Source of the DNA: a virus
Direction: 5' to 3' (one strand)
Virus record (IMG/VR): IMGVR_UViG_3300018432_000001
Location: 78,478-142,477 of that record
DNA: 64,000 nt
Shown here: positions 1 through 64,000 of the stretch, piece after piece
How the letters are laid out: every line of letters starts with the position of its first letter
Numbering within the stretch: position 1 is the first letter of the stretch
Position numbers and translations under genes: made by a program
The notes under the pieces: generated by a model
The model's database searches: none
What the model was told of the DNA's origin: nothing
Seen by the model: only the letters and a program-made list of their open reading frames with translations

Positions 1-111
1 TTTGACCGGCGCACCAACCTGCGTTCGGCCGTGGCGGAACGGACTATCGCCGCCGCTGACGACTGCCTGGAACCGGCGGTCGTCTATGTCGATCCGGCGG
101 CTTCCCCATGA
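1..111 (+). CDS. 3' end of a virion structural protein upstream of the major tail protein (partial)
   Basis: Frame 1 reads FDRRTNLRSAVAERTIAAADDCLEPAVVYVDPAASP*; a DRxTN..AER..DC C-terminus resembles actinophage head-region proteins. Confidence 0.5.
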   Translation, partial: FDRRTNLRSAVAERTIAAADDCLEPAVVYVDPAASP

Positions 112-174
112 CCATCGATGTCCGATTTATCCATGTAAGCACCGCTTTGACGGTGTTCAGCGGGGAGGGCCGAC

Positions 175-1704
175 ATGGCTGAGACTTCTACCGTCCGAGG
201 CCGGATGGCCCGGTTCACGCGCCTGGACGACATGGGTCGTCCGCTGTACGGACCGGGCAACCAGGCCGTCACCAAGGGCATCATTTCGGTCACCTACACC
301 CCGAACGTCACCGAAGGCGAAGCCACCTCGGTCACGAACTTCGCGGGCGAACAGTGCATCTCGGCCCCCGCGCCGTGCGCGACCATCGACAACTGGACCG
401 TCGGCGTCGAATTCTGCGCCGTCGACCCTTGTGTCGTCCTGATGATCTACCCGTCCTGGATTCCGATTTATGACGATTTCGGGTCGATCAAGGGTTTCCA
501 GATCGTCGGCGGCCTGTCGTGCGACGTCGGTTTCGCCCTGGAGATCTGGGGCCAGATCGGATCGGCAGGGTCGGCCATCCAGTGCGGACCGGGCGCCGTC
601 TCGGGCTCCACGTACTGGCTCGCGCCGCGCCTCGTGGGCGCCGCTCCCGGCGAAATCACGATCAGTAACGAAGCGACTTCATTCACGTTCAACGGGACCA
701 CCACGAGCCCCGTGGGTTGGCGCCGTGGCCCGTACCTGGTCGACATCGTCAACGGCGTGCCCTCGGTCCTGCGCGACCCGGTCGACTCGGCCGCGCAGCT
801 CGTGGAGTTCACCACGCAGGTGCGTCCGCCCGAGCCCACCAACGGCTGCGTGGAGCTGCCGCGACCGGTCCCGGAGGAAGCGAGCGTCATCATCGACCGC
901 GTTCCCACCGACGACACCGGCATGTGCGCGCGCTTGATCATCGACAACCATGGATTTGGCCCGGTGACGGTGAACTGGGGCGACGGTTCGGACCCCGAGA
1001 CCAGCGGCGACTGCTCGACCATCACCCACTGCTACGCCACGCCGGGCACCTACACGGTGTGCGTCGCCGACCAGCAGACTCCGGCAATCTCGACCTGCCG
1101 CGACATCGTCGTGCCGATGCCTGCCGACCAGCCGACCATGACGCTGGCCGTCGACCCGACCGACGACATGTGTGTCATCGCCACCATCGACATGCCGCCG
1201 CAGTCCGATGGACGCGTCGAAGTCACCTGGGGCGACGACACTGCCGCGTCCACGGTCGAAATCACGCCGGGCACGCCAGTGGAAGTGCGCCACTGCTACG
1301 CCACGCCGGGCGTCTACACCGTCCGTGCCGTGCGCGTGGAGCAGCCGGACTACTACACCACCGCAACCGTCGTGGTGCCGGTCATCGCCAACCCCATGGT
1401 GTCGGCCGCCGTCGACGGCCAGGTGGTCACGCTGACCGTTGACAACAACGGCAACGGGCTGACCACTGTGGAGTGGGGCGACGGCACCACGACCTCCGGT
1501 CCGAACACGGACGGAGGCAACGTCCAGCACACCTACGCCGCCGACGGCACCTACTCGATCACGGTCACTTCGGTGTCCAACCCACTCTCGACCACCACGG
1601 TGCAGGTCACCATCGGTGCCGCTCCAGGCCTCCAGGCCGGAGTCGATGCCGATGAAGGCGATGTGTCGGGCATGACGGTCGAAGTCACCTGGAACAACGC
1701 CTAG
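175..1704 (+). CDS. Major tail (tube) protein with three C-terminal PKD/Ig-like domains plus a terminal half-domain
   Basis: N-terminus VRGRMARFTRLDDMG resembles Streptomyces-phage tail tube proteins; three WGD..H.Y..PG.Y repeats; GGGGAGG RBS. Confidence 0.8.
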   Translation: MAETSTVRGRMARFTRLDDMGRPLYGPGNQAVTKGIISVTYTPNVTEGEATSVTNFAGEQCISAPAPCATIDNWTVGVEFCAVDPCVVLMIYPSWIPIYDDFGSIKGFQIVGGLSCDVGFALEIWGQIGSAGSAIQCGPGAVSGSTYWLAPRLVGAAPGEITISNEATSFTFNGTTTSPVGWRRGPYLVDIVNGVPSVLRDPVDSAAQLVEFTTQVRPPEPTNGCVELPRPVPEEASVIIDRVPTDDTGMCARLIIDNHGFGPVTVNWGDGSDPETSGDCSTITHCYATPGTYTVCVADQQTPAISTCRDIVVPMPADQPTMTLAVDPTDDMCVIATIDMPPQSDGRVEVTWGDDTAASTVEITPGTPVEVRHCYATPGVYTVRAVRVEQPDYYTTATVVVPVIANPMVSAAVDGQVVTLTVDNNGNGLTTVEWGDGTTTSGPNTDGGNVQHTYAADGTYSITVTSVSNPLSTTTVQVTIGAAPGLQAGVDADEGDVSGMTVEVTWNNA

Positions 1705-1714
1705 GAGGGCTGCC

Positions 1715-3016
1715 ATGACCGTCACCATTCAATGGGACGCCGATGCTCCATTGACGGCCCAGCCCGACGCGGGCACCGCAACGAAGGTGTACACGACTGC
1801 AGGGCCCGGAACCGTGACCATCACCGACGAGGCCATCGGCGGTGACAGCGTCACGCTGGACTACACCGTGCCGCTGGAAATGACCACAGTGGTGCCGACT
1901 CCGAACACGGCCGATTCGGCCGGGACCGCCGAAGAGCGCACCATCTCGGTCGCTGGCGAGGGCTTCCCGGCCAGCATGGCGGGCACCGTGGCCATCGCCA
2001 CGGGCGTGCCCGGCGCGTTCGGGACCACGCTGGTGTCGACCTCGGCCACCACCAACACCGCCGGGATCTTCACCGACGTCGACGTGGTGGTGCCAAGCGA
2101 TGCTGCCGCCGGTGACTACCACCTGGAAGTCAGCTTCGGGGCCATCGTGGACCTGTCGGCTGCGATCACGCTCACCAACACCGAGCTCGCTGCGCCGACG
2201 TCGCTCGCGTCGCCGTCGCAGACCTCGACCACGGTCACCCTGACCTGGGCGGCAGTGACCGACGCCGAAACGTATGTGGTCCGTTCCTCGCCTGCAGGCG
2301 CTGGTACTTGGGTCGAGCGTGCCCCGGTGGCGGTTCTGACCGACACGGTCTCGGCGCTCACCGCGTTGACGAGCTACGACTTCCAGGTCAAGGCGCAGGC
2401 CACGGGCTCGACCGATTCGCCGTGGTCGACCACGCTCACGCAGTCCACGACCGCGCAGCCGGTGCTGGACGCACCGGCGAACCCATCGGCGGGCACGCCG
2501 ACGACCACGACCATCCCGTTCTCCTGGGATGCGGTCACCGACGCCGAAACGTACACCGTCGAATGGCGGATCAGCCCGGCCGGAGCCTGGACCGCAATCG
2601 ACAGCATCGCCACCACCAACACCACGGTCAGCGGCCTGGACCCGAATACGACGTACGACCTGCGGGTCAAGGCCGTCGCTGATGGATTCACGGACTCTCC
2701 GTTCTCTGCAGTCGTCACCGAGTCCACCGATTCGCTGGGCACGTTGGCCGCTCCGACCGGTATCGCCAGCCCGTCGCAGACGGCCACGACGATCGACCTC
2801 ACGTGGGACGCGGTTCCCAATGCCACCAGCTACGGCATCGAACGGTCGCCTGCGGGGGCCGGGACGTGGGTCGAAGTGCAGACCGCTGGGACGAACGCTG
2901 CGACGGTGACCGGCATGGTCGCCAGCACTTCATATGACTTCCGGATTTCGGCTCGCGCCGCCGGATGGGTCGACTCGGACTGGTCGGCCACGTTCACCCA
3001 AGCCACCACCGCTTAA
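1715..3016 (+). CDS. Virion decoration protein: N-terminal half-PKD, an Ig-like domain and three FN3 domains
   Basis: AGGAGG RBS; three P..L......T.....W..V..A..Y.V...W.....L...T.YD..V.A repeats. Confidence 0.85.
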   Translation: MTVTIQWDADAPLTAQPDAGTATKVYTTAGPGTVTITDEAIGGDSVTLDYTVPLEMTTVVPTPNTADSAGTAEERTISVAGEGFPASMAGTVAIATGVPGAFGTTLVSTSATTNTAGIFTDVDVVVPSDAAAGDYHLEVSFGAIVDLSAAITLTNTELAAPTSLASPSQTSTTVTLTWAAVTDAETYVVRSSPAGAGTWVERAPVAVLTDTVSALTALTSYDFQVKAQATGSTDSPWSTTLTQSTTAQPVLDAPANPSAGTPTTTTIPFSWDAVTDAETYTVEWRISPAGAWTAIDSIATTNTTVSGLDPNTTYDLRVKAVADGFTDSPFSAVVTESTDSLGTLAAPTGIASPSQTATTIDLTWDAVPNATSYGIERSPAGAGTWVEVQTAGTNAATVTGMVASTSYDFRISARAAGWVDSDWSATFTQATTA

Positions 3017-3034
3017 GCAGAGAGGAGAGCCGCT

Positions 3035-5260
3035 GTGCCTATCGTGTTGCAGCCTGTCGACCAGCTCGCGCACAACGAGCTGGCGCAGCGGCTCGCCTGC
3101 TGGGCCAAAGCCGAAGACGGCTTCACCGACAATGCCCTGATCTACCAGTCCTGCTGTGTCTCCCCCACCGGGCAGACGCTGGGCCGGTGGGTCGTTGACG
3201 AAGCGCTGTGCGCCGAGTACGGGCCGTTCGACTTCACCGCCAACGAAGGCGACGTTATTGTCTGCCCGACGCCGGGTTCGGCCGAGTACACCAACTACTA
3301 CATCTACGACGACGACGTCCACGCTATCGACCCGAACACCTGCATCGAGCAGCTGCTCGCGGCGCCGACAGGCCTGAACTCGCCCACGCAGGGACCCACC
3401 ACCGTGGACCTGGCGTGGGACGCCGTCCCTGACGCTCAGCGGTACGTCGTCCGCTGGTCTTTGGCTGGTCAGGACGACTGGACGGAGCTGGCGCCCACGT
3501 TCCTGCTGACCGCCGAGGTCACGGGCCTGACCGACGAAACGAGCTACGACTTCCAGGTGCAGGCGATCGCCGTGGGCTTCGTCGACTCGCCGTGGTCGGC
3601 CACGCTCACGCAGGCCACCACCTCGCTGGGGACGCTCGCAGCGCCTACGGGGCTCGCGACCCCATCGGCCACCGGTACCACCATCGACGTCACCTGGAAC
3701 GCCGTCGACAACGCCACCGGGTACACCGTGGAATGGTCGCCCACCGGCGCTGGAACGTGGACTCCGGCGACCACGGCCACGAACTCGTACACGATCACCG
3801 GTCTGACCTTGGACACGTCCTACGACATCCGCGTCAAGGCGACCGCACCGGGCTGGACCGACTCGCCGTATTCGGCCCAGATCATCGGCTCTACCGAGGC
3901 GCAGCTCGCCACTCCGGCGGGGCTCGCGTCGCCCTCGCAGACCGGCCTGACCGTGAACCTCACGTGGTCGGCGGTCACCGACGCCAACGAGTACGTCGTG
4001 CGCTGGTCTCCGGCCGGTGCGGGCACCTGGACTGAACTGGCGCCAGTAGGCATCACTAGCGCGACGGTGTCCGGTTTGACCGCCTCTACCAGTTACGACT
4101 TCCAGGTCAAGGCCCAGGCCGAGGACTTCGTCGACTCCGCGTGGAGCACCACGCTGACCCAGTCCACGGCGGCTGTCCTGGCGACGCCGGTACTGACGAG
4201 CCCATCGCAGACGGACACCACGGTCGCTTTGACCTGGGGTGCAGTGCCGAATGCGACGTCGTACACCGTGCAGTGGTCGCTGGCGCCGTCCGGTTCCTGG
4301 AACGCCATGCCGGACGTGTCGGGTACCGGGCAGACCGTCACGGGCCTGACCGCTGCCACGTCCTACCGGTTCCGGGTGCTGGCGCACGCTGCCGGTTGGA
4401 CCGACTCCGCGTGGTCGGCCGAGCTGACTCAGGCGACCGATGCCGCCCTGGCAGCGCCGACCGGGGTGAACAGCCCATCGCAGACCGCCTCGACGATTGA
4501 CGTCGCATGGACTGCCGTGGCGGGCGCGGACGGGTACACCGTCGAATGGTCCCCGGCGGGTGCGGGCACGTGGACGCCTGCGACGAACGCGGACACCACA
4601 TACACGATCATCGGGCTCGCGGCCGACACCGCCTACGACATCCGCATCAAGGCCACCGCGACCGGGTTTGCCGACTCGGCGTACTCGACGGTGCTCACGC
4701 AGTCGACGCTGGAAGTGCAGCTCGCTGCACCGACCGGGTTCGCGAGCCCCTCGCAGACCGACACGAGCATCAACACGTCCTGGGACGCCGTTGACGACGC
4801 CGAGTCCTACGTCGTGGAGTGGTCCCCGGCGGGTGCAGGCACGTGGACCCCGGTCCCCGCTGCCACGACTACCCAGGAGATCACGGGTCTCTCAGCCGCC
4901 ACCAACTACGACCTTCGGGTCAAGGCGATCGCAGACGACCACATCGACTCGACCTACGCAACGCTCACGCAGGAAACGCATGGGCCGCTGCTCGCGCCGA
5001 CCGGTCTCGCCAGTCCCTCCCAGACGTCGACCACGGTCGACCTCACCTGGAACGCGGCCATCAACGCCGATTTCTACGTCGTGCGCTGGTCGCCTGCGGG
5101 GGCCGGGACCTGGACTGAGGAACCGCAGGTGTCGGGGACCTCGGACACCGTCTCGGGGTTGACGGCCTCGACTTCATATGACTTCCAAGTCAAAACCATT
5201 GCGGACGGTTTCGCCGACTCTGGCTGGTCCGGCTCGCTTACCCAGTCAACTACCGCCTAG
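3035..5260 (+). CDS. Protein with seven FN3 repeats and a Cys-containing N-terminal domain
   Basis: Seven ~90-aa FN3 repeats; N-terminal ~105 aa shared with 5274..6161. Confidence 0.85.
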   Translation: MPIVLQPVDQLAHNELAQRLACWAKAEDGFTDNALIYQSCCVSPTGQTLGRWVVDEALCAEYGPFDFTANEGDVIVCPTPGSAEYTNYYIYDDDVHAIDPNTCIEQLLAAPTGLNSPTQGPTTVDLAWDAVPDAQRYVVRWSLAGQDDWTELAPTFLLTAEVTGLTDETSYDFQVQAIAVGFVDSPWSATLTQATTSLGTLAAPTGLATPSATGTTIDVTWNAVDNATGYTVEWSPTGAGTWTPATTATNSYTITGLTLDTSYDIRVKATAPGWTDSPYSAQIIGSTEAQLATPAGLASPSQTGLTVNLTWSAVTDANEYVVRWSPAGAGTWTELAPVGITSATVSGLTASTSYDFQVKAQAEDFVDSAWSTTLTQSTAAVLATPVLTSPSQTDTTVALTWGAVPNATSYTVQWSLAPSGSWNAMPDVSGTGQTVTGLTAATSYRFRVLAHAAGWTDSAWSAELTQATDAALAAPTGVNSPSQTASTIDVAWTAVAGADGYTVEWSPAGAGTWTPATNADTTYTIIGLAADTAYDIRIKATATGFADSAYSTVLTQSTLEVQLAAPTGFASPSQTDTSINTSWDAVDDAESYVVEWSPAGAGTWTPVPAATTTQEITGLSAATNYDLRVKAIADDHIDSTYATLTQETHGPLLAPTGLASPSQTSTTVDLTWNAAINADFYVVRWSPAGAGTWTEEPQVSGTSDTVSGLTASTSYDFQVKTIADGFADSGWSGSLTQSTTA

Positions 5261-5273
5261 TTAGGAGATAGCC

Positions 5274-6161
5274 ATGCCTATCGTGCTCCAGCCGATCGAT
5301 CAGATCGCTAAAAAGGAGTTGGCTCAGCAGCTGGCCTGCTGGGCGCGGGCCGCCAACGGCCTGACCGACGTCGCCGTCCAGTACGGTACCTGCTGCGTCT
5401 CGCCGACCGGCGAGACGTTGGGGCGTTGGACGATCCCCAACGACCTCTGCACCACGTACGGTGAGCTTCCGTTCACCGGAAATAACGGGGAGACGATCGT
5501 CTGCCCGCCCGTCGGGTCGGCCGAGTACGTCTCGTACTACATCTACGACGAAGACGTCGACCCGATCGACGTGGACACCTGCACGCCGCTGGTGGCGCTC
5601 GATGCGCCGACTGCGCTCGCGGCCGGGACCCCGACCGACACCACCATCCCGCTGACCTGGGTCGCCTCGGCGAACGCCAACGGATACACGGTGTCGTACT
5701 CCTCGGACTCGGGCACGACCTGGCTGGAGGTACAGGCCACCGGCAGCCCGTTCACGCTGACGGGGCTGACGCCGGAGACGACGTACACCATCCGCATCCG
5801 CGCGACCGACTCGACGAATACGTTCGCGAAGTCGCCGTGGACGAGCACGGTCACCGCCACCACGGAGTCTTCGCTGCCTGAGCTGGACGTCCCAGAGAAC
5901 CTGGCGACCGGTACTCCAGCGGCGACCGAGATGCCGCTGACCTGGGATGCGGTCACGAACGCCGTGTCGTACCACGTCCAGTACAAGACGACGGCATCGT
6001 CGACGTGGCTGGACTTCGCGACCGAGCCGGTCACGCCGTCGACCACGGTCACGGGCCTGGTGACCGCAACCAGCTACGACTTCCGGGTGCGCGCCAACGC
6101 CGACGACATCTCGTTCTCGGACTCGGACTACAGCGCGCCGGTCACCGAGACCACCGCGTAA
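5274..6161 (+). CDS. Protein with two FN3 repeats, paralog of 3035..5260
   Basis: MPIVLQPIDQ..LACW..CCVSPTG N-terminus; two FN3 repeats; AGGAG RBS. Confidence 0.85.
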   Translation: MPIVLQPIDQIAKKELAQQLACWARAANGLTDVAVQYGTCCVSPTGETLGRWTIPNDLCTTYGELPFTGNNGETIVCPPVGSAEYVSYYIYDEDVDPIDVDTCTPLVALDAPTALAAGTPTDTTIPLTWVASANANGYTVSYSSDSGTTWLEVQATGSPFTLTGLTPETTYTIRIRATDSTNTFAKSPWTSTVTATTESSLPELDVPENLATGTPAATEMPLTWDAVTNAVSYHVQYKTTASSTWLDFATEPVTPSTTVTGLVTATSYDFRVRANADDISFSDSDYSAPVTETTA

Positions 6162-6167
6162 GCGACA

Positions 6168-6212
6168 TGGAGGTGCCCGGCTCTCCTCGAAAGAGAGAGC
6201 CGGGCACCTCCA
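6168..6212 (+). terminator. Long hairpin, probable terminator
   Basis: TGGAGGTGCCCGGCTCTC / GAGAGCCGGGCACCTCCA 18-bp stem just after a stop codon. Confidence 0.7.
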
Positions 6213-6244
6213 GTTCCAACTTATCGTCCCTTTTGGAGGGGTAT

Positions 6245-6997
6245 ATGCCGAGTATCAAGTGGTACCCGGACCGTACGGTACCGCGCAAGGGCAAGGCCCG
6301 CGTCATCGATGTGCCGCAGGCGTACACGCTGTCCTTCGGGGATGGCAACACGATCGCGAAGGACGCCGACGACGTCTACCCGTACACCTATGCGGCGGCA
6401 GGCCCGTACGCGTTGAACGTGACGCTGGTCGGCGAGACCGAACCGGCGGCGTCGCTGCTGCTGAACGTGCTGGACGCAACGGTCCCGAACGTGACTATCT
6501 CGGCTCCGGCCAACACGCAGAAGATCCGGGTGGCGTTCAACGACCCCGAGATGCCCGTCGTGGGCCGCTACACGGTGGACTGGACGTCGACGGAGAGCGA
6601 AGATGTGCTCGCCGAGCCGGACAAGTACGTGGAGCGGCTCTTCGCGCCGGGCACGTATCCGATCCGGGTCACCGACCACTGGTCGGGACTGTCGGTGGTG
6701 CAAGACGTGGTGGTGGCGGCGGTGGCTGACGATCCGGGTTTTAGCCTCGCCGAGGACACGTCCGATGTCTCGCGGATGACAGCAGAGCTCGAAGTGCTCG
6801 CGGTTCCCTCGGCAGAACCCGAAGAGACTCTCACCGTCGACTGGGGCGATGGCCAAACCGAGACGCTCGCCGCCATCGTGGGCACAACGGCCTCACATGC
6901 TTACGCCTATGACGATGAGTACATGGTGGAGCTCGCGTACACCGCTGAGCCCGCGAAGAACACCACGCAGTTCGTGTGGCTGCCGTTCACGGATTAG
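6245..6997 (+). CDS. PKD-domain virion protein (about three PKD units)
   Basis: Start MPSIKWYP after GGAGGGG; FGDG..YTY..AGPY and VDWGDG..HAY motifs. Confidence 0.75.
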   Translation: MPSIKWYPDRTVPRKGKARVIDVPQAYTLSFGDGNTIAKDADDVYPYTYAAAGPYALNVTLVGETEPAASLLLNVLDATVPNVTISAPANTQKIRVAFNDPEMPVVGRYTVDWTSTESEDVLAEPDKYVERLFAPGTYPIRVTDHWSGLSVVQDVVVAAVADDPGFSLAEDTSDVSRMTAELEVLAVPSAEPEETLTVDWGDGQTETLAAIVGTTASHAYAYDDEYMVELAYTAEPAKNTTQFVWLPFTD

Positions 6998-7011
6998 TCC
7001 CGGAAGCAAGG

Positions 7012-7046
7012 AGCGGCCCTGACGTTGCGCACGTCAGGGCCGCTTT
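7012..7046. terminator. Hairpin terminator between the convergent PKD gene and tRNA-Met
   Basis: AGCGGCCCTGACGT / ACGTCAGGGCCGCT 14-bp stem. Confidence 0.7.
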
Positions 7047-7047
7047 G

Positions 7048-7121
7048 TCGCGGGGAGCGGATTTGAACCGCCGACCTTCAGGTTATGAGCCTGTTGAGCT
7101 ACCGAACTGCTCCACCCCGCT
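7048..7121 (-). tRNA. tRNA-Met(CAT), initiator-like
   Basis: AGCGGGG-TG-GAGC..GCTC, loop CTCATAA, T loop TTCAAAT; 1:72 mismatch and A11-U24; CCA not encoded. Confidence 0.9.
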
Positions 7122-7315
7122 GCGCGTCTCTGAGTGTAGCTGGTGTGCGGTGACGTCCTTTTCGAGTTGGTCCATGAGGGCGACCGACGAGGTCGTGCCC
7201 ACGTACAGGCACGCCATCCGAGAATTCGGCAAAGAGTATACACAACACCCTCATGTCCGTTTTGTCGTCTATAGTATGAATGACGTGGGTTTTTATTGCT
7301 AAGGAGGTCAGGCTG

Positions 7316-8884
7316 ATGGCGATCGCCCAGTACTCCGACCTGTTCTGGTATCCCTCAGGCACGCTGGCCACCGGCATCCAGGTACGCATCTTCGAACTCA
7401 ACGACAACGTGTTCGCCCCGCTCTTCTCCGACCCCGCCGGAACCATTCCCCTTGCCAACCCGATGACCACCAGCGCCACCGGCACCATCTCGTTCTACGC
7501 CGAGCAGGGCGAGTACTGGATGCACGCCGACTCCGAGAGTTTCCGGATCGGCGTCGGCCTGTCCCCGGTGACCCCGGAGACGATCGCCGCCATCGAAGCG
7601 GACGTGGCTGCGCTGCAAACCGACATGACAGCGGTCGAAGGCGACGTCACGGGCCTGCAAACCGCCGTAGCTACTGCGCAGGGCGACATCACGGCACTTC
7701 AGGGTGATGTAACGGCAGCGCAAGGGGACATTACTGCCTTGGAAGGGAACGTCGGAACCCTCCAGACCGACATGACCACCGCGCAGGGCGACATCACCGC
7801 GCTGCAGACCGGTTTGGGCACCGCGCAGGGCGACATCACCGCGCTGGAAGGCGACATGGCTACCGCGCAGGGCGACATCACCGCGCTGGAAGGCGACATG
7901 GCTACCGCGCAGGGAGACATCACCGCGCTGGAAGCGGCCATCGAGGTCACGGAAAAGGCGGCAGCATCCACACTGTCGACAGGCGTCTCTGCCGGTGGTG
8001 AGTTGAACGTCAACGGTGTGAGTTCTTCGGCGATTGATATCGCTCCGCTGGTCGGGTACATCACGTCGTTCGACATCGATCCGTTCAATCCTGCCATCAC
8101 CCGCATCGAATACCCCGGCGGGACTGTGGAGATGGACGCGGGCGCGCTCTCGCGGACCGCAACGGCGTGGTTGATGGACGTCAACCAGGTGATTACGCAG
8201 CAGGCGACGCCGCCCACGAATTCGCAGCGTCGCACCCACATCTTCTTGGGTATCACCGCGCAAGTCGGCGGCGTCATCATCGTCGACCAGACGTTGCAGA
8301 CCATTCTGCAACAACCCGCCAACCAACTGTCCGACCTGCTGAACTCGCTCGGCGCGTTCAACATCTCGGGGAACATCATCTCTGCCAACGGCGCGAACCT
8401 CATGATCAACCAAACGGCTGGAACGATGTTCGCCCAGTCGTTCAACCACTTCATGGGCCCCGTGCAGACCAACGACCCGCATGTGAACACGACGATGGCG
8501 CAGACCCCGGCGAACTTCCGGTACGCCACCCGCGACCCGAACACGCCGTTCGGGCTGCTTCGCAACACCATCGACGTCGCGAACTACGACAACGCAGGCG
8601 TCATCACGCCGATCGGCGGCGGCGCGAACTCCGCGACGATTCACCGCGTGTACCTGTTCGCGAACAACACCGCGAACGAGCAGATCGCCATCCAGTACGG
8701 GCAGAGCGTCTATGCGTCGCTGTCCGCAGCCGTCAACGCCATCGGTTCGGGCACGTTCGTGCAGAACCCGCTCATGAACGCCGCTGCCCTGCTGGGGCAC
8801 ATCTGCGTCATCCGGACCGCAACCAGCCTCGCCGACCCCGCGCAAGCCATCTTCGAAACCGCCGGAAAGTTCGACACCCCGTAA
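7316..8884 (+). CDS. Fibre-like virion protein with a coiled-coil shaft
   Basis: AAGGAGG RBS; 14-aa repeats QGDITALEGDMATA; globular N- and C-terminal regions. Confidence 0.7.
   Translation: MAIAQYSDLFWYPSGTLATGIQVRIFELNDNVFAPLFSDPAGTIPLANPMTTSATGTISFYAEQGEYWMHADSESFRIGVGLSPVTPETIAAIEADVAALQTDMTAVEGDVTGLQTAVATAQGDITALQGDVTAAQGDITALEGNVGTLQTDMTTAQGDITALQTGLGTAQGDITALEGDMATAQGDITALEGDMATAQGDITALEAAIEVTEKAAASTLSTGVSAGGELNVNGVSSSAIDIAPLVGYITSFDIDPFNPAITRIEYPGGTVEMDAGALSRTATAWLMDVNQVITQQATPPTNSQRRTHIFLGITAQVGGVIIVDQTLQTILQQPANQLSDLLNSLGAFNISGNIISANGANLMINQTAGTMFAQSFNHFMGPVQTNDPHVNTTMAQTPANFRYATRDPNTPFGLLRNTIDVANYDNAGVITPIGGGANSATIHRVYLFANNTANEQIAIQYGQSVYASLSAAVNAIGSGTFVQNPLMNAAALLGHICVIRTATSLADPAQAIFETAGKFDTP
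7600..7935 (+). repeat. 42-bp tandem coding repeats (two heptads each)
   Basis: ACCGCGCAGGG(C/A)GACATCACCGCGCTG recurs at ~7778, 7820, 7862 and 7904, with degenerate copies upstream. Confidence 0.85.
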
Positions 8885-8895
8885 GGAGATAGGTC

Positions 8896-9735
8896 ATGCC
8901 GGTCATCAACGTCGCGCCGACCGTCGCGGACGGTGAGGGAAACGCGCTGTACCCGTGCGAGCCGTGGCCGATCAACCCTGTGTGCTGCCCAGGGTGGCCT
9001 GCCGACCCGGCCGAGTGGGACCCCGCGCATTATGACGCTCAGTGGCTGGCCACGGTCGAGCTCTGGCGCGCGGTCGCCGGAGTCATCGGGCTGTGCCGGA
9101 CCACTGAGCTGCCGTGTCTGGACCAGTGCGTGGCGCGCCCGCTGGAGGCGTACTGGATGCGTCCCTACCGGGACGTCAACGGCGCCTGGTTCAACTCCAA
9201 GTGCGGATGCCGCGATACGTGCTCGTGCTCGCAGCTGTGCACGGTAACCCTCCAGGGGCCGGTGTACTCGATTGAGTCGGTCACCGTCGACGGCGTCGCC
9301 CTGGAGAGCGATGAGTGGAAGCTGCTCACCAACAACCGGCTCGCCCGCTGCGGCGGATGCTGGCCCGCCTGCCAGGACTACTGCACCGAGGACGGTCTCG
9401 TCGTCACCTACCTGCGCGGCATTCCGCCAGGCCTGGACGCCATCCGCGCCGTCAGCATCCTCGCCTGCCGCCGACTCCAAGAATGCCCACCAAGTGGCGG
9501 CGACTGCGGCACACTGCCCTCCGGCGTCACCAGCATCAACCGTGAAGGGCTGAACATGCAGCTGGACTCGACCATCGGGGCCGGGGAAGACGGCGTCATC
9601 CACTTCACCGGCATCGCCCGGGTTGATCGATGGATCGCTTCGATCAACCCCTACGGCGTCACCTCGAACCCATCCGTGTGGTCGCCCGACGTCGACACCT
9701 CGCAGGTCTGGCGCACCGGCACGGTGACGCCATGA
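8896..9735 (+). CDS. Cys-rich head-to-tail adaptor-like protein
   Basis: LP..VTSINREG and TGIARVDRWIASINP motifs typical of actinophage adaptors; position in the module. Confidence 0.65.
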   Translation: MPVINVAPTVADGEGNALYPCEPWPINPVCCPGWPADPAEWDPAHYDAQWLATVELWRAVAGVIGLCRTTELPCLDQCVARPLEAYWMRPYRDVNGAWFNSKCGCRDTCSCSQLCTVTLQGPVYSIESVTVDGVALESDEWKLLTNNRLARCGGCWPACQDYCTEDGLVVTYLRGIPPGLDAIRAVSILACRRLQECPPSGGDCGTLPSGVTSINREGLNMQLDSTIGAGEDGVIHFTGIARVDRWIASINPYGVTSNPSVWSPDVDTSQVWRTGTVTP

Positions 9736-9956
9736 TCCCGTTGATCGTGAGTCTGGTCTACACCGTTGCCATGCTGTTCACCGCACGCATGCTCTACCGC
9801 AACGCCGTCACCAGCGGCTTCGACGTCACCACTCCCGCGCGCCTATTCATGGGCGTCGGCTTCGCCCTGATCTATGCGCTGGCATGGCCGCTGCTGCTGC
9901 TGGGCATCGGGGCGGTGCGTTTCATCGTGCACCGCGCCAAGGGAGACGTCGCGTGA
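9732..9956 (+). CDS. Small membrane protein (two TM helices)
   Basis: MIPLIVSLVYTVAMLF...ALAWPLLLLGIG; ATGA and GTGA overlaps on both sides. Confidence 0.6.
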   Translation: MIPLIVSLVYTVAMLFTARMLYRNAVTSGFDVTTPARLFMGVGFALIYALAWPLLLLGIGAVRFIVHRAKGDVA

Positions 9957-10618
9957 ACGTCCTGGACTACCTCGAAGACGAGCTGCTGTCGTGCCTGTGC
10001 TCGATGCTGCGCACCGAAGGGCGTCCAGCTTGCGAGTGCCATCACTTCGGCGGTGACGTGCCGCCAGTCGGGGACCGCTGCCAAGCCAACACTGCCGGAG
10101 AGAACGGTCAAGTCTGGGTTCGCCGCATCTCGCAGGCGATCGAGGTCGATCCCGAAGACATCACGTTCGGTGGCCTCCCGTGCGCGAGTTCCTGGCAGGC
10201 GCAGATCGAGCTGGGCATCTACCGGTGCATCACCGCCATCCCCGACGACAACGGGAATGCACCATCACCGGCGGCCTACGACGCCGACCGGGATCTGCTC
10301 GTCGCTGATCGGGCGACCCTCGCGCAGGTGCTGTGCTGCTGGCCACTGGTCGGTGAGGCGCCCACTCCGGTGCCCTTCGACCTGCCTATCTCGGTGATCG
10401 CGGCGCAGATCCTGCCACTGGGGCCCACCGGAGGGTGTGCCGGTTCGATCTTGACGCTCGTTGTCAACGCGCCGCTCATCGTCGAAGAGCCCGTGGCGCA
10501 GCTGGTCGCCGGTGTCGATGCCGATCCTGCCGACCCGAGTGGTCAGACCGCCGTGGTCACCTGGCGAAACGAACCTGCGGAGGAGGTCTTCATTTCGCGT
10601 CCAGCCGGAGGTGGTTAA
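9953..10618 (+). CDS. Tail terminator-like protein with a C-terminal half-PKD tag
   Basis: GQVWVR, ELGIYRC and PLGPTGGCAG motifs; GTG start overlapping the upstream stop. Confidence 0.6.
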   Translation: MNVLDYLEDELLSCLCSMLRTEGRPACECHHFGGDVPPVGDRCQANTAGENGQVWVRRISQAIEVDPEDITFGGLPCASSWQAQIELGIYRCITAIPDDNGNAPSPAAYDADRDLLVADRATLAQVLCCWPLVGEAPTPVPFDLPISVIAAQILPLGPTGGCAGSILTLVVNAPLIVEEPVAQLVAGVDADPADPSGQTAVVTWRNEPAEEVFISRPAGGG

Positions 10619-11100
10619 TGGTCATCCGGTTGCGCGTAACGCGCGTCGACATCAACATGGCCGAAGCCAACCGGTTGCTGAACTCTCCGCAGGGCGAAGT
10701 GGCGTCGTTGGTGGTGCTGACGTCGCAGCGGGTGCGGGCGATGTGCGTGCAGCAGACCCCTGTGCAGGACGGCGACATGAAGGCCAGCTACGGGTTCGCG
10801 CTGCGTGTGCGGCCCTTCCGGTACATCATGGGCCGCGTTATGAACTTCGACGAGGCGGCGCTGTGGGTGCAGATCGGCACCGGGATCTATGGCAAACGGG
10901 GACGACCGATCACGCCGAACACGAAGCGGTTCCTGCGGTTCGAAGGCAAACGAGATGGTGCGCTGCTGTATCGGCGGTCGGTGAAAGGACAACCGGCAAA
11001 CCCGTTCATGTTGCGTGGCCTGATCAGGGGGACGTCGGGGCGCCAGCGGTGGGTGATCACGCCCGGTTCGGGGGTGCGGAACATCGGGTCGGGACCGTGA
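10618..11100 (+). CDS. HK97 gp10-like neck/minor tail protein
   Basis: TPVQDGDMKAS, ALWVQIGTG and VKGQPANPFM motifs. Confidence 0.7.
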   Translation: MVIRLRVTRVDINMAEANRLLNSPQGEVASLVVLTSQRVRAMCVQQTPVQDGDMKASYGFALRVRPFRYIMGRVMNFDEAALWVQIGTGIYGKRGRPITPNTKRFLRFEGKRDGALLYRRSVKGQPANPFMLRGLIRGTSGRQRWVITPGSGVRNIGSGP

Positions 11101-11155
11101 CACACCGGAACCCAAATGTCTGATTTAGTCGCATTAGTAGGGTTAGATCCTTTAT

Positions 11156-11668
11156 GTGACTGATGATCTGTTTACCTCGCGTCCGCTGGCCGATGCCCAG
11201 AAGCAGTACGCCAAGACCAGCCCCGCCGCGCAGCCGCAGAACGGGGCCCAGCCGCAGCGGGCCATCCGGCCGCAGCCCATTCTCGACATCAACCTCGACG
11301 ATGTTCCCGAGACTTCCTACGCCGAATTCGTGTTCCAGCTCAAAGGCAACATCTACACCCTCGGCATCGACGACGACACCGTGCTGTTCGACATCGCCGA
11401 GATGAGCATGGACGAGGTCAGCCCCACCGACCTCTTCGAGTACTTCTTCGAACGCACTTTCCGGCGCGCCGTCGACGAGAACGGCGACGAGATCGACGAC
11501 GGCCTCGGCGTGCTCCTGCGGGCCACCGCCGCCCGCCCGCGCGACAACTCCCGTCCGGTGCCCAGGCAGCAGCTGCTGCGGATCATGAACACGGCCGTCG
11601 AGGACTGGATGGGCGAGCTCACCGACACGAACATGCGGCCTAAGCGCCGTTCGGGTCGCCGTCGTTGA
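11156..11668 (+). CDS. Tail assembly chaperone (putative)
   Basis: Acidic small protein two genes before the tape measure. Confidence 0.55.
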   Translation: MTDDLFTSRPLADAQKQYAKTSPAAQPQNGAQPQRAIRPQPILDINLDDVPETSYAEFVFQLKGNIYTLGIDDDTVLFDIAEMSMDEVSPTDLFEYFFERTFRRAVDENGDEIDDGLGVLLRATAARPRDNSRPVPRQQLLRIMNTAVEDWMGELTDTNMRPKRRSGRRR

Positions 11669-12195
11669 TCTCCTCGTTCGCCACCACTGTCCACATGCCT
11701 GGGATCTCGCCCGACCGCGTGCTGCTGCGCATCGACGACGAGGACTTCGAGTTGCCGGTTCCAGGCGCGCAGCGCCTCCTGGACATCGGTGCCTCCTACG
11801 GATGGCGCCATCTCATGCCCGACGGCCTGGTCACGGTGGACAAGGAGCGCATGTACGAGCGCCTGAAAGACCCCGAGGACTTGATGAGCTGGAAGCGGCT
11901 GCACGTGATCGCGCAGCCGCTGGGGCTCTATCTCTACGGGTTCCCGTTCTTCGTGGCCTCGCGCGCGCTGGGAACGCTGCGGCACTACCTCACGTCGTTT
12001 CGCATGTGGTCGGTATGCAACCTGCGGATCGATCTGGCCACGGCGAGCGCGGCCGACTGGTGCGCGGCGGCGGTGACGTGGCTGGTGCAGACCGGTGACA
12101 AGGAGGAGAAGCGGCTGGAGATGTGGGCGCAGCTGACGACGCCGGGGGTGTTGCCCATGGAAGCGCCGGGGGTGAGCCCCGATTGGATGGCTTAA
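11665..12195 (+). CDS. Second tail assembly chaperone (putative)
   Basis: Immediately precedes the tape measure; -1 frame relative to the upstream gene. Confidence 0.5.
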   Translation: MISSFATTVHMPGISPDRVLLRIDDEDFELPVPGAQRLLDIGASYGWRHLMPDGLVTVDKERMYERLKDPEDLMSWKRLHVIAQPLGLYLYGFPFFVASRALGTLRHYLTSFRMWSVCNLRIDLATASAADWCAAAVTWLVQTGDKEEKRLEMWAQLTTPGVLPMEAPGVSPDWMA

Positions 12196-12262
12196 CTAAC
12201 CACAAGACGTACCATAATACCCGTATGCCCGATTTGTGATCTAATGAGAACTTGGGGGGGTT

Positions 12263-15200
12263 ATGGCAGTAATTGCGACTGCAGAAGTTCGCGTTGTCGC
12301 CGACACCTCCCGGTTCCTCTCCAACCTGCGGCGCCAACTGCGCGGTGCCTTCAGCCAAATCGGCGCCCAAGCTGCCCAGCAGTTCACCAACGCCTTCAAC
12401 CAGAACATCGGCAACCAGTTCACCGGCGGTCTTCGCCGCGCAGGCCAGCAAGGTGGCGTCTCCTTCACCGACGGATTGCGCACCGCCCTGCGCCGAGGGC
12501 TGCGCGGCATCCAGATCCTCGGCTTCCTCAACCTCGCCATCGTCCAAGGCCTCCAAGGGGCTGCGCAGCTGGTCTCCAGGGGGTTGCGCGTTGCCTTCGT
12601 GGAGGGTGGCCGTGGCATCGTCACCGCGTTCCAGAACGCCGTGGTCAACCCCCTACGCACCTTGATCGGGAACCTCTTCGGCCGGGCGCTGAACGCCACG
12701 CTGTCGCGTCTGGCACCCCTGTTCGCCGCTGCCGGAGCCGCAGCCCGCAACGCCTTCTTCAGCCAGATGGCCGGAATCGGCGCGGCCATCACGAATTTCA
12801 TCAACAGCCCCGTCGGCCAGGCACTGGGTCGCATCCCGGCGCTGTTCCGCGCCGCAGGCGACCTCGCTCGTGAGGCGTTCTTCCAGCGTATGGCCGGAAT
12901 CGGCGCGGGCATCATGAACATCATCGAAGGGCCGATCGGGCGCGCCGCCACCCGCATCGGGCAGCTCTTCGGCGCGGCCGGTGACCTGGCGCGCGAGTCG
13001 TTCTTCCGCAGTATGGCGGGCATTGGCGCCGGGATCACGAACTTCATCGAGAGCCCGGTCGGCCGGGCACTGGGCAGGCTTCCCGCGCTGTTCCGCGCCG
13101 CAGGCGACCTGGCCCGCGAGGCGTTCTTCCAGCGCATGGCGGGCATCGGTGCGCTCATCACCAATGTTCTGGAAAGTCCGATCGGACGTGCCCTGGGTCG
13201 CCTCCCGGCGCTGTTCCAGGCGTTCGGCACCCGTGCCAGTGATGCGTTCGGGCGCGGTCTGCTGCGGTTGCGCACAGCGGGTACGACGGCCGTCAACAAC
13301 ATCACGCAGGCGATCAACCGTGCAGGTCCACGTATTCAGGCAGCGGCCACCCGTGCGTTCGGTCCCGCTGCGCAGAGCGTCCAGCGGGCCTTCAACCTCA
13401 TCCCCTGGGCACGCATCGGCCAGGGCATCGGCCAGTTGTTCGGCCGGGGTGTCGGCGATGGAGCTGAGGAGGAGACGCAGCGGCGCGGCCAGAGCATCGG
13501 CGCGCGCTTCGGATCGGCCATGACCCGAGGCCTCACCGCCGGGCTGCGCGGCCTCAGCACCGCACTTGCGTCCATCTCGCTGCGGCCCTTGCAAGCCTTG
13601 GCCGGAATCTTGGGCAACGCCACCAGCGAGATGATCTCCATGGCGGCTCAGGCCCTGGTCGTGGTCGGCCTCCTGGAGTCGCTCTCAGGCGCCCTGTTCG
13701 CACTCCCCGCCGTGCTCAACGTCGTAGGCGCCGGTGTCGCCACCGTCGCCATCGCCTTCAACGGCTTCGGCGCCGCTATCGGCGCGGCCTTCGAAGACAC
13801 CGCCGCCTTCGAAGAGGCGCTTGAAGGCCTCGCTCCAGCGGCCCAGAGCGTCGCCCGCGAGTTCCAGGCCATCGCCCCCGCGCTCACCGACATGCGCCTG
13901 GGCGCGCAGGAGGCACTGTTCTCCCAGCTCGCAGGCACCATCACTGCCGTTGCCGATAACCTGCTCGGCCCCCTCAGCGAGGGCCTGAACCTCGCTGCCG
14001 CGTCTTTCGGGGGGATCGTCGCCGGGATCGGCGAGTTCCTCGCCCAGAGCGCCACCGCTGGCACCGTTACCGCCACGTTCGCGACGCTTTCCGCCATCTT
14101 CGACGCGCTCGCGGTGTCCACAGTGCCATTCCTGGAGGCGATGCGCCTCCTGGCCGACACCTTCCTGCCTCGAATCGCCGAAGCAGCCGGTCCCCTCGCC
14201 GGGCTCGGCGCCCAGTTCCAGGCCTGGACTGAGCAGGTCGTCGCCTCCGGCGACGCCATGGCCGCCTTCGACTTCGCCATTCAGGTGTTTCAGCAGCTCG
14301 CCGGGGTAGTCGGCAGTCTCGCCGGGATCTTCCAGGCAGTCTTCTCAGCTGCCGAGCTCGCCGGTGTCGACGCGCTGGGCGCCATCGGCGAAGGACTCGA
14401 AGTCGTCCGCACCACCTTCGAATCGTTCGAGGGGCAAGCGGCCCTGGCAAACGTGTTCGCGGCCATCGGCACCACCGTGCAGGCCCTAGCGCCCGTCTTC
14501 GCCACCCTGGTGACCCAGCTCGGCCTCGTCTTCCCGATCGTCGGGCTGATCGCCGAGGCGCTGGGCCCCAGCTTGTCGGTCGTCCTCGAAGGACTCGGGC
14601 AGGCCCTGCTCGCCCTCGGCCCCGGCGTCGTCGAGGTCTTCGCCGGGATCGCCGCCGCCGCTGAAGCCATTGCCCCCTCCCTCGCCCCCCTTGGCGCGGC
14701 CATCGGCGCCGTACTGACAGCGATCGCACCGATACTCCCTGTGATCGGCGAGCTGATCGGGATCGTCGTCACCCTCGGTGCGCAGATCCTCTCAGTGTTG
14801 GCAAGCGCGATCATGCCGATCGTGCAGGCGCTCGCAGGCGCCCTAGCTCCAGTTTTGCCCCTTATTGCCGATTTGTTCACCAGGCTGGTCACGGCGCTCG
14901 CGCCCGTGATCGAGGCTCTGGGCGCCGGGCTGGCAAGCGTTATCGCGACCCTGCTGCCGCCGATTCTGCAGCTCGTCGCCGCGCTCGCGGAGGCCTTGAT
15001 GCCGATCATCGAGGCGCTTTTGCCCGTTTTGACCCCAATTATTGAGATTTTCTTCCAACTGGTCAATGTGATCGGTTCGTTGCTCGTTCCCATCATTTCC
15101 CTGCTTTTGCCCATTATTGAGGCACTTAGTCCGGTTTTGCAGCTGGTCGGGCTCGTCCTCGCTCCCCTGCTGGAGCTCTTCTCGGCGATCCTGGAGCCGA

Positions 15201-16051
15201 TCACCACGCTGATCACGCTGATCGCGGGCCTGCTCACGCCCGTGATCGAGTTCCTGGCCGAGATCATCGGCGCGATCATCGGTGCCGCGCTGACGCCGCT
15301 GACCGCCGCCTTCGGGTTCCTGGCCGACATCCTCGCTGACCACGTCATTCCGTGGTTCGAGGAGAGCACCGCGATCCTGAAGCTGTTCTGGGAGACCGCG
15401 ATTGAGCCGCTGATCGAGTGGATCGGTCGGCTCAGCAGCGGGGTCACCGAGCGATTCGGCACTATCCGTGACGCAGTGACCACTCTCTGGAATCTGTGGA
15501 AAAACCGGTTCGACCTCATGGAGAGCCTGATCGAGACCGTGGTCGACGTGGTCTCCGACGCGGCAGGCAACATCGGTGACTTCTTCAGTAACATGGGCGA
15601 CACGATCAGTGACGTCTTTGACAACATGCTGGACGGCCTGCGCAGCGCCCGCGACACCATCTCCGGCATCGTCGACTCGATCGTCGGATTCGTCCAGGAC
15701 GCCATCAACACCGCCCAGAACCTCGGCGACATCGACCTCAACCCGTTCGCCAACGGCGGCATCGTCAACGGACCCACCGCCGCGCTCATCGGCGAAGCGG
15801 GACGCGAGGTCGTCATCCCCCTCACCCGGCCCCAGCGCGCCGCCGAACTCGCCCAGCAGTCGGGACTCATCGATCTGCTCGCTGCCCAAGGCGCTCTTGG
15901 TGGAGCTTCCATCAGCGGCACACCAGCCGGTCCTGTCGTCGGTGAGATGCACGTCCACTCCCAAAACGCCGATCCCGAGCAGGTCGCTCGCAAGGCGCTG
16001 CGAATCATCGAGCGCCGCATGGGCGGCCGGGGATTGGAGCGACTCTCATGA
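12263..16051 (+). CDS. Tape measure protein
   Basis: 1262 aa, Ala/Gly/Leu-rich helical repeats; N-terminal IATAEVRVVADT; C-terminal PFANGGIV..IGEAGREVVIPL. Confidence 0.92.
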   Translation: MAVIATAEVRVVADTSRFLSNLRRQLRGAFSQIGAQAAQQFTNAFNQNIGNQFTGGLRRAGQQGGVSFTDGLRTALRRGLRGIQILGFLNLAIVQGLQGAAQLVSRGLRVAFVEGGRGIVTAFQNAVVNPLRTLIGNLFGRALNATLSRLAPLFAAAGAAARNAFFSQMAGIGAAITNFINSPVGQALGRIPALFRAAGDLAREAFFQRMAGIGAGIMNIIEGPIGRAATRIGQLFGAAGDLARESFFRSMAGIGAGITNFIESPVGRALGRLPALFRAAGDLAREAFFQRMAGIGALITNVLESPIGRALGRLPALFQAFGTRASDAFGRGLLRLRTAGTTAVNNITQAINRAGPRIQAAATRAFGPAAQSVQRAFNLIPWARIGQGIGQLFGRGVGDGAEEETQRRGQSIGARFGSAMTRGLTAGLRGLSTALASISLRPLQALAGILGNATSEMISMAAQALVVVGLLESLSGALFALPAVLNVVGAGVATVAIAFNGFGAAIGAAFEDTAAFEEALEGLAPAAQSVAREFQAIAPALTDMRLGAQEALFSQLAGTITAVADNLLGPLSEGLNLAAASFGGIVAGIGEFLAQSATAGTVTATFATLSAIFDALAVSTVPFLEAMRLLADTFLPRIAEAAGPLAGLGAQFQAWTEQVVASGDAMAAFDFAIQVFQQLAGVVGSLAGIFQAVFSAAELAGVDALGAIGEGLEVVRTTFESFEGQAALANVFAAIGTTVQALAPVFATLVTQLGLVFPIVGLIAEALGPSLSVVLEGLGQALLALGPGVVEVFAGIAAAAEAIAPSLAPLGAAIGAVLTAIAPILPVIGELIGIVVTLGAQILSVLASAIMPIVQALAGALAPVLPLIADLFTRLVTALAPVIEALGAGLASVIATLLPPILQLVAALAEALMPIIEALLPVLTPIIEIFFQLVNVIGSLLVPIISLLLPIIEALSPVLQLVGLVLAPLLELFSAILEPITTLITLIAGLLTPVIEFLAEIIGAIIGAALTPLTAAFGFLADILADHVIPWFEESTAILKLFWETAIEPLIEWIGRLSSGVTERFGTIRDAVTTLWNLWKNRFDLMESLIETVVDVVSDAAGNIGDFFSNMGDTISDVFDNMLDGLRSARDTISGIVDSIVGFVQDAINTAQNLGDIDLNPFANGGIVNGPTAALIGEAGREVVIPLTRPQRAAELAQQSGLIDLLAAQGALGGASISGTPAGPVVGEMHVHSQNADPEQVARKALRIIERRMGGRGLERLS
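12707..13216 (+). repeat. 123-bp (41-aa) tandem repeats in the tape measure
   Basis: About 4.2 copies of RLPALFRAAGDLAREAFFQRMAGIGAGITNFIESPVGRALG. Confidence 0.85.
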
Positions 16052-17259
16052 TAACCGACCGCGCCGGATGGATGAGCTTCGACGGCACCGAGGTCATCAA
16101 CTCCGCACGTCTGGCCGCCTACCTCGCGCACAGCCCGTGCGACCCCGGGGCGGTCACCATCTGCGTGCCGTGCCCCGAGCTCGTCGCCGAAGTCTCTGAC
16201 CCCCCGTTCATCTCCCCCCAGGCCGATGTCGCCCCCTGGTACGACCTGGCAGTACCGGTGTCGGCCGAATTCCTCGGCATCGGCGGCGTCGACATCGAGG
16301 GCCTGTGGATGCATCCTTCCGAGGTCGTCGACGGCGTCATCGTCCGCGACATGACCATCCGCGTCATCCTCGCCGGACTGTCCGAAGCCGCCGTGTCGTA
16401 CGGCTTGGCGTGGCTGTCGATGGCACTCACCGGCTCCTACTGCCCCACAGGCTCGTGCATCGGCGGCCAGATGTGCGTCGCTGTGGCATGCCCGACTGCG
16501 ACCGCACCCGACCCGGTTCGCACGCTCGTGGACGTCTCAGCGCTGGAGCGCCCGCAAGTCCTGTCGATCTGGCGCTCAGGACTGGTGACGTTCTGGGAGG
16601 TCGAGTTCGTCATGCGAAGCCGCAATGTCGGATTGTTCCAGGACGCGGACATCAACCTGGTGTTCAACGCGGCGAGCGCGGAGCGGACCACCGTCAACCT
16701 GCTGGACGCCTACGAGAACTGCGCGATTGTCACGCCGTGCGCGACTGATCCCGAATGCCCGCGCCCGATCATCCCTGAAGTGCCCGAGGCGCCCCTGGAC
16801 GCCTGCTACCCGGTCGAAGACTTCGAGGCCTACCACCAGATCGCGTCTGTGGAGGGCACGAGTGTCCCCTCCTGGCTGGAGCTGGTGCCGGTGATCCGCA
16901 TCCGCGCCGGAGACGCGGACCTGCGCAACGTGACCATCCGGTTCTACCAGAACCCGCTCGGTCTGGACTGCACCGATCTGATCGCGGTCGATCCGTGTAT
17001 GGCCTGCACCGACATCACGGTCTTGTTCGTTCCTTCCGGGGGCGAGACGGTCATCGACGGACGCGTCTCACGCGCCCAAACCGTATGCCTCGGCGGCGAT
17101 GTCGACGTCCCGGCACTCTACGGACCCGGCGGTCGCACGTTCTCCTGGCCGACGTTCTCCTGCGGCTACGGACTCTGCGTCGAAGTACTCGCCGCCGTCG
17201 GCGCCGACATCGAAGCGCAAGTCGACGTCGCCCTCTACACCCGATGGGAAGCCGCCTGA
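16048..17259 (+). CDS. Cys-rich distal/minor tail protein
   Basis: Follows the tape measure; GTEVINSAR..Y and APWYD...SAEFLG motifs. Confidence 0.7.
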   Translation: MITDRAGWMSFDGTEVINSARLAAYLAHSPCDPGAVTICVPCPELVAEVSDPPFISPQADVAPWYDLAVPVSAEFLGIGGVDIEGLWMHPSEVVDGVIVRDMTIRVILAGLSEAAVSYGLAWLSMALTGSYCPTGSCIGGQMCVAVACPTATAPDPVRTLVDVSALERPQVLSIWRSGLVTFWEVEFVMRSRNVGLFQDADINLVFNAASAERTTVNLLDAYENCAIVTPCATDPECPRPIIPEVPEAPLDACYPVEDFEAYHQIASVEGTSVPSWLELVPVIRIRAGDADLRNVTIRFYQNPLGLDCTDLIAVDPCMACTDITVLFVPSGGETVIDGRVSRAQTVCLGGDVDVPALYGPGGRTFSWPTFSCGYGLCVEVLAAVGADIEAQVDVALYTRWEAA

Positions 17260-18476
17260 TGGTGTCGCTATCGCCGCTGCTGGGATGCGCCGGGCAGTAC
17301 CGTGTGGAGGTCTACCTCCTGCAACGCACTGACAACAACGACAACCCGCTGCCGGTACCGGAGATGCGGTTCATCGGCGTCCTTGAAGGCATCACCCAGG
17401 TCACCTGGACCCGGCGGCTTCGCGCCTTCTCCGAAGCGATCATCACGCTCGACTTCAACCAAGCGTCACCGGAGTGCTGCCGCCTGTTCGACATCGTCGC
17501 CAACTCGGTGCGCGTGGCGCAGCTGCGCATCTGGCGTGACGACGTCCAAGTGTGGGAGGGCGAGGTGATGCAGGCGATCGAGACCACGGGTTCCACCGTG
17601 AAAGAGATCAACGCCCGCGACGTCATCCAGCGCTTGGAAGACACCGTCAACAACTTCGACCTCGAATACCTGGAGATGCCCGTCACCGACATCGCGTTCG
17701 ACATTATCGAACGAAATCTGCTCAACCCAGCGTTCTCCGACCCGCTCGACGACACCCTCATCCTGCCGCAGATCGTGGTCGAAACCGTCACAGACCCCGA
17801 CGACACCATCAACTACCGTCCGGGCGCCAAGGTCGCTACTGTCGGGGAGCTGCTGCGTGCCCTGGGACAGTCGTACGGATTGGACTTCACCGTCATCAAC
17901 CGGTCCCTCCGTCTGCAGCGGCGACGAACCACCCAGGACCAGACCTACGCCAGACTGAACACCCATCACCTCATCGGCGAGGCCGAAGCCCGCTCGAATG
18001 GCAACGAAGCCGCCACCAGAGGCTGGGCCACCACCCAGAAAGAAGACGACACTGAACCACGGGGCCTGGAAACCAACGAGTACTGGCCTGGCATCACACA
18101 GAACTTCGGCGTCACCGGCACACGGTACGGACGCATTGACGTGCTTAACCGGGTCCAGGACAACAACGCAGACGTAGGCGACGTCCTGTCCTCGGCGAAA
18201 CGTGCCGTCTGGGGACGCAACCCGCCGCCGTCGGAGATCCTGCTGCCGACCACGGCCCAGCTCTCCCCATCCGCACCGCTGACAATGCCCGAACTCGTTC
18301 CGGGCCTGAGATTCGACTTCTTCGCCGAGGAAGGCCTGTGTAGGCCCATCCGACAGGGCATGCGGCTCCTGGGGGTGGAGGTCACGTGGACACCGTCAGG
18401 TGCCAACACCGAGGAAGGCGAAGAAGTTGCCGTGGAACTGTCGACGCTGTCGGACGTTACCGGGGTAGAGCCATAG
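17259..18476 (+). CDS. Minor tail (baseplate hub-like) protein
   Basis: TGATG coupling; LRIWRDDVQVWEG and LVPG motifs. Confidence 0.7.
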   Translation: MVSLSPLLGCAGQYRVEVYLLQRTDNNDNPLPVPEMRFIGVLEGITQVTWTRRLRAFSEAIITLDFNQASPECCRLFDIVANSVRVAQLRIWRDDVQVWEGEVMQAIETTGSTVKEINARDVIQRLEDTVNNFDLEYLEMPVTDIAFDIIERNLLNPAFSDPLDDTLILPQIVVETVTDPDDTINYRPGAKVATVGELLRALGQSYGLDFTVINRSLRLQRRRTTQDQTYARLNTHHLIGEAEARSNGNEAATRGWATTQKEDDTEPRGLETNEYWPGITQNFGVTGTRYGRIDVLNRVQDNNADVGDVLSSAKRAVWGRNPPPSEILLPTTAQLSPSAPLTMPELVPGLRFDFFAEEGLCRPIRQGMRLLGVEVTWTPSGANTEEGEEVAVELSTLSDVTGVEP

Positions 18477-18479
18477 CAA

Positions 18480-18515
18480 GAACGGACCCACCCGCTTTCG
18501 CGGATGGGTCCGTTC
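18480..18515. terminator. Hairpin terminator between convergent genes
   Basis: GAACGGACCCA-CCCGC / GCGG-A-TGGGTCCGTTC. Confidence 0.7.
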
Positions 18516-18525
18516 GAAGGTCTTG

Positions 18526-18672
18526 CTATGGGTTCTTTTCTTGACGCTTCGACTTCACGAACACGTCTAGCGCTTCGACCATCAGGGCGTTCATCGGGCG
18601 CTTTGTCTCAGCCGCCATCACCTTGAGATCCGTGTGGAGTTGATCGGGGAGCTCAATCGTCGTTCTCTTCAC
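18526..18672 (-). CDS. Ribbon-helix-helix (CopG/ParG-like) protein, 48 aa
   Basis: VKRTTIELPDQLHTDLKVMAAETKRPMNALMVEALD is a classical RHH pattern. Confidence 0.75.
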   Translation of the reverse strand: MKRTTIELPDQLHTDLKVMAAETKRPMNALMVEALDVFVKSKRQEKNP

Positions 18673-19153
18673 CAGATCCCCAATCGTTCTCCCTGGCGTT
18701 GACACGCTCACAAGCTTCACCGTAGTAGTACTCGGCGTAGGGATCTCCCGCGAGACCGCGCTTGAACGTTTCCGCGATGATGTCGGCAGCCGGGCGCTTC
18801 TCCACCTGCGACTTCTTACCGATGGTCTCGATGACCCACACAGGCCACCGGTGGCTGACGCTCGAACGTTCCAGCTGAGGGTGACCGTGGTGTGCACGCA
18901 CGCTGTCAAGCATGCCGATGATCTCAGCGGCAGTGTTCTTAGCAGCGTTTTCTGACGTTTGTCCGTTCGTGCGTGCACGCGTGCGTGCACTACTGGACGA
19001 ACCGGACTTCTTATCCCTCTTCAGCTGCTCGCTTGCCTGCGGTTCCTCGGTTCGAACCTCGACAGTTGGGGGTTCGGCGCTGTCGGTCGGTTCCGACATG
19101 GGGGGGATCTGCGGGGGAGGGGGGGCCGGGACGTTCATGTTGTCACGCGCCAT
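18653..19153 (-). CDS. ParA partner / centromere-binding protein (putative)
   Basis: Directly downstream of parA; AGGAGG RBS; disordered N-terminus and RHH-like C-terminus. Confidence 0.6.
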   Translation of the reverse strand: MARDNMNVPAPPPPQIPPMSEPTDSAEPPTVEVRTEEPQASEQLKRDKKSGSSSSARTRARTNGQTSENAAKNTAAEIIGMLDSVRAHHGHPQLERSSVSHRWPVWVIETIGKKSQVEKRPAADIIAETFKRGLAGDPYAEYYYGEACERVNARENDWGSGEENDD

Positions 19154-20018
19154 TGGGGCTTTCCTCCTGCTCTTCCATGCCACGGGAGATGACCACGTCA
19201 GTCAGCGCGTCGATGGACTCGATGACACCTTCGCGCTCGGACGGACGGAATGAGGTGATCGGCAGGCTCTCCGATTGGGTCTCGGCCAGTCTGGCGCGGA
19301 AGGGGATGACGTGGGGGAGTACCGGCACGGGTGCGCCCTGGTCGATCGCCTTGAATGAGATGGGCATCTCTTCGATGTACCGGTTGTGGAGCTTCAGGCG
19401 GATGTCCGCCTTGTTGATGATGACCCCGCCGAACTTCAGGTTCGGCACCATCAGGTGCTGACGGAAGTTGGAGACGAAGGTGGCCATGCGCAGGCCCCCC
19501 TTGATCTCGTTCCGTTCGGGGATGACGGTGATCCAGACGCGGTCCTCCTCGCCGTCGAGCGCGGCGATGCAGTTCTGCACGAGGTGTCCCAGGCTCGGGT
19601 CGGCGTTCAGCAGGACGTGGTCGTACATGTCGGCGGGAAGGGCGTCGAGGGCGCGGCGCAGACGGAACTGGGCACCGGCCTTGTCGGTTTCGTGAAGCCG
19701 GTCTTCGAGCATGTAGCCACCCTGGGCGACGTGGATGTAAGAGGCTTCGGGGACATCCCATCCGCAAGCGGTGATGGCGTCGGTGATGGGGCGCGGGTTG
19801 TGGTGGTCGAGCACTTCGGCCATGGTCAGGCGCGTGGGGTCTCCGGCGTCGAAGCGGTCGGCGGTGTCGTCCTGCGGGTCGACCTCGACGACGAGCACGC
19901 GCTTGTTGCGTCGGGCGAGGGCGTGTGCGATCTGGACGACGCCGAACGTCTTGCCCGAGCCGCCCTTGCCGTTGAGGAAGGCATCCCGAGGGGGGCGCAC
20001 AAAGAGGTTAGAGGACAT
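19143..20018 (-). CDS. parA: ParA/Soj-family partition ATPase
   Basis: Deviant Walker A NGKGGSGKT, RVLVVEVDPQ, YDHVLLNADPSLG, GVIINK. Confidence 0.9.
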   Translation of the reverse strand: MSSNLFVRPPRDAFLNGKGGSGKTFGVVQIAHALARRNKRVLVVEVDPQDDTADRFDAGDPTRLTMAEVLDHHNPRPITDAITACGWDVPEASYIHVAQGGYMLEDRLHETDKAGAQFRLRRALDALPADMYDHVLLNADPSLGHLVQNCIAALDGEEDRVWITVIPERNEIKGGLRMATFVSNFRQHLMVPNLKFGGVIINKADIRLKLHNRYIEEMPISFKAIDQGAPVPVLPHVIPFRARLAETQSESLPITSFRPSEREGVIESIDALTDVVISRGMEEQEESPNGA

Positions 20019-20190
20019 GCTGAACCTTTCCGATCATGTGAATACATGAGCAAATAAATATTGATGCGAACATGAGGAATCTACACCCTACGAACCAGTC
20101 AGGGTTTTGGGCTATTTCGTGCCGGGCATGGATGATTTGCGCTACTGATGAGAGGATGTATTTGTTCTAGTTGACCGTTTTGGGGGAATC

Positions 20191-22050
20191 GTGGCGAGAT
20201 GTGGTTGCAACGCCGCTAGTGCGACAACGTGCGACGCGATCGTGCTGTGCGTGGCGGCGAATCTCGGTCCGGGTCTGCGGTACGACAGCATCACCGGCCT
20301 GTTGTCGGTGCGGATCTCTGGCGACGTGGGCAACGCGGCCAGCTTCGGTTCCGACAGCGGCATCTATGTTCCCGGCGGCGACACCGTTCCCGATCCGGCC
20401 TCGGGTCGCCGGACGATCGCCGGGCTTCCCGTTCGTGCGGCCGGTGGTGCTGCTACCGGGGGCGGCTCGATGACCCCGTTCGGTTCCCCCGAGGGCATAG
20501 ATTACGCGGTAGCCAACCGGCTCGACATCATCAACATCTCCAACTTCGCCCTTGCTGACGGCGTCTCCATCGCCCGCTGGGATGGCCCGGGGGCGGACCT
20601 GGAGAACCGGACCGACAACCCCGCGACTATCGACACCCAGTTGATCAGTTCGGTGCAGCTGCCCAGCCTGCTGGTCGACGCGGGCGCGCGTGACACGCCG
20701 ACCGGCCGCGACTCGGGGGCTCCGGCAGTGTTGTTGAGCCCGGACGGGGGGTGGTTCGGGTTCTACGCGAACAACTTCACCCCCATGACGCTCACTGATG
20801 CCCTGTTCAAAGTCGCTGCTCGGGCCGTCGTGTACCTGCCGGTCATCGGAAGTCAGATCGAGTCCGATACGGAACGGCACCTGGCCGGTGCCGCTCGGGC
20901 GATCCTCCAGGCGCAGTCGCAAGCCTGGACCCTGTGCGGCGTCCCGGGCTATATCGACGACGGCGCGGGAAACATCATCCCGAGTCCGATCAGCACCTGG
21001 GTCGGCGATATCGCCGCCGCCGGGATCACCCCGGTCGTCGACTTGTTCGACGACAGCGCTGGAGGCTTCGTCGTGACCCCGGCCGAAGTCGTGGCAACCG
21101 GCGCCGAATGGGTTCGCCTCGCTCAAGCCGAAGGCGGTACCGGTGGTACCTCGCGCGCACGAATTCAGACGTTCCTTGACGCGGGCCTTCAGGTGTATGT
21201 GCAACCCCGCAGCTCACGGCAGTGGGATGCCGAACAGCTGTGGGACATGGGTGTCCGCGCGGTCTCGTCGGACTCCCCGGTCTACACCCGGGGTGCCCGT
21301 GGTGAAGCGGGCGATCTGGACTACCGCAAAGAAATCGTCATCCCCGGGCTCATCACCCGCACCATGATGGAAGGGTCGCTGACGCGCCGTACAAACCTCG
21401 GTATGGACCCCTCCGATATCGGCTGGGCACGCCAGTCGGACGTTGGCCGGAACTTCAGCGCCCAGTTCGGTTGGGAAGGCGGCATCGGTGCGCACCTGCA
21501 CTCGCAGCTACTCGGCGAGCTGTGCCCGTACGAGGTCACCGCGAACTACCGGCTGCGCCTCCGGTTCCGCGTCGACCCCACCCAGGCCAGCGCACCCGCC
21601 GGGGCGCTACCCAAGCTGGGCATCTTCTTCAACTCACCCGACGACCGGGACATCACCTACTTCGAACCCGATGACGGACCAGAACACGTCAATGGGTACT
21701 GGTTCAACATCCGCGTCGGCACCTCCAACCCCGGCCTGGTCACGATGGGCAAGTTCAACAACGGGAACTTCACCGTCTTGGACACTTCGATGGACTTCCC
21801 CACCATCACCATCGGCAGTTGGATCAACTTCAATATCACCGTGACGCCAACCACCGTCTCGCTCGGCGTCGGTGTCAGCGGCACGGAGTTGTCGGCCACG
21901 ATCAACGACAGTGACCACCGGGGACCCTACGCGTTCTACGCGTGGGAGGACGACTACATCGCGCCTGCCGACAACGCCGGATTCGCGCACGGGTACAGCG
22001 CCTACGAACTGTTCGCGACGACGTCGCCGATGTACGAGGACCAGTCCTGA
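20191..22050 (+). CDS. Receptor-binding/tail-tip protein: anchor, degenerate GDPD-like barrel, ConA-like beta-sandwich
   Basis: MARCGC anchor; IDYAVANRLD..LADG, AGLQVYV and DMGVRAVSSDSP match the GDPD pattern. Confidence 0.65.
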   Translation: MARCGCNAASATTCDAIVLCVAANLGPGLRYDSITGLLSVRISGDVGNAASFGSDSGIYVPGGDTVPDPASGRRTIAGLPVRAAGGAATGGGSMTPFGSPEGIDYAVANRLDIINISNFALADGVSIARWDGPGADLENRTDNPATIDTQLISSVQLPSLLVDAGARDTPTGRDSGAPAVLLSPDGGWFGFYANNFTPMTLTDALFKVAARAVVYLPVIGSQIESDTERHLAGAARAILQAQSQAWTLCGVPGYIDDGAGNIIPSPISTWVGDIAAAGITPVVDLFDDSAGGFVVTPAEVVATGAEWVRLAQAEGGTGGTSRARIQTFLDAGLQVYVQPRSSRQWDAEQLWDMGVRAVSSDSPVYTRGARGEAGDLDYRKEIVIPGLITRTMMEGSLTRRTNLGMDPSDIGWARQSDVGRNFSAQFGWEGGIGAHLHSQLLGELCPYEVTANYRLRLRFRVDPTQASAPAGALPKLGIFFNSPDDRDITYFEPDDGPEHVNGYWFNIRVGTSNPGLVTMGKFNNGNFTVLDTSMDFPTITIGSWINFNITVTPTTVSLGVGVSGTELSATINDSDHRGPYAFYAWEDDYIAPADNAGFAHGYSAYELFATTSPMYEDQS

Positions 22051-23873
22051 TGGCCCGCTGCGGATGCAACACGGCCATGTCGACCACGTGCGACGCGATC
22101 ATGACGTGCATTGCCGACAACCTCGGTCCTGGCCTGGACTTCAACGAGTCGACCGGGCAGATCGACTTGGAGATTTCCACCGACGCCGGAAACACTGCGA
22201 CCATTGGGACCGACGGCGGATTCTACGCCCCCGCTTCCACCGGGCCTGGTGAGATCGTCTGGCCTGTCACTGTGGCGACGCTGCCCGAGCAGGCCATCGG
22301 TGCGACCGGCGGCGGTATCGGTGTCGGCCCTTCAACGTCGCCGTACCTCATCGAGTACTGCATCGCCAACGGCATCGACATGTATTCCACCACCGTGCTG
22401 CTCGGGTCCGACGGCGTCGCGCTGGAAACCATTCAAGGCGCTGGCAGCTCGATCACCGCCTTCACCGACAACCCCGGGTCGATCACATGGGGCCAGTCGT
22501 CGTCGTTGACGATGACCGCGATCAATTACGACGCCGGGACCCGCGATAACCCCACCGGCGACAACTCCAATGCGCCCGCAGCGCTGCAGATCCCGTACGG
22601 GGGCTGGGCCGGGTTCTATCAGAACCAGTACACCGGGCGTCAACTGGCAGAAATGCTGCGGCTCGTCCGGGGCCGGATGGTTGTGGACCTGCGCGTCAAC
22701 CGCAATGGGGTGACACCCGATGAGATCGAGGCAGCGATCGTCACTACCGTGCAGACAGTGGTAGATGCGGGCGCCCAGGACTGGTGCATCATCAATGTTC
22801 CCGGATACCTCGATGACGACTCGCCTTCCCCGATAGGAACGTGGGTTCCTCTTGTAACCGCAGCGGGGATCACGGCGGCGGTCAACCTGATCACGGAGGC
22901 GAGCGCGACGGGCATTCAGCCGGTCGCCACCATCGTCGCGTCGGGGGCGACCTGGGTCTCGGCCATCCGCGACGACGGCATGGACGGCACCTTGAACGAT
23001 GCGCGGATCACCGAGCTTGTCGCCGCCGGACTTCAGGTGATGGCACGTACGACCTCGCGGCAGTACTGGACGACCCACAATTTCACTACGTTGGGTGTTC
23101 GGGCCGTCGAAGGCCAGGACGCGGTCTACGCCCGAGGCTCCCGTGGGGAGACCGGGGACCTCAACTACCGTCAGACGCTCATTCCCGGTTTGGGTACGCG
23201 AACTGCCATCATCGGCGCGTTGACGCACGTCACCGATGACCAGCGTTCGCTGTGGCACGGCGGTTTCGCCCGGCTGGACCTGTCGGGTCGCTGGTTCCCG
23301 ATGCGGTATGCGTGGAACGGGCTACTCATTCCTACTGAGGCCAATCAGCTGCTGGGCACCATCTGCCCGATCCCGAACGCCACCGACTACGAGATCCGAC
23401 TACGGGTACGCCGCGATCCGGCCGCTGTTATGAGCTCCAGCCAAGAGGTCGGCATCTTCTTCGCGATCCCCGATGACCGCGACATCACCACCCCCAGCGG
23501 CACTACGAACCCGGTCAAGGACGGGTACATGGCCCGGTTGACGTCCCAGAGCACGGGAACGTCGTTCCGGCAGCTGTCCATCCGCCGGTTCACGAACGGT
23601 GGCTTCACCACCATCGCTACCGAGAGCAACACCGTCGCGTTGCCCACTGACTCGTGGGCCGATCTGACCGTGCGCGTGGAGGGGTCCCAGCTGACGTTCA
23701 TCGTGACCGTGGCAGGGGTGACACGGACACTGTCGGTCGCCGATGCCACTTGGCGGGGGCCCTACGCGGCCTACGCCTGGCGCGATGAACCATCGGCGGC
23801 GTCGGGGGCGTACCCGGGATTCGTCCACGGTTACACCAATCCGGAAGACCTGGTGATGTACGCGCCGCTCTAA
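22050..23873 (+). CDS. Second receptor-binding protein, paralog of 20191..22050
   Basis: Same MARCGCN..TTCDAI..C.A.NLGPGL start and collinear motifs throughout. Confidence 0.65.
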   Translation: MARCGCNTAMSTTCDAIMTCIADNLGPGLDFNESTGQIDLEISTDAGNTATIGTDGGFYAPASTGPGEIVWPVTVATLPEQAIGATGGGIGVGPSTSPYLIEYCIANGIDMYSTTVLLGSDGVALETIQGAGSSITAFTDNPGSITWGQSSSLTMTAINYDAGTRDNPTGDNSNAPAALQIPYGGWAGFYQNQYTGRQLAEMLRLVRGRMVVDLRVNRNGVTPDEIEAAIVTTVQTVVDAGAQDWCIINVPGYLDDDSPSPIGTWVPLVTAAGITAAVNLITEASATGIQPVATIVASGATWVSAIRDDGMDGTLNDARITELVAAGLQVMARTTSRQYWTTHNFTTLGVRAVEGQDAVYARGSRGETGDLNYRQTLIPGLGTRTAIIGALTHVTDDQRSLWHGGFARLDLSGRWFPMRYAWNGLLIPTEANQLLGTICPIPNATDYEIRLRVRRDPAAVMSSSQEVGIFFAIPDDRDITTPSGTTNPVKDGYMARLTSQSTGTSFRQLSIRRFTNGGFTTIATESNTVALPTDSWADLTVRVEGSQLTFIVTVAGVTRTLSVADATWRGPYAAYAWRDEPSAASGAYPGFVHGYTNPEDLVMYAPL

Positions 23874-23930
23874 CGGTTGAGGAGGGGTCCGGAGCCTGCC
23901 GCCGGGAGTGATCGACTCCGGAACCCTCGG

Positions 23931-24197
23931 TCAGGGAAGGTCGTTGTGGATGATGCCGTATCGGGTGATCCCGAATTTCGTGCCTTCGATGGTGATGTTC
24001 TCGCCGACGTCAGCGCCGACCGCGTCGTAGAACTCGGTCGTGTCGCATTCGGTCAGCTCCCCCGTGACGTTGTTGTAGATACCGATCGATGACACGGTGT
24101 AGTGAGAGGGGATGGCGACGTCGCAACCCAGGGCGGCAGCGAGAAAGTCCCTGATGAAGCTCGCGCGGATCAGGGCCGGGGTGGTTGTCGGCGTCAT
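23931..24197 (-). CDS. Hypothetical protein (probably leaderless)
   Basis: CACAAT 6 nt upstream of ATG; MTPTTTPALIR. Confidence 0.55.
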   Translation of the reverse strand: MTPTTTPALIRASFIRDFLAAALGCDVAIPSHYTVSSIGIYNNVTGELTECDTTEFYDAVGADVGENITIEGTKFGITRYGIIHNDLP

Positions 24198-24265
24198 GGC
24201 CCTATTGTGACTGATGATCACAGCCTGACGCAATCCGCATTCGTGTCACGTTTTCGCGGCGCGGC

Positions 24266-24805
24266 TCACTTTACGCGTGGCATCCGCTCGCGGCGCACGA
24301 CCGCGTGCTGGGGCCACTCATCGCCCGAGTCGTCCCATGTCCACAGAATCCCCTGGTAGTCGTTGCCGGTGAACCAGTTCCGGGCCAGCGCCCACAGGCT
24401 CGTGGTGGGCACGTGCTTGAAGTCGTCGCGCTCGTCGGCGCGGACGAGTCCGTGGCGGATGATCGTGGGCCGTTCCAGGCCGTGGGGGTTCTTGGCGAAC
24501 TTGGGGCCGATGAGTTCGTAGTAGGCGGCGCGGTCGGGTTGGAAGCCTTCACCCATGGTGGGGAGGTCGTCGGGGCTGCCCATGGCGGCTCGCAGGGTTT
24601 TCGGGGCGTCGTCGAGTGGTTTCCAGACGGCTTTGGCGTCGGCGCTGGCGGGTCCGAACTCCCAGCCGCGCTCGGGGGAGAAGCGGAGGGTGCGGCCGAG
24701 GTACAGCGGGCTCGGGGTCCCGTGTCGGCCGATCCAGTCGACGGTGACATCGGAGGTGTAGGTGCCCTCGGTGTCAGTGGCGAAAACGTCAGGCGCAGCA
24801 ATCAT
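24266..24805 (-). CDS. Hypothetical protein (leaderless)
   Basis: 179-aa ORF with a promoter directly before the ATG. Confidence 0.65.
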   Translation of the reverse strand: MIAAPDVFATDTEGTYTSDVTVDWIGRHGTPSPLYLGRTLRFSPERGWEFGPASADAKAVWKPLDDAPKTLRAAMGSPDDLPTMGEGFQPDRAAYYELIGPKFAKNPHGLERPTIIRHGLVRADERDDFKHVPTTSLWALARNWFTGNDYQGILWTWDDSGDEWPQHAVVRRERMPRVK

Positions 24806-24811
24806 GCCCTC

Positions 24812-24839
24812 ACTATATCGCTTTGTCGCGTTTTGTCAG
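24812..24839 (-). promoter_or_regulatory. Housekeeping-sigma promoter
   Basis: CTGACA-16nt-TATAGT-6nt-ATG. Confidence 0.65.
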
Positions 24840-24858
24840 TGACGGTGCGGCACCGAAC

Positions 24859-25305
24859 CTATTGGGGAGGCAGCCCCGCACCGTCTCTTTCACCGTATAG
24901 GGGTTCGCCGAGGAGGTGCACATCGTGTGCGATGATCTCGTTTATCTGCTCGGCCATCGATGCATGGGCACCTTCCGAGATCCATTCGAGCGTGGAGCAC
25001 AGATCGAACCAGGTGGTGAGGAGCAGACTGGTCGGCGGCGGCAGCGTGTCCGGATCAGTGCCGCGTATGCCCCTGAAGGCAAATGCGTTCATGGCGATGT
25101 AACCGGTTTCCAGGTGCGTGAGGGTCAGGCGGCTGAATCCGTCGCGGGGGCGCCAGTCATAGGACAGCTCATCATTCTCAACATGCTTGCGGTGCATGTA
25201 AGGAGGATGATGGATGTGGATGTCGTTGATGTACCAGTTGAAGAACCCGATGGTCTTGGAGCGGATCTCGTCGGGAAGTCGCAAGCGCTTGGCGGGGCTG
25301 TCCAT
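24859..25305 (-). CDS. Hypothetical protein (leaderless)
   Basis: TATGAT-6nt-ATG; MDSPAKRLRL. Confidence 0.6.
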   Translation of the reverse strand: MDSPAKRLRLPDEIRSKTIGFFNWYINDIHIHHPPYMHRKHVENDELSYDWRPRDGFSRLTLTHLETGYIAMNAFAFRGIRGTDPDTLPPPTSLLLTTWFDLCSTLEWISEGAHASMAEQINEIIAHDVHLLGEPLYGERDGAGLPPQ

Positions 25306-25343
25306 ACGCGCATCATATGAGTGGTTTGCGTCTGATCGTCGGA

Positions 25344-25709
25344 TTACTCGCCGGTGATCGCGGCTTGCCGAGCGGCGCTGATCTGGTCGCGCATACCCGT
25401 AAGTCGGTCGATTTCGGCGTCGAGGTCGTCCATGAGCTCGTCGAGGACGGCTGAACGGTAGGTCAGGAGCCATACGGCGACGTCACCGATGACGTAGTAG
25501 CGCGTGGGACCGGGACCGGCGATGACCTCTTTGACCGGCCTGGGGAAGTGGGGATGGGTGCGCGCCCACACGTTGACGGTGCTGGTGTCGCGGCGCGCCA
25601 TCTCGGCGATCTCGGGGACAGAGACGAGTTCAGCCTCACGCCCCCGGTAGGTCTCGTCGAGCCAGCGCGTTTCGAAGCTCTTGGCGGGGCGGGGGCGGGG
25701 GCGGGGCAT
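25344..25709 (-). CDS. HTH DNA-binding protein (excisionase/AlpA-like)
   Basis: LVSVPEIAEMA...TVNVWARTHPHFPRPV; AAGGAG RBS. Confidence 0.7.
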   Translation of the reverse strand: MPRPRPRPAKSFETRWLDETYRGREAELVSVPEIAEMARRDTSTVNVWARTHPHFPRPVKEVIAGPGPTRYYVIGDVAVWLLTYRSAVLDELMDDLDAEIDRLTGMRDQISAARQAAITGE

Positions 25710-25721
25710 GGTGCTCCTTCG

Positions 25722-26792
25722 TCATTCGATGCGGTAGTGCCCGTCGACGCGGGTCTGCGGGACGTATTTTCCGAGTGATCGTAGTATTTTCGCTGATGCG
25801 GGTCCGTCGTCTTTGTCGTACCCCGGCCGGTACTTCAACTGGTGGACGGCGCCGTTCGCGTCGTAGGGTCCCTCTTCGAGCCCGAGGTGGTTGATCACCT
25901 CCATGACGTGGGCTTTGCTGCGTTTCGGTTTGTCGACGTTCGCGCGCAGGCGAAGGAACTCCATGAGGTCGTCTTCGGCGGCGCGCAGCTGCTTACCGAA
26001 GTGTGCTCCGGCTTCGACCAGTTCGGTTGCCGCCTCGTCCCGGAGGGGGTCGGCGTTGTCTTTTCCCAGGCAGCCGGATTTGAATTCGCAGGAGATGCAC
26101 GGGGAGTAGGGCGCGAACGCGTCGGAGGTGTGCTTGCCGAACCAGCGCGGTGCGACCTCGTCCCCGGCGAGGGACAGCCCGTGCTCGAAGCGGGCGGTGG
26201 CCGCTTGGACTTCCGCGTCGGTCCAGGCGCGGGTGGTCATCTCCCAGTTGTGCTCGGGGTCTTCGATGTCGATGTAGTAGATCCAGTAGCCGCGCATGGG
26301 CGCGCCCGTGTGGTATTCGGCCAGGAGGCCGCCGACGCGGCACTGGTCGAGGTGGGAGCGTTTCGGTTCGCCGCTCTTGGCGGCTTTCACGATGTACTTC
26401 GCGCCGGTTTTGAGTTCGAGAATGGCGAAGGAGCCGTCGGTGAAGATGACGACCATGTCGGGATGGGCGACCAGGGGCCCGGCGCTCACTTCGGTGCTGT
26501 GGGCTTCGTCGTCGATGAGGACTTCCTCGACCTCGGGGTCGGCCGCCCACTGCTCGGCTAGCAGCCGCAGGTAGTAGTTGTGGATGGCGGTCCCGATTTG
26601 GGCGCGGAGGTTCAGGCGCACGGTGATTTCGTCGGTTGCCGGGGTGCGCCGGTACCGCAGCTGCACTTGGCGCGGGCATTCGTGCAGGGCCGAGGCGTGG
26701 ATCTTGCCGTCGTTGAAGTGCTCGCGGTTGCGGCGCGAGGCGGTGCGCCACGCCTCCGTGGCGTGGCGCACCGCGTGCTCTCGGCTGATCAT
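25722..26792 (-). CDS. Cas4-like PD-(D/E)XK exonuclease
   Basis: HASALHECPRQ, GTAIH, HPDMV..ILELKT, Q motif, C-terminal CxxCxxxxxC. Confidence 0.8.
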   Translation of the reverse strand: MISREHAVRHATEAWRTASRRNREHFNDGKIHASALHECPRQVQLRYRRTPATDEITVRLNLRAQIGTAIHNYYLRLLAEQWAADPEVEEVLIDDEAHSTEVSAGPLVAHPDMVVIFTDGSFAILELKTGAKYIVKAAKSGEPKRSHLDQCRVGGLLAEYHTGAPMRGYWIYYIDIEDPEHNWEMTTRAWTDAEVQAATARFEHGLSLAGDEVAPRWFGKHTSDAFAPYSPCISCEFKSGCLGKDNADPLRDEAATELVEAGAHFGKQLRAAEDDLMEFLRLRANVDKPKRSKAHVMEVINHLGLEEGPYDANGAVHQLKYRPGYDKDDGPASAKILRSLGKYVPQTRVDGHYRIE

Positions 26793-28063
26793 TCAGGGTC
26801 CTGGTGTGGTTGGCCGCTGCCGGAGACACTGTCCGTGGCGTTGAGCTCTTCCTTGCGGTTGTTGACGTACCCGATGACGTCGTCGAGACGCTCGTGGAGG
26901 GCGGCGTGAGCCTCGAACTTCTCCAGTTCGTCGTGTTCGGCGTCGAGGATCTTTTCGGCCGCGTCCATCCATTCTTCGACACGGGAATTGATGGTGAGGG
27001 AGCCCCACGCGTACGGCACCTCATCCGCCGCAGCGGCCGGTGCGGGGGCGGGGGTACCGGTGGCGAGGGCGTTGATGGCGGTCTTTACCGTGTCCTTGAC
27101 TTCTTCGGGCCACCAGGCGCCGTCGCGGACCCACAGCCACGCTTCGCGCAGCACGTGCTGGTCGGCGGTCTGCAGCTGCTCCAGGTAGGCGCTGGTTTCG
27201 GCTTCGAGGGTGTTGTCGATGCCGTCCAGCTCGGTGAGCATGAGGTCGGCCAGTTCGGGGCCTGGGTCGATAAACACGGTACCGGTCGGCATCGGGTATT
27301 TGAAGTCGACCATGCCGTCGTCCTTGGGGCGCAGTTTCACCAGCGCGGTCTTTTCGACGATGGCGCGGTGGACGTCGGTAGCGCCCTGTTTCACGTTCGC
27401 CTTGTGCTCGATGTCGGCCTGGGCGAGGTGGCGGTCCATGCGGAAGATGAAGTCGGCTTCGTGGGTGATGCCTTTGCGGGCGTCCACCTTGACACCGATC
27501 TGCTCCTGCTGCTTGTTGAAGGAGTTGGCCTGTTCGAGGCAGCAGATGACATGCGCGTGCTGGCGCAGTCGCAGGAGATTCATGAACAGGGCCTTCTCCT
27601 CGGCCTTGACCGGGCCCCAGCCGCGCAGCTTGGCTTTGCCGTCGGTGGTGGTGCCGCCGTACTCCTCGGCGCGGTCCTTGAAACCGTGCGGGTCGTTCCA
27701 GAAGCGGGTCATGCCGTCGATGATGACCACGATCGGAACCGTGGCCACGGCGGCGGCGTCGGCCAGCTCCCCGACGATCTTGGTGAGCCGGTCAGGGTTG
27801 GCAGTGGGGAACTTGATCGGCCGCCAGGTGAAGCCGGTGCCGTCGGGGCGGCGGGCGTGGTGGCGCATGCGGTCGCCGTCGGCTTCGATGGCGACGATGT
27901 GGCCCCCGTGAGGGGCGGTCAGGCGGTGGGCAATGCGCAGGGCGAGCTGCCCTTTGCCGGTGCCGCCTTCGCCGTAGATGAGAGCGTAGATGTTCAGGCG
28001 GGGGCACTGCTGGATCGGCAGTGCGGTCAAGTCCATGGGGACTTCACGGGTGATGGTGGCCAC
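26789..28063 (-). CDS. Sak4/AAA_24-like RecA-fold recombination ATPase
   Basis: IYGEGGTGKG Walker A, VIIDGMT Walker B, HVIC and E.D motifs; lies between nuclease and SSB. Confidence 0.75.
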   Translation of the reverse strand: MATITREVPMDLTALPIQQCPRLNIYALIYGEGGTGKGQLALRIAHRLTAPHGGHIVAIEADGDRMRHHARRPDGTGFTWRPIKFPTANPDRLTKIVGELADAAAVATVPIVVIIDGMTRFWNDPHGFKDRAEEYGGTTTDGKAKLRGWGPVKAEEKALFMNLLRLRQHAHVICCLEQANSFNKQQEQIGVKVDARKGITHEADFIFRMDRHLAQADIEHKANVKQGATDVHRAIVEKTALVKLRPKDDGMVDFKYPMPTGTVFIDPGPELADLMLTELDGIDNTLEAETSAYLEQLQTADQHVLREAWLWVRDGAWWPEEVKDTVKTAINALATGTPAPAPAAAADEVPYAWGSLTINSRVEEWMDAAEKILDAEHDELEKFEAHAALHERLDDVIGYVNNRKEELNATDSVSGSGQPHQDPE

Positions 28064-28074
28064 GGGGGCTCCTT

Positions 28075-28335
28075 TCAGAAGGTGAGCGGTGCGACGGTGA
28101 CGGTGGTGCCATCGGCGCAGTGACTGACGAGAGGCTGCCCGCCGATCAGGCGCGCGAGGGCGTTCTCGTCGTTCACGTCATCGGGGTCGGCCGGGCCGTG
28201 AAGCGCGAGCTTCCAGCGGGCTTCGCTCAAGGCTCGGTCGGGTTCGACCTGGCGGCCGTAGTAGGTGCGTTCGCCGCTGACGATGATGACCTCGAAGGAG
28301 CGCCAGCGGGTGGTGCGGTGGTGGTAGGCGTCCAT
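28075..28335 (-). CDS. Hypothetical protein
   Basis: Fills the operon between ssb and the ATPase. Confidence 0.55.
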   Translation of the reverse strand: MDAYHHRTTRWRSFEVIIVSGERTYYGRQVEPDRALSEARWKLALHGPADPDDVNDENALARLIGGQPLVSHCADGTTVTVAPLTF

Positions 28336-28337
28336 GG

Positions 28338-28787
28338 CTAGAACGGTGCGCCGAAGTTGTCGCCCGCGCCGGGGACGGGCGGTGGTGCTGGAACGTAGGT
28401 GGATCGGGTGTCGCCGCCCCCGGTGCGGGGGGTGTCGGTGATGGTCGCGGTGGCGTAGCGCAGGGCCGGGCCGGTTTCGTCGATGTCGACTTTCCAGCGG
28501 CGGATGGTCTGGCCGTCTCGTTCGTAGGAGTCGTCGACCAGTCGGCCGCGCACCCACACGTGCATGCCCTTGGTAAAGGTGTGCGCGATGTTCTCGGCGT
28601 AGGCGCGCCAGGCGGCGCAGTCGAAGAAGAGGGTGGTGCCGTCCTCCCAGGCGTCGGTGTGCTGGTTTTTCAGCCGTGGGGTGACGGCGACGGAGAAGTT
28701 GACGACGGGAATGCCGGAGGGGATGTGGGCCAGTTCAGGGTCGCGGACGACGCGTCCGACGAATTCGACGATGGGTTCGCCAGCCAT
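28338..28787 (-). CDS. ssb: Single-stranded DNA-binding protein
   Basis: VGRVVRDPEL, FSVAVTPR, CAAWR..AENI, GPALRYA; C-terminal APF. Confidence 0.92.
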   Translation of the reverse strand: MAGEPIVEFVGRVVRDPELAHIPSGIPVVNFSVAVTPRLKNQHTDAWEDGTTLFFDCAAWRAYAENIAHTFTKGMHVWVRGRLVDDSYERDGQTIRRWKVDIDETGPALRYATATITDTPRTGGGDTRSTYVPAPPPVPGAGDNFGAPF

Positions 28788-28894
28788 GTGACTTCCTTGG
28801 GTAGTTTCGGACATGCATGATGCGCATGTCCGATGAGACTACCTTTGGGAGCTGACATCGGGTTTGTCCGAGTTTTGCTCGGCGTGGTGTGCGG

Positions 28895-29188
28895 TTACGG
28901 CAGTAGCGCAGCGACGAACAGCTTTCGGCATGCCGCCAGCGGTCCCTCCTCGACGGTGTCAACGGGATGACGCAGGTCGACAGTGCGGAAGACGCTGGCG
29001 TTGGTGGGGATGAGGTACCCCTGCACGCGGGTGCCGATGGTGTGCAGCGGCGAGGGTACTGCCGAGGCGTAAGCGTCCGATACGGCGATGTGCACGGCGA
29101 TGACATAACCGGGCACCACCTCGCGAGAGATGACGGCAACGAAAGCTCCTGGCCGGTCAGCGCGCTCGGCAACGTCCCCGGGACTCAT
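28895..29188 (-). CDS. PemK/MazF-like toxin (putative)
   Basis: MSPGDV....RP..VAVIS pattern, 97 aa, ATGA-coupled to a small RHH gene. Confidence 0.5.
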   Translation of the reverse strand: MSPGDVAERADRPGAFVAVISREVVPGYVIAVHIAVSDAYASAVPSPLHTIGTRVQGYLIPTNASVFRTVDLRHPVDTVEEGPLAACRKLFVAALLP

Positions 29189-29397
29189 GCGGCGTCCTGT
29201 CCACGCAAGGCCGCATCGGATCGCCACTGCGGACCGTCACCTGTGGCTTCACTGATGTCAGCCAGTCGCGCCGCCTCCACGCGGAGCCGAGCCAGATCAT
29301 GCGTGAGGACGGCTTCGCTGATGTATTTGGAGGCGTTCCCCGAGGCCATGGCGATAGCCCACACGTCATCGTCAATACTGATCGTACGTCGTTTCAT
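29185..29397 (-). CDS. RHH antitoxin (putative)
   Basis: MKRRTISIDDDVW....GNASKYISEAV; TACAAT-6nt-ATG. Confidence 0.6.
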   Translation of the reverse strand: MKRRTISIDDDVWAIAMASGNASKYISEAVLTHDLARLRVEAARLADISEATGDGPQWRSDAALRGQDAA

Positions 29398-29453
29398 ATC
29401 ATGATTGTACATCAAGTCTGATGTACTCTGCTGTGGGGGTGTTCCCGGGCAGC

Positions 29454-29490
29454 AAAAAGGGGGCTGGGGTGATCCAGTCCCCAGCCCCCA
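29454..29490 (-). terminator. Intrinsic terminator
   Basis: GGGGGCTGGGG..CCCCAGCCCCC-TTTTT on the minus strand. Confidence 0.75.
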
Positions 29491-29499
29491 ACCCCAGAG

Positions 29500-30405
29500 T
29501 TAAGTTGATGCGATCTCGACGTTCGTCCAGATCGGAGCCGGGTTGGGCATGATGCCGTCCTCCGGCTTGAGCTCGTATCCCTTGTGCAGGTGGTAGTACG
29601 CGGCGAAGCCTTTCGCGGCCACATCGTCGACCGCTTCGAAGCACGGAACCACGCCGTTATCCCACCCGAACGCGGGCATCAGCCACCGGTAAGAGAGGTA
29701 GCCCACCTCCCGCCAGTGCAGATCCACGCACCCCATGAAGGAATGGGGAACGGGCCCGGGGGCGACGGCGACGTCCAGAAGCACCTCAGTGGCCATGCCG
29801 GTTGCTTCGCCTGCGCTGACCCGGATGACTAGGTCCCCGTGCGGGAAGTAGGCCACAGTGCACCCGGCCGCGAGGGCAGTGCGCCCCCGGCGCTGGCGTC
29901 TGCGCCGCAGTTCAATGATGCCTTGGTCGAGTACACCGGGGCCTTTGCTGCGGTGTCGGCCTTGCGTAGAGTGTGGGGACATCAGAACCTGAGCCTTTCG
30001 CGTAGAGGTGGTTCTGGTGGGCCGCTGCCGGATGTCGCGCCCGGCGGCGGCCATGCAATGTGATTGTCGCTCATGGCAAAACGGTAACGGTCCCGAGTGG
30101 ATCACCCAGTCAGGTAGGTCACCTGATTCCAGCCAGCGGTTCATCTCTCCTTCGACTTCGCGCACGTCGATGCCGGTGTGCATCCAGAAGTTGAAGTTGG
30201 CGATGTGGAACTTCGCGAGGAAGTGGCCTTCGCCGAAGCTGATGGGGGCGTGCGTGCCGTCGCATTCACAGCAGTGCGGCCAATGCAGGCCGTAGACCCA
30301 CATCGTCTGCAGGCCGCTGTGCGACCGGACGGTGGTCATGGCCTCGAATTGGCCGCCACCGATGGTGAACGTGCCGCCGGGTCCCCGGTGTAGTTCATCG
30401 AACAT
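29500..30405 (-). CDS. Hypothetical protein
   Basis: GGAGG RBS before MFDELHRG; long ORF. Confidence 0.55.
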   Translation of the reverse strand: MFDELHRGPGGTFTIGGGQFEAMTTVRSHSGLQTMWVYGLHWPHCCECDGTHAPISFGEGHFLAKFHIANFNFWMHTGIDVREVEGEMNRWLESGDLPDWVIHSGPLPFCHERQSHCMAAAGRDIRQRPTRTTSTRKAQVLMSPHSTQGRHRSKGPGVLDQGIIELRRRRQRRGRTALAAGCTVAYFPHGDLVIRVSAGEATGMATEVLLDVAVAPGPVPHSFMGCVDLHWREVGYLSYRWLMPAFGWDNGVVPCFEAVDDVAAKGFAAYYHLHKGYELKPEDGIMPNPAPIWTNVEIAST

Positions 30406-30502
30406 GCATCCTCCGACTCGGTGCCGTAAGCGTCTGGGCACCGACGGTCATCGTACGACAGGGGCAAGCAGATGTGTACCTCGTTCACCAATGCGATCTA
30501 CA

Positions 30503-31231
30503 TCAGCGCGGGCCCAGGGGGGAGAGGTCGATGATGCGCATCCATACGATGCCGTCGAGCGGTCCTTTGTACTCCTCGTCGAACCAGTCCAGGAACGCAC
30601 CGCCTGCGGCCATGTGGCTGGGGTCGTCCCCCACATAGACCCCCAGGCCCGGCTCGTGCACCCACTTGCCTTTCACCTGGTAGGTCCGGGAGGGACCGAA
30701 TGCGTCGACGATCGGCTTCGCCGTGGGACCGAGGTTCGCGTTGTCGCGCAGCCCATAGGTCTTGACCTGGAACTGCAGGTCGACCTTGACATACTCCAGA
30801 CCCTGAGGGAGCCGCTTGCGCTCCCCGAGCGCGATCGCATAAACGTGCTGGCGCCATTGGGACCGCAGCCGGGAGGCGACGTTGCGGTCGAGGCTCTTGT
30901 TGGAATTCAGCCACCCGCACGGGGCAGCGGGGATCTTGATCTGCCACTCACCCGGCCGCAGACTCCCCTCGACCTCACGAGGAGTCCCTCGGGTAACCAG
31001 GGCCGCCAGCCGCGTCTTGATCTTCGCCCACAGCCACCGGCGGTGATTGGGAGCCAGCTTGCGGCACAGCCTCCGGACCGGCACCTCCAGACGCTGGTCG
31101 CGGACGATGCCGTAGAACGGCTCAGCGCGCATCTCGGCATTTAGCTCAGCATCAGACTTCACCGTGAGCGCCCACGTGGCCTCCCAGGCCTCGATCTGAG
31201 CAACCAGGTCCAGGAACGCCGCCCCGTTCAC
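30503..31231 (-). CDS. RusA-like Holliday junction resolvase domain protein
   Basis: WLNSN...W, RDNANLGPTAKPIVDAF and GDD motifs. Confidence 0.65.
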   Translation of the reverse strand: MNGAAFLDLVAQIEAWEATWALTVKSDAELNAEMRAEPFYGIVRDQRLEVPVRRLCRKLAPNHRRWLWAKIKTRLAALVTRGTPREVEGSLRPGEWQIKIPAAPCGWLNSNKSLDRNVASRLRSQWRQHVYAIALGERKRLPQGLEYVKVDLQFQVKTYGLRDNANLGPTAKPIVDAFGPSRTYQVKGKWVHEPGLGVYVGDDPSHMAAGGAFLDWFDEEYKGPLDGIVWMRIIDLSPLGPR

Positions 31232-31602
31232 GGGCCCGGGACCGTGAAGCTCAGCTCGGAGACGGCCGAGAACGAGCCGTCGGCCGCGCTGATCTCGGTA
31301 CGCCGTCCCATGATCGTGCGGGGGATGTCGCACCGGTACATGAGGCCGCCAGCGAACTTGAACATGAGGTCGCACGCCACGGTGACGTAGTAGCGGGGCC
31401 AGTCGTCTTCGCGTCGGTCGATGAAGCCGTGGAAGGACAGCTGTTGTTTCCCCAGACAAGCGCCCATGTCGAGGTCGCCAATCTGATCGGCCAACGTCGC
31501 GTACTCCTTGAGCGTGCCCTCGAAGTCGTCGAAGCCCCGCTGGATATCCTCCCTCGTCGCCTCAGGGAAGGTGTAGCAGTCGTCGATGTAGATGCGCAGC
31601 AT
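31228..31602 (-). CDS. Hypothetical protein
   Basis: ORF with GTGA overlap to the next gene. Confidence 0.55.
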   Translation of the reverse strand: MLRIYIDDCYTFPEATREDIQRGFDDFEGTLKEYATLADQIGDLDMGACLGKQQLSFHGFIDRREDDWPRYYVTVACDLMFKFAGGLMYRCDIPRTIMGRRTEISAADGSFSAVSELSFTVPGP

Positions 31603-31618
31603 CGCGTATCGCTTTCCT

Positions 31619-32038
31619 TCAGGACGCAGCCGGAGCGGGGTGCTCGGGCGCCGGTGGGGTTACAGCGACCAGCACCTTGAGCGACCGGTGGTTGGTGGCG
31701 ACGACCTCGTTGTGGTCATCGCGGAACTCAGTGACCACCTTCATCGTCATCCCACCCAGGTCGGTGCCGTTGAAGAAGGTCATCGGCAGCAGCTGCAGCA
31801 GCGCGTGCGCGGAGTCGACACAGGCAGCGAGGGAGGGGTAGGGGAACGTATCGACCCGCACCCGGAACGTCAGGGCGCACCGGCCCGGGTCGGGCTCCAG
31901 CACCAGATCGCGCAGACCCCCGCGCTGCAGCGCCGGACCGCGCAGGGCCGTGACGTCGTTGACGGTCGCGTAGAACGCTTCAAGCACCCGGCGCCCCTCG
32001 GGGACGAACAGGTACGTGTGGTTGATGTGCAGTTGCAT
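31619..32038 (-). CDS. Hypothetical protein
   Basis: GAGAGG RBS; MQLHINHTY. Confidence 0.55.
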   Translation of the reverse strand: MQLHINHTYLFVPEGRRVLEAFYATVNDVTALRGPALQRGGLRDLVLEPDPGRCALTFRVRVDTFPYPSLAACVDSAHALLQLLPMTFFNGTDLGGMTMKVVTEFRDDHNEVVATNHRSLKVLVAVTPPAPEHPAPAAS

Positions 32039-32213
32039 CGGTGTGCCTCTCAATCAGGGCAGCGTCGATCTCGCGCCGGACGGCACGGGCCTCAACGCGC
32101 TTCGTGCGTCGCTTGCGGGTGGACCGGCGGCTGTCACTGCCGCCTTCACAGCAGATGCCCGCGCACAGGCGCCACCAGGCGCGGCGTCCGGGCAACGGTG
32201 CATGATCGGCCAT
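31980..32213 (-). CDS. Small basic hypothetical protein
   Basis: CxxxCC followed by RKRRTKRVEARAVRRE. Confidence 0.4.
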   Translation of the reverse strand: MADHAPLPGRRAWWRLCAGICCEGGSDSRRSTRKRRTKRVEARAVRREIDAALIERHTDATAHQPHVPVRPRGAPGA

Positions 32214-32313
32214 AGCGTTTATGATGCTGCGCCGAGCCCCTGCAGGGCGTTAGGCTGCTGCGCGTATCGGTCATCGGCCGGGCCGCAGCAGCCGAACGGG
32301 CTGCCCCGGCCGA

Positions 32314-32781
32314 TCAATCCTGCAACCACCCCAGCTGACGTGCCGTATTCTCCAGCACCCCCATCAGCTCATCGCCGATGGCGAATCGGTCCTGCTGGAT
32401 GACCAGGCTCTTAGCCAGGTCACCGTCGTCGTGACGCTGGCTGGCGGCGTACCAGTCGGCGAGCATCTCGCACAGATCCAGCAGCGTCATGCCGCGCACG
32501 CCGTCCTCGAAGTGTTCGGGGTGGTGCCGGTTGTGCGCATAGTGGTGTTCCAGGGCCGGGCCCAGTTCCGCGAGGCTGGCCTTGTACTCCTCGCTGCCGT
32601 ACGTCATGGTGCGCAGCCGTTCGGTGCAGCGATCGAACGCCGCTTTCTCCGGTTCAGCCAGCTTCGAGGCGTCGTGCGTGTAGGAGCGTTCCAGCAGATC
32701 GGCGATCATGGTCCCGAGGTAGCTTCCTACCTTCTGGCTGTGGGCCAGGGTGTCGGCGGCGCTGTCGTAGTCCTCAGGCAT
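32314..32781 (-). CDS. HD-like (DUF5662-type) protein
   Basis: HDASKL, HHYAHNRHHPEHF and EMLADW motifs. Confidence 0.75.
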   Translation of the reverse strand: MPEDYDSAADTLAHSQKVGSYLGTMIADLLERSYTHDASKLAEPEKAAFDRCTERLRTMTYGSEEYKASLAELGPALEHHYAHNRHHPEHFEDGVRGMTLLDLCEMLADWYAASQRHDDGDLAKSLVIQQDRFAIGDELMGVLENTARQLGWLQD

Positions 32782-32980
32782 CCGCTGCCGCCTCCAGCCG
32801 GGCGGCGGCTTCTTGGGCTTGTTGCACCAGTTCGGTGACCGGTGAATAGCGTACGGGCGCCAGGTGCACCACAGCGTTCATCCGGTCGCGCTGCGCGAAG
32901 TACTGTTCGGAGGCGTCCAGCGCGCGGGCGATGGCCCTCCGATCCTGGTCGCTGCCGGAGGGCTGCTCGGGTGTGTTCAC
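32774..32980 (-). CDS. Hypothetical protein
   Basis: Overlap-coupled ORF. Confidence 0.5.
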   Translation of the reverse strand: MNTPEQPSGSDQDRRAIARALDASEQYFAQRDRMNAVVHLAPVRYSPVTELVQQAQEAAARLEAAADA

Positions 32981-33264
32981 GTTAGGTCCCTTTCCCCGTC
33001 GAGGTAGTAACCGGGGAAGTATAGGACTGATTCGACGGTGCCTGGGTCAGGCTTGGCGAGGAGCGCTCGCACGCTGCCGTCAGTGCCGATGCGATCGGCC
33101 ACGAACCGGTCGAGGAAGACCTCCAGGCGGTCGTAGTCGCCGACGACGGCGGTTCCGGAGGCCGCTTCGCGGCCGGGGAGGTCGTTTTCGATCCACTCGA
33201 ACGGGCTGAGCCGCAGGCCTTCGGCGGCGGCCGAGGCGCCCAGGTGCGGCGGGAAGATGGCCAT
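32977..33264 (-). CDS. Hypothetical protein
   Basis: GAGAGG RBS; coupled to its neighbour. Confidence 0.55.
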   Translation of the reverse strand: MAIFPPHLGASAAAEGLRLSPFEWIENDLPGREAASGTAVVGDYDRLEVFLDRFVADRIGTDGSVRALLAKPDPGTVESVLYFPGYYLDGERDLT

Positions 33265-33276
33265 GGTGACTGCCTC

Positions 33277-33576
33277 TCAGGACTGCAGCATCTCCTCGCG
33301 GAGCTGCTCGACTTCGGCTTCGGTGTAACCAGTGCAGGCGAGATGCGCGGCAACGCAGCCAGCGTTGCTCCAACCCGAGTCCTTGCGGTCGTCGGGGCTG
33401 ATGCCGATCGGGACAAGCACGATGCGTCCGTCAACGGCCAGCGGTTCATCGCAGACCGGGCAGTAGTGCTCGGCGAGCGGATGCATCTTCCCGGTGTCGG
33501 GATCAGGGTCAGCGATGTTGAACAGTCGCGGTGCGATGTGGGGCCTGAAAGCGGCTGGGATGCGGACGAACAGCAT
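33277..33576 (-). CDS. Hypothetical Zn-finger-like protein
   Basis: CPVC...HLAC; GGAGG RBS. Confidence 0.55.
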   Translation of the reverse strand: MLFVRIPAAFRPHIAPRLFNIADPDPDTGKMHPLAEHYCPVCDEPLAVDGRIVLVPIGISPDDRKDSGWSNAGCVAAHLACTGYTEAEVEQLREEMLQS

Positions 33577-33625
33577 GTGCCTCCGTTCGGGCCGGGCCCC
33601 CGAGTGGGGGCCCGGCGTCTGGTTC

Positions 33626-34012
33626 TCAGTATTCGAGGCAGGCCAGGTCGACCTGCAGGCGCGCGGTGGCGTCGGCGGCGAGGCTTTCGAGGGCCATCAC
33701 CTTGCTGTCGCGGTCGGTCTTGTTGTTCGACCAGTGCTTCGCCCCGAGTCGGGCGCTGTGCAGCGCGCGCTCGAACGCGATCAGCGCGACCGCCGAGGAG
33801 CTCGCCGCAGCGAGCTGCAGGATCTCGTCGGCGATCTGGCCGCCGCGTTCGTCGCTGAGCGTACCGGTGCGGGCCGCCTCCGTCAGCGCCGCACGGTACT
33901 TCTCGACCTGGACGGCCGTGCCGTCGTGGATCGATGCCATCATGGCCTCCCGCTCGGCGTGTATCGCCAGCGGCAGACCGGTGTAAGCCTGAGCATCCGT
34001 CTCCATGCTCAT
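33626..34012 (-). CDS. Hypothetical helical protein
   Basis: GAGGAGGGAG RBS; flanked by hairpins. Confidence 0.6.
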   Translation of the reverse strand: MSMETDAQAYTGLPLAIHAEREAMMASIHDGTAVQVEKYRAALTEAARTGTLSDERGGQIADEILQLAAASSSAVALIAFERALHSARLGAKHWSNNKTDRDSKVMALESLAADATARLQVDLACLEY

Positions 34013-34145
34013 GCTCCCTCCTCTGTTGTGTTGTTTTACCTGGACAATAGGGTCTTCCCCCGCTTGTCACTCATGAAGATCCTACACATGCGGATCGGGC
34101 CCGTCATCGCAGTAACAGGCCCGATCCGTGCCGGGAGCGTCCCGC

Positions 34146-34679
34146 TCACCTCATGGCGTTGCGGTGGGCTTGGCGGTTGATCCAGCGCAGGGCTGACTCA
34201 GCGTCGAGGAAGAGGATGCGGTCCTCTGTGGGGTGCAGGACCGCTTCGAGGTCGCCTTCGTTGACCTGGTGGAGGACTTGGGTGGCGTTCATGCCGGTCA
34301 TGGCGGCGAGTTGGTCGGCGGTGGGGTCACCGATGAAGCGGATCTCTCGGCGGGCTCGCCGCCTCGGGCCTGGTGGTGAGCCGTCCATCCCGTGTTTGAG
34401 AAATCTCTTGATGCGCCATTTCGGGTACTCGTAGATGATCTGCTCGCGACCGGCGACGATCTTGCGGCCCCGTTCGCGCCGGGCGTCCTTGAGCCCGCAG
34501 GCGTTGGCGTTGGCCCCCTTCTGCAGGGTGTCGCGGCTGTACCAGCCGAGGCTGCGGTCGGCGGCGAACTCCTGAGGAGTCAGCCACTCCTCTTCGAGGA
34601 GGTCGCGCGCGGCGGCGACCTCGGGTGGAATTTCGATGCGGGTCTCCGGTCGCTGGGAAGCGGTAACAGTGCTGCTCAT
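34146..34679 (-). CDS. Putative double-HTH DNA-binding protein
   Basis: WLTPQEFA and PTADQLAAMTGMNATQVLHQVNEGDLEA; TAGACT-7nt-ATG. Confidence 0.55.
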   Translation of the reverse strand: MSSTVTASQRPETRIEIPPEVAAARDLLEEEWLTPQEFAADRSLGWYSRDTLQKGANANACGLKDARRERGRKIVAGREQIIYEYPKWRIKRFLKHGMDGSPPGPRRRARREIRFIGDPTADQLAAMTGMNATQVLHQVNEGDLEAVLHPTEDRILFLDAESALRWINRQAHRNAMR

Positions 34680-34754
34680 ATCGGCGAGTCTAGCCCGCGC
34701 AGATGGCAACGGCCCCTTCACAAAAGGAGACAAAACACCCACGAAGGCTGTGAC

Positions 34755-34901
34755 ATGATGAGATCTATGAACCGTATTGGGCTGTTTTGCAGGATAGCGT
34801 GGTCGCTCATCGGCGCCATGGTCGGCATCCTCACCGTCACCGTTATCATCGGCCTCGCCCTGGCGTTCGCAACTGCCGCTTTGGCCACCATGCTTGGTTA
34901 A
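34755..34901 (+). CDS. Small membrane protein
   Basis: Long hydrophobic stretch; divergent orientation. Confidence 0.45.
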   Translation: MMRSMNRIGLFCRIAWSLIGAMVGILTVTVIIGLALAFATAALATMLG

Positions 34902-35045
34902 ACTCCGCGCGTGGGACAACACAGCCAGAAACCGTCACCGTATCCAATCAGCGACCGGCTTCGCCTTCGCCACCGGCTGCGCCTGCGCATCCCCAGCGGC
35001 ACCGAAGTACCCCTGGGCATCTTGGTCCTCACCTCGGTGATCGGC

Positions 35046-35453
35046 CTACTGCTGGGCTTCCTGCTGGGCCTGCTGATATGACCACCGCCGCGCCCACCAG
35101 TCGACGGCCGCGCCCACCCCCAGCACCGACCCGATGTAGGTGGCGCCGACAGCGCCCACGCCCCACCAGAAGGGCAGCAGCGGCGGCGCTACTACATCGA
35201 CCAGGAGCACCGGCGGTGCGACGATCATCGCGCCCCAGGTGCCCACGCGCCACTGCAGCCACCCGTCCACGACCGGGTTCGGTTCCCGGAACGCCAGCGG
35301 CGTGCACGCCATGGCCACCAACACGGGAGCCGACCACGTCGGGAATCCCGCTGCCGCCAGCAGATGGGCGGCGCACGAGGTGCCCAGGCTGATGGCGAAC
35401 AGCACCATCAGCATGATCAGAAACCAGTTGTGCGCCTTCGTCTTTTTCGCCAC
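35046..35453 (-). CDS. Membrane protein (about four TM helices)
   Basis: AAGAGG RBS; hydrophobic segments; follows the sulfotransferase. Confidence 0.6.
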   Translation of the reverse strand: MAKKTKAHNWFLIMLMVLFAISLGTSCAAHLLAAAGFPTWSAPVLVAMACTPLAFREPNPVVDGWLQWRVGTWGAMIVAPPVLLVDVVAPPLLPFWWGVGAVGATYIGSVLGVGAAVDWWARRWSYQQAQQEAQQ

Positions 35454-35469
35454 GGTGTTCCTCTTCCTC

Positions 35470-36723
35470 TTAGGCGTTGAACGTGCGCACCATGCCCATG
35501 TAGTCACCGAACGCACGGTCGATCTGCTGGTCGTCGATGCCGTAGCGGGCGTGCCCGTATTCGTGTCGGCGTCCCTTGCCGTCCCTGGGGCGCTCCAAGG
35601 CCGTGTTCAACCGGTCGGCCTCGGCGTCGTCCCATTCGAGCCCGAGCCGCCGGTACAGCGCGGCCACCTCCTCGTGCGGGTCGGCCATGAGGCGGGCGTA
35701 GGGCAGATCGACGAACGCCGCCGCCCCGTGCTTCGCCCGGGGCCGCTCGCCGCCGGTCAGCGCCGCGCGGTCGTTGCGCGCCTTCTCGATACCGTACGAC
35801 AGCACCTGCAGCCACGACTGGCCGATGTCGCGGGGCTGAACCTTGTGGGCGAACATGTGGAGGTGGTGCAGACTCTCGGCCATCGAACACATCGACCCGA
35901 ACACGGTCACCGGGTCCCGGTGAGTCCACACCACCTGCGCATCCGGGAAGACCTCGAAGATCTCCGGGAGATGGTAGAGGTTGCCGGGGTGCTTGAGCAC
36001 CCACCGCCGCTGCGGCTGACCGTACGAGAGCACCTGCAGCGCCTGCTTGACGAACCGCCAGTCCGCTCCGGCGTCGTAGTCGCCGGTGAGGTAGCGCCAA
36101 TAGCCCGGCATCGGCGCCGTCCCCAGGTCCATGATCGAGTGGTCGAGGAGGAACGCGTTCTCCTCCACCGCCAGGGGGTCGTCGATGCGGTGGATGAGGT
36201 CCCAGTCGGGCGAGAACTTCAGATGGGCCCGCAGGGTGCGCCGCACCCGCCGCTGCACCTTCGCCTCCTCCGCGCGCGTGCGCGAGCCCGGCACCGCCAT
36301 GTCGAACATCTCCCACAGCTCTGGCCCCCGGCAGCCCTTCGCCCAGGACAGGACGTTGTGCGACAGCGTCGTCCCCGTGCGCGGCAGCCCCACGACGATG
36401 ATCGGCGCCTGGACGAGCACATCGACGAGCTCGGGATGGGCGGCGTGGAGCTTGGCCACGCGCTTGCGGTTGCCCATCCGGTGGGCGGTGGTCTCCAGTG
36501 CGATCCGCCAGCCCAGCCCAGACAGGCCGTCGGTGGCGGCGTAGGCCCGCAGACGCCGCCGGTAGCCCTCGGCCACCGGTTCCTCCAGGAAGGCGAAGCC
36601 GTCCATCTCCCGGCGCATCTTCGTGTACATGCGCTCGAAGGCGCGGTCGGGGTCGCTGCGTTGGAGCAGGAGGGGGGCGGTGGCGATCTGGCCTGCATAG
36701 AGCAGGGCAGAGGTGCGTTGCAT
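35470..36723 (-). CDS. PAPS-dependent sulfotransferase (Sulfotransfer_3 type)
   Basis: PIIVVGLPRTGTTL (5'-PSB loop), RWVLKHP, FPDAQVVWTHRDP...S; AAGGAG RBS. Confidence 0.9.
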   Translation of the reverse strand: MQRTSALLYAGQIATAPLLLQRSDPDRAFERMYTKMRREMDGFAFLEEPVAEGYRRRLRAYAATDGLSGLGWRIALETTAHRMGNRKRVAKLHAAHPELVDVLVQAPIIVVGLPRTGTTLSHNVLSWAKGCRGPELWEMFDMAVPGSRTRAEEAKVQRRVRRTLRAHLKFSPDWDLIHRIDDPLAVEENAFLLDHSIMDLGTAPMPGYWRYLTGDYDAGADWRFVKQALQVLSYGQPQRRWVLKHPGNLYHLPEIFEVFPDAQVVWTHRDPVTVFGSMCSMAESLHHLHMFAHKVQPRDIGQSWLQVLSYGIEKARNDRAALTGGERPRAKHGAAAFVDLPYARLMADPHEEVAALYRRLGLEWDDAEADRLNTALERPRDGKGRRHEYGHARYGIDDQQIDRAFGDYMGMVRTFNA

Positions 36724-36879
36724 CAAGGGGGTCTCCTTCGGGTGATAGGCCGGGGAAGCGGCCGGTGAGGTGGGGAAATGACAGTGGCCGGAGGTCCCCC
36801 TCCGGCCACTTATCCCCATCTGACACCAGGTCAGATCCTTCCTCCTTGCGGACTCAGCGTAGCAGAGCGCGTGGAGTGT

Positions 36880-37341
36880 TCACTTTGTGTGCCAACGGTT
36901 CAGCTGGCCGCACCAGCATGGCTGCAACTTGGCGACGAGGCGCCCGGTGTTGCGGCGGTGGATGGAGGCGGCGACGTGCGTGCCGTGCTCGTCGATGACG
37001 GCCGACGCCAGGTGCTCGGTGCCCACCGCTGACTTCCGAGCCCAGATGCGCAACGCCTGCATGGTCGCGTCGCCGAGCATGACCGTCATCTCCACTGGCT
37101 GGCGCTCGTAGGTCTGGGGGTGGTGGAAGGTGGCGACGCCCTCCATGCGGGGGACGGTGTCGGCTTCAGAGCGCGGCCACGTCGCCGGATTGCGGCTCCA
37201 CCGCTCGATCCAGACCACCGCCATCTCCTCGCGGGTGTCGGCGTACCCCAGATTGCACATCTCGTCGAGGGCGATGGCGGCATCGTTGCCCACGCGCAGT
37301 GGCACGGGCGGGAGATGCTGTTCAGCCGGTGTAGGTTCCAC
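36880..37341 (-). CDS. Hypothetical protein, possibly tandem RHH
   Basis: GGGAGG RBS before GTG; two strand-helix-helix-like segments. Confidence 0.5.
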   Translation of the reverse strand: MEPTPAEQHLPPVPLRVGNDAAIALDEMCNLGYADTREEMAVVWIERWSRNPATWPRSEADTVPRMEGVATFHHPQTYERQPVEMTVMLGDATMQALRIWARKSAVGTEHLASAVIDEHGTHVAASIHRRNTGRLVAKLQPCWCGQLNRWHTK

Positions 37342-37491
37342 GGCGCGCCTCCCTTCGGTACCGCAGCGGGAAGGGGCGGATGTCGGTGCCGAGCAATGCA
37401 TATGACATGGCAACCCGTTCTCATCGCATGACGGATACGTTGCGAGCCGGACTCGGCTTTTCGCTGCTGGGCGTGTAGGCTGATCGCAAGC

Positions 37492-37523
37492 AAAAAGAAA
37501 GCCGGGGACGGTACTCCCCGGCT
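37492..37523 (-). terminator. Intrinsic terminator
   Basis: AGCCGGGGA..TCCCCGGCT-TTCTTTTT. Confidence 0.7.
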
Positions 37524-37625
37524 GGTTGGTTGTAGCAAACAAACCGGAGCCGACTCTACCGGAAACGAGAGTACCTCGTCAAATCCGTAGGGCGTGTCCG
37601 GTGTCACCGAAAGGACATGATGCCC

Positions 37626-38042
37626 TCACGCCGCCTCCGGGCCGCCGATCCCCATCGCCTCGCACCACTCGCGGTGGCGCTGCACCACGGTGAAGTCCAG
37701 GACGTACCAGCCCTTCCCTGCGCGGCGCACCATCTCCTCGGGCGCGACCGCCTCCTTACCCCCGCACAGGGCCTTGAACAGGATCTGGTCCCACGTGCCC
37801 TCGATGTCGACGGCATTCGGGTCGTGGCGCGCTGCGCAGCCGGGGATGGTGCCGATGACCGGGTGGAAGCACGAGGCGTCGACCTTGATGACCGCCCCAC
37901 CGGGCGGGCGTCCGTTGAACGTCAGCAGCAGATGCGCTCCCGGCTCCAGCTTCGGCAGCCAGTTGCGCAGTATCCCCGGCACCACCATCGACGTCTTCTC
38001 GCCTTTGCAGACCGCGACGGCCGACCGGCGTCCCATGGCCAT
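37626..38042 (-). CDS. Hypothetical protein divergent from rep (start uncertain)
   Basis: C-terminal part of the ORF reads as a plausible globular protein. Confidence 0.45.
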   Translation of the reverse strand: MAMGRRSAVAVCKGEKTSMVVPGILRNWLPKLEPGAHLLLTFNGRPPGGAVIKVDASCFHPVIGTIPGCAARHDPNAVDIEGTWDQILFKALCGGKEAVAPEEMVRRAGKGWYVLDFTVVQRHREWCEAMGIGGPEAA

Positions 38043-38377
38043 GCCCCGCAACTGCGGATTACTCCATACCGGCGGCGGGTGCTGAACGGTACCCATGTGT
38101 TGCAAGCTCACTTTCCCATAGTAGCGTCTAGTCACTGCTGTACTACTCATCGAAACAGACGAGGAGTCGTTATGTTCTACTAACGTGTACTGTGTCCGTA
38201 TTAGACCGATTTCAAGCAAAACTAAAGGCCGGGAACTCCTACATTCCCGGCCCTGAAACTCACCGCGCAAGGACCAACACACACGGGTAGCTAATGCTGT
38301 ACGGCTCCCAGGGTACCGGAGGCGAGCAATGCTCGTCAACCGGATCAGGTCGTTGGCGCGGTGGAAAGGACCACACC

Positions 38378-39607
38378 GTGACCACCGCTGGTTTCACCAT
38401 CGGTCTCCACGACTCCTGGGGCACATTCGCGGAACTCTTCGTCCGCTACCCCCGGCCCTTCGCGCGGATGAAGCTCACCGCCGATGAGACCGCCATCATC
38501 ATCCAGATGCTCTCGCACAAACGCGACCACCGCGTCAACGTCGAGTACCTCCGCGCCAACATCGAGGGCCTCTCACGCGACAAGTGCTACGCCGCCCTCA
38601 AGCGCCTCGCCGAACGCGGCATCCTCGACCGCAAACGCCTCCAGGACGACAAGGGCGTCTTCACCGGCATGCACTACGAACTGCTGCCCCCACCGGAATA
38701 CCTCACCATCGCCAAGGCCCTCGCCGCCGGTGAAGACACCGCAGACGCGAACCCACTTCCTGAAACCCAGGAAATGGACAAACCTCCCGTTTCTCCTCCA
38801 CTTCCTGAAATCAAGGAAGTGGACGCCACCTGCGAAAACACCCCTGAAGTCGAACAAAACCCCAGCTCAGATCCACTTCCTGACCATCCAGATATGGCTC
38901 ATCCAGATATGGCTGAGCCGACACAAAGAGAGAGTATTAAGAAGGAGATTAAAAAAGAAGAAGAACAAGATCTCTCTCTCTCAGACCGTGACGCGCGCGC
39001 GCCCGAGACAGAGAACGAGGAACCGGACAACAGCGGCACCCCCCCGCACGGCGGCCACCTCCTCACCGCCCGCCAAATTCTCAACGCCGTCGTCGACCGC
39101 GCCGTCGCCGCCAAGCTCGGTACCGAACAACGCGAGCACGTCATCGGCCTCGTCGCCGACCTGCTTTCGGCCGGATGGACCAGCGCGGCCCTGCGCGTCC
39201 GCTTGGACGGCAAGGTCACCACCGGCGCTTATGACCCCTACGCCATCTTCTGCCAGTACCTCAAGTCACTCGCCGCTCAGACCCCGCAGGACATCACCGC
39301 TCCAGCGAGGGACCCCTGGGGCACCGGCAGTGCGCAAACGCCCTCCCAGGACGACGCTGGGGGCGCTCCTGGTACCCGCCTGCTGCCCGACGGCAGCAGG
39401 GATATCCGTTACTCCTCCTGCGGCGGACGTGACTGCACCGGCGGCTCTGGAGCCGGGCGCGGCATCGGCACCTACCGCCGCCGCATCGACCCCGAAGACG
39501 GCTCCACCAAGCAGTACTGCGACACCCTCGTGCCCCTGAGGAGCGGCGGCGGCACCACCACATGCCACCCCGACGCGCGCCGGAGGCACGGTGACGCCGC
39601 TGCCTGA
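38378..39607 (+). CDS. Replication initiator protein (N-terminal winged HTH, lambda-O-like organisation)
   Basis: LTADE....QMLSH...EGLSRDKCYAALKRLAERG; low-complexity linker containing iterons; AAGGA RBS. Confidence 0.75.
   Translation: MTTAGFTIGLHDSWGTFAELFVRYPRPFARMKLTADETAIIIQMLSHKRDHRVNVEYLRANIEGLSRDKCYAALKRLAERGILDRKRLQDDKGVFTGMHYELLPPPEYLTIAKALAAGEDTADANPLPETQEMDKPPVSPPLPEIKEVDATCENTPEVEQNPSSDPLPDHPDMAHPDMAEPTQRESIKKEIKKEEEQDLSLSDRDARAPETENEEPDNSGTPPHGGHLLTARQILNAVVDRAVAAKLGTEQREHVIGLVADLLSAGWTSAALRVRLDGKVTTGAYDPYAIFCQYLKSLAAQTPQDITAPARDPWGTGSAQTPSQDDAGGAPGTRLLPDGSRDIRYSSCGGRDCTGGSGAGRGIGTYRRRIDPEDGSTKQYCDTLVPLRSGGGTTTCHPDARRRHGDAAA
38753..38975. repeat. Candidate replication origin inside rep
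   Basis: CCACTTCCTGA at 38753, 38798 and 38873, the first two with inverted partners; CATCCAGATATGGCT x2 at 38885 and 38900; then an A-rich tract. Confidence 0.7.
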
Positions 39608-39736
39608 TTGCTGCCAGCCGCGAAGCGGCGCTCCTTGACCGGAGCGCCGCAAAATGAATCCGCCTACCTTTCATATGCTGTACCCTCGCGTAAAGGTATT
39701 CGTGTTTGTGTGAGCGGTGAAAGGAAGGCGGCGAAG

Positions 39737-40000
39737 GTGAAGTTCTATCTGTGCACCAGCAGTACGGGGCGGTATCAGTCGCACGTGTCGGTGGGGCCTG
39801 ATCCGTTGGGGCAGTACTGGCCTGTGTGTTGTGTGGAGCGTCCGTTGAATGTGGTGTTGGGGGAGGGGTCGTTTGCTGCGTTGCGGGTGGATGCGGAGTG
39901 CAATCAGTGTCGGTCGGTGATGCGTGAGTATGGGAACTGGCGGTGGCGATGGGAGTCGAATATGCGGAAGTGGGGGCAAACGTGGCAGGCCCGGCGCTGA
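39737..40000 (+). CDS. Small Cys-containing hypothetical protein
   Basis: VKFYLC...H...VCC...CNQC. Confidence 0.45.
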   Translation: MKFYLCTSSTGRYQSHVSVGPDPLGQYWPVCCVERPLNVVLGEGSFAALRVDAECNQCRSVMREYGNWRWRWESNMRKWGQTWQARR

Positions 40001-40116
40001 ACATCAGCGCCGGGCCTGCTGTGGGTGGTTAGGCTGTGGGGGCATCTGTCTGATGCCACACGGTCCCCTGTGTGGAAGGCCCGGCGTTCTGGGGTAGGCG
40101 CCGGGCCTTCGTTGTG

Positions 40117-41325
40117 TCAGGCGGCTTGGGCGATGTGGGTGTGAGCGGTGGCTTTGAGTTTGGCGATGCGGTGGGAGTTGATGCCTTCGAGGTGGGGGAG
40201 GACGCGCTGCCAGGTGGCGATGGCGTCGGTGAGTCGTCCTTGGTCGTATTGGGCTTGGGCGACGCGGGCGAGGGTGATGGCCCAGATGCGGGGGTTGGTG
40301 TCGCGGTTCCACAGTTCGAGGCCGTCGCGTGCTTTTTCTTCGGCTCCGGCGTGGTCGCCGAGGGCTTTGAGGGTGACGCCGATCTGGTTGTGGACGCGGG
40401 CGAGGAGGGGTCCTCCGGCGGGCCCGTTGGGGGCGGCCCAGCGGGGTGGGGTGTCGGGGGTGCGGTTGATGTGTTGTTCGGTGATGGTGATGGCGGTTTG
40501 GGCTTGGCGGTGGTTGCCTGCGGCGGCGTGGGCTCGGGCGGCGGTGATGGTGAAGAGGGCTTCGGTGTAGGGGTCGACGCGGCCTTTAGCGAGTCGGCAG
40601 GCTTCTTCGGCGAGGTCGATGTGTTCGGCGCCGTGGCCGAGGGCGAAGGCTTGGTGGCATTTGATGCGCATGACCCAGGCGGTGTGGGCGTGTGGGTCGG
40701 CGATGCGGGCGAGGTTGAGGGCGTTGTCGAAGTAGTGCTGGGCGGCGCCGTCGCGGCCGACGTCGTGGGATTTCCATCCGGCGAGGTAGACGGCTTCGGC
40801 GGCGGCGCCGAACATGTTGCGGCGGATGGTGTCGTTGGTGAAGGTGCCTTCCAGGAGTGGGGGGAGTTCGGTGGCGCAGAATTCGGCGACGGTGCTGCGG
40901 CCGAAGTTGCCGCCGAAGCGTTCGTCGAGGTCGGCGAGGGAGGTGACCCATTGGCGGACGCTGTCGACGTCGGTGGTGCCGACGTGGAGGTGTTTGGCGA
41001 TGGGGGTGGTGGCGGCGGGGATGGTGATTCCGGCGGCGATGTAGGCGGCGTTTCTGAAGAAGCCTCGGCGGTCCACGTCAGACCTTCCTAGTGTGGCGAG
41101 TAGGGCTACGGGGTCGCCTGTGGTGTCAAGCGTGATGAGGGTTTCGGCGACGCTCTCATATTTCTCTATCAGGCCTGGGGGCGGTGGGGTGCGGCCGGTC
41201 TCGTAGTAGGAGAGGGCGACGTGGCTGTAGGGGGCGTCGCGTTTGGCCAGCTCGTTGGCCATGGCGCGGAGGCTGAGTTGGGCCGACGCGCGGATACGAC
41301 GAAGGATGGCGGGGGAATCTTCCAT
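40117..41325 (-). CDS. XRE-HTH regulator with a TPR-like (NsdA-like) C-terminal region
   Basis: LRRIR...LSLRAMA...LSYYETG; VDRRGF, LDERFGG, LAGW..HD.G...AQHY. Confidence 0.8.
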   Translation of the reverse strand: MEDSPAILRRIRASAQLSLRAMANELAKRDAPYSHVALSYYETGRTPPPPGLIEKYESVAETLITLDTTGDPVALLATLGRSDVDRRGFFRNAAYIAAGITIPAATTPIAKHLHVGTTDVDSVRQWVTSLADLDERFGGNFGRSTVAEFCATELPPLLEGTFTNDTIRRNMFGAAAEAVYLAGWKSHDVGRDGAAQHYFDNALNLARIADPHAHTAWVMRIKCHQAFALGHGAEHIDLAEEACRLAKGRVDPYTEALFTITAARAHAAAGNHRQAQTAITITEQHINRTPDTPPRWAAPNGPAGGPLLARVHNQIGVTLKALGDHAGAEEKARDGLELWNRDTNPRIWAITLARVAQAQYDQGRLTDAIATWQRVLPHLEGINSHRIAKLKATAHTHIAQAA

Positions 41326-41814
41326 GGGCTGTGAACACCTTGTTAACGGGGAAGGGCTTCCGCTGGGGAAAGGGTGTGATCCAGACTAACACTCACGACT
41401 GGCTGTTCCGGCCTGGTCGCTTTAAGCCAATGGTGCTGCTCACCGTTGGGCCGGGCCGTGCGTCTCCCCCGTGAAAGGCACGGCCCGGCTGTCCGCCCGA
41501 CCCAGTCTCATCCGTTTCCCGTGGAGAGGAAGGCCCCGGCATGGCCAGTGTAGAGCCCGTGATGGTGTCGGCGTTGGAGCCGCACGCGTTCGCGCAGTGG
41601 TCGTTGGTGTTCAACCAGCAGACCGAGGATCGCGGGGAGATGTCGATGCTGTCGACGTGCCATGAGGGGACGCATGGGATCTGGATGTTGAATGCTCAGG
41701 TGGGGCGGGCGTGGCCGGTGGCGTGGCCGTCCGTTCGGGGGAGTTTGCTGGCCGACATGAAGTTCATCGTCCCTCCTGGGGGTACTGGCGGTTACTCTGC
41801 GTTTTGGAGGAGCT

Positions 41815-41880
41815 ATGTGCGTGCGATGTTCTATCCGCGTCTGCTGGATCATCTGCCCGCCTGCAGGGCACGAGGAGTGA
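41815..41880 (+). CDS. 21-aa Cys-rich micropeptide
   Basis: GGAGGAG RBS; MCVRCSIRVCWIICPPAGHEE; stop abuts the next RBS. Confidence 0.4.
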   Translation: MCVRCSIRVCWIICPPAGHEE

Positions 41881-41891
41881 AGGAGAATGCG

Positions 41892-42161
41892 ATGCCGAGT
41901 ATTTCGACGGTGGGGACGTTCGAGTTCGGCGGCCATGTGTATGCGGTGGAGTGGCATCCAGATGAGATCCGGGTGACCGATGCCGACGGCCAGGACGTGG
42001 CGTTCATGTCACTGAGTCGGGATCTGCAGGTGGGGGAGGCGGTGCCAGCGCGGTCGGCGCCGTCGACGTTGCTGGACCGGCTGCGTCAGGGTGCGGTCGA
42101 GGTGTTGCGGTCGGCGGCGGGGCACGATCGTGGGCCTTGGAGGCTGTCGAAGACGGCGTGA
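41892..42161 (+). CDS. Hypothetical protein
   Basis: AAGGAG RBS before MPSISTVG. Confidence 0.55.
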   Translation: MPSISTVGTFEFGGHVYAVEWHPDEIRVTDADGQDVAFMSLSRDLQVGEAVPARSAPSTLLDRLRQGAVEVLRSAAGHDRGPWRLSKTA

Positions 42162-42212
42162 GGTGACGAGTGGGTTCCTCATTTCGGGGGTGCTGCCGGG
42201 TAGGCTCACGCC

Positions 42213-43145
42213 ATGAATACGCACAAATGCGAAATTAACGCCCAAATGGTGCATTCATGTCGGGTGCTGCTCGGTGCCCGCGCCGCCGGGTACCCCGACA
42301 CCCCTGACAACTTCGACGCCCAGCACCTGGCCCACGGCCGCCGCATCAAACGCAGCCTCGACCTCGCCCACGCCTTCGCCACCCCCCGCCAGCTTCCCTT
42401 CGAGGACCGGCACGTGCACCTGTGGGCCCGGGGCCACCGTGCCGGGCGCGTGGTCCACAACTGGAAGCCCGTGGTCCGCTGGAAAGACGCCGAGACGCCC
42501 GCCGCCCGCGAGCGCTTCCGTCTCGCCGCCCGGCGCGTGCACCTCCTCGACCGCCAGGTGGCGATCATCCTCCACCACGAACCGGAGAACGACCTGGGCC
42601 AGCGCGGGGTCCGCAAGATCGCGGCCGGGACTCCCGAGGAGTACCGGCGCATGTGGGCCATCGTCCGGGAGGTGTTCGCCCAGGAGGGGGCCGACGACGT
42701 TGCCTGGGGCATGGCGTACATGAACTACCCGAAGTGGGACTACGCCGTCGCGGACCTCTACCCCGGTGACGAGCTGGTCGACTGGGTCTGGTGCAACGCG
42801 TACGGGTCCCCCGAGCGGCCGGATCTGGCCGAGAACCTCGCGCACTTCGCGAATCTGATGCGCGCCTTCGGCATCGGTGAGGGAAAGCCGTGGGGGGTTG
42901 CGGAGTGGAGCACTCCGGGGTTGCCCCTCGACCTGGCGGCCGACTACTTCGAGCAGGCGCGAGCGTTCCTCGACACGCCCGACGCCGATGCGTTCAAGGC
43001 GTGGATGGTGTTCGACTCGCCTGGAGCGGAAAACCGGTCGGACCTGCGGTTGGGTTTCGACGCTCAGGGGGACCGGGTGGAGGACAAGCTGGAGGCCTAT
43101 CAGCGGTTCACGCGCCACCGGCGGTTCCAGTGCGCCGGGCGGTAA
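42213..43145 (+). CDS. Glycoside hydrolase, GH26-like
   Basis: HHEPE (acid/base), YPGDELVDWV, KPWGVAEW (nucleophile); TAGGCT-6nt-ATG. Confidence 0.75.
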   Translation: MNTHKCEINAQMVHSCRVLLGARAAGYPDTPDNFDAQHLAHGRRIKRSLDLAHAFATPRQLPFEDRHVHLWARGHRAGRVVHNWKPVVRWKDAETPAARERFRLAARRVHLLDRQVAIILHHEPENDLGQRGVRKIAAGTPEEYRRMWAIVREVFAQEGADDVAWGMAYMNYPKWDYAVADLYPGDELVDWVWCNAYGSPERPDLAENLAHFANLMRAFGIGEGKPWGVAEWSTPGLPLDLAADYFEQARAFLDTPDADAFKAWMVFDSPGAENRSDLRLGFDAQGDRVEDKLEAYQRFTRHRRFQCAGR

Positions 43146-43275
43146 CATCAACACACATCCGATTCACTGAAGTTGCAGGGAATGGGGTTACCGAAGAAGC
43201 TCTGCAGGCGTTGAACTGTCGAGTGTTGCAAGATCGCTCCGGGGCCGCCACTGCCGCTGGCGGCCCCATCAACGT

Positions 43276-43680
43276 CTACCGCGTGCCGCCCAGCTCGCCG
43301 AGTTCACCGAGGATGTCACCGGTGATTCCCGGGCTCGGGCCGACGTAGTTCAGGCACACGCAGAGCACGGTGTGGTATCCGGTGATCGTTCCTTCGTCGT
43401 TCCACTGGTTGGGCTGCTGGAGCGGTTTGATGCAGGCGCCGCTGCGGTCGTGGAAGTTCGCGCCGTGCCCGCACTCGCAGATCGGCCGCTTCGCGTTCAG
43501 CCGGGCCTGTTCGAGTTCGAGCTTCTTCTTCTCCAACTCGAAGGCGCGCTTGAGCTGCGCCGCTTTGAGCTCGTGGCGGCCTTTGAACCGGGCGCCGGTG
43601 GAGGGACCCAGGATCATGGCCAGCACGACGATAGTTCAGAAGAAGCCTTCGGAGAAGATCGCGTCGATCAGCGGTTCCAC
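43276..43680 (-). pseudogene. Membrane-anchored protein with an in-frame TGA at codon 15
   Basis: GGAGG-GTG MEPLIDAIFSEGFF*TIVVLAMILGP...CECGH..FH...C. Confidence 0.55.
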
Positions 43681-43770
43681 GGTCGGCCTCCGGGGGAGTG
43701 AGGTGTCATAATCATCTTTCTCGGGAGGGTGAGGGCCGCGCGGGTGAGGACACGGCCGCGCGGCCCGACA

Positions 43771-44304
43771 TCAGGATTCGACGCTGGCCGCTTCAGCAGC
43801 TTCCAGCTCCGCGATCTTAGCCTTGGCAAGCTTCTCGTTCTCCACCATGGCGTCCCACGCGGACAGCAGCTTCTCGCCGTCCAGCGCCTTCGGCTCGTAG
43901 GTGCGCAGATTGAAGCCGGTCAGGACGACCGGCCCGAACACCGGGGTGCCGTGCTGGAAGGGGGTGCGCGTCTCGTTCGCGATCAGCATGGCCGCGACCG
44001 CGTTGAACCGCTCGGGGTCGGCGCGGTGGTAGTCGGCGGTGTTGCAGAAGTACGCGTGCCCGCTGGCGCGGAACTTGAAGACCGTGTCGGCGTCGCCGCC
44101 GGTGACCTTGTCGAAGAACGCGAACCAGTCCCGGTGGTCGTCGCCCAGGCCGACCTTGTCGCAGTCGTAGAGGGTGACGTGCCGTTCCAAGTCGATGACC
44201 ATGATCGGGCGCGCAACGACCGCGAGGGTGTCGCGGAAGACGGGGTCGTCGATGGCCACCTGGCGCGTCGGCTCGGTCGCGGGGATTTCGGGGGTCTCAG
44301 ACAT
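43771..44304 (-). CDS. Hypothetical protein
   Basis: MSETPEI; FNAVA and VFGPVVLTG motifs. Confidence 0.6.
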   Translation of the reverse strand: MSETPEIPATEPTRQVAIDDPVFRDTLAVVARPIMVIDLERHVTLYDCDKVGLGDDHRDWFAFFDKVTGGDADTVFKFRASGHAYFCNTADYHRADPERFNAVAAMLIANETRTPFQHGTPVFGPVVLTGFNLRTYEPKALDGEKLLSAWDAMVENEKLAKAKIAELEAAEAASVES

Positions 44305-45817
44305 GGTCGCCTGCTTTCTTGAGTTCACGTTGGTACCAGCGTTGCAGCTGGTCTTCGGTCGCCTCACCGGCGAGGTAGTCGTCGATCCAGGCGATGGCCT
44401 GGTCGTCGAGGTGCTGCTGGGCGCGGGTGACCGCGACGTAGCACAGCTGCAGCAAGGCGGGGTCCATCGGACGCAGCTTCCCTTCGCCGTCCAGTGACGG
44501 TTCGGGGAAGTCGGCGCCGATCTTGACCCGAGGGTACTGCAGGCCCTTGGCGCCGTGCCCGGTCATGACCGTCAGATCGACCGGTCCCTTGTCGGTGTCC
44601 TTGAACTGCTTGGCGATCTTCAGCAGCTGGGCGGCACCCCACTTCTCGACCAGGCGCACGAACACGGCCAGTTCACCGGCGGTCGGGTCGGACTCGACGT
44701 AGTGCAGCACCTCCCGCCAGGAGCCGAACGTCGCCAGCTCGGGGTAGTCGCATTGCAGTCCGGCCTGCAGGTCCAGGGCCGCTTTGCACATCTTCTTGAT
44801 GTTGTCCGACACCCGCTTGGCCATGCCGACACGCCGCCCGGCCACCAGCGCCGTGTGGGCGGCCTCGACGGCACCGGAGTTGGTGCGGCACAGGATGACG
44901 TCGGGCTCATGCAGGGGGCCGACCGTTCCACCGTCGCCTCGGCCCCTCAGGCGCAGGTCGCAGTCGAGGGCGGCCAGCCACTGGTTGGCGCGGTCGGCGA
45001 TGGCCGGACCGAACCGGAACGATTCGGTGAGGCTCAGGCGCTGGTCGGCGGGCCACTTCGCGAGCGCGTCCTGGGCACCGCGCCAGGCGTACAGGGTCTG
45101 GTTGACGTCGCCGACGGCGATGAGTTGGCACTGCTGGCGGGTGAGGACGTCGAGCATGAGCGCGTCGATGTCCTGCCCTTCGTCGAGCATGATGAAGTTG
45201 ACCTTGAGCTTGGGGTTCTTCAGTGCCCACATCTTCCGGTAGTGATCGTGGGTGAATTCGGCGCGGTCGGAGTGGGGGTCTTGCAGGTCGGTCCACATGG
45301 CTTTCGCGAACGGCAGCACGTGCGCTTTCAGCGCCTTGTGGGCGTCGGGGTCGATGCCCTCGACGGGGCCCACGTGCCAGGCGGTCAGCTCGCGGTCGGC
45401 CGAGCGCGCGAAGCGCTGCACCGCGAGCTTGGCGAGGATGGCGACGCCGATGGAGGTGATGGTGCGGTCGGGGGCCGGGGCGAACGGTTTCGTGCCGAAC
45501 GCGTCGGCCAGCTGTGCGCCGTTGCGCCCGGTGTCCCGGCCGCTCCAGCGGCGCGCGTAGTGGCGGCCGACGTCCATGGCCACGCTGTGGCTGGTGTGGC
45601 ATTCGACGGTGCCGGGGAAGTGTTGCTTCGCGTCGGCGCGGTTGTTCTTGCCGAACGCGATGTACAGGCCCATCTTCAGGCGCCGCTCTTTGGCTTGGGC
45701 GCCCAGCAGCAGTGTCGCGGTTTTACCGGTTCCGGCCAGGGCCTGCACGGCGACGTTCTTGCCTTCCTCGATCGCGGTGACGATCCGGTCCTGCTCATCG
45801 GTGGGCGTGAAGGTCAT
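44297..45817 (-). CDS. UvrD/REP-like SF1 helicase
   Basis: ALAGTGKT, LDEGQD, VGDVNQTLYAWRGA, LTESFRF, H.AKGLQ, YVAVTRA. Confidence 0.9.
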   Translation of the reverse strand: MTFTPTDEQDRIVTAIEEGKNVAVQALAGTGKTATLLLGAQAKERRLKMGLYIAFGKNNRADAKQHFPGTVECHTSHSVAMDVGRHYARRWSGRDTGRNGAQLADAFGTKPFAPAPDRTITSIGVAILAKLAVQRFARSADRELTAWHVGPVEGIDPDAHKALKAHVLPFAKAMWTDLQDPHSDRAEFTHDHYRKMWALKNPKLKVNFIMLDEGQDIDALMLDVLTRQQCQLIAVGDVNQTLYAWRGAQDALAKWPADQRLSLTESFRFGPAIADRANQWLAALDCDLRLRGRGDGGTVGPLHEPDVILCRTNSGAVEAAHTALVAGRRVGMAKRVSDNIKKMCKAALDLQAGLQCDYPELATFGSWREVLHYVESDPTAGELAVFVRLVEKWGAAQLLKIAKQFKDTDKGPVDLTVMTGHGAKGLQYPRVKIGADFPEPSLDGEGKLRPMDPALLQLCYVAVTRAQQHLDDQAIAWIDDYLAGEATEDQLQRWYQRELKKAGDHV

Positions 45818-46259
45818 CGGCTCCCTTTCTGCGGGCGGCGCGGCGCATTGACTGCTGCTGACATTGCAGCCGGTAGCGCAGCACCTGCAAGTCGGTGTAG
45901 GCCAGCTGGAGACGGTGCGTCGAGGGCGCCCACGCGCACCAGCGTTCAGCGCGCAGGTGCACGTGGGTGGCGTCGTGACGCGCGGACAGGCCCGAGCTGA
46001 TACCGAAGAGGTAGCCGTTCTCGGGGCTGAACTGCCACACGCTGCAGAACCAGCGGGTGGCGTCGCGCAGGACGGCCAGGATCGGTGCGACCTCGGCGCG
46101 TTCGATCGACCAGGCGGCGCCGGTGCGCCGGAAGCGGTGCTCGGGCGTGCCGTCGGCCCCCAGGGGGGCGTGCAGAATGAAACTGGCGGGGCGCATTTCG
46201 GCGCTCCAGCCGCCCATGTCCGGCTTCGGGTCGATCATGGTTCCTTGTCGTGGCCTCAT
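45795..46259 (-). CDS. Hypothetical protein
   Basis: ORF between the tRNA array and the helicase. Confidence 0.5.
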   Translation of the reverse strand: MRPRQGTMIDPKPDMGGWSAEMRPASFILHAPLGADGTPEHRFRRTGAAWSIERAEVAPILAVLRDATRWFCSVWQFSPENGYLFGISSGLSARHDATHVHLRAERWCAWAPSTHRLQLAYTDLQVLRYRLQCQQQSMRRAARRKGADDLHAHR

Positions 46260-46359
46260 GTGAATAGTTCAGCGTAGACCTACCCGGCAGCGAATGCGCG
46301 TTCGACTCGCTACCGAATGTGAGGATCGTTAGCGGCCAGCATAGCGGCCCACGGGGGAC

Positions 46360-46398
46360 AAGGAAAGGGCCCCGGAGACACCCCCACCTCCGAGGCCC
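46360..46398 (-). terminator. Terminator of the tRNA array
   Basis: GGGCCTCGGAG / CTCCGGGGCCC followed by TTTCCTT. Confidence 0.65.
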
Positions 46399-46401
46399 AC
46401 G

Positions 46402-46475
46402 TCGGGCTGACAGGATTCGAACCTGCGACCCCCCGCTCCCAAAGCGGGTGCGCTACCAAACTGCGCCACAGCCCG
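46402..46475 (-). tRNA. tRNA-Pro(TGG)
   Basis: CGGGCTG acceptor, CCCGC-TTTGGGA-GCGGG, GTTCGAATC. Confidence 0.92.
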
Positions 46476-46516
46476 GAAGGCGCCAGCGTGCGGGCGCTGG
46501 CGCCGGTCCCTGCGAG

Positions 46517-46587
46517 AGCCCTCGCGGGGAATCGAACTCCGGTCGCTCGCTTACGAGGCGAGTGCTCTGCCACTGAGCTACAAGGGC
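46517..46587 (-). tRNA. tRNA-Thr(CGT)
   Basis: GCCCTTG acceptor, CTCGC-CTCGTAA-GCGAG; one T-stem mismatch. Confidence 0.85.
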
Positions 46588-46588
46588 G

Positions 46589-46661
46589 AGCGGCAACCGG
46601 GGATCGAACCCGAGACCTTCTGGTTGGAAGCCAGACGCTCTACCAGCTGAGCTACTGCCGC
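46589..46661 (-). tRNA. tRNA-Gly(TCC)
   Basis: GCGGCAG acceptor, TCTGG-CTTCCAA-CCAGA, U73. Confidence 0.92.
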
Positions 46662-46662
46662 G

Positions 46663-46735
46663 TGCCCAAGGCAGGATTCGAACCTGCAACCTTCCGGTCC
46701 GGAACCGGATGCTCTGTCCGTTGAGCTACCTGGGC
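46663..46735 (-). tRNA. tRNA-Arg(CCG)
   Basis: GCCCAGG acceptor, TCCGG-TTCCGGA-CCGGA. Confidence 0.92.
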
Positions 46736-46740
46736 ATTGT

Positions 46741-46818
46741 GTACAGCAGTTCCGGCTGCTGCACTGCTTCCCTTTCACGCCCTACCGCCGGAGCAGCTTT
46801 GCGGCAGTACCGCTGTGC
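46741..46818 (-). ncRNA. tRNA-sized structured RNA inside the array (candidate)
   Basis: Terminal stem GCACAGCGGT/ACTGCTGTAC with internal hairpins. Confidence 0.35.
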
Positions 46819-46838
46819 GAGCCCAAGGAGCCGGGCCG

Positions 46839-46912
46839 TACCCAGGGTGGGACTTGAACCCACACTGTGCGGTGTTTGAAGCCGCTGCCTCTGCCGATTG
46901 GGCTACCCGGGC
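46839..46912 (-). tRNA. tRNA-Leu(CAA), short variable loop
   Basis: GCCCGGG-TAGCCCAATCGGCAGAGGC; GCGGC-TTCAAAC-ACCGC with a C31-A39 mismatch. Confidence 0.85.
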
Positions 46913-46958
46913 GTGTTCCTCTACTGTCACCGTCACCCTACGCGATGCGGCGGTGGTG

Positions 46959-47030
46959 TGCTCAGGGAGGGATTTGAACCCCCAACCCTCGGTATGTGAC
47001 ACCGATGCGCTGCCATTGCGCCACCCGAGC
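46959..47030 (-). tRNA. tRNA-Val(CAC)
   Basis: GCTCGGG acceptor, TCGGT-GTCACAT-ACCGA. Confidence 0.88.
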
Positions 47031-47097
47031 CGGTCGCGGCCGGTCGCGCGCCGCCTGCTCACCATACCGCTCGTGGGTGCCAGCACCAACAGGTTTT

Positions 47098-47130
47098 TGG
47101 TGGGGCGCAACGGGTCGAAGGTTGCGCCCC
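47098..47130 (-). ncRNA. tRNA minihelix-like element ending in ACCA (candidate)
   Basis: GGGGCGCAAC-CTTCGACCC-GTTGCGCCCC-ACCA. Confidence 0.45.
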
Positions 47131-47172
47131 GGATAGAGAAAGGCGATCCCACTGTAGCAGCAGGAAGCGCCG

Positions 47173-47454
47173 CTACAGCCGCTGCTGTTGCTGCTGTTGC
47201 TGCGCGATGAGCGCGGTGTTCGCGGCGGTGTTCTTCAGGTTGATGTCCTGGTTGGCCTCGCGCACCAGGCGGCTCATGCGGAACATGTCGACGAACCACA
47301 GGATGAACAGGCCGCCGAAGGAGACGCTGTACTTCACGCCGCGCGACGTGTCGCCCAGGTAGTAGTGGTGGGCGCCGACCCAGCCGAGAGTCCAGTACCA
47401 CAGGTAGGCGCGGCCAAGGGTCTTGTTCTTCTGGTAGCCGTGAACGGGGGGCAT
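47173..47454 (-). CDS. TM2-domain membrane protein
   Basis: AYLW..LGWVGAHHYYLG...FGGLFILWFVD; AAGGAG RBS; poly-Q tail. Confidence 0.8.
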   Translation of the reverse strand: MPPVHGYQKNKTLGRAYLWYWTLGWVGAHHYYLGDTSRGVKYSVSFGGLFILWFVDMFRMSRLVREANQDINLKNTAANTALIAQQQQQQQRL

Positions 47455-47553
47455 AAGAGCTCCTTCAGAGGGGCGCCGGGGCGCGGTGAGATTGTTTCAC
47501 CCATGGTACGACCGAGGGCCGCCAGCGCGGTGCTGGCGGCCCTAACGGGTCCA

Positions 47554-47589
47554 TGGGTGGGGTGCAGCAGGTTTCGACTACTGCACCCC
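47554..47589 (-). ncRNA. 12-bp stem / 7-nt loop minihelix-like element (candidate)
   Basis: GGGGTGCAGTAG-TCGAAAC-CTGCTGCACCCC-ACCCA. Confidence 0.4.
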
Positions 47590-47654
47590 GTTTCGAGCGG
47601 ACACCCATGATCAAGGCGTTTCTCGTCGCGCCCCGGGAGAGGCACGAGTAGGTG

Positions 47655-47738
47655 ACCCGGGGGCGGCGGTTCGAACGCCGCTCCCGGGGGGAGCCCATCC
47701 TGTGTGCACCAGGGCGGTCTCCATTCGCTACTGCCAGG
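47655..47738 (-). ncRNA. Non-canonical tRNA-like RNA with GCA anticodon and long variable arm
   Basis: TA-GCG-AATGGAGAC-CGC D arm, CCTG-GTGCACA-CAGG, CGGCG-TTCGAAC-CGCCG T arm, imperfect acceptor, U discriminator. Confidence 0.55.
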
Positions 47739-47749
47739 AGAAGGCTACG

Positions 47750-47826
47750 TAGCAGGGGCGGCGGTTGCAGTCGCCGCGCCTTTTTGCGAGTGATACCCAA
47801 GGTCAAGGCATCCATTCGGCCCCGCG
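47750..47826 (-). ncRNA. tRNA-like RNA related to 47655..47738 (candidate)
   Basis: Shares GAATGGA and GCGGCG..AACCGCCGCCCC; terminal GCGGGG/CCCTGC stem. Confidence 0.4.
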
Positions 47827-47847
47827 TCCCGTGAGAGACGCAAGTAG

Positions 47848-47928
47848 TGGTGCGCCTGTGAAAAGACCGCGTCAATCCCATGAACCAGTCTTCCTTCGCA
47901 CAACGGGGGTCGTGCGTGCGCCAGGCGC
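47848..47928 (-). ncRNA. Three-way-junction RNA with a perfect 7-bp acceptor stem and ACCA (candidate)
   Basis: GCGCCTG...CAGGCGC-ACCA enclosing two hairpins. Confidence 0.45.
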
Positions 47929-47977
47929 GACGCAGCACCGACTGTACCGCACCCGTTGCAGATCAGGCGAACAACCC

Positions 47978-48214
47978 TCACGAGTGACGAGTCGAGCGGC
48001 GACGGGCCGCATCGTCGAGGCGCTCGGCCGATCGTTCCTGGGGCGCGTGCGCGCCTTCATGGGCGTCCTCGCGCAGGCACCCCTGCGGGTAGCGGGCCCG
48101 GAAGGCGCGGGCAGTGAGCGCACCGCACCGGCCCGCCTCGGCGGCGTCGCTGCGCCCCCGGGGGACGGTCTCGGTGAACTCCTCGATGGCGATCCGGTCA
48201 AGCCACGCAGTCAT
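47978..48214 (-). CDS. Hypothetical protein
   Basis: ATGA coupling; GGAGG RBS. Confidence 0.5.
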   Translation of the reverse strand: MTAWLDRIAIEEFTETVPRGRSDAAEAGRCGALTARAFRARYPQGCLREDAHEGAHAPQERSAERLDDAARRRSTRHS

Positions 48215-48720
48215 GCTTCCTCCAGCGGTGTCGGCGGCTCCCAGACCCAGTCGGTCGCGCAGACCGTGGCGGGAGGCTCGTAGGCCAACGGAGGACCGGG
48301 CATCGTGTAGGCATCGATGCTGGTACCGCTGGCGGTGAAGGCAAGGACGTAGTCCTCGGGGTCGAGACCCATCTGCTCCAGCTGCGGGCGCAGCAGGTCG
48401 CGGTAGAGCTCGTCGAGTCTCCCCGACATGGCCGTGGCAATCGGGTCCGGAAGCGGCTCGTTGTAGGGCGCGTCGAAGACCTCGCCGGTGGCAGGCACGT
48501 ACTGGCCACGGAACGGCGCGTGATCCATCCAGTGGTTGCCGACGCGCATAGGAGCAATGAGCTCGGGCGGCATCGCCACCATCAGTGCCAGCGGCAGCCG
48601 CTGCAGGTCGGGGTCGTCGCGCATGAGCCGCGCGGTGCGGGCGGTTCCCCACTCCCAGCACCCGCGCACGAAGCGGGCCCGCGCGCCTCGCCGTTCGGCC
48701 TTGGTCGTGCGCTGGCCCAT
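48211..48720 (-). CDS. Hypothetical protein
   Basis: TGATG coupling. Confidence 0.55.
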   Translation of the reverse strand: MGQRTTKAERRGARARFVRGCWEWGTARTARLMRDDPDLQRLPLALMVAMPPELIAPMRVGNHWMDHAPFRGQYVPATGEVFDAPYNEPLPDPIATAMSGRLDELYRDLLRPQLEQMGLDPEDYVLAFTASGTSIDAYTMPGPPLAYEPPATVCATDWVWEPPTPLEEA

Positions 48721-48956
48721 CACAGGGCCTCGTCGATCAGCAGCCGCTCGGTGGGCACGAAGAGGCCCGCGTCCCACCGCCAGACCACCCATTCGGGGGC
48801 GCTTCCTTCGGCGACGGCCGCTTTGATGGCGTCGTACAGCTGCGGCGGGACGATGGTGGGGCGCGGCTGCAGGCTGGCCGCGTACGCGCGACGGCAGTCC
48901 TCGGCGTAGGCCTCGATGGCGGCGAGCACGTCGCCCGTGCTCTGCGGCATGCTCAT
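48720..48956 (-). CDS. Hypothetical protein
   Basis: Coupled ORF. Confidence 0.5.
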   Translation of the reverse strand: MSMPQSTGDVLAAIEAYAEDCRRAYAASLQPRPTIVPPQLYDAIKAAVAEGSAPEWVVWRWDAGLFVPTERLLIDEAL

Positions 48957-49408
48957 GGCCCGGTCACGTCCTTGGTGATGAGCTTGACGTGGGGTCCGAT
49001 GGCCGGGTCCGAGATGCGGTACATGTCGCCGCCGTAGTAGCCGTTGGAGGCGTTGCGGAAGGAGACGGCCGCCGAGACCGGGCCGAAGGCGACGCTGGTG
49101 GTGGTGAGGCGGTACCCGTAGACCTTGACCTCGTCGTAGTCGACGTTGCCCACGCCCTCCTCCCAGGTCTCGGGCCGGTAGCCCGGATCGCCGGGGGAGA
49201 GGTCGACTGCCTCGAAGCCGGTGACGAGTTCACGGGCGAGCAGGTTCTTGACACCGTAAAAATCATGGAAGTAGGAGCGGGAGCAGCAGTCACCTTCGAC
49301 GCAGTAGCCGACCAAGCCCCGGTCGGTGTCGAAGATGAGCTGCTCCTCGCCCATGTAGATCGCATAGATCCGTGCGCCGATGAGCGCGTCGTAGTCGCGG
49401 GGATACAT
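48953..49408 (-). CDS. Conserved phage protein (DCC...SNGYYGG type)
   Basis: GDCCSRSYF and FRNASNGYYGG motifs. Confidence 0.65.
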   Translation of the reverse strand: MYPRDYDALIGARIYAIYMGEEQLIFDTDRGLVGYCVEGDCCSRSYFHDFYGVKNLLARELVTGFEAVDLSPGDPGYRPETWEEGVGNVDYDEVKVYGYRLTTTSVAFGPVSAAVSFRNASNGYYGGDMYRISDPAIGPHVKLITKDVTGP

Positions 49409-49499
49409 GCCCGGCCTCTCACTGGAAGAAAACTCAAGACGCCACGAAAGCGGCGATGTCTCTCATTATCGGACATTCCAGTGTGATTGGGGTATTGCT

Positions 49500-51794
49500 T
49501 TAGCGGTGTGCCGCGAGCCTTTCGGCCAGGCCGGTATGGCGCTTCGTCGCGCTCATCGTTTTCACGGCTTTCGCCAAGGCCTTCGGGGAACCCACGAGCA
49601 CCACCCGCGACTGCGCGCGCGTGATGGCCGTGTAGATCAGGTTCCGCACCAGCATCTGGTACGACTGCATCGTCACCGGGATGACCACGCACGGGTACTG
49701 CGACCCTTGTGACTTGTGGATGGTGATCGCATACGCCAGCGCCAGCTCGCGGATCTCACCGGCGGCGTAGGCGATCGTGTGCCCTTCATCGGTTTCGATG
49801 ACGACGGCCTCGTCGCCGCCTGCCGGGTTGACGCTCACCACCCGCGCCGGGGTGCCGTTGAAGACCCCGGCGTGGCCGCCCCACTCCTCGGGGCCTTTCT
49901 CGTAGTTGTTCTTGACGACCATGACGCGGTCGCCGGGGCGGTAGAGGATCGTGTCCTCGCCGATGCTGGCGTCGTACTCGATGCCCTGGGAGGGGTTGAG
50001 CTCCTGCTGCAGGCGCGCGTTCAACGCGATGACCCCGCAGGAGCCTTTCCGCTGCGGGGTGAGCACCTGGATGTCGCCCGCTTCGATGCCGTCGGCGGCG
50101 AACTGCGCCGGGATGCGCTTGCAGACCATCTCCACCACCCCTTCCGCTGCCTTGTCGGCGTCGGTGAGGGACCAGAAGTGCAGGTCGGGCCAGCCTTTCA
50201 ACACCGGGTAGGTTCCAGCGTTGACCTGGTGAGCGACCTGGACGATCCCCGAAGCCGCCTTCTGCCGGAAGATCTGCGTCAGCGCGGTCGTACAGGCGCG
50301 CCCGGAGGCGATGAGGTCGCGCAGCACACTCCCGGGCCCGACCGAGGGCAACTGGTCGATGTCGCCGACCAGCAGCAGCCGCGCGCCGCGCTTGAGCGCC
50401 CGCGTCAGGTACCGCGCGAGCGAGACGTCGAGCATCGACGACTCGTCGCACACCACCAGGTCGGCGTCCAGCGGATCTTCAGGGCCGACACGAACGCCCC
50501 CGTTCTCGCCGGTGCCCAGGCCGATGAGGCGGTGCACCGTCGCCGCCGGTGCACCGTCGGCCAGCTCGGACATGCGCTTGGCGGCCCGCCCGGTGGGGGC
50601 GCACAACTCCACCCGCCACCGGCAGATCGCGGCGGCCAGCGCCACCGTGGCCACCGTGTGGGACTTGCCCACGCCGGGTCCGCCGGTGAGGACTGTCAAC
50701 GGCTGCTCCAGTACCGCCCGCACCGCCTGCTCCTGCTCGACTGTGAGGCCCCGCTCGCCCAGGAGCCGCTCGATCTGCGCCTGCTGCGGGGGCGAGGGCG
50801 GTGCCACGGTCGCTTCGGCCAGGCGCCGCAGATGCTGCGCCAGGTCGGATTCGAGGTAGTGCATGTGGCTGGTGTACGCCCGCTCCTCCTCCACGACCAG
50901 GCGTTCTTCGTCGACGGCCAGTGTCACAGCCGCCGCGCAGGCGTCGGGCCGCACGCCCAGCAGCCGCGTCGCCTGCTCGACGAGCACCGCGATCGGCAGG
51001 AAGCAGTGCCCCTCGGACTGTGCGGTCTCCAGCGTGTACGCCAGTCCGGCGCTCACCCGCCGGGGGTCGCTGCGCTCCCAGCCCAGGGCCCCCATGGCGA
51101 TCTTGTCGCAGGTGGTGAACCCGATGCCTTTAGCCTTGGTGAGCGCGTATGGGTTGGACTTGATCATCACCGCTCCGTCGGCACCGAACACCTCCCAGAT
51201 CGGGGGCGCCAGCGACGTGGACGCCCCCACTTCCATCAGCGCCAGCGCGATCGCGTGCTGCTTGGCGAGAAGGGTCCAGCCTTCGGCGATCACTTCCAGC
51301 TTCTTGGGGCTGATCCCTTTGACCTCGATCAGCCGCCCGATCTCCTCGTCGAGGATGCGGAGCGTGTCGTCGCCGAAGCGCTCGGCGATCCGCCGGGCGA
51401 TAACGGGGCCGATGCCCTTGATGCGGCCCTTGGCCAGGTACTCCTCGGCCTGTGCCGCATCGGCAGGTGGCTGCGGGGCATAGCTGGTGAACTTGAACTG
51501 GCGCCCCCACTTGGCGTCCTCAACCCACTCGCCGTGGAGGGCGACCATGTCGCCCTCGTGCGGGTCCAGCATCGGTCCGACGGCCTTCTCGATCTGGCCG
51601 TCGGGGCAGCGGATGGACAGGACCGACCAGCCCGACTCGGCCGAGGTAAACGTGACCCGTTCAACCACGGCGCGCATCGCCCCGCTGGTGTCGGCGGACG
51701 CCTCCCCGCCGGGGCGGGGCGCGTTCTTGAACAGCGGCAGGGGCTTTTGGACTTCGAAGGTGAAATCAAGGCCGTCCATGGACGACCTCGACAT
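49500..51794 (-). CDS. recD2: RecD2-like SF1B helicase
   Basis: HhH motifs IKGIGP and GIGF..CD, LTGGPGVGKS, CAPTGRAAKR, DESSM, VGDIDQLPSVGPG, AYAITIHKSQGSQY, YTAITRA. Confidence 0.92.
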   Translation of the reverse strand: MSRSSMDGLDFTFEVQKPLPLFKNAPRPGGEASADTSGAMRAVVERVTFTSAESGWSVLSIRCPDGQIEKAVGPMLDPHEGDMVALHGEWVEDAKWGRQFKFTSYAPQPPADAAQAEEYLAKGRIKGIGPVIARRIAERFGDDTLRILDEEIGRLIEVKGISPKKLEVIAEGWTLLAKQHAIALALMEVGASTSLAPPIWEVFGADGAVMIKSNPYALTKAKGIGFTTCDKIAMGALGWERSDPRRVSAGLAYTLETAQSEGHCFLPIAVLVEQATRLLGVRPDACAAAVTLAVDEERLVVEEERAYTSHMHYLESDLAQHLRRLAEATVAPPSPPQQAQIERLLGERGLTVEQEQAVRAVLEQPLTVLTGGPGVGKSHTVATVALAAAICRWRVELCAPTGRAAKRMSELADGAPAATVHRLIGLGTGENGGVRVGPEDPLDADLVVCDESSMLDVSLARYLTRALKRGARLLLVGDIDQLPSVGPGSVLRDLIASGRACTTALTQIFRQKAASGIVQVAHQVNAGTYPVLKGWPDLHFWSLTDADKAAEGVVEMVCKRIPAQFAADGIEAGDIQVLTPQRKGSCGVIALNARLQQELNPSQGIEYDASIGEDTILYRPGDRVMVVKNNYEKGPEEWGGHAGVFNGTPARVVSVNPAGGDEAVVIETDEGHTIAYAAGEIRELALAYAITIHKSQGSQYPCVVIPVTMQSYQMLVRNLIYTAITRAQSRVVLVGSPKALAKAVKTMSATKRHTGLAERLAAHR

Positions 51795-52317
51795 CGGGCC
51801 ACGGATCGGCGTCCTCGTCGCGCCACACCTCGATCAGCGGGTCCCCGAACGGCTGCCCGTTGTTGTAGACGGCGCCGTCAGGCGACACGGGCTCCAGGTG
51901 CCAGATGGTCCAGTCCACCCCGTTCCCGAACGAGATCGTCCGCTCCTCGGGCGCGACCAGGATCTGGGTCACCGACGGCGCCAGACCATCGGGGAACAAC
52001 CGCTTGTGCAGCTCGTCGAGGATGGGGTGGAGCTCGCGGCGCATCTGCGGCTGCGGCTCGTACGCCTTGGGTTCGGGCCAGTACGTCTGGGCGCCCCCGC
52101 GCTGCATGCTCATGAGGTTCTGCATGCGCTCCCACACCCCCGGGTCGGCCTCGAACAGGCGCTGGGCGTCCCGGAACAGGCTCAGGCGCCGCACTTCCTG
52201 CTCCTGGCCGTTCACGGCCGGGAAGCTGGCGTTCACCTGCGCGGCGTCCACGGTCATCGACTGCAGCGATTCGTCCCGCGTGCCGTCGTCCAGCAGCGGC
52301 ACCAGTTCTACCAGCAT
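51766..52317 (-). CDS. Hypothetical protein
   Basis: AAGGAGG RBS before MLVELV. Confidence 0.6.
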   Translation of the reverse strand: MLVELVPLLDDGTRDESLQSMTVDAAQVNASFPAVNGQEQEVRRLSLFRDAQRLFEADPGVWERMQNLMSMQRGGAQTYWPEPKAYEPQPQMRRELHPILDELHKRLFPDGLAPSVTQILVAPEERTISFGNGVDWTIWHLEPVSPDGAVYNNGQPFGDPLIEVWRDEDADPWPDVEVVHGRP

Positions 52318-52345
52318 GTGTTCCTCCTTGAAGTCGGGCGCGCAT

Positions 52346-52540
52346 CTACGCCAGCGGGTCCTTGTCGTCGGTCTCAGGTTGCTCGGCGCTCCAGCCACAC
52401 CAGGCGCACATCCCCCGGTACACACTCGTCGCCAGGTTCTCGCAGCCGCGCGCCGGTTGGCACGCGAAGCAGCGCACCAGGAAGAACCGGCCCTCCGCAT
52501 TGCGGAAATTCGGACGCCGGTCATTGACATGCGCGCTCAT
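52346..52540 (-). CDS. Small Zn-ribbon protein
   Basis: RCFAC...EN....CAWCGW. Confidence 0.55.
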   Translation of the reverse strand: MSAHVNDRRPNFRNAEGRFFLVRCFACQPARGCENLATSVYRGMCAWCGWSAEQPETDDKDPLA

Positions 52541-52740
52541 GCGATCGCAGCAGCCGGTTCGTTCGCGACCATGACCTGCTCGGCGATCAGCTCCAGGCGC
52601 ACGAGGGAATGCCCACCTCGCGCGAGTACTTCGACGCTTTCCATCAGGACGCTGCGTCCGATCCCGGGGACCTCGACGCCGTCGATGATCAGCCGGAAGT
52701 TGCGCCGGTCAGCGTTGATGATGGTGATCTCTTTGGCCAT
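52537..52740 (-). CDS. Hypothetical protein (leaderless)
   Basis: TAAGTT-6nt-ATG. Confidence 0.55.
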   Translation of the reverse strand: MAKEITIINADRRNFRLIIDGVEVPGIGRSVLMESVEVLARGGHSLVRLELIAEQVMVANEPAAAIA

Positions 52741-52760
52741 CGCGCGAACTTACCGCACAT

Positions 52761-53156
52761 TTAGGCCGATTCTTCACCATTGCGGGGTTCATCGACGTGG
52801 CGTCCCTGCGCGTTCCCGCACTCGCCGCGATGCTCGAAGCAGTACGTCGGCGAGATCGTGGCCGCATAGTTCTCCACCACCTCCTCGGCGACCGAACTGG
52901 CCGTCGTACCGAACGGCAGGCGCGCAGCGAACCGGCGCAACCGCGCCGCCGTCTCCGTATCCACGGTCAGCGCCAACGGGACCGGCCCGTCGTAGCCGGG
53001 GATGCGGCCGATCGCCAGCTCGGCGGCCACCCCCAGCGCCGCCGACAAGATCGCGATCTCCGAGGGCCCCAGCACGGCAACCCCGTTCTTGACGTGCAGC
53101 TCGATCTCGTTGTCGGCGGCGCGGCTCGTCACGCGCCACGGCGGGTCAAGATTCAT
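52761..53156 (-). CDS. Hypothetical protein with an RHH-like segment
   Basis: LALTVDTETAARLRRFAA...ASSVAEEVV. Confidence 0.5.
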   Translation of the reverse strand: MNLDPPWRVTSRAADNEIELHVKNGVAVLGPSEIAILSAALGVAAELAIGRIPGYDGPVPLALTVDTETAARLRRFAARLPFGTTASSVAEEVVENYAATISPTYCFEHRGECGNAQGRHVDEPRNGEESA

Positions 53157-53364
53157 GATCGTCCTGTTCGCTGTCGATGGTGATCCGGCCGTTCGTGATG
53201 GTGAGGTCACCGTGGATGGTGTTGGCGGCGATGACCGTGCCGGGCCCGCTAGCCGTGATGATGACCGAGGCGTCCCCATTGCGGTATACGCGCCGCTGCT
53301 GCTCCTGACGGTCGAGCTTCGCGGCCTTGCGCCGCAGATGCCGCAGCCGCAACCAGCTAAACAT
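53146..53364 (-). CDS. Hypothetical protein
   Basis: Overlap-coupled ORF. Confidence 0.5.
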   Translation of the reverse strand: MFSWLRLRHLRRKAAKLDRQEQQRRVYRNGDASVIITASGPGTVIAANTIHGDLTITNGRITIDSEQDDHES

Positions 53365-53686
53365 CGCGCTGGCCCCGGTACGCTGCGGCTTCGGCTTCGG
53401 CCGCCTGCCGGGCCTGCTCGATCTTCCGTTCGCGTTCAGGCCGCTCGCGCGCCTCGGTGCGCATCTCCCGGTGTGTCTCCACGACCTCGTTGACCGAGTG
53501 GATCAGCATGAACGCTCCGGCGCTCCCCATCAGATACGCGACTCCGTACACGCGAACCTCACTGGCCGAGTACGACACCGGGAGCAGAGCGCTGAACACG
53601 GCAAAGCACGCACCGAAACCGGCCATGCCGCCCAAGGTGATGAGGGCCGATTCGAACAGGCGCCTGCGGGGACTGCGCTCACGCAT
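53357..53686 (-). CDS. Membrane protein
   Basis: Two hydrophobic helices and a charged tail. Confidence 0.55.
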   Translation of the reverse strand: MRERSPRRRLFESALITLGGMAGFGACFAVFSALLPVSYSASEVRVYGVAYLMGSAGAFMLIHSVNEVVETHREMRTEARERPERERKIEQARQAAEAEAAAYRGQRDV

Positions 53687-54209
53687 CGGGTTCGACCTCG
53701 CCGTCGCGCAGCTCGCCCATTCGCTCCCGCAGCGCCTCCAGGTACTGCTCGCAGTCAGCTGCCTGGTGCGCCAGCAGTATGTATTCGGCGGCATCCTCGG
53801 AGCGCACGCCCACCACATCGAGCGGACCCTCCGGATTGAACGCCTTCACGAAGTGGTCGTTGCCTTCGGTGTGGCGCTGGCGCAAGCGTAGGAAGCACGC
53901 GACCGCGCAGTTCACGTGCGCGCCCTCCCGCAGCCCCGGGATACCGATCACGAGGTGGACGACGAAGACCGCCACCTGCAGGATCATCCACCCCAGCAGG
54001 AGACCGAGCCCTATCTCGCCGAGGCCGAACTGCTGGGCCGCATTGAATCCCAAGATGACGGCGAGGGCGACGCCGACCAGGATGTAAGCGATGGTCCACC
54101 GCCGCAGGGAGCGGGCTCGCCGCAGATGCTGCGTGGTGTCCTCGGGTGTGGGCGGCTGCAGCAGCAGCCACTGGCCCCGCCGTTCCATTGTGGTTTCCGG
54201 TTCAGTCAC
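53679..54209 (-). CDS. Membrane protein
   Basis: Two TM helices. Confidence 0.55.
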   Translation of the reverse strand: MTEPETTMERRGQWLLLQPPTPEDTTQHLRRARSLRRWTIAYILVGVALAVILGFNAAQQFGLGEIGLGLLLGWMILQVAVFVVHLVIGIPGLREGAHVNCAVACFLRLRQRHTEGNDHFVKAFNPEGPLDVVGVRSEDAAEYILLAHQAADCEQYLEALRERMGELRDGEVEPDA

Positions 54210-54423
54210 TGACCCACTCCTCGATGAGGTACCAGCCGAGGAAGACGACGGCGAAGCAGATGAGGGCGCACAGCCACAGCGGCAGCACCGCCCCGAACAC
54301 CGGCTCGTCGAGCCACCACAGCAAGAAGGTCAGCGCTGCCGCCACCACCACCTTGAGCACGAACTCCAAGGCCTCCTCCATCAGGAACTCGGCGACGGCG
54401 CGGCGCCTGCGGTAGTACGCCAT
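54202..54423 (-). CDS. Small membrane protein
   Basis: Two TM helices; TGATG coupling. Confidence 0.55.
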   Translation of the reverse strand: MAYYRRRRAVAEFLMEEALEFVLKVVVAAALTFLLWWLDEPVFGAVLPLWLCALICFAVVFLGWYLIEEWVSD

Positions 54424-54848
54424 CAGAACTCCTGCTCCCGTCGGGCCTGCTGCTCGGCGGCCAGCTGGGCACGCCGCGCCGCGTGCGCGCGCTGGATGTC
54501 GCGCCGTGCCATCCACCAGTTCGCCCCGATCGCCCCGGCCCAGCACGCGGCGAACATGCTCAACCGCACCACGATCGCCAGCTGCAGCTCCTCGGTCGTG
54601 AAGTCCGCGTCGCTGGGAACCGGTCCTCCCAGCAGGAACAGGAGGTTGACCAGGTAGTACACCCCCAGCATCAGGAACGCCTGGCACAACCCTCGGAAGA
54701 TGTGACGCCCCCACATCCAGCGGTTCTGGCGCCGGTTCTCATGGAGAACCTCTTCGAGGGCGTTGCGTTCGATCTCGTCGAACTGGTCTTCGGTCTCTTC
54801 CATAGTCCGCTCAAACGTCCGGTCTTTATCGTTGCTCTGTGTCATCAT
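54423..54848 (-). CDS. Membrane protein
   Basis: Two TM helices. Confidence 0.55.
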   Translation of the reverse strand: MMTQSNDKDRTFERTMEETEDQFDEIERNALEEVLHENRRQNRWMWGRHIFRGLCQAFLMLGVYYLVNLLFLLGGPVPSDADFTTEELQLAIVVRLSMFAACWAGAIGANWWMARRDIQRAHAARRAQLAAEQQARREQEF

Positions 54849-54863
54849 GGCCTTTCTCGATCA

Positions 54864-55250
54864 TCACTGCGGTACCGCTAGGGTGTCGGCAAGCCCGACC
54901 AGCCACGCGCCAGCGAGCACGCGCTCGGGCGTCGGGTTAAGGACGTCAACGAGGACGAGGTCCAGAGCCCCCGGGGCGGCCATGGGCGTGTAGTTGAACG
55001 TCACCGTCCAATCCTCCGTCTTGATGGCCGCGCTCGACGACCACAGCGGCCTGGTGTACGTCCGCGCGCATGTGACACTGCCGAGGTAGGGCAGGTCGGT
55101 GACGCCGCGTCGGACTAGGGAGTAGTACGTCGTCTCGGAGGCGATCCTGCTGTCGCAGTATCTGCGTTCGAGGATAATCCCTGCGCGCAGCGCCCTCTCC
55201 AGCAGCGCCCGCCACTGCGCCGGGGCGTCACTCATCGCCGAGGTGCTCAT
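54864..55250 (-). CDS. Hypothetical protein
   Basis: ORF within the operon. Confidence 0.5.
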   Translation of the reverse strand: MSTSAMSDAPAQWRALLERALRAGIILERRYCDSRIASETTYYSLVRRGVTDLPYLGSVTCARTYTRPLWSSSAAIKTEDWTVTFNYTPMAAPGALDLVLVDVLNPTPERVLAGAWLVGLADTLAVPQ

Positions 55251-55587
55251 CGACAGCCTGCGCCAGGACCGCGAACTGGTCGCCCAGCGGCAGCTCGATG
55301 TGCGCGAACCGTTCGGGAGTGGTCACGCAGCACTGGTGCGCGAACAGCTCGGCGAGGAACGCGTCCGTGCCCTGGCCGGGACAGGCGTGGGACAGGGCGA
55401 ACATGTCCCACTGCATCTGCGCCATCAGCGTCGCCGTGTAGGCCGCGAAGTGCTGCAGGTCGTCCTTGCCGCAGTCGTCGGGCTCACCGGGCAGGCAGCG
55501 GCCCACGGAGATGCCGAGCGCTTCGATCGCGGCACGCTTTGCCTCGGTGGCCTTGCGCCAGCTCTGCGCCAATGTGTCGCCGGTCAT
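55228..55587 (-). CDS. Hypothetical protein
   Basis: ORF with a purine-rich RBS. Confidence 0.5.
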   Translation of the reverse strand: MTGDTLAQSWRKATEAKRAAIEALGISVGRCLPGEPDDCGKDDLQHFAAYTATLMAQMQWDMFALSHACPGQGTDAFLAELFAHQCCVTTPERFAHIELPLGDQFAVLAQAVDEHLGDE

Positions 55588-55615
55588 GATGATCTCTCTT
55601 TCCGTAATTGATTGG

Positions 55616-55873
55616 TTACCGGTAGTCGTTTTCAAGGGCTGTGTTGGCGAGACGCCGCAGGCAGTGGACGCAGTCCACCGGCTTCGCGACCTCGTCGAAA
55701 TACGTGTTGGTCTTGCGGACTTTGCCGCTGCGGCACAGCATGTACCGGGTGCGCAGCGGCCAGCCCTTCCCTTCCAGTGGTGGCCACTCGTCGACGAACC
55801 CGGCGTGGACGCGAGTCTCGCCGGAGCGGACGGTGGTGACGTTCTTCGTGCGGGTGGTGGTGGGGTGATCCAC
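55616..55873 (-). CDS. Hypothetical Zn-finger-like protein
   Basis: H...C...DCVHC; GAGAGG RBS. Confidence 0.5.
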   Translation of the reverse strand: MDHPTTTRTKNVTTVRSGETRVHAGFVDEWPPLEGKGWPLRTRYMLCRSGKVRKTNTYFDEVAKPVDCVHCLRRLANTALENDYR

Positions 55874-55883
55874 GGGGGTCCTC

Positions 55884-56291
55884 TCAGTCAGGGGCGTACG
55901 TGTGGGCGCAGTCGTGGGCACAGCACCGCGCGGGCCGAGGGGCGGAAGGGGGCACCACTTCGGCGTCGTCCAGCTCCCGCCACTGGGGTGTTTCCGTCAG
56001 GTAGATCACCTGGTCACCGCAGGCCTGGCAGCGGACGGCATAGTGGGTGCGAACCGGATGCGCCGGGTAGTGGTGGGGGACGGACTTCAGCCGCTTGCCG
56101 TCGGCGATCCGAGAGGGGCTCACTACGCGCCGACCGGTCCGCGCCGGAGCGACCGTGGTGCCGAAGCACTGCAGGAGCGGACCGGCGAAGTCGCAAACGC
56201 CGCAGGACAGGTCCAGGTGGGTGGCGCGGATCTGGCGGCTCCAGGGGCCCCAGTCGGGGGATTGCCGCCAGGCCCCTTCGATAACGGTCAT
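55884..56291 (-). CDS. Zn-ribbon hypothetical protein
   Basis: CGVC...CQACG. Confidence 0.55.
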   Translation of the reverse strand: MTVIEGAWRQSPDWGPWSRQIRATHLDLSCGVCDFAGPLLQCFGTTVAPARTGRRVVSPSRIADGKRLKSVPHHYPAHPVRTHYAVRCQACGDQVIYLTETPQWRELDDAEVVPPSAPRPARCCAHDCAHTYAPD

Positions 56292-56311
56292 CCCCACATT
56301 GTCGCGCAGGC

Positions 56312-56674
56312 CTACGACACCGGGGGTTCCGTGTCCCGGTCGTAAACGTCACGGTAGAGCGTGGCCTTCTCGACCAATTCCTCGTGGTGGGCATCGAGGA
56401 TCGCCTTGGCCAGTACTTCGGCTTCAGGGTTGAACGCCCAGACCATGATGTTCTTGCGGGTGGCGTCGTACCCGGTGTGGACGGCCAGCTTGTGCCGCTC
56501 CAAGCGCGCGATCCCGTACCGCACGCCGGACTCGCTGATGCCGTTGAGGTCGGAGACCAGGTCACGGGCACTGCGGAACGGCAGGCCGCCTTGGTGGTAG
56601 TCGTGACGTAGCACCCATAGCACGGCCACGGCCGCCCCGGTGACCTTCGGATTTTTGGAGTCGCGCGCACGCAT
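56312..56674 (-). CDS. Winged-HTH protein (putative)
   Basis: SARDLVSDLNGISESGVRYGIARLERHKL. Confidence 0.55.
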   Translation of the reverse strand: MRARDSKNPKVTGAAVAVLWVLRHDYHQGGLPFRSARDLVSDLNGISESGVRYGIARLERHKLAVHTGYDATRKNIMVWAFNPEAEVLAKAILDAHHEELVEKATLYRDVYDRDTEPPVS

Positions 56675-56704
56675 CGTTGCTCCCTAATGGTCGGTGATGG
56701 GGGA

Positions 56705-56739
56705 ACGGCTCCGGACGCCGTGGCGGCGTCCGGAGCCGT
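56705..56739 (-). terminator. Hairpin terminating the conservon-like operon
   Basis: ACGGCTCCGGACGCC / GGCGTCCGGAGCCGT 15-bp stem. Confidence 0.7.
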
Positions 56740-56764
56740 GGTCGAATCGGTGGGGTGGGTAGGG

Positions 56765-57340
56765 TCAGCCGGTGAGACCGGCGCGTTCGGCGACGCGGGC
56801 CTCGACCTTGCGCGCCCAGCCCTTGATCCATTCGAGGTGGGGCTGCTTCCATTCGTGCTCGACGTCGCTGATGACCCACACGGTCAGGACGACGTCGCCG
56901 TTAGGGGCGCAGACCTCCTCGCCGAGGTAGGAGCGGACGCCGAACTCGATGGCGACGATGTTCGTGGAGTAGCGGGGGTGGTCGTTCGTGTTGATCGCCA
57001 GCGGGCGCCGCCGCTCGGTCACCACGATGCCGCAGTAGCCCATCTTGCCGGTCATGGTCCGGTCGGCTTCGGTGATCGGGCCGAGGTCGGCTCGCTTGTC
57101 CAGGCCGATGAAGTACTGCTCGCAGCCCGGCATCACAAGGTTCACGCCGACCTCCATGGCATGGCCCTCACCCATCATGGCGTCGAACTCGGCGAGCATC
57201 TGCTCGGCGATCGCGTCGTACTCGGCGTCGGGTTCGGGTCGCAACCCGAGCTGGGTCTGCAGCGCGGCGCGTTCAGCGCCGTGCGGGTCCTCGGGGGCCA
57301 TCGAACGGAACTCGCCCTTGGATCGTTTCGGGTCGGTCAT
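56765..57340 (-). CDS. GAF-domain protein (conservon accessory, CvnF-like)
   Basis: QYFIGL, RTM....GYC..VV..RR.PL, HPRYSTN..V...GVRSYLG. Confidence 0.8.
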   Translation of the reverse strand: MTDPKRSKGEFRSMAPEDPHGAERAALQTQLGLRPEPDAEYDAIAEQMLAEFDAMMGEGHAMEVGVNLVMPGCEQYFIGLDKRADLGPITEADRTMTGKMGYCGIVVTERRRPLAINTNDHPRYSTNIVAIEFGVRSYLGEEVCAPNGDVVLTVWVISDVEHEWKQPHLEWIKGWARKVEARVAERAGLTG

Positions 57341-57377
57341 GATGCGCTCCTAAACAGGGTGGGTGGGGTGTGTGGGG

Positions 57378-57752
57378 TCAGAGGCGGCGATGGAGCCCCG
57401 CGAGCAGGGCCTTCAGCATCTGCACGTCGGCGGGATCGGCCAGCTGCGGCGAACGCGCTTGTACCGCACCGGCTTTGATGAGATCGGACACCAGTACTTT
57501 AACAACTGATCGGGGCAGGTGCAGGTGAGCTGACACCTCCGCGACCGACATCGGCTCGCTGCGGCACAGCAGCAGCACCTGGCTGTGCTCCCCGCCCAGC
57601 TCGCCGACGCCGTCGGCGAACCGTGCCCCCTCAATCGCGGCGACCAGTGTGGTGATGTCGAGCTTCACGCTCGCCCTGGTGCGCCCCCCGGTAGCGGTGT
57701 AAGGGCGCCCCAGGGGGCTGTCGCGGACCGGCTCGTCATGGTCGGCGCTCAT
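57378..57752 (-). CDS. DUF742 protein (CvnC-like)
   Basis: RPYTATGGRTR, SVAEVSAHLHLP..VVKVLVSDL, LLAGLHRL. Confidence 0.9.
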   Translation of the reverse strand: MSADHDEPVRDSPLGRPYTATGGRTRASVKLDITTLVAAIEGARFADGVGELGGEHSQVLLLCRSEPMSVAEVSAHLHLPRSVVKVLVSDLIKAGAVQARSPQLADPADVQMLKALLAGLHRRL

Positions 57753-57759
57753 GGCGTCC

Positions 57760-58209
57760 TCACCGCGCGGCGGGACGCTCAGGGGTGGGAAGGAAGGACC
57801 GGACGCTGGCGACGAACTTCTGCGTCTCGAACCCCACCAGCGCGGCATCGGCCTCGCGGGTGGTGACCACGGCCAGGACGGTGCCCAGACCGGCCGAGGA
57901 GATGAACAGCAGCATGTCGTCCAGCTCGACCAGCACTTGGCGGACGGTGGTGGACGCGGGCACCACGGGCGCTTCGCTGTCCGTAGCTGCCACGATGGCG
58001 GCGCTGCGCGCCAGGGAGAACAGGCCCGAGGCGGTGGCGGCGAGCTGGGCAGCCTGCTCGGTGCCCAGGCCGACAGCGCACCGGGTGATGCCGTCCGAGG
58101 ACAGCAGCATCGCGCCGTGGGAGTGGCGGATGTCGGTAAGCATCTGCTGCAGCCGCACGGTCAGGTCGGTGCCGTCGATGAGGGGGACGGTGAAGGAACG
58201 GTCGGACAC
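57760..58209 (-). CDS. Roadblock/LC7 (MglB/CvnB-like) protein
   Basis: AMLLSSDGI, QLAATASGLFSLA, VRQVLVE, LAVV...ADAALVGFE. Confidence 0.9.
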   Translation of the reverse strand: MSDRSFTVPLIDGTDLTVRLQQMLTDIRHSHGAMLLSSDGITRCAVGLGTEQAAQLAATASGLFSLARSAAIVAATDSEAPVVPASTTVRQVLVELDDMLLFISSAGLGTVLAVVTTREADAALVGFETQKFVASVRSFLPTPERPAAR

Positions 58210-58254
58210 GGGAGTCTCCTTGATAGTGATCGGGATGGATGAGGTGGTTGAAAA

Positions 58255-58608
58255 TCAGGGGGCCGGGGGCAGTTCGTTGCGGTTGAAGCGGGGGACGTGT
58301 GCTTTCTCCAAATCGATCTTGCCCGCCCGCGTACCCCGGACGTATTCGATCAGCTGCCGTTCGATGATTTTGCACTGCTCGGTTTCGAACCGCTTGGCGA
58401 ACACGCGCACCGAAGCCGCAATGCCCTCACGCCAGCGGGCGACAACTTCCAGGGGCTGCCCGGGTTCATCGAGGATGGGGACCACAATGCGCCGGGCCTC
58501 GTTCTTGGCCTCGACCGTGCCGGTGAACCCCACCTGCATCTGCTCGTCGCCGATGCCGATGAGCAGGTCGATCTCCTCGACCGCTCGCCATTCGTCTTCA
58601 GGCTTCAT
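58255..58608 (-). CDS. Hypothetical protein
   Basis: ORF within the operon. Confidence 0.5.
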   Translation of the reverse strand: MKPEDEWRAVEEIDLLIGIGDEQMQVGFTGTVEAKNEARRIVVPILDEPGQPLEVVARWREGIAASVRVFAKRFETEQCKIIERQLIEYVRGTRAGKIDLEKAHVPRFNRNELPPAP

Positions 58609-58612
58609 GGGA

Positions 58613-59164
58613 TCAGTTCCCTTCCGGATCGGGCATCAGCAGCAGCGCATCGCGCAGGCGCCGCGCCGCTTCGGCCGGGGAGTGGCCGTCCCATTCGGGC
58701 GGTAGCGGCACCTCAGGAACGGCGAACAGGTTCCAGTCGGCGTTGGCGTAGTGGAAGCTGACCTGCCCGGTCGGCAGCTCGGCGACGACAATGAAGTACT
58801 TGCCGTCAAAGCAGCGCTCGCCGTCGTGATGACGGCGGGACTTGACGACCTTCCAGCCCTTTGCCAGCCACGCGGGCGTCGCGTGCGCGTGCAGCAGCAG
58901 CCGGGATTCGTAGAGCTCTTTGTGGGTGTGGAACCCGTCCGAAGCTTCCCCGGAGGCCAGTTCAGCACGAAGCCGGTGCACCTCGGCGCGGTAGCCGAGC
59001 AGCACCGCCAGCCCGTTCTCGGTGAGTTTCTGCGGAGGTTCGGCGAGATAGTCGGTGCCGCACTCCAGGCAGATCATGTGCGTGGTCTCGCGTGTCCGTC
59101 CCGAGCAGGTCAGACAGGCACTCCCGGCCCCCAGTTGCTGGACTTGGGCACTCTTTTCAGCCAT
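58613..59164 (-). CDS. Conserved phage protein with a WDGH-type domain
   Basis: FHT..ELY..R, KSRRHHDG, FIV.AELPTGQVSFHY, WDGH. Confidence 0.65.
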   Translation of the reverse strand: MAEKSAQVQQLGAGSACLTCSGRTRETTHMICLECGTDYLAEPPQKLTENGLAVLLGYRAEVHRLRAELASGEASDGFHTHKELYESRLLLHAHATPAWLAKGWKVVKSRRHHDGERCFDGKYFIVVAELPTGQVSFHYANADWNLFAVPEVPLPPEWDGHSPAEAARRLRDALLLMPDPEGN

Positions 59165-59429
59165 GGCTCTCGCTCCTGTCCTGGTTGAGCCCGAAAGCGC
59201 GGATGCGGCTGTGCGGGCAAGCCGGTTCGGTCTCGAACCAGCCGTGCTCCTGGCAGTATCCATGGTGGTCGAACGTGCACAAGCTGTCCTCGTAGAGGTC
59301 GAGCACCAACGTGCGGAGCCGGTCGATCTCGGCGAGGAGACGCGGGACGCTGTCGTACTCATCGACGCCCCGATAGTCCTCACGGATTGCTTCCAGGTCG
59401 GCGTCGGTGAGCGATTTGGCGGACGTCAT
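59157..59429 (-). CDS. Hypothetical protein
   Basis: VPRLLAEIDRLR; C.FDHHGYCQEH...CPH. Confidence 0.55.
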   Translation of the reverse strand: MTSAKSLTDADLEAIREDYRGVDEYDSVPRLLAEIDRLRTLVLDLYEDSLCTFDHHGYCQEHGWFETEPACPHSRIRAFGLNQDRSESHG

Positions 59430-59665
59430 CGGGCAGTGCCTTTCTCGGTGGAGCGGGAGACAGCGGCCATGCCGCACGTGCAGGTGCCGCTGCCTTCGAT
59501 CCGGCAGCGCTCGAAGTGCCACCAGTGGGTGGACTCCGGTCGCGCCGTCGACAACGGCCCCAGTACCACGGTGGAACCGTCCAGCGCGCACGAGCTGATC
59601 GCTTCGGCCAGGATCATTGGACCGAAATGCATCTGCAGGGCCCACATGGGGGGTATCGCTTTCAT
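59426..59665 (-). CDS. Hypothetical protein
   Basis: ATGA coupling; H..C...CTCG. Confidence 0.5.
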   Translation of the reverse strand: MKAIPPMWALQMHFGPMILAEAISSCALDGSTVVLGPLSTARPESTHWWHFERCRIEGSGTCTCGMAAVSRSTEKGTAR

Positions 59666-60081
59666 CGCCTGGCTCCGCTCTGGGGGAGTGCGAGGGAGCC
59701 GCCCTCGCTCGGGAAATCTTCCGGCCGCGCCCGCGCCGCCGCGCTGGTGCCGGTGCCGATCCACTCGATGCGTTCGCTGCGGGTGACATTGCCTGCCTCG
59801 TTGTGCAGCTGCGCACCGTGGTAGCCGATATGCGGCCACCGGTCGCACTGGTAGACGTCATAGACAGCGTCGCACTTGTGGACCGGCTGCGCCAGCCCCG
59901 ACTTGCGGCCGATCGTCCACCGCGACCCATCGGCCGCGATGTGGTGGCGCGGACTGCGTGCCTTGCTCTGCTCGTGCCCCCGCTGGCGCTTGCAGCGGCT
60001 ACCCCCATGATGGGCCTCGCACCGAGGCCTGCCATCGGGCAGCGGGGCATCGTTGGGAAAATCGAAAGGAAGGGTGGACAT
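59662..60081 (-). CDS. Cys/His-rich hypothetical protein
   Basis: Two C..C...GH..H units. Confidence 0.5.
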   Translation of the reverse strand: MSTLPFDFPNDAPLPDGRPRCEAHHGGSRCKRQRGHEQSKARSPRHHIAADGSRWTIGRKSGLAQPVHKCDAVYDVYQCDRWPHIGYHGAQLHNEAGNVTRSERIEWIGTGTSAAARARPEDFPSEGGSLALPQSGARR

Positions 60082-60310
60082 GCGATAACGCTCCGCGCGG
60101 TAATGAGACCGGCCGGGTGGGAGGAACCAGCCGTACCTGCCGGGTGTACTGCCAGTTGGGCTCCCGCATCCCGATCGACCATTGCGTGTTGTAGTCGTTG
60201 GCCGCTGCCGCAGCCGCCTCAGAATCGACGTAGGCCAGCAGGGGATGATCCGGGCCGCCGTCAACGGCCAGCAGCACCGTGATCTCCTCAGGCCAGCCCC
60301 CGTCGTTCAC
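59999..60310 (-). CDS. Hypothetical protein
   Basis: GTGA coupling; overlaps the next gene. Confidence 0.4.
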   Translation of the reverse strand: MNDGGWPEEITVLLAVDGGPDHPLLAYVDSEAAAAAANDYNTQWSIGMREPNWQYTRQVRLVPPTRPVSLPRGALSHVHPSFRFSQRCPAARWQASVRGPSWG

Positions 60311-60582
60311 GATGCCCCCTGCTGTGACTCCAGCGCCAGCCGATTGCGCCGCTGGCGGTCGTAGCAGCAGGCCTCACGTGTGTGACCGGCTTCGATGTCG
60401 TCGGCGCCCTTCATGATCGCGTCGGTGACGGCGTCGATGAGGGCCCATCGGGACAGGTCGCCGTCGGGAAGGTCGTCGAACAGGCGCCCGTGCAGGGATT
60501 CGCATTCGAGCCATTCGGCGACGCTACGCCACTGCGGCGCATCGGCGGGAGGGCCGTAACCACCCCAAAGGTCGCGAGCCAT
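60307..60582 (-). CDS. Hypothetical protein
   Basis: AAGGAG RBS. Confidence 0.5.
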   Translation of the reverse strand: MARDLWGGYGPPADAPQWRSVAEWLECESLHGRLFDDLPDGDLSRWALIDAVTDAIMKGADDIEAGHTREACCYDRQRRNRLALESQQGAS

Positions 60583-60637
60583 CACGGTCTCCTTCGACGT
60601 CGTAATCAGGTGCTTTCGCGTTGTTCGAGGCCAAATC

Positions 60638-61522
60638 CTACCGGGATGAGGTGTCGGCCTGCTGCGCTTTCGCGGCCTGGCGCGCCTTCTTCGCCTCCGC
60701 GCGTTCGGCGCGGACCTGGCGCCGATCCCCGGCATACCGCTGCAGCGCCCGCGTGACCACCAGCGACATCTCCGCACGGTTGCGCTTGGAGTGCAGCTCC
60801 TTGACGTCTCGCTCGCTGAGCAGCACCGCCACCTCCACGTAGTGCCACGTGCGCCCCGGCTCGGCGGCCTTCTCCGGCGGGGGCGGCGCGTCGCACTGCT
60901 CCCGCAGGAACGCGTTCAACACCCTGCCGATCCGTGCCCGCGCCGTCCCTTCAGCACCGGTCGCCCCTTCGGCGAGGATCTGCACGTCGACCTCGGGGAA
61001 GCGGTTCACCGTGAAGTACAGCCGGTACCAGACCCGCTTGCCTTTCGAGCCCGCCACGATCCCGGTCTCGGCCACGATGCGCATGATCTCGTGCAACGGC
61101 GCGCCCGGGTAGTCGAAGACGACCGTTCTGGCGGTGGCACCACCGGGCTCGGACGGCTCCAGTATCTCCCACTCGTACGGGGTCGGTCGCCGGTAGGCTC
61201 CCGGCAGTTTGAAGATCGGCTGCGGGGACAGCAGCAGGTGTTCCTCCTCGAACGACTGGCGCATCTGGATCGCACTGACCGGCGGCACCGGATCGGGAGG
61301 ATTCGCGCCGCGCCGCTTGCACCGCCCCAACAAGGCGATGAAGTCACCGGGCATGAGCCTGCCCAGGTTGCCCAGGCCCTGCTGACCGGTGGTCTTCTGG
61401 ATTTCGTGGGCGACCAGCCGCAAGTCGTACGCTTTCGGGTCCGACTGCCAGTCGATGATCATGGCGGCCAAGGTATCGAAATACGCCTCGCGCTCCAGCG
61501 CGGCCTTGATGTCGGGGTTCAT
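60638..61522 (-). CDS. Hypothetical protein with a C-terminal RHH-like segment
   Basis: 294-aa ORF. Confidence 0.6.
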   Translation of the reverse strand: MNPDIKAALEREAYFDTLAAMIIDWQSDPKAYDLRLVAHEIQKTTGQQGLGNLGRLMPGDFIALLGRCKRRGANPPDPVPPVSAIQMRQSFEEEHLLLSPQPIFKLPGAYRRPTPYEWEILEPSEPGGATARTVVFDYPGAPLHEIMRIVAETGIVAGSKGKRVWYRLYFTVNRFPEVDVQILAEGATGAEGTARARIGRVLNAFLREQCDAPPPPEKAAEPGRTWHYVEVAVLLSERDVKELHSKRNRAEMSLVVTRALQRYAGDRRQVRAERAEAKKARQAAKAQQADTSSR

Positions 61523-61592
61523 CGTTCAGCAACCGCCTTTCGCGGGGCCCGGGGGGAGGAGTGGGGGATCATACGGTTGACACATCATTCGT

Positions 61593-61976
61593 TCATTGCT
61601 TCCTGTTCTCGGGAGGAGCGGGGGCGACGGTGTAGACCGCCAAGTAGTCGAACACGGTCGAGCGCCCGATCAACACACCGGCCGTCCAACCATGGGCGGC
61701 GGCCTTGCGGTCGATCTCTTCGGGGCGCCACGATTCCAGCGGCACATTGTGGCACGAGCCCTCGATCCGGGCGCAGTACCCGCAGTACACGGTCATCTCC
61801 TTGCCCAGCAGCATCAGTCGCCAGCCGTCGCCGCTCAGGTCGATGCCGACCTCATCGGAGCGGCCACGGATGCAGTCCATGACCAGGGACATCGGCCGAT
61901 CTAGTAGCCCGCAGAACCGGCACGGGCTGGTCAGCTCGGCGATGAGCGCCAGGGTGTTGAAGTCGTCGTCATTCAT
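61593..61976 (-). CDS. Zn-finger hypothetical protein (leaderless)
   Basis: TACGCT-6nt-ATG; CRFC and CGYC. Confidence 0.55.
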   Translation of the reverse strand: MNDDDFNTLALIAELTSPCRFCGLLDRPMSLVMDCIRGRSDEVGIDLSGDGWRLMLLGKEMTVYCGYCARIEGSCHNVPLESWRPEEIDRKAAAHGWTAGVLIGRSTVFDYLAVYTVAPAPPENRKQ

Positions 61977-62010
61977 GCGCGCAGCGTAGAGAGGATACCG
62001 AATCGGTGTG

Positions 62011-62430
62011 TCAGGGTGCGGGGTGCAGCAGGTGGGAGACGTCCTCGGCCGGGCCGAAGTCGGCGGTCGCGCCGGTGACGTGGGCCCACAGCAGGTCGTT
62101 GCCCCACATGGGCCAGTGGTCGTCGTACCCGATGCGGTGCTGCTCCCAGCGGCGACCGTCAGGGGTGCGCCACAGCGACCGGCGCACCTGCTGCTCCTCG
62201 GTTTCGCCGTCAATGCAGCGGCAGACCGAGACCGTGCGGGTGAACGTGGCCTCCCACGGGCCGTCGTCGCCGTGGGGTATGACCATCCGGTAGTGGAAGC
62301 CGTCGCCGGGGAGGGTGTCCTCGGGTGGCGATTCGGCGACCAGTCCCCAGGAGAGGTAGCCGTAGCGGCCGAACTCGACGATGTGGCCGACCACCGGGAC
62401 TACATGCGGGCCTTCCAGCCGTGTGGTCAC
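62011..62430 (-). CDS. Hypothetical protein
   Basis: GTGA coupling. Confidence 0.5.
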   Translation of the reverse strand: MTTRLEGPHVVPVVGHIVEFGRYGYLSWGLVAESPPEDTLPGDGFHYRMVIPHGDDGPWEATFTRTVSVCRCIDGETEEQQVRRSLWRTPDGRRWEQHRIGYDDHWPMWGNDLLWAHVTGATADFGPAEDVSHLLHPAP

Positions 62431-62912
62431 GACGCTACCTCAGCGAATCCGGCAGGCCACGCATGGCAGCCACAGGGGATATCCCCCCCGCGCCGCTGCC
62501 AGACGGCGTACGCGGTTTCGGCCTGCTCCTCGGACCACGACTCGGTGATGGTAAGGATCTTGATGGCGATACGCAACTGTTCGAGCGGCTGATGACGTTC
62601 GCTCGCCCAGTCGGGGTGCCCGTAATAATAGGCGGTGTCGTGCACCTGGTGACCTTCCGGCCATCCCACGTTGGGCACGAATTTCGTTGCTTCGGTGGGG
62701 ATGTCGCCAGCCTCAATGCGCGCGATGGCCCGGGTGAGGTACGTGATGGTGTTGCGTGCCTCGTCGCCGACCAACAGCTCGGTGTTGTGGTCTTCGAGGT
62801 GAACGTGCAGGGGGCCACCGAGTTCATCGAGTGCGAACAGGGAGCTAGCGAGGTCGCAGAAGGCGTCAAGGCCTGCGGGCTCAGCAACGAGCACGTCGTC
62901 AGTGCGGGTCAT
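62427..62912 (-). CDS. Hypothetical protein (GGPLH..LED.N motif)
   Basis: TAAGGT-6nt-ATG. Confidence 0.55.
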   Translation of the reverse strand: MTRTDDVLVAEPAGLDAFCDLASSLFALDELGGPLHVHLEDHNTELLVGDEARNTITYLTRAIARIEAGDIPTEATKFVPNVGWPEGHQVHDTAYYYGHPDWASERHQPLEQLRIAIKILTITESWSEEQAETAYAVWQRRGGDIPCGCHAWPAGFAEVAS

Positions 62913-62929
62913 TCGCGTACCTTACGCTC

Positions 62930-63259
62930 TCATTCGTCGCTTTCGTCTGCACGACGTTCCCACAGCTGCCGGTAAGAAGGCTCCTCGTGCCAGCGGCGTG
63001 CGTGCTCGACCATGCGAGGCCCGGTGAGCAACGCGATGACCAGGTTCTCGAACACCATGGCAGCGGTCACAACGACATTGAACAGGCCTGCCACGACCGG
63101 CAGCACGGGCAGTATCGACACCAAGCCGATGAGTACGCAGGCCACGACCGCATAGAAGGTCATGGCGATGATGATTACGGCGCGCTGATGTCCGGGGGAG
63201 GGAGCCGGTACCGGCAGCCCGTGTGGGCCTACCCTCCGGCGCTGGGTTTTATCCTTCAT
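62930..63259 (-). CDS. Membrane protein
   Basis: Long hydrophobic hairpin. Confidence 0.55.
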   Translation of the reverse strand: MKDKTQRRRVGPHGLPVPAPSPGHQRAVIIIAMTFYAVVACVLIGLVSILPVLPVVAGLFNVVVTAAMVFENLVIALLTGPRMVEHARRWHEEPSYRQLWERRADESDE

Positions 63260-64000
63260 CGGGATCGCAGTCCTTTCCGTGGGATCTCTCGATTGCCTGC
63301 CAGTGTCGCTGGTGTGCGCTTACCGACCATGCCGAGAGCCGCTCCCAGTCCGGCGCCGGAGCCAACGGCGTCCGACCCCTCTCCATTGCCTGCATCATCC
63401 GCGCCCGCAGCGACCGGATATCCCACAGCACCTGCTCCAGATCCGGCACGCCCCCCGACTTCACCTTCAATACGCACTGCCGTTCCGGCTCCGGCATCGG
63501 CAACGTGAGCCGCCCGTGCTCGGCGATCTCCAGCCCCTGATATCCCAGCCGCAGCGCATGCGAGGCGAACTTCGTGTCGTACCCGTACTTCGCCACCAGC
63601 TCCGGACGTTTCGGCATCGAACCCCGAGGGCCCTTTCCCAGCAGCTTCTGCACCTGGCTGTCGAGGTAATGCGCCGACCGGTCCACGACCTTCCCCGACA
63701 AGAACGCGGGCGCCAGCGCCCGCAGCTCCTCGCCCAGCTCGCTCGTGGCGTACACCGACTTCTCCGGCGCGAACAGCATCGACAGGACCGTGGGGTTCCC
63801 GTCCGTTGCCAGCCGCAGATACTTCCGCAGTGCATACAGCACTCGGTCGGTATCGCCTGGTTGCGAGCGGCGCCCTTCCGCCTGCGTCCGGTACGTGTAG
63901 GTGTCCATGGGTTTCGCCAGGCCGATCACACAGCCAGCAGGTTCGATGAACACCCCCATCTCGTCGTGGTCGTCGGTGCCCGCGATCGCGATGCCGTGCA
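63249..64000 (-). CDS. Pol-beta-superfamily nucleotidyltransferase (RlaP/YcgL-like), 5' partial
   Basis: HG.....DDHDEMGVFIEP, LRKY..LA..GNPT.L..LF, YGYDTKFASHALRL. Confidence 0.8.
   Translation of the reverse strand, partial: HGIAIAGTDDHDEMGVFIEPAGCVIGLAKPMDTYTYRTQAEGRRSQPGDTDRVLYALRKYLRLATDGNPTVLSMLFAPEKSVYATSELGEELRALAPAFLSGKVVDRSAHYLDSQVQKLLGKGPRGSMPKRPELVAKYGYDTKFASHALRLGYQGLEIAEHGRLTLPMPEPERQCVLKVKSGGVPDLEQVLWDIRSLRARMMQAMERGRTPLAPAPDWERLSAWSVSAHQRHWQAIERSHGKDCDPDEG

Follow-up and report, generated by a model that had tools for sequence, protein, structure and literature searches.

A probable case of tail attachment by fold completion: an Ig-like domain divided between the tail-tube gene and its neighbour in an uncultured soil phage

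Routes of tail decoration

In chaperone-usher pili an incomplete Ig-like fold is completed by a strand from another polypeptide (donor-strand complementation); the donor is one strand (G) of the next subunit, and both a periplasmic chaperone and an usher are required. Engineered tag/catcher and split-FN3 pairs also exist, and SpyTag/SpyCatcher is an engineered system of covalent type. The Ig-like and FN3 decorations of phage tails are usually reported as covalent, being either fused to a tail protein or added to it by frameshifting. A split-fold route has to date, to our knowledge, a single precedent, the crystal structure from phage Tuc2009.

Fused C-terminal Ig-like domains project from the tube surface in the tail-tube proteins lambda gpV, T5 pb6 and that of YSD1 (PMC8718954). 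SPP1 gp17.1* and the long tail proteins of the Listeria phages PSA, A118 and A500 acquire Ig/FN3 extensions through a +1 frameshift (PMC6316719, PMC8718954, PMC5009743). The SPP1 site is CCC_UAA (PMC6316719), which allows tRNA-Pro to re-pair on CCU; the SPP1 extension lacks a start of its own. In the baseplate of Lactococcus phage Tuc2009, a 25-residue C-terminal hairpin of BppU completes the sheet of BppA domain 2, which is a 57-residue incomplete sandwich, and the domain that BppU and BppA form together is similar to an Ig domain of titin (Legrand et al. 2016, PMC4742702). A direct description of split-domain or strand-complementation decoration of phage tails was not found in the literature.

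We hereby analyzed a locus from an uncultured 142-kb soil phage (genome 142,477 bp), where a tail-tube protein gene is followed by an Ig/FN3 gene in another frame, as in the SPP1/PSA type, and where the outcome would likewise be an Ig-like decoration of the tube. All coordinates are positions in the window, that is the whole stretch of 64,000 nt under analysis.

A domain divided between two genes

The junction comprises the following features:

175-1704, + strand: ORF1, the major tail (tube) protein gene, 509 aa, from the open reading frame list
1630-1701, + strand: orphan tag, 24 codons (LQAG...TWNNA) that encode the A and B strands of an Ig-like sandwich; matched by the hairpin HMM at E about 1e-11
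1702-1704, + strand: TAG stop of ORF1; stop at the same position in 13/13 related loci
1703-1708, + strand: AGGAGG, the gene-2 Shine-Dalgarno site, 6 nt ahead of the ATG at 1715
1715-3016, + strand: gene 2 (ORF2), 433 aa, comprising an N-terminal half-domain plus an Ig-like and three FN3 domains, from Pfam fn3 and AF2
1715-1879, + strand: acceptor half-domain in codons 1-55, with strands C to G; matched by the acceptor HMM at E 1.3e-28

The tube domain of ORF1 (phrog_792, profile match E 3e-55) is followed by three complete PKD-like repeats and then by the C-terminal orphan hairpin. These three fused repeats liken the protein to lambda gpV, T5 pb6 and YSD1; unlike in those systems, the outermost arm is a separate polypeptide, whose attachment would pass through the split domain. 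The C-terminal residues of ORF1 are LQAGVDADEGDVSGMTVEVTWNNA, and the protein terminates 3 residues past the B-strand Trp of the tag. ORF2 starts with MTVTIQWDADAP, and the acceptor begins at its Met1 without any N-terminal extension; further on, Pfam fn3 matches three stretches (E 1.4e-20). ORF2 lies in the +1 frame relative to ORF1, since (1715-175) mod 3 = 1, and a hypothetical +1 read across the junction gives NNA-RRAA-MTVT. A preliminary description of this DNA had stated that the tail protein ends after strands A and B, that the next gene opens with the missing strands, and that this gene is in the +1 frame with an AGGAGG of its own; all these statements hold, with the AGGAGG at 1703-1708 and the ATG at 1715.

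The same description had called the divided domain a PKD domain. Its division between two genes is confirmed, but the Pfam PKD threshold is not reached. Repeat 3 of ORF1 stands well above the cut-off (50.9 bits vs 23.5; Pfam PKD match at residues 412-480, E 1.5e-13), whereas the split domain, read through in the related locus L002, has no Pfam PKD match at E up to 10, and an unbroken homologue in L012 scores 14.5 bits against Pfam PKD (PF00801 / PF18911), below the cut-off of 23.5. The split domain matches repeat 3 weakly (hhalign E 0.0015, probability 17%); no tail protein has its repeats 1-3 matched by the acceptor HMM at E <0.01, and for repeat 1 the tag HMM gives only E 0.002-0.5. Judging from these profiles, we describe the domain as a separate subtype of Ig-like, PKD-like sandwich and not as a member of Pfam PKD.

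Structure prediction was carried out on the read-through junction of L002, whose tail protein is 95% identical, with the stop read as Gly and an alignment of 5 rows. AF2 returned one 7-strand sandwich with its strands within residues 7-86, the tag supplying strands E7-13 and E22-29, and with pLDDT of 61-96 in 10-residue blocks; the read-through input puts both halves in one chain by construction. Compared with whole FN3/Ig domains (VIA-align), residues 4-87 of this model gave Z 8.5, with 77-83 residues aligned and rmsd 2.1-2.8. At the level of the fold, tag and acceptor together are thus predicted to span a complete Ig-like 7-strand beta-sandwich. When ORF2 residues 1-160 were modelled alone, just four strands formed within residues 1-55, and the E-strand segment stayed unformed, with a lower score and without a partner. 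The pLDDT of the lone acceptor (75-90) is of fair confidence, and the acceptor might therefore be stable without the tag.

On sequence and model, the pair has the two parts of a Tuc2009-type composite, a C-terminal hairpin close to 25 residues long and, on the partner, an incomplete sandwich close to 55: the tag has 24 residues vs 25 in BppU and the acceptor 55 vs 57 in BppA, and both pairs serve, here by prediction, the attachment of an accessory module. In Tuc2009 the acceptor is the C-terminal domain of the partner and the site is the baseplate, whereas here the acceptor is N-terminal, the carrier is a tail-tube protein (a neck-region protein bears a further copy), tandem tags occur, and unbroken relatives exist. 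A profile of the split domain found no PDB chain at E <0.5, and no sequence relationship to the Tuc2009 proteins was detected in this search. Compared with pili, the missing part is two N-terminal strands (A and B) instead of the single G strand of donor-strand complementation, and the context is a phage virion; compared with SpyTag/SpyCatcher, nothing here points to a covalent bond.

The split among relatives

The comparison set consists of 13 related metagenomic loci which, with the window, make 14 loci and 11 distinct junction types. The tail proteins of these relatives range from about 96% identical to lineages in which the tag is on a separate small protein. In the GenBank phage collection only distant relatives of the ORF1 protein were found (<=36% identity, tube domain alone covered), and these matches are uninformative on the junction; a scan of genome contigs with ORF1 found no relative. 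MAFFT alignments A5 and A6 were discarded for A7 because they misplaced ORF2 N-termini on repeat 3 or on a similar B strand (MTVxVTW).

In all 14 loci the upstream gene ends with one or two tags and a stop, and the gene following the tag starts with MTVxhxWDxDxP. Two tandem tags are present in several relatives, some distant lineages have the tag on the separate small protein, and in every lineage examined the upstream protein end is trimmed to the B-C loop. The stop of the upstream gene and the ATG of gene 2 are retained in 13/13 related loci; each of these junctions is split, and the single continuous ORF that was looked for at the corresponding position occurs in none. The two genes are 2 to 17 nt apart or, in L012 and L013, overlap in ATGA, and a purine run resembling a Shine-Dalgarno site precedes the gene-2 ATG at most related junctions, the one in the window being strong. 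Among 1.84 billion representatives searched with ORF2 residues 1-160, at least 10 clusters at <50% identity have proteins that begin at the same MTVxhxWD; because the start residue is shared at this distance, the split of the Ig-like domain is old.

Unbroken copies of the domain are also found, in the L011 tail protein and in proteins of 185 and 189 aa of L012 and L013, respectively; their order in one chain is tag, a loop of 4-5 residues, acceptor. The HMM of the N-terminal half of ORF2 matches all three (E 1e-11 to 1e-15), and each unbroken acceptor is directly preceded by a hairpin recognized by the hairpin HMM (about 1e-10 to 1e-13). The match between tag and acceptor exceeds chance, since the profiles of the two halves find them adjoining in these unbroken relatives, and both halves match one domain subtype. 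Junctions of relatives read through their in-frame stops are colinear with the unbroken copies, at 36-42% identity. By pN/pS, purifying selection is acting on tag and acceptor alike (0.42 and 0.29, compared with 0.44 for intact repeat 3 of the tail protein). In P0016/L014, FN3 and Ig arms are covalently fused after repeat 2 of a tail-protein fragment, and such arms therefore belong on the tube.

Proposed docking of the arm and the competing readings

A second copy of the tag is encoded in the neck region:

9950-10618, + strand: neck-region protein gene (phrog_810), preceded by the head-tail adaptor gene and followed by the chaperone and tape-measure genes
10502-10570, + strand: second orphan tag, LVAGVDADPADPSGQTAVVTW; hairpin HMM E 7.7e-12

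On the whole 142,477-bp genome this is the only match of the hairpin HMM besides the ORF1 tag, so that two orphan tags are present vs one acceptor gene. The second tag stops 15 residues short of the end of the neck-region protein, and no acceptor gene lies downstream. Homologues of this protein in L005 and L006 are also tagged. A capsid-like protein in relatives carries the tag as well. Pfam gave no match to the neck-region protein, to its neighbouring proteins or to the L013 capsid-like protein.

The mechanism that we propose starts from two separately translated, translationally coupled genes, which would encode parts of one Ig-like (PKD-like) beta-sandwich. After synthesis, strands A and B of the tag would slot into the acceptor at its open face, completing the sandwich; one Ig/FN3 arm would thus be docked non-covalently per tube subunit, and the tag on the neck-region protein would recruit the same arm to the neck. 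As tag and acceptor are split over two separately translated genes, the ORF2 protein probably clips onto the tail by completing a fold and not through a ribosomal frameshift. Docking in trans, with the arm on the tube and on the neck, is the best reading because the tag has a second copy on the neck-region protein, and we give it a probability of about 0.63; trans binding and decoration of the virion are the parts that we infer. Fold complementation was one of two alternatives in the preliminary description, and it is favoured by the conserved split, the unbroken homologues, purifying selection and the confident AF2 model of the read-through junction as one domain. Some points count against docking in trans: tags outnumber acceptor genes, tandem tags could pair together or pack on the tube, and similarity both to Pfam PKD and to the repeats within the tail protein is weak.

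A more extended role for the tag can be put forward tentatively, at a little under even odds. The tag may be the portable docking element of a natural non-covalent tag/catcher system, in which any virion protein that carries it (tube subunit, neck-region protein, the capsid-like protein of relatives) would recruit the arm, and in which the arm count of each subunit would be determined by whether it has one tag or two in tandem.

The locus might also be the relic of a gene fission without complementation. The halves of one ancestral domain would still be adjacent and the tag would have taken another role, for instance packing against an adjacent subunit of the tube or pairing with another tag, with the arm held on the virion by other contacts or absent from it. 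The surplus of tags over acceptor genes, the existence of tandem tags and the fair confidence of the lone-acceptor AF2 model all suit a relic. Against it stand the purifying selection on both halves and their common match to one unbroken subtype; moreover, all lineages have protein ends cut back to the B-C loop, and the E strand in the lone-acceptor model lacks a partner. We consider a relic unlikely.

The other alternative of the preliminary description, a programmed +1 shift at GCC-UAG that would fuse the tail protein to the FN3 protein in some molecules, fared far worse than docking in trans and is very improbable. SPP1 and Listeria phages do add Ig-like domains to tail proteins in this way (PMC6316719, PMC5009743), the shift direction can vary between phages according to a review, and the window, L001 and L004 have an open +1 frame over the 26 nt ahead of the stop, continuing into gene 2. 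Among the 11 junction types, however, the offset is 0 in two, +1 in three and +2 in six, and 1-nt indels in the spacer alter the frame where phages share about 95% identity, as in L002 and in contigs from runs X3 and X4. Read-through is blocked by two in-frame stops in L005 and, in L006, by a stop in the gene-2 frame past the stop of the tail protein, and the ATGA overlap of L012 and L013 also speaks against a shift. The junction GCC_TAG differs from the CCC_UAA of SPP1, as had been noted; among the loci the last sense codon is variable (GCC, GCT, GCG, TCT, GAG and others), and so is the stop. The last 40 ORF1 codons of the window and close relatives hold neither an X_XXY_YYZ heptamer nor a CCC, CTT, TTT, GGG or AAA codon, and gene 2 always has its own ATG, with a strong Shine-Dalgarno site in the window. 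Unlike in the SPP1/PSA class, then, the sequences reveal neither a shift-prone site nor a conserved frame. Annotators should note that a tail gene followed by an Ig gene in another frame does not on its own constitute evidence of recoding.

That the locus is really one gene, divided by a sequencing or assembly error or by a recent inactivating mutation, is suggested by the one-base difference between the two frames and can be practically dismissed, as the stop and ATG are kept in independent metagenome assemblies from different samples, a contig of the probable source sample is identical (0 differences) and the split is common to clusters at <50% identity.

If docking in trans is true, it would represent a third decoration route, in which a fold is split between two genes and reassembled in trans. 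Acting on a repetitive tail tube, it would rely on a short movable tag present on several virion proteins and would come with natural unbroken controls. The 24-residue peptide and the 55-residue acceptor are a directly testable pair, which could serve as a protein-docking module.

A second split point was observed in the same phage group, where PKD-like domains are cut at the loop after WGD; this second loop may point to the splitting of Ig folds as a general means of assembly in these phages.

The tail gene, ORF2 and the domain at their junction

The source of the window is a single contig of 142,477 bp (66% G+C) from a soil metagenome, of which it forms the final 64 kb. The junction comprises the following features:

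175-1704, ORF1, siphophage major tail protein, 509 aa (phrog_792, E 3e-55)
1702-1704, ORF1 stop codon, TAG
1703-1708, AGGAGG, ahead of the ORF2 ATG at 1715
1715-3016, ORF2, 433 aa, +1 frame

ORF1 has three PKD-like repeats C-terminal to the tube domain (Pfam PKD E 1.5e-13); repeat 3 is followed by 24 residues, LQAGVDADEGDVSGMTVEVTWNNA, an orphan hairpin of strands A and B (the tag), after which the chain ends. ORF2 begins with MTVTIQWDADAP..., a half-domain with strands C to G (the acceptor), behind which lie one Ig-like and three FN3 domains. What the preliminary description says of the sequence itself proved correct throughout. It had also proposed a PKD domain split over two genes: the split of one domain is borne out by unbroken homologues, but PKD membership is not. 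In fact, the read-through domain falls below the PKD threshold in a Pfam scan, and although it aligns in a colinear way with the repeats within the tail protein itself, the statistics of this match are weak (hhalign E 0.0015, probability 17%).

The unbroken homologues, with tag and acceptor in one chain, come from related metagenomic loci. The L011 tail protein (629 aa) has a complete fourth domain, in which the hairpin ...IVEWDNG is followed by the loop DHGP and by VSIQWDDDA...TKVY...TVTIQDE..., and the L012 and L013 proteins of 185/189 aa are built alike. An HMM of the N-terminal 55-59 residues of ORF2 matches these copies (E 1e-11 to 1e-15), while at E < 0.01 it matches repeats 1-3 in no tail protein; the strands directly preceding the acceptor part are matched by the hairpin HMM (about 1e-10 to 1e-13). 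When the L002 and L005 junctions are read through their in-frame stops, they are colinear with the unbroken copies (36-42% identity), with invariant residues in both halves. Because the unbroken copies match both, sequence comparison makes the orphan pieces two halves of a domain of one specific Ig-like subtype, with the B-C loop as the site of the cut.

The L002 junction was also modelled as a read-through chain of 194 residues (TAG read as Gly, unbroken homologues as alignment), which forces both halves into proximity and gives seven predicted strands within residues 7-86, with pLDDT of 61, 74, 85, 82, 96, 93, 90, 83 and 74 in 10-residue blocks; the second domain is poor because only two alignment rows cover it. 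In a PDB-wide VIA-align search, residues 4-87 match complete FN3/Ig domains (Z 8.5, 77-83 aligned, rmsd 2.1-2.8) over tag and acceptor alike. The acceptor modelled alone (ORF2 residues 1-160, 15 alignment rows) has only four strands in residues 1-55; residues 21-27, strand E in the read-through model, are not a strand and have the lowest block pLDDT (75), which fits an open sandwich without the A-B-E sheet.

Proposed fold complementation and the alternatives

The best reading, supported but unproven, is separate translation followed by docking through fold complementation, to which we assign a probability of about 0.63. The ORF1 and ORF2 cistrons would be translated separately, probably in a coupled manner; the C-terminal hairpin of the tube subunit would complete the N-terminal half-sandwich of ORF2, and the completed fold would dock the Ig/FN3 arm on the tube. 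The closest known case, with a solved structure, is Tuc2009 (PMC4742702): there, domain 2 of BppA (57 residues) has one of its sheets completed by a C-terminal BppU hairpin of 25 residues, giving a composite similar to a titin Ig domain. A PDB profile search detected no sequence similarity between the two systems. Unlike in Tuc2009, where the carrier is the baseplate, tags sit here on the tube and on a neck-region protein, and the acceptor forms the N-terminus of its protein. Further differences are the mobility of the tag, its ability to occur in tandem and the existence of unbroken relatives.

The main rival, which we consider rather unlikely, is a relic of gene fission in which binding between the halves has been lost. 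Selection maintains both pieces: in pairwise comparisons of the closer relatives, pN/pS is 0.42 in the tag and 0.29 in the acceptor, and the intact repeat 3 has 0.44. The chain ends are trimmed to the loop, 3 to 11 residues beyond the last B-strand aromatic (Trp, replaced by Tyr in L005/L006), and gene 2 lacks any N-terminal extension. Among 26 matches of ORF2 residues 1-160 in 1.84 billion representative proteins, the same start residue recurs in at least 10 clusters with mutual identity below 50% (MTVQLTWD, MTVKVQWD, MPVTVQWD, MTVSITWD and others), which points to an old split.

Junctions were compared in six IMG/VR relatives (tail-protein identity 96, 95, 88, 85, 66 and 66%) and in seven further loci reached via distant ORF2 homologues. 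The window and all 13 other loci keep the split: the upstream gene closes with a stop preceded by one or two hairpins, and the next begins MTVxhxWDxDxP.

Junctions between the tail-protein gene and gene 2 (11 distinct types)
Gene 2 frame offset: 0 in 2 types, +1 in 3 types, +2 in 6 types
Spacer: 2 to 17 nt, or ATGA overlap (L012, L013)
Upstream stop codon: TAG, TAA or TGA
Last sense codon: GCC, GCT, GCG, TCT, GAG, CCA, GCA

Frame variation by itself is not decisive, because, according to a recoding review (PMC5009743), Ig extensions may arise via a +1, a -1 or no shift, depending on the phage. Near-identical phages differ in gene-2 frame, however: in L002 (tail protein 95% identical) the spacer is one G shorter and gene 2 lies in frame 0, and contigs from soil runs X3 and X4, in which 1701 is changed from C to T and one nucleotide is lost at 1707, have the same frame-0 junction. 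Other junctions are blocked, by two successive in-frame stops in L005 and by a stop in the gene-2 frame right behind that of the tail protein in L006. These features, with the invariant gene 2 ATG and its SD, therefore make a programmed +1 shift very improbable as the main route to a tail-ORF2 fusion. Such a shift at GCC-UAG, the other option of the preliminary description, would read NNA-RRAA-MTVT, and low background shifting may occur in the window itself. The final 40 ORF1 codons, in the window as in close relatives, contain neither an X_XXY_YYZ heptamer nor a CCC, CTT, TTT, GGG or AAA codon. The site had rightly been called non-canonical: at the SPP1 site CCC_UAA, tRNA-Pro re-pairs on CCU (PMC6316719), whereas GCC_UAG allows no such re-pairing, and the defining features of SPP1-type recoding are absent here. 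Sequencing error as the cause of the split is excluded by independent assemblies.

Further tags, other splits and neighbouring genes

Fold complementation could also extend to the neck, where the second of exactly two orphan tags found in the whole genome by the hairpin HMM is located:

8896-9735, head-tail adaptor gene (phrog_783)
9950-10618, neck-region protein gene (phrog_810)
10502-10570, second orphan tag, 15 residues short of the neck-region protein end

The phrog_810 gene lies downstream of the head-tail adaptor gene and upstream of the chaperone and tape-measure genes. No acceptor gene follows this tag, and therefore recoding fusion cannot explain it; ORF2 is the single acceptor in the genome (acceptor HMM), and the second tag would dock the same arm. 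The homologous neck-region proteins of L005 (8742-9413) and L006 are tagged too. Two tandem tags end the tail protein in L005, L006, L010 and L011; in L012 and L013 tags lie on a separate 185-aa protein (L012:2447-3004, L013:2435-3004), and in L011, L012 and L013 the unbroken domain immediately precedes the tandem tags. A capsid-like 327-aa protein (L013:80-1063), for which no Pfam match was found, has the tag motif DLTIRPDPVDPTGYTALAEW mid-chain (residues about 152-173), weaker in L012:91-1053, a hint that tagging may extend to heads.

Relatives contain other arrangements. FN3 and Ig arms follow tail-protein repeat 2 in one ORF in L014:1-1518 (protein P0016, a fragment open to the contig end), by its domain order the decoration in covalently fused form. 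Another PKD-like domain is split at a different loop in L012 and L013: the tail protein ends ...DWGD(R), past strand C, and the next gene reads MADY..HTY..GCP (strands E to G), with TAATG or TGATG overlaps (L012:1368-2447 / 2447-3004; L013:1368-2435 / 2435-3004). Protein P0014 (814 aa) has an N-terminus like that downstream gene.

The products of genes 3035-5260 and 5274-6161 start with a common Cys-containing domain of about 105 aa (MPIVLQP...ACWA...); one product has seven FN3 domains after it, the other two. The domain recurs in L005:7045-7638 and L010:4724-5611 and may be another docking module. Gene order over 175-16051 is unusual: the head-tail adaptor gene comes after the tail-tube gene and five genes for decorations or fibres, and the neck genes precede both the chaperone pair (11156-12195) and the gene for the tape measure (12263-16051). 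A lone antisense tRNA-Met gene (7047-7121, minus strand) lies within the virion gene block, and six tRNA genes (Pro, Thr, Gly, Arg, Leu, Val) form a cluster at 46401-47030 (minus strand).

Follow-up and report, generated by a model that had tools for sequence, protein, structure and literature searches.

A putative split Ig-like domain whose hairpin recurs in the tail tube and tail terminator proteins of a metagenomic phage clade

Tail tubes of several siphophages bear protruding Ig-fold domains on their outer surface, located C-terminally in the major tail protein, as in the C-domain of lambda gpV, the Big_2 domain of T5 pb6 and the FN3 domain of SPP1 gp17.1* (PMC8718954). Such Ig-like and FN3 decorations of siphophage tubes are accessory and are thought to mediate weak adhesion to surfaces (PMC8718954). 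In these three proteins the domain is covalent with the tube protein, sometimes via a frameshift, and the known phage Ig-like decorations as a whole either belong covalently to a capsid or tail protein or extend one through a frameshift. Accessory fibres are also present at the head-tail junction, in the form of the T4 fibritin whiskers and the lactococcal neck passage structures, which are built from dedicated collar or neck proteins.

Outside phage tails, incomplete Ig-like folds are completed in trans by a donated strand in chaperone-usher pili, where binding is coupled to folding; the pilins lack strand G alone, and donation serves polymerisation. In the engineered SpyTag/SpyCatcher pair (CnaB2), an Ig-like domain has been split into parts that join covalently through an isopeptide bond, and the short peptide can be grafted onto arbitrary proteins. 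Among tail terminators, the larger forms known to date carry whole extra domains, for example sheath-terminating or duplicated folds (PMC11784142).

Here we analyse the final 64 kb (64,000 nucleotides, referred to as the window) of a single-contig phage genome of 142,477 bp with 66% G+C. Its major tail protein ends in what appears to be a fragment of an Ig-like domain, a related fragment lies within the tail terminator, and the putative remainder of the domain begins the fibre gene that adjoins the tube gene. In a full-text literature search we found no account of an Ig domain divided between virion genes and serving as a docking tag that can be reused.

The candidate split domain at the tube-fibre junction

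All of the genes described below are encoded on the plus strand. The major tail (tube) protein (175..1704, 509 aa; phrog_792, E 3e-55) shares 31-36% identity over residues 3-316 with proteins annotated as major tail proteins in Arthrobacter and Microbacterium phages. It consists of a tube domain, three complete PKD repeats (Pfam PKD, E 1.5e-13) and, at its C-terminus, an orphan segment, GLQAGVDADEGDVSGMTVEVTWNNA (1627..1701), which hhalign places as strands A-B of a fourth PKD-like domain and which we call plug 1. The TAG stop, the Shine-Dalgarno sequence AGGAGG (1703-1708) and the ATG of the next gene (1715) can be read off the sequence between 1702 and 1717. This gene (1715..3016) encodes the fibre or decoration protein gp1715 (433 aa), in which residues 1-53 (1715..1873), termed the socket, are assigned by tblastn, hhalign and an HMM built on the PKD repeats of this phage to strands C-G of the split domain, and are followed by one further Ig-like domain and three FN3 domains (Pfam fn3, E 1.4e-20). 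Two additional FN3 proteins are encoded at 3035-5260 and 5274-6161 (Pfam fn3). In a cultured-phage collection of 50,697 records, the terminator had neither a DNA nor a protein match, the socket and fibre N-terminus was likewise unmatched, and matches to the tube protein were confined to its tube domain (actinobacteriophage major tail proteins); on these results, the clade appears to be known only from metagenomes. A metagenome scan with a socket profile returned only 4 loci.

The tags and the socket align to adjacent, non-overlapping parts of the phage's own PKD repeats. With hhalign, the tags cover columns 6-28 (P 1.5e-4) and the socket columns 34-70 (P 8.6e-5). This mapping makes the tag and the N-terminal segment of the 1715 product complementary pieces of a single Ig/PKD-like domain, in line with the initial annotation, which saw the tag as half of a PKD domain and favoured trans-complementation. 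An in-frame fusion from a relative, L001, in which the TAG is read as Q, aligns without a break over columns 7-70 (P 3.4e-5). An HMM built from the phage's own 15 repeats similarly places the tags at positions 7-26 and gp1715 residues 3-42 at positions 32-72, starting from the W(G)D of strand C. Scored directly against this HMM, the socket reached E 0.007 and the tags E 1.7 and 17, and a concatenation of tag and socket produced one continuous alignment of 16-19.5 bits, compared with 13.5 bits for the socket alone. A six-frame search of the genome with this narrow HMM under default reporting recovered neither the plugs nor the socket, and genome-wide tblastn matched the socket to the first PKD repeat in the tube protein, from the C strand onward (E 6e-5). 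The PKD motifs WGDG and HxY appear in the split domain as WDAD and KVY.

The Pfam PKD models (PF00801 / PF18911) gave no match at E<=10 to plug 1, to the terminator tag (plug 2), to the socket or to three natural in-frame fusions, and the weak Ig-like matches in Pfam among these pieces and fusions were to Cadherin_4 (E 0.03, socket), Big_3_5 (0.055) and Big_1 (0.12). Because the curated PKD models miss all of the pieces, 'PKD-like Ig sandwich' is the accurate label as judged from these profile searches, and the term 'PKD' reflects likeness to the phage's own repeats (E 1e-4 to 1e-5). The 'half-PKD tag' first described at this locus does look like a domain fragment, but strands A-B account for roughly a third of the domain rather than half of it, and are invisible to the Pfam PKD models.

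The strongest evidence that plug and socket are parts of one domain comes from a natural homologue that is unsplit, a 185-aa protein encoded by a more distant phage (L021:9447-10004); its relative L034:9417-9998 reads alike. Residues 1-87 of the L001 fusion (P0042: plug, QEAA, socket) are colinear with residues 36-122 of the L021 protein at 40% identity (E 2e-16), and the only gap in this alignment, of 2 residues, falls exactly at the plug-socket junction. The terminator plug of the window also matches the A-B part of this unsplit domain (E 3e-6). When the natural fusion (L001:1468-1740, TAG=Q, 15-row alignment) was modelled with AF2 as a single chain, confidence was low (mean pLDDT 58.5 and <50 in the A-strand region; pTM 0.46), and a Foldseek search of the PDB with this low-confidence model returned nothing below E 0.6.

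A domain interrupted by a stop codon might instead be completed in cis, if frameshifting, readthrough or hopping extended the plug-bearing proteins. Fraser et al. in 2006 reportedly described Ig-like domains that had been added to phage structural proteins via programmed frameshifts. Ig-like domains often join such proteins in this manner, as in SPP1 gp17.1* (PMC8718954), and the fibre gene is in frame with the tube gene in L001, L010 and L013. However, in the window and in 12/12 other clade loci that hold the junction (L001-L003, L006-L010, L013, L014, L032, L033), the tube protein end ...SG[ML]TVxVTW[ND]NA is followed by TAG, GGAGG and the ATG of MTVxIQWD, and the spacer varies among close relatives between 9, 10, 12, 13 and 14 nt, corresponding to frame relations 0, +1 and +2. 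Since the spacer covers all three frames and the TAG, Shine-Dalgarno sequence and ATG are always present, frameshifting and readthrough are excluded, in agreement with the earlier preference for trans-complementation over frameshifting. Furthermore, both alternative frames downstream of the terminator plug are devoid of socket-like sequence. Recoding is already contradicted for the clade by these comparisons, and we regard it as exceedingly improbable.

The arrangement of the genes in more distant phages points the same way. There, fibre homologues begin at residue 1 with MTVx[VIL]xWDxD, and the socket forms the residue-1 start of fibre-like Ig/FN3 proteins at 38-46% identity (P0043, P0045, P0047, P0050-52). 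In L020 and L022 the socket gene lies directly 3' of a plug-bearing tube gene, and in L021 the gene of a small plug-bearing protein overlaps the ATG of the socket gene by 4 nt, with an overlap of the same kind in L034. The conserved junction thus indicates that tube and fibre are made as separate polypeptides.

The tail terminator and its inserted hairpin

The second tag is carried by a 221-aa protein (9953..10618) with a likely GTG start that overlaps the stop of the upstream ORF. Its gene follows those of a head-tail adaptor (phrog_783; 8896-9735) and a 74-aa ORF, and precedes a 160-aa gene (10618-11100) that has no family match, two chaperone-like genes (11156-12195) named by position only and without a family match, and a tape measure-like ORF of 1,262 aa (12263-16051) recognised by size and position. 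This gene order is compatible with a terminator whose hexameric ring would cap the tube of the virion. Among sequence families, phrog_810 ('unknown function', E 3e-14) was the sole match, and there was no Pfam match at E<=0.01. With an AF2 model (pLDDT 80) based on 42 homologues, Foldseek retrieved tail terminators at probability 1.0 and E 7e-6 to 1e-4, and VIA-align gave Z scores of 11.9 (P74-26 neck terminator), 11.6 (lambda gpU), 10.9 (Mu terminator) and 9.9 (T5 p142). Residues 2-176 of the model superpose on gpU 3-134 with 125 aligned residues and an rmsd of 2.7 Å. The predicted structure therefore makes the carrier a member of the gpU-type terminator fold family, as anticipated when it was first called tail-terminator-like.

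The tag of this protein, QLVAGVDADPADPSGQTAVVTWRN, lies at 10499..10570, inside the interval 10490-10575 in which the initial annotation had recognised a copy of the tube tag. It shares 15/23 identical residues with the tube tag GLQAGVDADEGDVSGMTVEVTWNN (1627-1698; BLASTP pair E 5e-5), its partner being the C-terminal peptide LQAGVDADEGDVSGMTVEVTWNN of the tube protein. In a six-frame tblastn search of the whole genome each tag matches only the other (E 4e-6 and 8e-6), and the next-best match to either is at E 0.02 or worse. The DNA similarity that had been noted between the tags is real: their in-frame identity of 44/69 is the maximum among 96,228 in-frame pairs of sequence windows from the tube and terminator genes (background 21.1 +/- 3.9), and yet it is about what would be expected from 65% amino-acid identity. 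Behind the terminator tag come EPAEEVFISRPAGGG and a stop, and then the unrelated gene at 10618-11100. As had been observed from the outset, no complementary half follows; downstream of the tag there is no socket-like sequence, and the sole socket-like N-terminus genome-wide is that of the 1715 product.

The tag had been described as appended to the terminator. Alignment of 41 homologues reveals instead an insertion of ~28 residues that separates the gpU-like core ('...LIVEE') from a C-terminal tail, FxSxPAGxx, which reads FISRPAGGG in the window (10589..10615) and is conserved across the homologue alignment. Plug-less terminators (192-199 aa) continue from '...LTVEE' through about five acidic residues into the near-invariant FxSxPAGxx tail, while plug-bearing ones (220-224 aa, plus one of 241 aa, P0032) have about 28 residues inserted before it. 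We refer to this position as site B, and to the loop after CCWPLxGExP, defined by alignment and loci and empty in the window (10364..10369), as site A. In the AF2 model plug 2 occupies residues about 184-208, beyond the gpU-like core, and is predicted to form a beta-hairpin (pLDDT 67-87). Within the tail, S216, P218, A219 and G220 are near-invariant across 42 homologues, whether or not these have a plug. In the T5 terminator p142 the C-terminus participates in monomer-monomer contacts (PMC11784142), and by analogy a role of the tail in inter-subunit contacts may explain why it is kept with a plug upstream of it.

A hairpin in this position could also function without docking gp1715, either through a contact within the neck, with the top tube ring, the head-tail connector or its own C-terminal tail, or by binding a ligand, for example Ca2+ or a glycan on the host surface. 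The plug, on which purifying selection acts as described below, adjoins the invariant tail, whose possible role in inter-subunit contacts, by analogy with T5 p142 (PMC11784142), would suit a neck-internal function. BLASTP also extends the match between plug and unsplit domain into this tail (VFISRPAG vs VSIRWDAG), and the tail could thus mimic strand C in cis. With respect to a ligand, the acidic DADPxDPxG loop resembles the Ca-binding loops of cadherin-like Ig domains, a resemblance to which the weak Cadherin_4 match of the socket may be added. However, the tail is conserved in plug-less terminators too, and therefore does not exist to pair with the plug. The hairpin has also been placed at site A, far from the tail in sequence, and where plugs end a tube protein, or the plug-bearing small protein in L021 and L034, the final one comes immediately before the socket gene. 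Taken together, a neck-internal or ligand-binding role appears unlikely.

Gain, loss and selection of the plug

Among 42 terminator homologues, 21 have a plug at site B, 20 are plug-less and one (P0033) has it at site A, after CCWPLAGEPP; L006 and L007 likewise hold a site-A plug. We placed these changes on a maximum-likelihood tree of 42 terminators from which the tag columns had been removed, omitting P0041, the most distant homologue, whose C-terminus looks garbled. The tree requires at least five changes of plug state, with the site-B plug deep and widespread. Plug-less clades are nested inside plug-bearing ones at least three times, implying at least three losses, and the site-A clade (support 100/94) is itself nested within a plug-less clade, which marks the site-A plug as a re-acquisition at a different loop. 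At the DNA level the site-A plug, LQAGVNVGAADPTGMTVEVTWNN, agrees with tube plugs of the window/L002 type at 57-58/69 positions, as compared with 49/69 for the tube plug of its own genome and 38-53/69 for any site-B plug against any tube plug. This pattern fits a separate, later capture.

The plug is not confined to these two proteins, in support of the earlier suggestion that it is a reusable module. Tandem double plugs occur at the C-terminus of the tube protein in L020, L022 and L024, and site-B plugs are present in the terminators from L020 and from the L024/L027 phage. In L021 and L034 the small protein has two orphan plugs at its end, and in L034 a phrog_779 protein that adjoins the major head protein contains a plug-like hairpin, RPDPVDPTGYTALAEW. 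The carriers seen to date are the tube C-terminus (single or tandem), two terminator loops and a small protein, and possibly the head-region phrog_779 protein. A scan of viral contigs for DPxDxTGMTA gave ten matches, five of them in tube-protein or terminator plugs of this group (L023, L024, L027, L004); two (L026, L028) fall within a complete but unrelated 117-aa Ig-like domain, and three (L025, L029, L030) are chance matches.

As a separate observation, plugs within one genome change in concert (TGYTA in L034, TGMTA in L021), and these changes extend to the unsplit domain. Gene conversion could account for this instead of co-evolution between partners.

The distribution of the plug bears on whether the terminator segment is simply a nearly neutral scar, that is, a piece of the 3' end of the tube gene that was copied into a permissive terminator linker by illegitimate recombination and has been tolerated since. 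Its patchy occurrence with several losses, insertion sites that are flexible acidic linkers, a negligible contribution to stoichiometry, and a site-A copy that looks like a recent transfer from the tube plug of another lineage would all fit such an origin. Against this, site-B plugs are kept in terminators as divergent as 57-63% identity, the hairpin consensus LVASVDADPxDxTGQTAVVTWRN is maintained across 21 proteins, and a lineage without a plug regained one elsewhere. The terminator plug is, moreover, under purifying selection, with pN/pS about 0.1-0.3: pairs of site-B plugs differ by 22-75% at synonymous and 2-25% at non-synonymous positions (for example, pS 0.49 vs pN 0.05, and pS 0.46 vs pN 0.06), and pN/pS is <0.3 in 12/21 pairs and >0.5 in three. 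A tolerated scar thus seems quite improbable.

The terminators of four close relatives (L008, L009, L010 and L013) also have to be considered here. The initial annotation had named absence of the tag in close relatives that keep the split gene as an observation that would count against docking, and read literally this is what we find: these terminators lack the tag, while the same phages keep a 509-aa tube protein with its tag and a 432/433-aa fibre gene. One plug-less terminator, P0010, is 85% identical to that of the window. Because tag-less relatives keep the tube plug and the fibre gene, the terminator plug must be dispensable; since the tree points to re-acquisition at another loop, and given the purifying selection on the plug, we do not take these relatives as evidence against docking. 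Co-occurrence of terminator plug and socket is uninformative in this respect, as the socket gene is present in every phage with usable flanks.

A docking model and its comparison with described systems

We somewhat favour a reading in which the segment in the terminator is a functional copy of a movable plug, the A-B hairpin, onto which the socket of gp1715 is recruited through fold complementation, so that the FN3 coat reaches the neck. The socket of gp1715 would by itself be unable to complete its hydrophobic core, and would fold onto any exposed plug through a two-strand fold complementation. With one plug at the C-terminus of every tube subunit, the tail would become coated with FN3 fibres after polymerisation of the tube, and the terminator hexamer that caps the tube, with a plug in each linker between core and tail, would offer six more fibre sites at the neck. 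Both the binding of plug to socket and the occupancy of the terminator are what we infer from sequence. A point against this reading is that the six terminator sites would add only about 2% to roughly 270 tube sites, as estimated from the 1,262-aa tape measure; neck fibres might, as one example of a benefit, assist weak adhesion to cell surfaces. Should binding fail, the segment would be an insertion that arose by recombination and has been conserved in a terminator of the gpU type.

A broader version of the docking model, which we put forward tentatively as a possibility slightly less probable than the reading for the terminator itself, is that one socket serves many plugs: a ~24-residue A-B hairpin would have been moved by recombination into the ends and loops of virion proteins, in each case recruiting the same Ig/FN3 fibre. 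If so, a domain split over two genes, with its small part labelling unrelated structural proteins as attachment sites, would represent an assembly principle unlike that of known decorations. Decoration could take place after assembly of the tube, with its stoichiometry set by expression of a single gene, and the position of the decoration could evolve by shifting about 75 nt with the fibre gene untouched.

Compared with gpV, pb6 and gp17.1*, in which tube protein and Ig-fold domain form one chain, the array at this locus would continue on a separate polypeptide via a split domain, and the peptide that would attach it occurs a second time, on the terminator. Lambda gpU-type terminators have the same fold (Z 11.6) and a gene in the head-tail joining module, but the terminator of the window has about 45 extra C-terminal residues that comprise the plug and the conserved tail. 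It also differs from the larger terminators known to date in carrying a domain fragment and not a whole domain. Whereas the neck fibres of T4 and the lactococcal phages have dedicated proteins, the neck site proposed here would come from a tube docking peptide copied into the terminator.

The proposed completion of an incomplete Ig-like fold in trans resembles that of the pilins. Here, however, two strands (A-B) would be donated, the tag sits on unrelated scaffold proteins, and donation would anchor a decoration. In SpyTag/SpyCatcher, too, a short peptide docks onto the rest of the Ig-like domain from which it was taken, as the plug would; a covalent isopeptide bond of that type was set aside for our pair, the Asn of WxN not being conserved in distant plugs. 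If the docking model is correct, plug and socket would form a natural equivalent to engineered split-Ig tags, as well as a small natural pair of peptide and domain with a possible use in displaying cargo on phage particles.

Plug repeats and plug-like hairpins in distant relatives

In the more distant related loci L020, L022 and L024, the tube (major tail) proteins end in two tandem plugs, the A-B beta-hairpins of a PKD-like domain, rather than in one (L020:9844-9984; L022:9841-9987; L024, around 3686-3798 on the minus strand). In L020, the conserved tryptophan is replaced by tyrosine both in the last tube plug (VTYSTQ) and in the plug of the tail terminator (AIYSNQ). A plug-like hairpin, reading RPDPVDPTGYTALAEW, also lies inside the phrog_779 protein of L034 (7074-8057), which is encoded directly after the major head protein (phrog_777) gene, and the L021 homologue (7091-8053) retains this hairpin in a decayed form (RPGSVD--GLTALASW). 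Judged from these sequences, the phrog_779 protein may be a third type of plug carrier, located on the head. The motif TGYTA is present in every L034 plug, and TGMTA in all three plugs of the L021 small protein encoded 3' of the tube gene.

Domain splits around the tube gene

L021 (8368-10004) and L034 (8359-9998) display a further kind of split, between the tube protein and this next small gene. As we read the sequences, the tube proteins (356-359 aa) stop right after PKD strand C ('...DWGDR'), and the small gene opens with the rest of the PKD strands ('MADYTLEHTY...'); in L021 the tube gene stop overlaps the start of the next gene as TAATG. Since a G6 run lies just 5' of this L021 junction, there remains some residual chance that the split there reflects an assembly error or slippage. 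After its opening strands, the small protein (185-193 aa) carries one unsplit plug-socket domain and then a pair of orphan plugs; the gene for the socket (strands C-G of the plug's PKD-like domain) begins immediately after the final plug. The tube protein, small protein and socket gene would form a chain of split domains.

Within the window, the last plug strand (1672-1698, MTVEVTW) is close to the first socket strand (1715-1735, MTVTIQW), and MAFFT superposed the two. This likeness may stem either from pseudo-symmetry of the hairpin or from a short duplication when gene fission occurred. The most distant terminator homologue, P0041 (contig ENA ERZ25039469), has a garbled C-terminus, and a socket gene cut to 47 aa (P0066) putatively lies on the same contig, to which it is tied by matching length. 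The contig may represent an element in decay or one that was poorly assembled.

Further FN3 genes and genes next to the terminator

Two FN3 proteins, of 741 and 295 aa, begin with a common domain of about 105 aa (window 3035-3350 and 5274-5590) that contains Cys and has no family match; seven FN3 repeats follow it in the first protein and two in the second. This N-terminal domain may be a second anchoring module, unlike the plug and socket. Between the adaptor and terminator genes lies a small ORF (window 9630-9956; called as 74 aa in relatives), its product hydrophobic by eye and its stop overlapping the terminator GTG start (GTGA). Directly 3' of the terminator, a 160-aa gene (window 10618-11100), whose ATG overlaps the terminator stop (TAATG), is kept in all relatives. 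Its product has no match in Pfam or PHROG, and its N-terminus presumably resembles HK97 gp10-like neck proteins.

Follow-up and report, generated by a model that had tools for sequence, protein, structure and literature searches.

A structured non-coding front of hairpin modules before the tRNA operon of an uncultured phage, a candidate new RNA family

Extra small RNAs have long been known from phage tRNA clusters, and the locus described here, which adds a well-delimited example, raises the question of what a series of stable RNA folds in front of six phage tRNA genes represents. The window, that is, the whole stretch of 64,000 nt that was analysed, comes from a virus record of 142,477 bp that has terminal repeats and encodes phage tail and helicase proteins; the locus itself is placed between RecD2-like and UvrD-like helicase genes. 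The closest cellular relatives of genes in this phage family are actinobacterial, and the host of the 142-kb uncultured phage is probably an actinobacterium. A preliminary description had interpreted the folds as an array of tRNA mimics lying upstream of and within the tRNA run. We found strand-specific structures whose stems are kept paired by selection; they are confined to this locus and accompany the tRNA operon in relatives, and they may represent the structured non-coding front of that operon. The features of the tRNA part are as follows.

Positions 46401..47030, minus strand: tRNA genes Val, Leu, Arg, Gly, Thr and Pro, all six on this strand.
Positions 46736..46837, minus strand: Leu-Arg spacer, previously taken as an element within the run (z -0.14 to -0.55).
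Positions 46479..46504, minus strand: hairpin with loop CCCGCA, 3 nt upstream of tRNA-Pro (z -2.4).
Positions 46367..46398, minus strand: intrinsic terminator with a 14-bp stem and U tract, directly after tRNA-Pro.

As had been described, the upstream elements lie on the same strand as the six-tRNA cluster (47030..46401), in which every gene ends with N73 followed by C and none encodes CCA; a single C separates the Arg, Gly and Thr genes. The terminator follows tRNA-Pro at the same position in L127, L128, L129 and L130. On the minus strand of 45500..49500, a terminator scan detected terminator-like sites just at 46398..46367 and 49455..49440, with no hairpin plus U tract in the leader. Because no terminator lies between the start of the leader and 46398..46367 on the minus strand, assignment of the elements to the tRNA transcription unit is supported, and we infer that they are co-transcribed with the tRNAs. 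The hairpin before tRNA-Pro is present in all relatives, including L006, in which tRNA-Thr is missing, and has wobble variants in L127 and L128. The supposed element within the run did not hold up: the Leu-Arg spacer folds like its shuffles (z -0.14), L005 and L006 carry an unrelated 72-73-nt spacer instead, and L127 and L128 have a gap of equal size.

These comparisons rely on seven recovered relatives, all of them uncultured phages. No close DNA relative was found among cultured phages, where matches were confined to the tRNA parts and where the helicases of the nearest phages are at most 33% identical; in the search for relatives, the 900-nt leader gave no DNA match. Scans with an alignment of the TM2 protein encoded within the locus returned an already-known contig and one weak unrelated match from metagenomes, and no match from the genome collection. 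In IMG/VR, the pattern GGGGCGC..GCGCCCCACC occurred at more than 114 loci, among them 28 true hairpins, and L030 was the only one of the matches listed that lies beside a tRNA outside the family of the source phage; this pattern requires ACC and is therefore unfit to measure enrichment. Searches of IMG/VR and GTDB genomes with patterns for the ends of E-I, the first element of the leader, listed chance matches, none with the upstream hexamer and a phage context, and such scans carry little weight as evidence of absence. The features upstream of the tRNA genes, in order of transcription, are as follows.

Positions 47941..47946, minus strand: putative promoter P1, a -10-like hexamer (TACAGT within GCGGTACAGT) at 12 nt upstream of E-I.
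Positions 47848..47928, minus strand: E-I, an 81-nt three-way-junction RNA including ACCA (fold 47928..47852; z -3.5).
Positions 47821..47844, minus strand: hairpin H2, CUUGCGUCUC-UCAC-GGGACGCGGG, conserved in L005, L006 and L128.
Positions 47750..47813, minus strand: Module A, a small hairpin around GCCUUGACCUUGGG and a long hairpin (47780..47755) with loop ACUGCAAC.
Positions 47654..47738, minus strand: Module C, the small hairpin CCUG-GUGCACA-CAGG and the long hairpin 'a' (47688..47656) with loop UUCGAAC.
Positions 47626..47647, minus strand: hairpin UCGUGCCUC-UCCC-GGGGCGCGA, present in L006, with a similar stem in L127.
Positions 47554..47621, minus strand: Module B, a small hairpin (GCCUUGAUCAUGGG) and GGGG-hairpin b, then ACCCA.
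Positions 47498..47561, minus strand: long irregular stem D, core 47543..47515, with 12 perfect pairs here, 20 in L005 and 16 in L128.
Positions 47455..47497, minus strand: near-invariant 5' untranslated region of the TM2 gene, Shine-Dalgarno GAAGGAG at 47466..47460.
Positions 47173..47454, minus strand: gene for a 93-aa TM2-domain protein (Pfam PF05154, E 1.3e-10; PHROG 8793).
Positions 47151..47179, minus strand: hairpin across the TM2 stop codon, with invariant GCTACAGT in its 3' arm.
Positions 47098..47130, minus strand: GGGG-hairpin e (47130..47102), loop CUUCGACCC, followed by ACCA (z -5.5).
Positions 47061..47070, minus strand: GCGGTATGGT, a second -10-like motif about 35 nt before tRNA-Val, CGGTAT(G/C)GT being kept in five phages.

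E-I is closed by a 7-bp stem (GCGCCUG/CAGGCGC), carries two hairpin arms and is followed by ACCA. It was found in all six relatives whose contig spans that part (L005, L006, L128, L125, L129 and L130), and its minimum-energy topology is identical in the six; the closing stem has U.G variants, arm P2 covaries, and the tail, ACCA here, varies. No open frame across E-I is conserved among the relatives. It is the sole element present in every relative with a contig covering that part, L130 included, and, at the start of the tRNA operon in each case, is the first structure after the -10-like hexamer regardless of what comes next. Together with the hairpin before tRNA-Pro, E-I persists down to relatives at 60% helicase identity. 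All seven copies have a TA(C/G)(A/G)GT hexamer whose end is separated from the first G of E-I by 12-13 nt of variable sequence. Because the hexamer is conserved but a sigma-70 promoter scan of the locus gave no prediction, we treat P1 as a putative promoter; across the genome the motif shows no enrichment. A candidate hairpin immediately before E-I, GGUGCGGUAC..GUGCUGCGUC, was rejected as a hairpin and re-read as a promoter-like motif because its sequence, not its pairing, is conserved.

The leader at 47977..47455 on the minus strand is non-coding. The range given in the preliminary description also takes in 47454..47173, which proved to be a real protein gene, with orthologues at 66-88% identity. 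Across the three closest phages the 5' untranslated region of this gene is more conserved than its coding region. Two frames in the leader, of 78 aa and 157 aa, were ruled out as small proteins since both are broken in L005 and L006, and the gene callers called no gene in the leaders of L125 and L128. The 476 nt of 47930..47455 (minus strand) fold at -249.6 kcal/mol, compared with -197 +/- 6.5 for shuffles (z -8.1); on the opposite strand the leader reaches z -4.0. The same asymmetry is seen in the 464-nt spacer between tRNA-Gln and tRNA-Pro of L129 (z -6.0 vs -2.5 on the other strand), and the leader of L125 has weak structure (z -1.8). The strand asymmetry of folding, together with G.U wobble variants and compensatory changes, supports the view that the elements form at the level of RNA, on the strand of the tRNAs.

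Between E-I and the TM2 gene, and again before tRNA-Val, the leader is composed of hairpin modules whose motifs occur nowhere else in the 142-kb genome. In H2, the changes seen in L005, L006 and L128 are one-sided and preserve pairing. Module A is one of seven copies of its type across the three closest phages; Module C is absent from L005. Hairpin 'a' of Module C has 13 pairs, five with compensatory (double) changes, and is 95% paired, a score reached by 2 of 500 shuffles, and its loop is not conserved (UUCGAAC, GUCGAA, UGUCCAC or AUGUUGCGUC in orthologues). The GGGG family comprises 14 hairpins in six phages, with stems of 10-12 bp, all of at least 10 pairs, in which positions 8-11 covary and conserved half-sites stand at variable spacing. 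Among the 14, which include paralogues and are thus not independent, loops of 7 nt occur in 8, vs 16% of strong hairpins elsewhere in the genome, and the tail is A-C-(C/A/U) in 11. Hairpin b (47589..47559) has 12 bp and a 7-nt loop (z -5.8), and its tail ACCCAUGG is paired into the following stem in the minimum-energy fold. Hairpin e, with 10 bp plus a mismatch and then a 7-nt loop, is retained in L005, L006, L127 and L128; its loop is CUGGUAA in L127, and its tail is ACAA in L005 and ACUA in L127. The modal 12-bp stem with a 7-nt loop, and the N-C that follows many stems, are also compatible with recognition by tRNA enzymes. Stem D could be a site for a double-strand RNase or the end of a leader RNA.

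Recombination between repeats adds and removes hairpin modules, whose presence varies among phages with 85-92% helicase identity. Close relatives differ at repeat boundaries, which fits independent units and not a single integrated fold. In L129 the TM2 gene lies upstream of E-I and six hairpins lie between tRNA-Gln and tRNA-Pro; the unit of L130 consists only of E-I, one hairpin, tRNA-Pro and the terminator, with no modules. These two arrangements indicate that the hairpins associate with the tRNAs and not with TM2.

We then asked how tRNA-like the elements are, taking as a tRNA a cloverleaf above the Rfam RF00005 family threshold of 29 bits. RF00005 had no match in 47031..47930 even at E<=10, nor in the leaders and spacers of L005, L006 and L125, and default ARAGORN called no element a tRNA, in agreement with the earlier statement that none is a normal cloverleaf. 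Among families other than tRNA, none reached the Rfam gathering score within the window, and the weak matches are attributable to chance. Only with the -ps option did ARAGORN report 47738..47654, as a pseudogene-grade 'tRNA-Cys(gca)' with two acceptor mismatches and a 2-bp D stem; its anticodon-loop register is not conserved (a 6-nt loop in L006, shifted in L127). The tRNA-Cys-like fold is below threshold and restricted to a single genome. Of the two D/T-loop folds that had been proposed, 47826..47750 reaches just z -1.6 and 47738..47654 z -2.2, and both have separate hairpins, instead of a multi-arm tRNA-like structure, as their minimum-energy folds. The strong folds that had been singled out did stand, namely minihelix e with ACCA, minihelix b with ACCCA (z -5.8) and E-I with ACCA. 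Minihelix geometry (a stem of about 12 bp and a 7-nt loop) is present in hairpins b and e and in much of the GGGG family. The T-loop consensus UUCRANY is not conserved: some copies have UUCGAAC, and orthologues or paralogues have CUGGUAA, UGUCCAC, AUGUUGCGUC or AGUGGAAA. A 3' N-CCA is likewise variable, as ACCA follows e and E-I here and ACAA, ACUA, GCAA, AGCAA or CAAAC stands there in relatives, but the missing CCA is not decisive because the true tRNAs of this locus also lack it. No phage CCA-adding enzyme gene (PF01743) is present in the genome. In homologues, covariation was observed for the stems, as compensatory and wobble changes, and did not extend to the T-loop-like loops and NCCA tails; selection keeps the stems, the loops and the ACCA or ACC tails vary freely, and the features expected of a tRNA mimic are not under selection.

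With a probability of about 0.5, we favor the reading that these are co-transcribed leader and spacer RNAs for processing or stability, perhaps in part descended from tRNAs; the processing or stability role is the default reading, which no test here singles out. Transcription would probably start at the -10-like TACAGT (47946..47941), and E-I, a lineage-specific three-way junction of about 80 nt, would be the first RNA made. It would be followed by a variable series of hairpin modules, very stable and with stems of 10-13 bp and mostly 7-nt loops, and, in the source phage, by a small TM2-domain mRNA, another hairpin and six tRNAs, until the terminator after tRNA-Pro ends transcription. The most likely action of the hairpins and E-I would be in cis, as punctuation for the processing or stability of this long transcript. 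Host RNase P would cleave at the tRNAs and possibly at minihelix-like hairpins too, a double-strand-specific RNase may cleave stem D, and the released pieces would then be protected by hairpins. Some modules may derive from the acceptor/T-arm halves of decayed tRNA genes.

Descent from tRNAs is also central to the rather improbable alternative that the locus is mostly non-functional debris, in which decayed-tRNA relics and locally duplicating palindromes are tolerated in a fast-turnover tRNA array. The variable presence of modules at 85-92% helicase identity, the exchange of the Leu-Arg spacer for an unrelated one, the pseudogene-grade tRNA score of Module C and the tRNA-sized 72-73-nt spacer of L005 and L006 would all be expected of debris. 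However, compensatory and wobble changes maintain perfect 10-14-bp stems across orthologues, E-I and the hairpin before tRNA-Pro persist to 60% helicase identity, and the Rfam tRNA model found no relic in the leaders or spacers searched. Another alternative is that E-I controls transcription in cis. Processive antitermination is exemplified by the put RNAs of phage HK022 and the leaders of rRNA operons, and E-I might similarly modify RNA polymerase for read-through of the downstream hairpins and tRNAs, which we consider unlikely; we also doubt, to the same degree, that the hairpins are pause or termination sites. The constant place of E-I directly after the -10-like hexamer, its occurrence in all relatives with a contig covering that part, even the module-less L130, and the dense GC-rich hairpins downstream fit this model. 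Its argument is purely positional, an Rfam search found no similarity to any antiterminator RNA, and there is little obvious termination to overcome because the hairpins lack U tracts.

The preliminary description itself favored true trans-acting tRNA mimics, with minihelices and E-I excised by RNase P and 3' trimming, completed with CCA by the host and accumulating. We judge this distinctly improbable, and no less so the proposed use of such RNAs as decoys for tRNA-targeting defences (an RNA-only counter-defence) or as effectors on tRNA enzymes. In its furthest form, the minihelices would build up during infection and titrate enzymes that attack the acceptor ends of tRNAs, or be modified by them, with E-I as an additional mimic of an acceptor end. 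The 10-13-bp stems with 7-nt loops do have the geometry of an acceptor/T-arm minihelix, some loops read UUCGAAC, units are gained and lost in the manner of tRNA genes, and the true tRNAs here likewise end in N-C without CCA; the counts of 7-nt loops and A-C-(C/A/U) tails given above point the same way but overstate the signal because paralogues are not independent. Against mimicry, the tRNA-specific features are not conserved, orthologous loops and tails changing freely, hairpin b has its tail engaged in pairing with the following stem, and the genome has no gene for a CCA-adding enzyme. The G3.U70 pair, the identity mark of alanine tRNA, also occurs in none of the GGGG-family stems. At the level of DNA, the position between the two helicase genes and the many inverted repeats could suggest a replication origin or protein-binding inverted repeats, an explanation that is highly improbable: half-sites at variable spacing and covarying inner stems are what a hairpin, not an operator, would show, the G.U pairs and the difference in folding between strands indicate a minus-strand RNA, and an AT-rich segment is absent. 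No iteron-type direct repeats were seen by eye at the locus.

Several known systems share parts of this organization. Mimics of tRNA ends that act as punctuation in phage operons, and the C4 antisense RNA known from phages P1 and P7, share with our preferred reading of processing or stability punctuation the principle that RNase P is brought by tRNA-like ends to cleave long phage transcripts; the locus, however, has no Rfam C4 match, and no antisense target was identified. The synthetic acceptor-TpsiC minihelix and the hairpin-plus-RCCA are model substrates of RNase P and the CCA-adding enzyme. Such a substrate resembles the modules in its hairpin of about 12 bp, 7-nt loop and one base plus CC(A), hairpin e being a near-exact fit, but here the loop sequence and the CCA vary in relatives and some tails are base-paired. 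Acceptor-TpsiC minihelices are the subject of a review (PMC9976931), and RNase P is reported to depend on RCCA (PMC12710915). Should the hairpins accumulate in the form of free minihelices, this classic laboratory substrate would have a natural counterpart.

The earlier statement that no described phage system has this organization was too strong. GOLLD and ROOL RNAs are located near tRNAs in prophages (PMC5737381) and are likewise long structured non-coding RNAs beside tRNAs in phages or prophages; our locus differs in having no Rfam match and in its phage lineage and probable host group, and it is not one integrated fold because it is modular, whole units being lost between close relatives. 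In T4, the small RNAs RNAC and RNAD, whose role is unknown, are transcribed from the tRNA region (PMC3014915); they too are structured RNAs other than tRNAs, encoded in a phage tRNA cluster or next to it and on its strand. Our locus showed no relation to them by sequence or family; it has a changeable array with an mRNA inside the unit and is known from sequence alone. The kind of RNA is therefore already known, the RNA family is uncatalogued, and we regard the locus as a candidate for a new RNA family that does not demonstrate a new mechanism. Its hairpin units are found in the kinds of position that tRNA genes take and, if handled by tRNA-processing enzymes, would provide low-cost punctuation of a mixed mRNA and tRNA phage transcript.

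A minor observation concerns further promoter-like sequences in the locus. Several additional -10-like motifs (at 47158, at 47070 and before the TM2 leader) could mean multiple transcripts instead of one. A genome-wide promoter consensus, GGTAnnGT, was considered and rejected, as it shows no enrichment in the genome. The motif before tRNA-Val, GCGGTATGGT, may itself be a promoter.

The window spans 64 kb at the right end of an IMG/VR virus record of 142,477 bp that bears direct terminal repeats. Its G+C content is 66%, phage tail genes are present, and two helicase genes, whose nearest cellular homologues are actinobacterial, flank the tRNA/hairpin locus. No close cultured phage was found (the top helicase identity among cultured phages was 33%), and a DNA search with the leader, the stretch 5′ of a gene for a TM2-domain protein, gave no match. 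From ~52000 down to 43700 every gene lies on the minus strand, and positions upstream of the tRNAs therefore have the higher coordinates.

Features of the locus
47978-48214, minus: conserved 78-aa gene; starts MTAWLDRIAIEEF and overlaps the stop of a 193-aa gene upstream
47454..47173, minus: gene for the 93-aa TM2-domain protein (Pfam E 1.3e-10), with a GAAGGAG ribosome-binding site
47030..46958, minus: tRNA-Val (ARAGORN and Rfam)
end at 46401, minus: tRNA-Pro (ARAGORN and Rfam)
46398..46367, minus: canonical hairpin-plus-U terminator, directly after tRNA-Pro

ARAGORN and Rfam agreed on six minus-strand tRNAs (Val, Leu, Arg, Gly, Thr, and Pro), in each of which the discriminator base is followed by C and CCA is not encoded. 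Those for Arg, Gly, and Thr abut (46588-46735, minus) with a single C between the discriminator and the first base of the next tRNA, so one RNase P cut would leave the upstream tRNA as N73-C, ready for CCA repair. The whole genome holds nine tRNAs, and the CCA end is encoded by tRNA-Lys(ttt) only (G000:C1:23043-23118), outside the window and far from the cluster. The TM2-domain protein, encoded inside the tRNA operon, has a poly-Q tail and falls in PHROG 8793 (unknown function).

Protein-anchored searches of IMG/VR and Logan yielded seven related uncultured phage contigs, all of which share the gene order from a RecD2-like to a UvrD-like gene.

Related contigs
L005 (IMG/VR): helicase identity 92%; same six tRNAs as the window
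L127 (Logan): helicase identity 90%; same six tRNAs; begins inside the leader, downstream of the position of E-I
L128 (Logan): helicase identity 85%; same six tRNAs
L006 (IMG/VR): helicase identity 84%; five tRNAs, without Thr
L129 (Logan): helicase identity 72%; TM2-like gene, E-I, tRNA-Gln, six hairpins, tRNA-Pro, in that order
L130 (Logan): helicase identity 60%; E-I, one hairpin, tRNA-Pro, terminator; no TM2 gene, no modules
L125 (Logan): TM2 protein 66% identical; leader, TM2 gene, tRNAs Leu, Gly, and Pro

A gene of 77-78 aa occupies the matching upstream position in L125, L128, and L129. The stretch between the 78-aa gene and the TM2 gene (47977..47455) is non-coding; two open frames within it were rejected as genes, since frameshifts or stop codons interrupt them in the nearest relatives.

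The preliminary description had claimed an array of at least six tRNA-like RNAs accompanying the six-tRNA run and had proposed them as tRNA mimics, for example decoys. Folding against shuffled sequences upheld the presence of structured elements on the tRNA strand.

Folding relative to shuffles
47930..47455, minus: whole leader, z -8.1 (-249.6 kcal/mol vs -197 +/- 6.5)
47930..47455, plus: opposite strand of the leader, z -4.0
47928..47848, minus: E-I, a three-way-junction RNA, z -3.5
47826..47750, minus: "D/T-loop fold", z -1.6
47738..47654, minus: "D/T-loop fold", z -2.2
47589..47554, minus: minihelix b, z -5.8
47130..47098, minus: minihelix e, z -5.5
46837..46740, minus: Leu-Arg spacer, z -0.14

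The described lack of a normal cloverleaf was also borne out, the Rfam tRNA model giving no leader match at a cutoff as loose as E<=10. ARAGORN in its pseudogene setting called 47738..47654 a "tRNA-Cys(gca)" whose acceptor stem has two mismatches and whose D stem is 2 bp long; cloverleaf readings fail in the relatives. Two parts of the array did not survive: at minimum energy both D/T-loop folds are independent hairpins and not multi-arm folds, and the element placed within the tRNA run, the 102-nt Leu-Arg spacer, folds like its shuffles and is unrelated to the spacer of L005 (5907-5979) and L006 (6113-6184). The latter is tRNA-sized (72-73 nt), as is the equal gap in L127 and L128, and is possibly the remnant of a tRNA; inspection by eye allows a fold of three short arms in L005 and L006, one of which has UUCGAGU as its loop, and the Rfam tRNA model found no match there.

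E-I, with its 7-bp closing stem (GCGCCUG/CAGGCGC) and two inner hairpin arms, recurs in L005, L006, L128, L125, L129, and L130, and is the one element present in every relative whose contig spans its position. All seven copies adopt the identical three-way junction at minimum energy (z -1.2 to -3.5), C-to-U changes leave the closing stem paired through U.G, and of the two arms the first shows covariation and the second differences in length. The tail is ACCA in the window, L005, L006, and L130, ACUA in L128, and GCAA in L125, while in L129 the stem is followed by 2 nt and then tRNA-Gln; an encoded CCA is thus not conserved, and NCCA is lost in more distant relatives. Every copy is preceded by a hexamer, TA(C/G)(A/G)GT, whose end lies 12-13 nt from the first G of E-I; the intervening bases vary. 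We read it as a putative -10 element, in which case transcription of the tRNA operon would begin with E-I; a sigma-70 scan found no promoter, and the genome shows no enrichment of the hexamer motif. A scan for GGTAsAGT met a clear promoter-like site elsewhere in the window (37527-37560, minus; TTGACG, 18-nt spacer, TAGAGT). Upstream of its full E-I copy, L125 carries a truncated second copy of the promoter-like motif and the E-I 3′ strand (CACAGGCGCACCG; L125:3437-3468), pointing to duplication and deletion events in this leader.

The leader is modular, with a unit that is found two or three times per phage and comprises a small hairpin around GCCUUGAUCAUGGG and a long hairpin. Whole units are present or absent among phages with 85-92% identical helicases, with breakpoints inside repeats, a pattern that speaks for independent units and against a single large integrated RNA. 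Within the 142-kb genome, the module motifs are confined to this locus. In the leader of L125, a more distant relative, a 16-nt unit (GGGGTGCGGCGCCATT) stands in three tandem copies ending in a hairpin (L125:3825-3885).

Covariation in homologues supported the stems of E-I (first arm), of the GGGG(C/U)GC hairpins, which include b and e, and of hairpin a (47688..47656), whereas T-loop sequence and NCCA tails vary. The 14 GGGG(C/U)GC hairpins, from six phages, each form an unbroken run of 10 or more pairs, of which the outer seven are conserved; positions 8-11 show covariation among A-U, G-C, and G.U pairs. Orthologues of hairpin a keep 13 pairs, with two-sided changes in 5 of the 13; 95% of alignment cells are paired, and only 2/500 shuffles reached the covariation score. 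Its loop is not kept (UUCGAAC in the window; GUCGAA, UGUCCAC, or AUGUUGCGUC in orthologues), and that of hairpin e is CUGGUAA in L127. GGGG hairpin tails read A-C-(C/A/U) in 11 of 14 cases and otherwise CAG, GCA, CAA, or AGC, and the tail of hairpin b is base-paired into the long stem D in the minimum-energy fold.

The hairpins occupy positions like those of tRNA genes. In L129, where, unlike in the window, the TM2-like gene lies 5′ of E-I, the 464-nt spacer from tRNA-Gln to tRNA-Pro is taken up by six hairpins of 10-12 bp (z -6.0 for the operon strand vs -2.5 for its complement), and the L130 unit has no parts beyond E-I, a single hairpin, tRNA-Pro, and the terminator. These layouts, together with a hairpin 3 nt 5′ of tRNA-Pro that is kept in every relative, indicate that the hairpins and E-I belong with the tRNA operon and not with the TM2 gene.

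The results demonstrate structures at the RNA level, on the same strand as the tRNAs, that selection keeps paired and that are particular to the tRNA operon of a single phage lineage; for tRNA top-half features (T-loop sequence, free NCCA), no selection is evident. Because such selection is not seen and cloverleaf readings fail in relatives, we favor a cis-acting reading, at a probability of about 0.5, in which the hairpins and E-I are processing and stability modules of a long mixed transcript. The tRNAs, and perhaps the minihelix-like hairpins, would be sites of RNase P cleavage, and stem D, with 12-20 perfect pairs, would be a candidate double-strand RNase site. A link to tRNA enzymes stays in play because the commonest geometry is 12 bp with a 7-nt loop and because N-C often follows the stems; 7-nt loops occur in 8 of 14 GGGG hairpins vs 16% of the strong hairpins in other parts of the genome, although family members are not independent. 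With the loops and tails as variable as they are, we regard true decoys as very unlikely.

Antitermination by E-I, which stands at the head of the operon, seems unlikely to us; the terminator after tRNA-Pro is the sole such site on the minus strand between 47950 and 46367. That the hairpins are debris, a reading to be set beside the loss of whole units on one side and the kept pairing on the other, is quite unlikely, and a DNA-level role, to be set against the stronger folding of the operon strand, is highly improbable.

Small extra RNAs of phage tRNA regions are already known: T4 RNAC and RNAD are transcribed there, with unknown roles (PMC3014915), and GOLLD and ROOL RNAs occur near tRNAs and in prophages (PMC5737381). 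An Rfam search gave no match here to RNAC/RNAD or GOLLD/ROOL; the elements of the window resemble RNAC and RNAD in being structured non-tRNA elements of a phage tRNA region.

Follow-up and report, generated by a model that had tools for sequence, protein, structure and literature searches.

What would a phage do with the modulating subunits of a conservon when it encodes neither the kinase nor the GTPase that those subunits are expected to modulate? Conservons are abundant in actinomycetes, with 5-14 per large genome, and remain little understood. Antibiotic production and development are under their control, as is, in one instance, a lanthipeptide active against phages. The locus that raises this question lies in the window, by which is meant the whole 64,000-nucleotide stretch of DNA analyzed here (positions 78,478 to 142,477, the right-hand 64 kb of IMG/VR record IMGVR_UViG_3300018432_000001). 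The record as a whole comprises 142,477 bp, has a completeness rating of 100%, and carries direct terminal repeats. Phage hallmark genes encode a major tail protein, a tape-measure protein, a RecD-like helicase, and a WDGH-domain protein; the tail protein is distantly similar to proteins of Arthrobacter, Microbacterium, Mycobacterium, and Gordonia phages, and the G+C content is 62-70% across the window. The element is a complete tailed actinophage. Among deposited phage genomes its tail and helicase proteins have distant relatives only (31-38% identity), and searches of 50,697 such genomes returned no nucleotide or protein match to the locus and no DUF742 gene. Only one sequencing run, a soil metagenome, contains most of the stretch, and it may be the source; no RNA runs are present among the sequencing runs listed as containing the stretch. 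No description of phage-borne conservon genes was found in the literature searched.

Layout of the locus and identity of its genes

A sequence-only reading of the window had reported three adjacent intact genes that end at a strong hairpin and that keep the order of a conservon, with cvnD absent between cvnC and a GAF gene. Each of these observations was borne out, as were all coordinates. Three intact, tightly packed genes occupy positions 56765-58209 of the minus strand in the order cvnB-cvnC-cvnF (B-C-F), and the features of the locus, in the direction of transcription, are as follows.

58255-58608: upstream gene, 117 aa, with no family match and no match to a cvnA profile
57760..58209, minus strand: cvnB homologue (roadblock/LC7, MglB type), 149 aa; Pfam Robl_LC7, E 3e-10
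57378..57752, minus strand: cvnC homologue (DUF742), 124 aa; Pfam DUF742, E 1.8e-30
56765..57340, minus strand: cvnF homologue (stand-alone GAF accessory protein), 191 aa; GAF-fold model and conservon-linked relatives
56705..56739, minus strand: hairpin of 16 bp, all perfectly paired, whose loop measures 3 nt; it begins 25 nt past the cvnF stop

The cvnB homologue starts with GTG after an AAGGAG ribosome-binding site, and its counterparts in sister phages are 140 aa long. The mechanically called open reading frame of cvnC spans 57378-57848 and is longer than the 124 aa given above; the start is most likely the ATG at 57752, since sister phages call a protein of 124 aa, and this start would leave a gap of 7 nt after the cvnB stop. 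The cvnF homologue is preceded by TAGGAG and begins 37 nt after cvnC, an interval that leaves no room for cvnD between the two. The 117-aa gene upstream of the trio is, as had been proposed, not cvnA. The hairpin that closes the array folds at -36.4 kcal/mol (z -7.3; none of 200 shuffled sequences folds as well) and is probably a terminator or an RNA-stabilizing structure without a U tract. A scan for consensus promoters and terminators across positions 56000-59500 found nothing, the hairpin having been missed because it has no T tract. The trio sits in a block of small accessory genes, the content of which differs between sister phages.

Roadblock, DUF742, and GAF domains had been proposed for the three products, and the first two were recovered above the Pfam cut-offs. 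CvnB scores 40.1 bits against Robl_LC7 (cut-off 23) and is thus a roadblock protein, and CvnC scores 105.6 bits against DUF742 (cut-off 27), which places a DUF742 gene directly after cvnB. Residues 83-133 of CvnC additionally give weak Pfam matches to MarR_2, HTH_IclR, Sigma70_r4, and TrmB, and the C-terminal part of the protein is winged-helix-like. The third domain was found in the structure rather than in the profile search: the match of the third protein to Pfam GAF (E 0.015, 16.3 bits) falls below the cut-off of 22.4, yet its AlphaFold2 model (pLDDT 80, pTM 0.79) has a GAF fold. A Foldseek search with this model returned 283 matches at E<0.001, the best solved GAF domain being 4zmu (TM 0.71), and the top matches are nearly all GAF-domain proteins, indicating a single-GAF protein. 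PHROGs and NCBIfam were uninformative for the trio, apart from one weak match of CvnF to a PHROG family of unknown function.

Further evidence on the third gene comes from its cellular relatives. An exhaustive search with a profile of phage CvnF and relatives found 10,846 proteins. All 10 of the best cellular matches pass Pfam GAF, and those among them that are named are annotated as 'GAF domain-containing protein' (in Amycolatopsis, Pseudonocardia, Streptomyces, and Spirillospora). The best cellular match, from Amycolatopsis cynarae, is encoded directly after a 584-aa cvnA-like gene and genes for Robl_LC7, DUF742, and ATP_bind_1 proteins. In species-representative genomes, a conservon lies beside the GAF gene in 13 of 13 loci with tblastn E<=1e-9 and in none of 10 loci with weaker matches; 11 of the 13 conservon-linked loci have the order A-B-C-D-F, and two, both from Thermomonosporaceae, have the order F-A-B-C-D. 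A CvnF signature was defined as the 72 alignment columns in which 15 cellular CvnF proteins show an identity of 90% or more. Ten phage CvnF proteins keep 44-50% of these columns (46% for the CvnF of the window), and unlinked GAF controls keep 14-21% in nine cases out of 10, the tenth (L026) keeping 46%. Positions that are invariant in phage CvnF and rare in the controls include P16, D18, D42, F77, M96, C103, N127, Y138, and T153, among others, and an N-terminal P-x-D motif is retained. Phage and cellular CvnF are only 30-35% identical. A published synteny definition of cvnF, by which the gene lies four genes from a cvnA without a sensory domain (PMC13343842), has no counterpart in the phage, which has no cvnA. 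Fold, homologues, synteny of those homologues, and signature residues nevertheless agree, and the third gene is a true cvnF homologue.

Missing partners, distribution, and selection

No match to the Pfam families HATPase_c or ATP_bind_1, or to the GTPase models Ras and MMR_HSR1, was found in the whole 142-kb phage genome. Such generic models may be blind to this type of kinase, since the cvnA gene of the Amycolatopsis locus has no Pfam match on record, and family profiles for A, B, C, D, and F were therefore built, with 14 cvnF-type conservons supplying the proteins. These were searched, with filters off, against all 1,304 phage open reading frames of at least 40 aa. The CvnB, CvnC, and CvnF profiles each found one match in the whole genome, at 130, 124, and 80 bits, respectively. 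The best match to the CvnA profile reached only 8.9 bits (E 0.046) and the best match to the CvnD profile only 3.5 bits. In three further phage records (97-99% complete), no HATPase_c or ATP_bind_1 match was found. The possibility that cvnA or cvnD might be encoded elsewhere on the element, on which the sequence-only reading could have foundered, thus has no support from the family profiles in the complete genome or from these two Pfam families in the three other records.

At least three divergent phage lineages carry the module. The B-C-F trio is present in L003, L004, L037, and L038, which are sister phages or fragments measuring roughly 138-143 kb, and in a more distant group (L007, L008, and L009) whose third protein is 51-55% identical. 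In a third group, comprising a 106-kb contig (L011), a 73-kb IMG/VR record (L039), and a 107-kb ENA contig, a DUF742 gene is followed by a gene for a CvnF homologue of 187-204 aa. No cvnB is recognizable in L011 or L039, where a search for a divergent roadblock gene gave a best score of 7.9 bits, and in the ENA contig the gene upstream of DUF742 has no Pfam match on record. The suggestion that the truncated arrangement be sought on other mobile elements was productive for phage records. CvnF matches occur in six plasmid records, and the two whose neighborhoods were examined carry full A-B-C-D-F conservons. These two, on pKP058 of Kitasatospora purpeofusca and p1 of Streptomyces fungicidicus, resemble the phage copies in being cvnF-type conservons carried on mobile elements but are complete; only the phage copies are without A and D.

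Phylogenies of CvnC and CvnB point to the source of these genes. In a careful maximum-likelihood tree, all 14 of the phage or phage-like CvnC sequences form one clade (support 100/99), which falls inside a clade (99/94) that holds every CvnC from cvnF-type conservons and none of the 25 CvnC sequences from other conservons of three actinomycete genomes. In a quick tree that contains some long branches, phage CvnB likewise forms one clade (96) nested among the CvnB of cvnF-type conservons, where it adjoins a Thermomonosporaceae pair. Because phage CvnB and CvnC each form a single clade nested within cvnF-type conservons, the simplest account of these trees would be one capture of a cvnF-type operon from an actinomycete, with cvnD lost and cvnA either never taken or lost, after which the module would have spread among phage lineages.

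Decay of the captured genes, which would be indicated by dN/dS near 1, is not what the comparisons suggest. The genes of the trio are intact in all eight loci compared, at 44-97% protein identity (77-99% for the pair L007 and L008). Among the five close phages of about 140 kb, the dN/dS of the trio as estimated by NG86 is 0.06-0.63; against L003, the values are 0.38 for cvnB, 0.37 for cvnC, and 0.26 for cvnF. Values for 23 neighboring phage genes span 0.13-0.73, a range in which those of the trio lie. Only close pairs were used, and values near 1 for CvnB between distant pairs (44-51% identity) were set aside, because ratios from such pairs are unreliable where dN is near 0.5 and NG86 is weak under strong GC3 bias. 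The trio is thus not decaying and is kept by selection, although a dN/dS near 0.3 points to no more than moderate constraint. These results bear on the idea that the trio rides along as passenger DNA of no use to the phage, or else is an input sensor for a lysis-lysogeny decision. Residence in an accessory block that varies between sister phages would suit such an explanation, but passenger genes would not be expected to stay intact across lineages with as little as 44-55% identity, nor to have dN/dS values that are below 1 and match those of their neighbors. As for lysogeny, which the sequence-only reading had entertained, the complete genome yielded neither a tyrosine nor a serine integrase; this makes lysogeny itself doubtful and weakens any role in that decision. 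An explanation of either kind is considered very improbable.

Possible action on a host G-protein switch

Functions for homologues of all three phage proteins have been described in cellular conservons. MfpD, a CvnB homologue, is the GAP of the GTPase MfpB (PMC9769811, as cited in PMC13343842), and MfpC, a CvnC homologue, binds MfpB and acts as its GEF (PMC11343762). The arrangement seen at the conservon-linked cellular loci has been published as cvnF, a GAF accessory gene that only some conservons have; CvnF8 co-purifies with CvnA8, raises the Vmax of its ATPase 10-fold and kcat 7.3-fold, and enhances its autophosphorylation, and the interface between CvnA and CvnF shows co-evolution of the two proteins (PMC13343842). 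The closest cellular likeness to the phage locus is that of cvnF-type conservons (cvnA-B-C-D-F), such as Cvn8 (SCO6939-6943 of Streptomyces coelicolor; PMC13343842, PMC8510531), in which the same B, C, and F families occur in the same order and orientation. The phage differs from cvnF-type conservons in having no cvnA and no cvnD, in the location of its genes in a lytic-looking phage rather than a chromosome, and in sequence, its proteins being 30-55% identical to the cellular ones with an F protein below the Pfam GAF cut-off. The mycobacterial Mfp conservon (kinase MfpE, MfpD, MfpC, GTPase MfpB, and effector MfpA) has the roadblock and DUF742 families in common with the phage (PMC9769811, PMC11343762), and the putative GAP and GEF activities of phage CvnB and CvnC are transferred from its proteins. 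Unlike the phage trio, however, the Mfp system has a GTPase, a kinase, and a pentapeptide-repeat effector, is without a GAF accessory protein, and belongs to another conservon clade. MglA/MglB of Myxococcus likewise pairs a roadblock-fold GAP with a Ras-like GTPase, but is without DUF742, GAF, and kinase components, controls protein localization, and is not actinobacterial.

The reading preferred here, to which a probability of roughly 55% is assigned, is that the phage trio derives from a cvnF-type conservon, is without kinase and GTPase, and engages the CvnA and CvnD proteins of the host. The strong ribosome-binding sites, the gaps of 7 and 37 nt, and the closing hairpin suggest that the three proteins would be made during infection from one small operon. 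Phage CvnB (as a GAP), CvnC (as a GEF), and CvnF (as an activator of the CvnA kinase) may then bind to the CvnA and CvnD that the host itself makes and override the state of its G-protein switch. That the host would supply the enzymes is suggested by the content of the phage genome, in which every known modulator, three in all, is present and both enzymes are lacking, a combination otherwise hard to explain. The analyses establish what the genes are, where they came from, that A and D are missing, and that the trio is conserved and under selection; binding to host partners, like the direction of its effect, is a proposal in keeping with the published biochemistry. Cross-binding between phage CvnF and host CvnA is not assured, since phage CvnF is 30-35% identical to its cellular counterparts and CvnA and CvnF co-evolve; the net effect on CvnD is not predictable, because a GAP and a GEF push in opposite ways; and CvnB appears to be dispensable in one phage lineage, in which only C and F are kept.

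The gene content just described would also be compatible with a sensor-regulator of the phage's own, in which the GAF protein senses a small cytosolic molecule, the DUF742 protein, with its winged-helix-like C-terminal half, provides the output by acting on either DNA or a protein of the phage, the roadblock protein serves as an adaptor that can be dispensed with, and host CvnA and CvnD are uninvolved. Such a system could account for C and F as the invariant core of the module, for the lineage without a recognizable CvnB, for the weak helix-turn-helix matches in CvnC, and for a phage genome in which no GTPase or kinase partner is found. It would, however, require activities other than those demonstrated for these families: the sole activity shown biochemically for a DUF742 protein is binding of, and nucleotide exchange on, its GTPase (PMC11343762), the sole activity shown for CvnF is on CvnA (PMC13343842), and no report of DNA binding by DUF742 was found in the literature consulted on conservons. 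The retention in the phage proteins of family-specific residues, beyond what a generic fold would need, likewise argues against it. An independent sensor is thus regarded as unlikely, albeit plausible.

If the trio does engage the host switch, its effect could have either sign. Evidence on this point comes from S. coelicolor, in which Cvn8 represses the anti-phage cluster 'lanthiphage_Sco' and single deletions of cvn8 genes derepress this lanthipeptide cluster, which was tested as an anti-phage defense, with a cvnF8 deletion strain used in the phage-resistance test (bioRxiv 10.1101/2024.06.26.600839). Derepression of the cluster was strongest in the cvnA8 and cvnF8 deletions. Since deletion of any cvn8 gene derepresses the cluster, extra B, C, and F should hold such a switch in its repressing state, and an agonist effect is the direction that we infer. 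The opposite sign would apply if the three proteins were decoys that bind host CvnA and CvnD non-productively and thereby shut the switch, the target being the same. The evidence on gene identity and on the absence of cvnA and cvnD would fit decoys equally well, as would the long branches on which the phage proteins lie relative to cellular ones. About half of the CvnF signature columns have been lost, which could mean that activity was lost and binding kept, although loss of activity in the phage proteins cannot be judged from such columns because the residues needed for GAP activity, GEF activity, and kinase stimulation are not defined. Three separate decoys against one pathway would be unparsimonious, however, and shutting off a repressing switch like Cvn8 would turn the defense on rather than off. 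For these reasons, action as decoys is judged distinctly unlikely, and agonist action on the host switch is retained as the preferred direction.

A more specific proposal, made with considerably less confidence than the engagement of CvnA and CvnD itself, is that the trio is a counter-defense that would lock the host switch so that anti-phage specialized metabolites, whether of the lanthiphage type or from other clusters under the control of such G-protein systems (AGPS), stay silent. As a tentative extension of the agonist reading, it is rather unlikely to hold in this specific form. The lack of a detectable integrase fits a role in lytic take-over. A general linkage of the donor operons to lanthipeptide genes was considered and dropped: in the one cellular genome checked, LanC is not beside the cvnF-type conservon and lies on a different contig. 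The lanthipeptide link is on that account treated as an example from S. coelicolor and not as a rule.

In effect, nature has dissected the conservon system in this phage and kept only the modulators. The trio leads to the prediction that B, C, and F would suffice, acting in trans, to reset the CvnA/CvnD switch of a host, and the three genes may therefore offer small, portable tools for turning silent gene clusters on or off. The locus also provides a testable case of a phage manipulating the chemical defense of its host through a regulator and not through the defense itself. If the counter-defense proposal were true, the trio would be the first case in which a virus hijacks a Ras-like G-protein system of bacteria, and also the first anti-defense to strike at chemical defense through its regulator.

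Phage forms of the module

A second group of phage-like contigs, ~73-107 kb in length (the 106-kb contig L011, the 73-kb IMG/VR record L039 and a 107-kb contig from ENA), retains cvnC and cvnF alone. A search of L011 and L039 recovered no recognisable roadblock gene in either contig. Because just cvnC and cvnF are kept in this group, these two genes are the invariant core of the phage module.

L011:4824-5955, cvnC-cvnF locus
L039:937-2097, cvnC-cvnF locus

CvnB has 149 aa in the window (57760-58209) versus 140 aa in the four sister phages. Upstream of the trio lies a WDGH-domain gene (window 58613-59383) that varies far more among the sister phages than the adjoining genes do; between sister phages, 79% of its length aligns at 66% identity. 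Additionally, a gene of 78 aa in the sister phage L003 (L003:4530-4766) has no counterpart in the window.

Cellular conservons

Some chromosomal conservons of other clades, in Streptomyces and Actinomadura genomes (L048, L049, L050 and L069), encode cvnA and cvnC, and usually cvnB, but the ~1.5 kb downstream of these genes contain no cvnD. Conservon operons without cvnD therefore occur in cells too; unlike the phage trio, these cellular operons keep cvnA.

Among cellular sequences, the CvnB of two members of the Thermomonosporaceae, Actinomadura vinacea and a Spirillospora strain, lies nearest to the phage CvnB clade. In both, the gene order is F-A-B-C-D, with cvnF upstream instead of 3' of cvnD. 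In one cellular cvnF subgroup, represented by a metagenome contig and a Streptomyces fungicidicus plasmid, cvnF is followed by genes for threonine dehydrogenase, glycine C-acetyltransferase and a LysR regulator, a set that may constitute a conserved output neighbourhood. Streptomyces sp. Da 82-17 carries two conservons ~2 kb apart, one of another clade and one of the cvnF type.

L013:6983-10676, F-A-B-C-D conservon
L014:6665-10587, F-A-B-C-D conservon
L005:274-3362, cvnF locus, metagenome contig
L073:4992-8008, cvnF locus, S. fungicidicus plasmid
L017:52-1401 and 3149-7528, conservon pair, Streptomyces sp. Da 82-17

tRNA genes and phage lifestyle

Six tRNA genes are clustered in the window, and a seventh lies apart from them.

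46401-47030, minus strand, tRNA-Pro, -Thr, -Gly, -Arg, -Leu and -Val
7047-7121, tRNA-Met

Neither a tyrosine nor a serine integrase was found across the complete 142-kb genome (G000); a strictly lytic or non-integrating lifestyle is probable for this phage.
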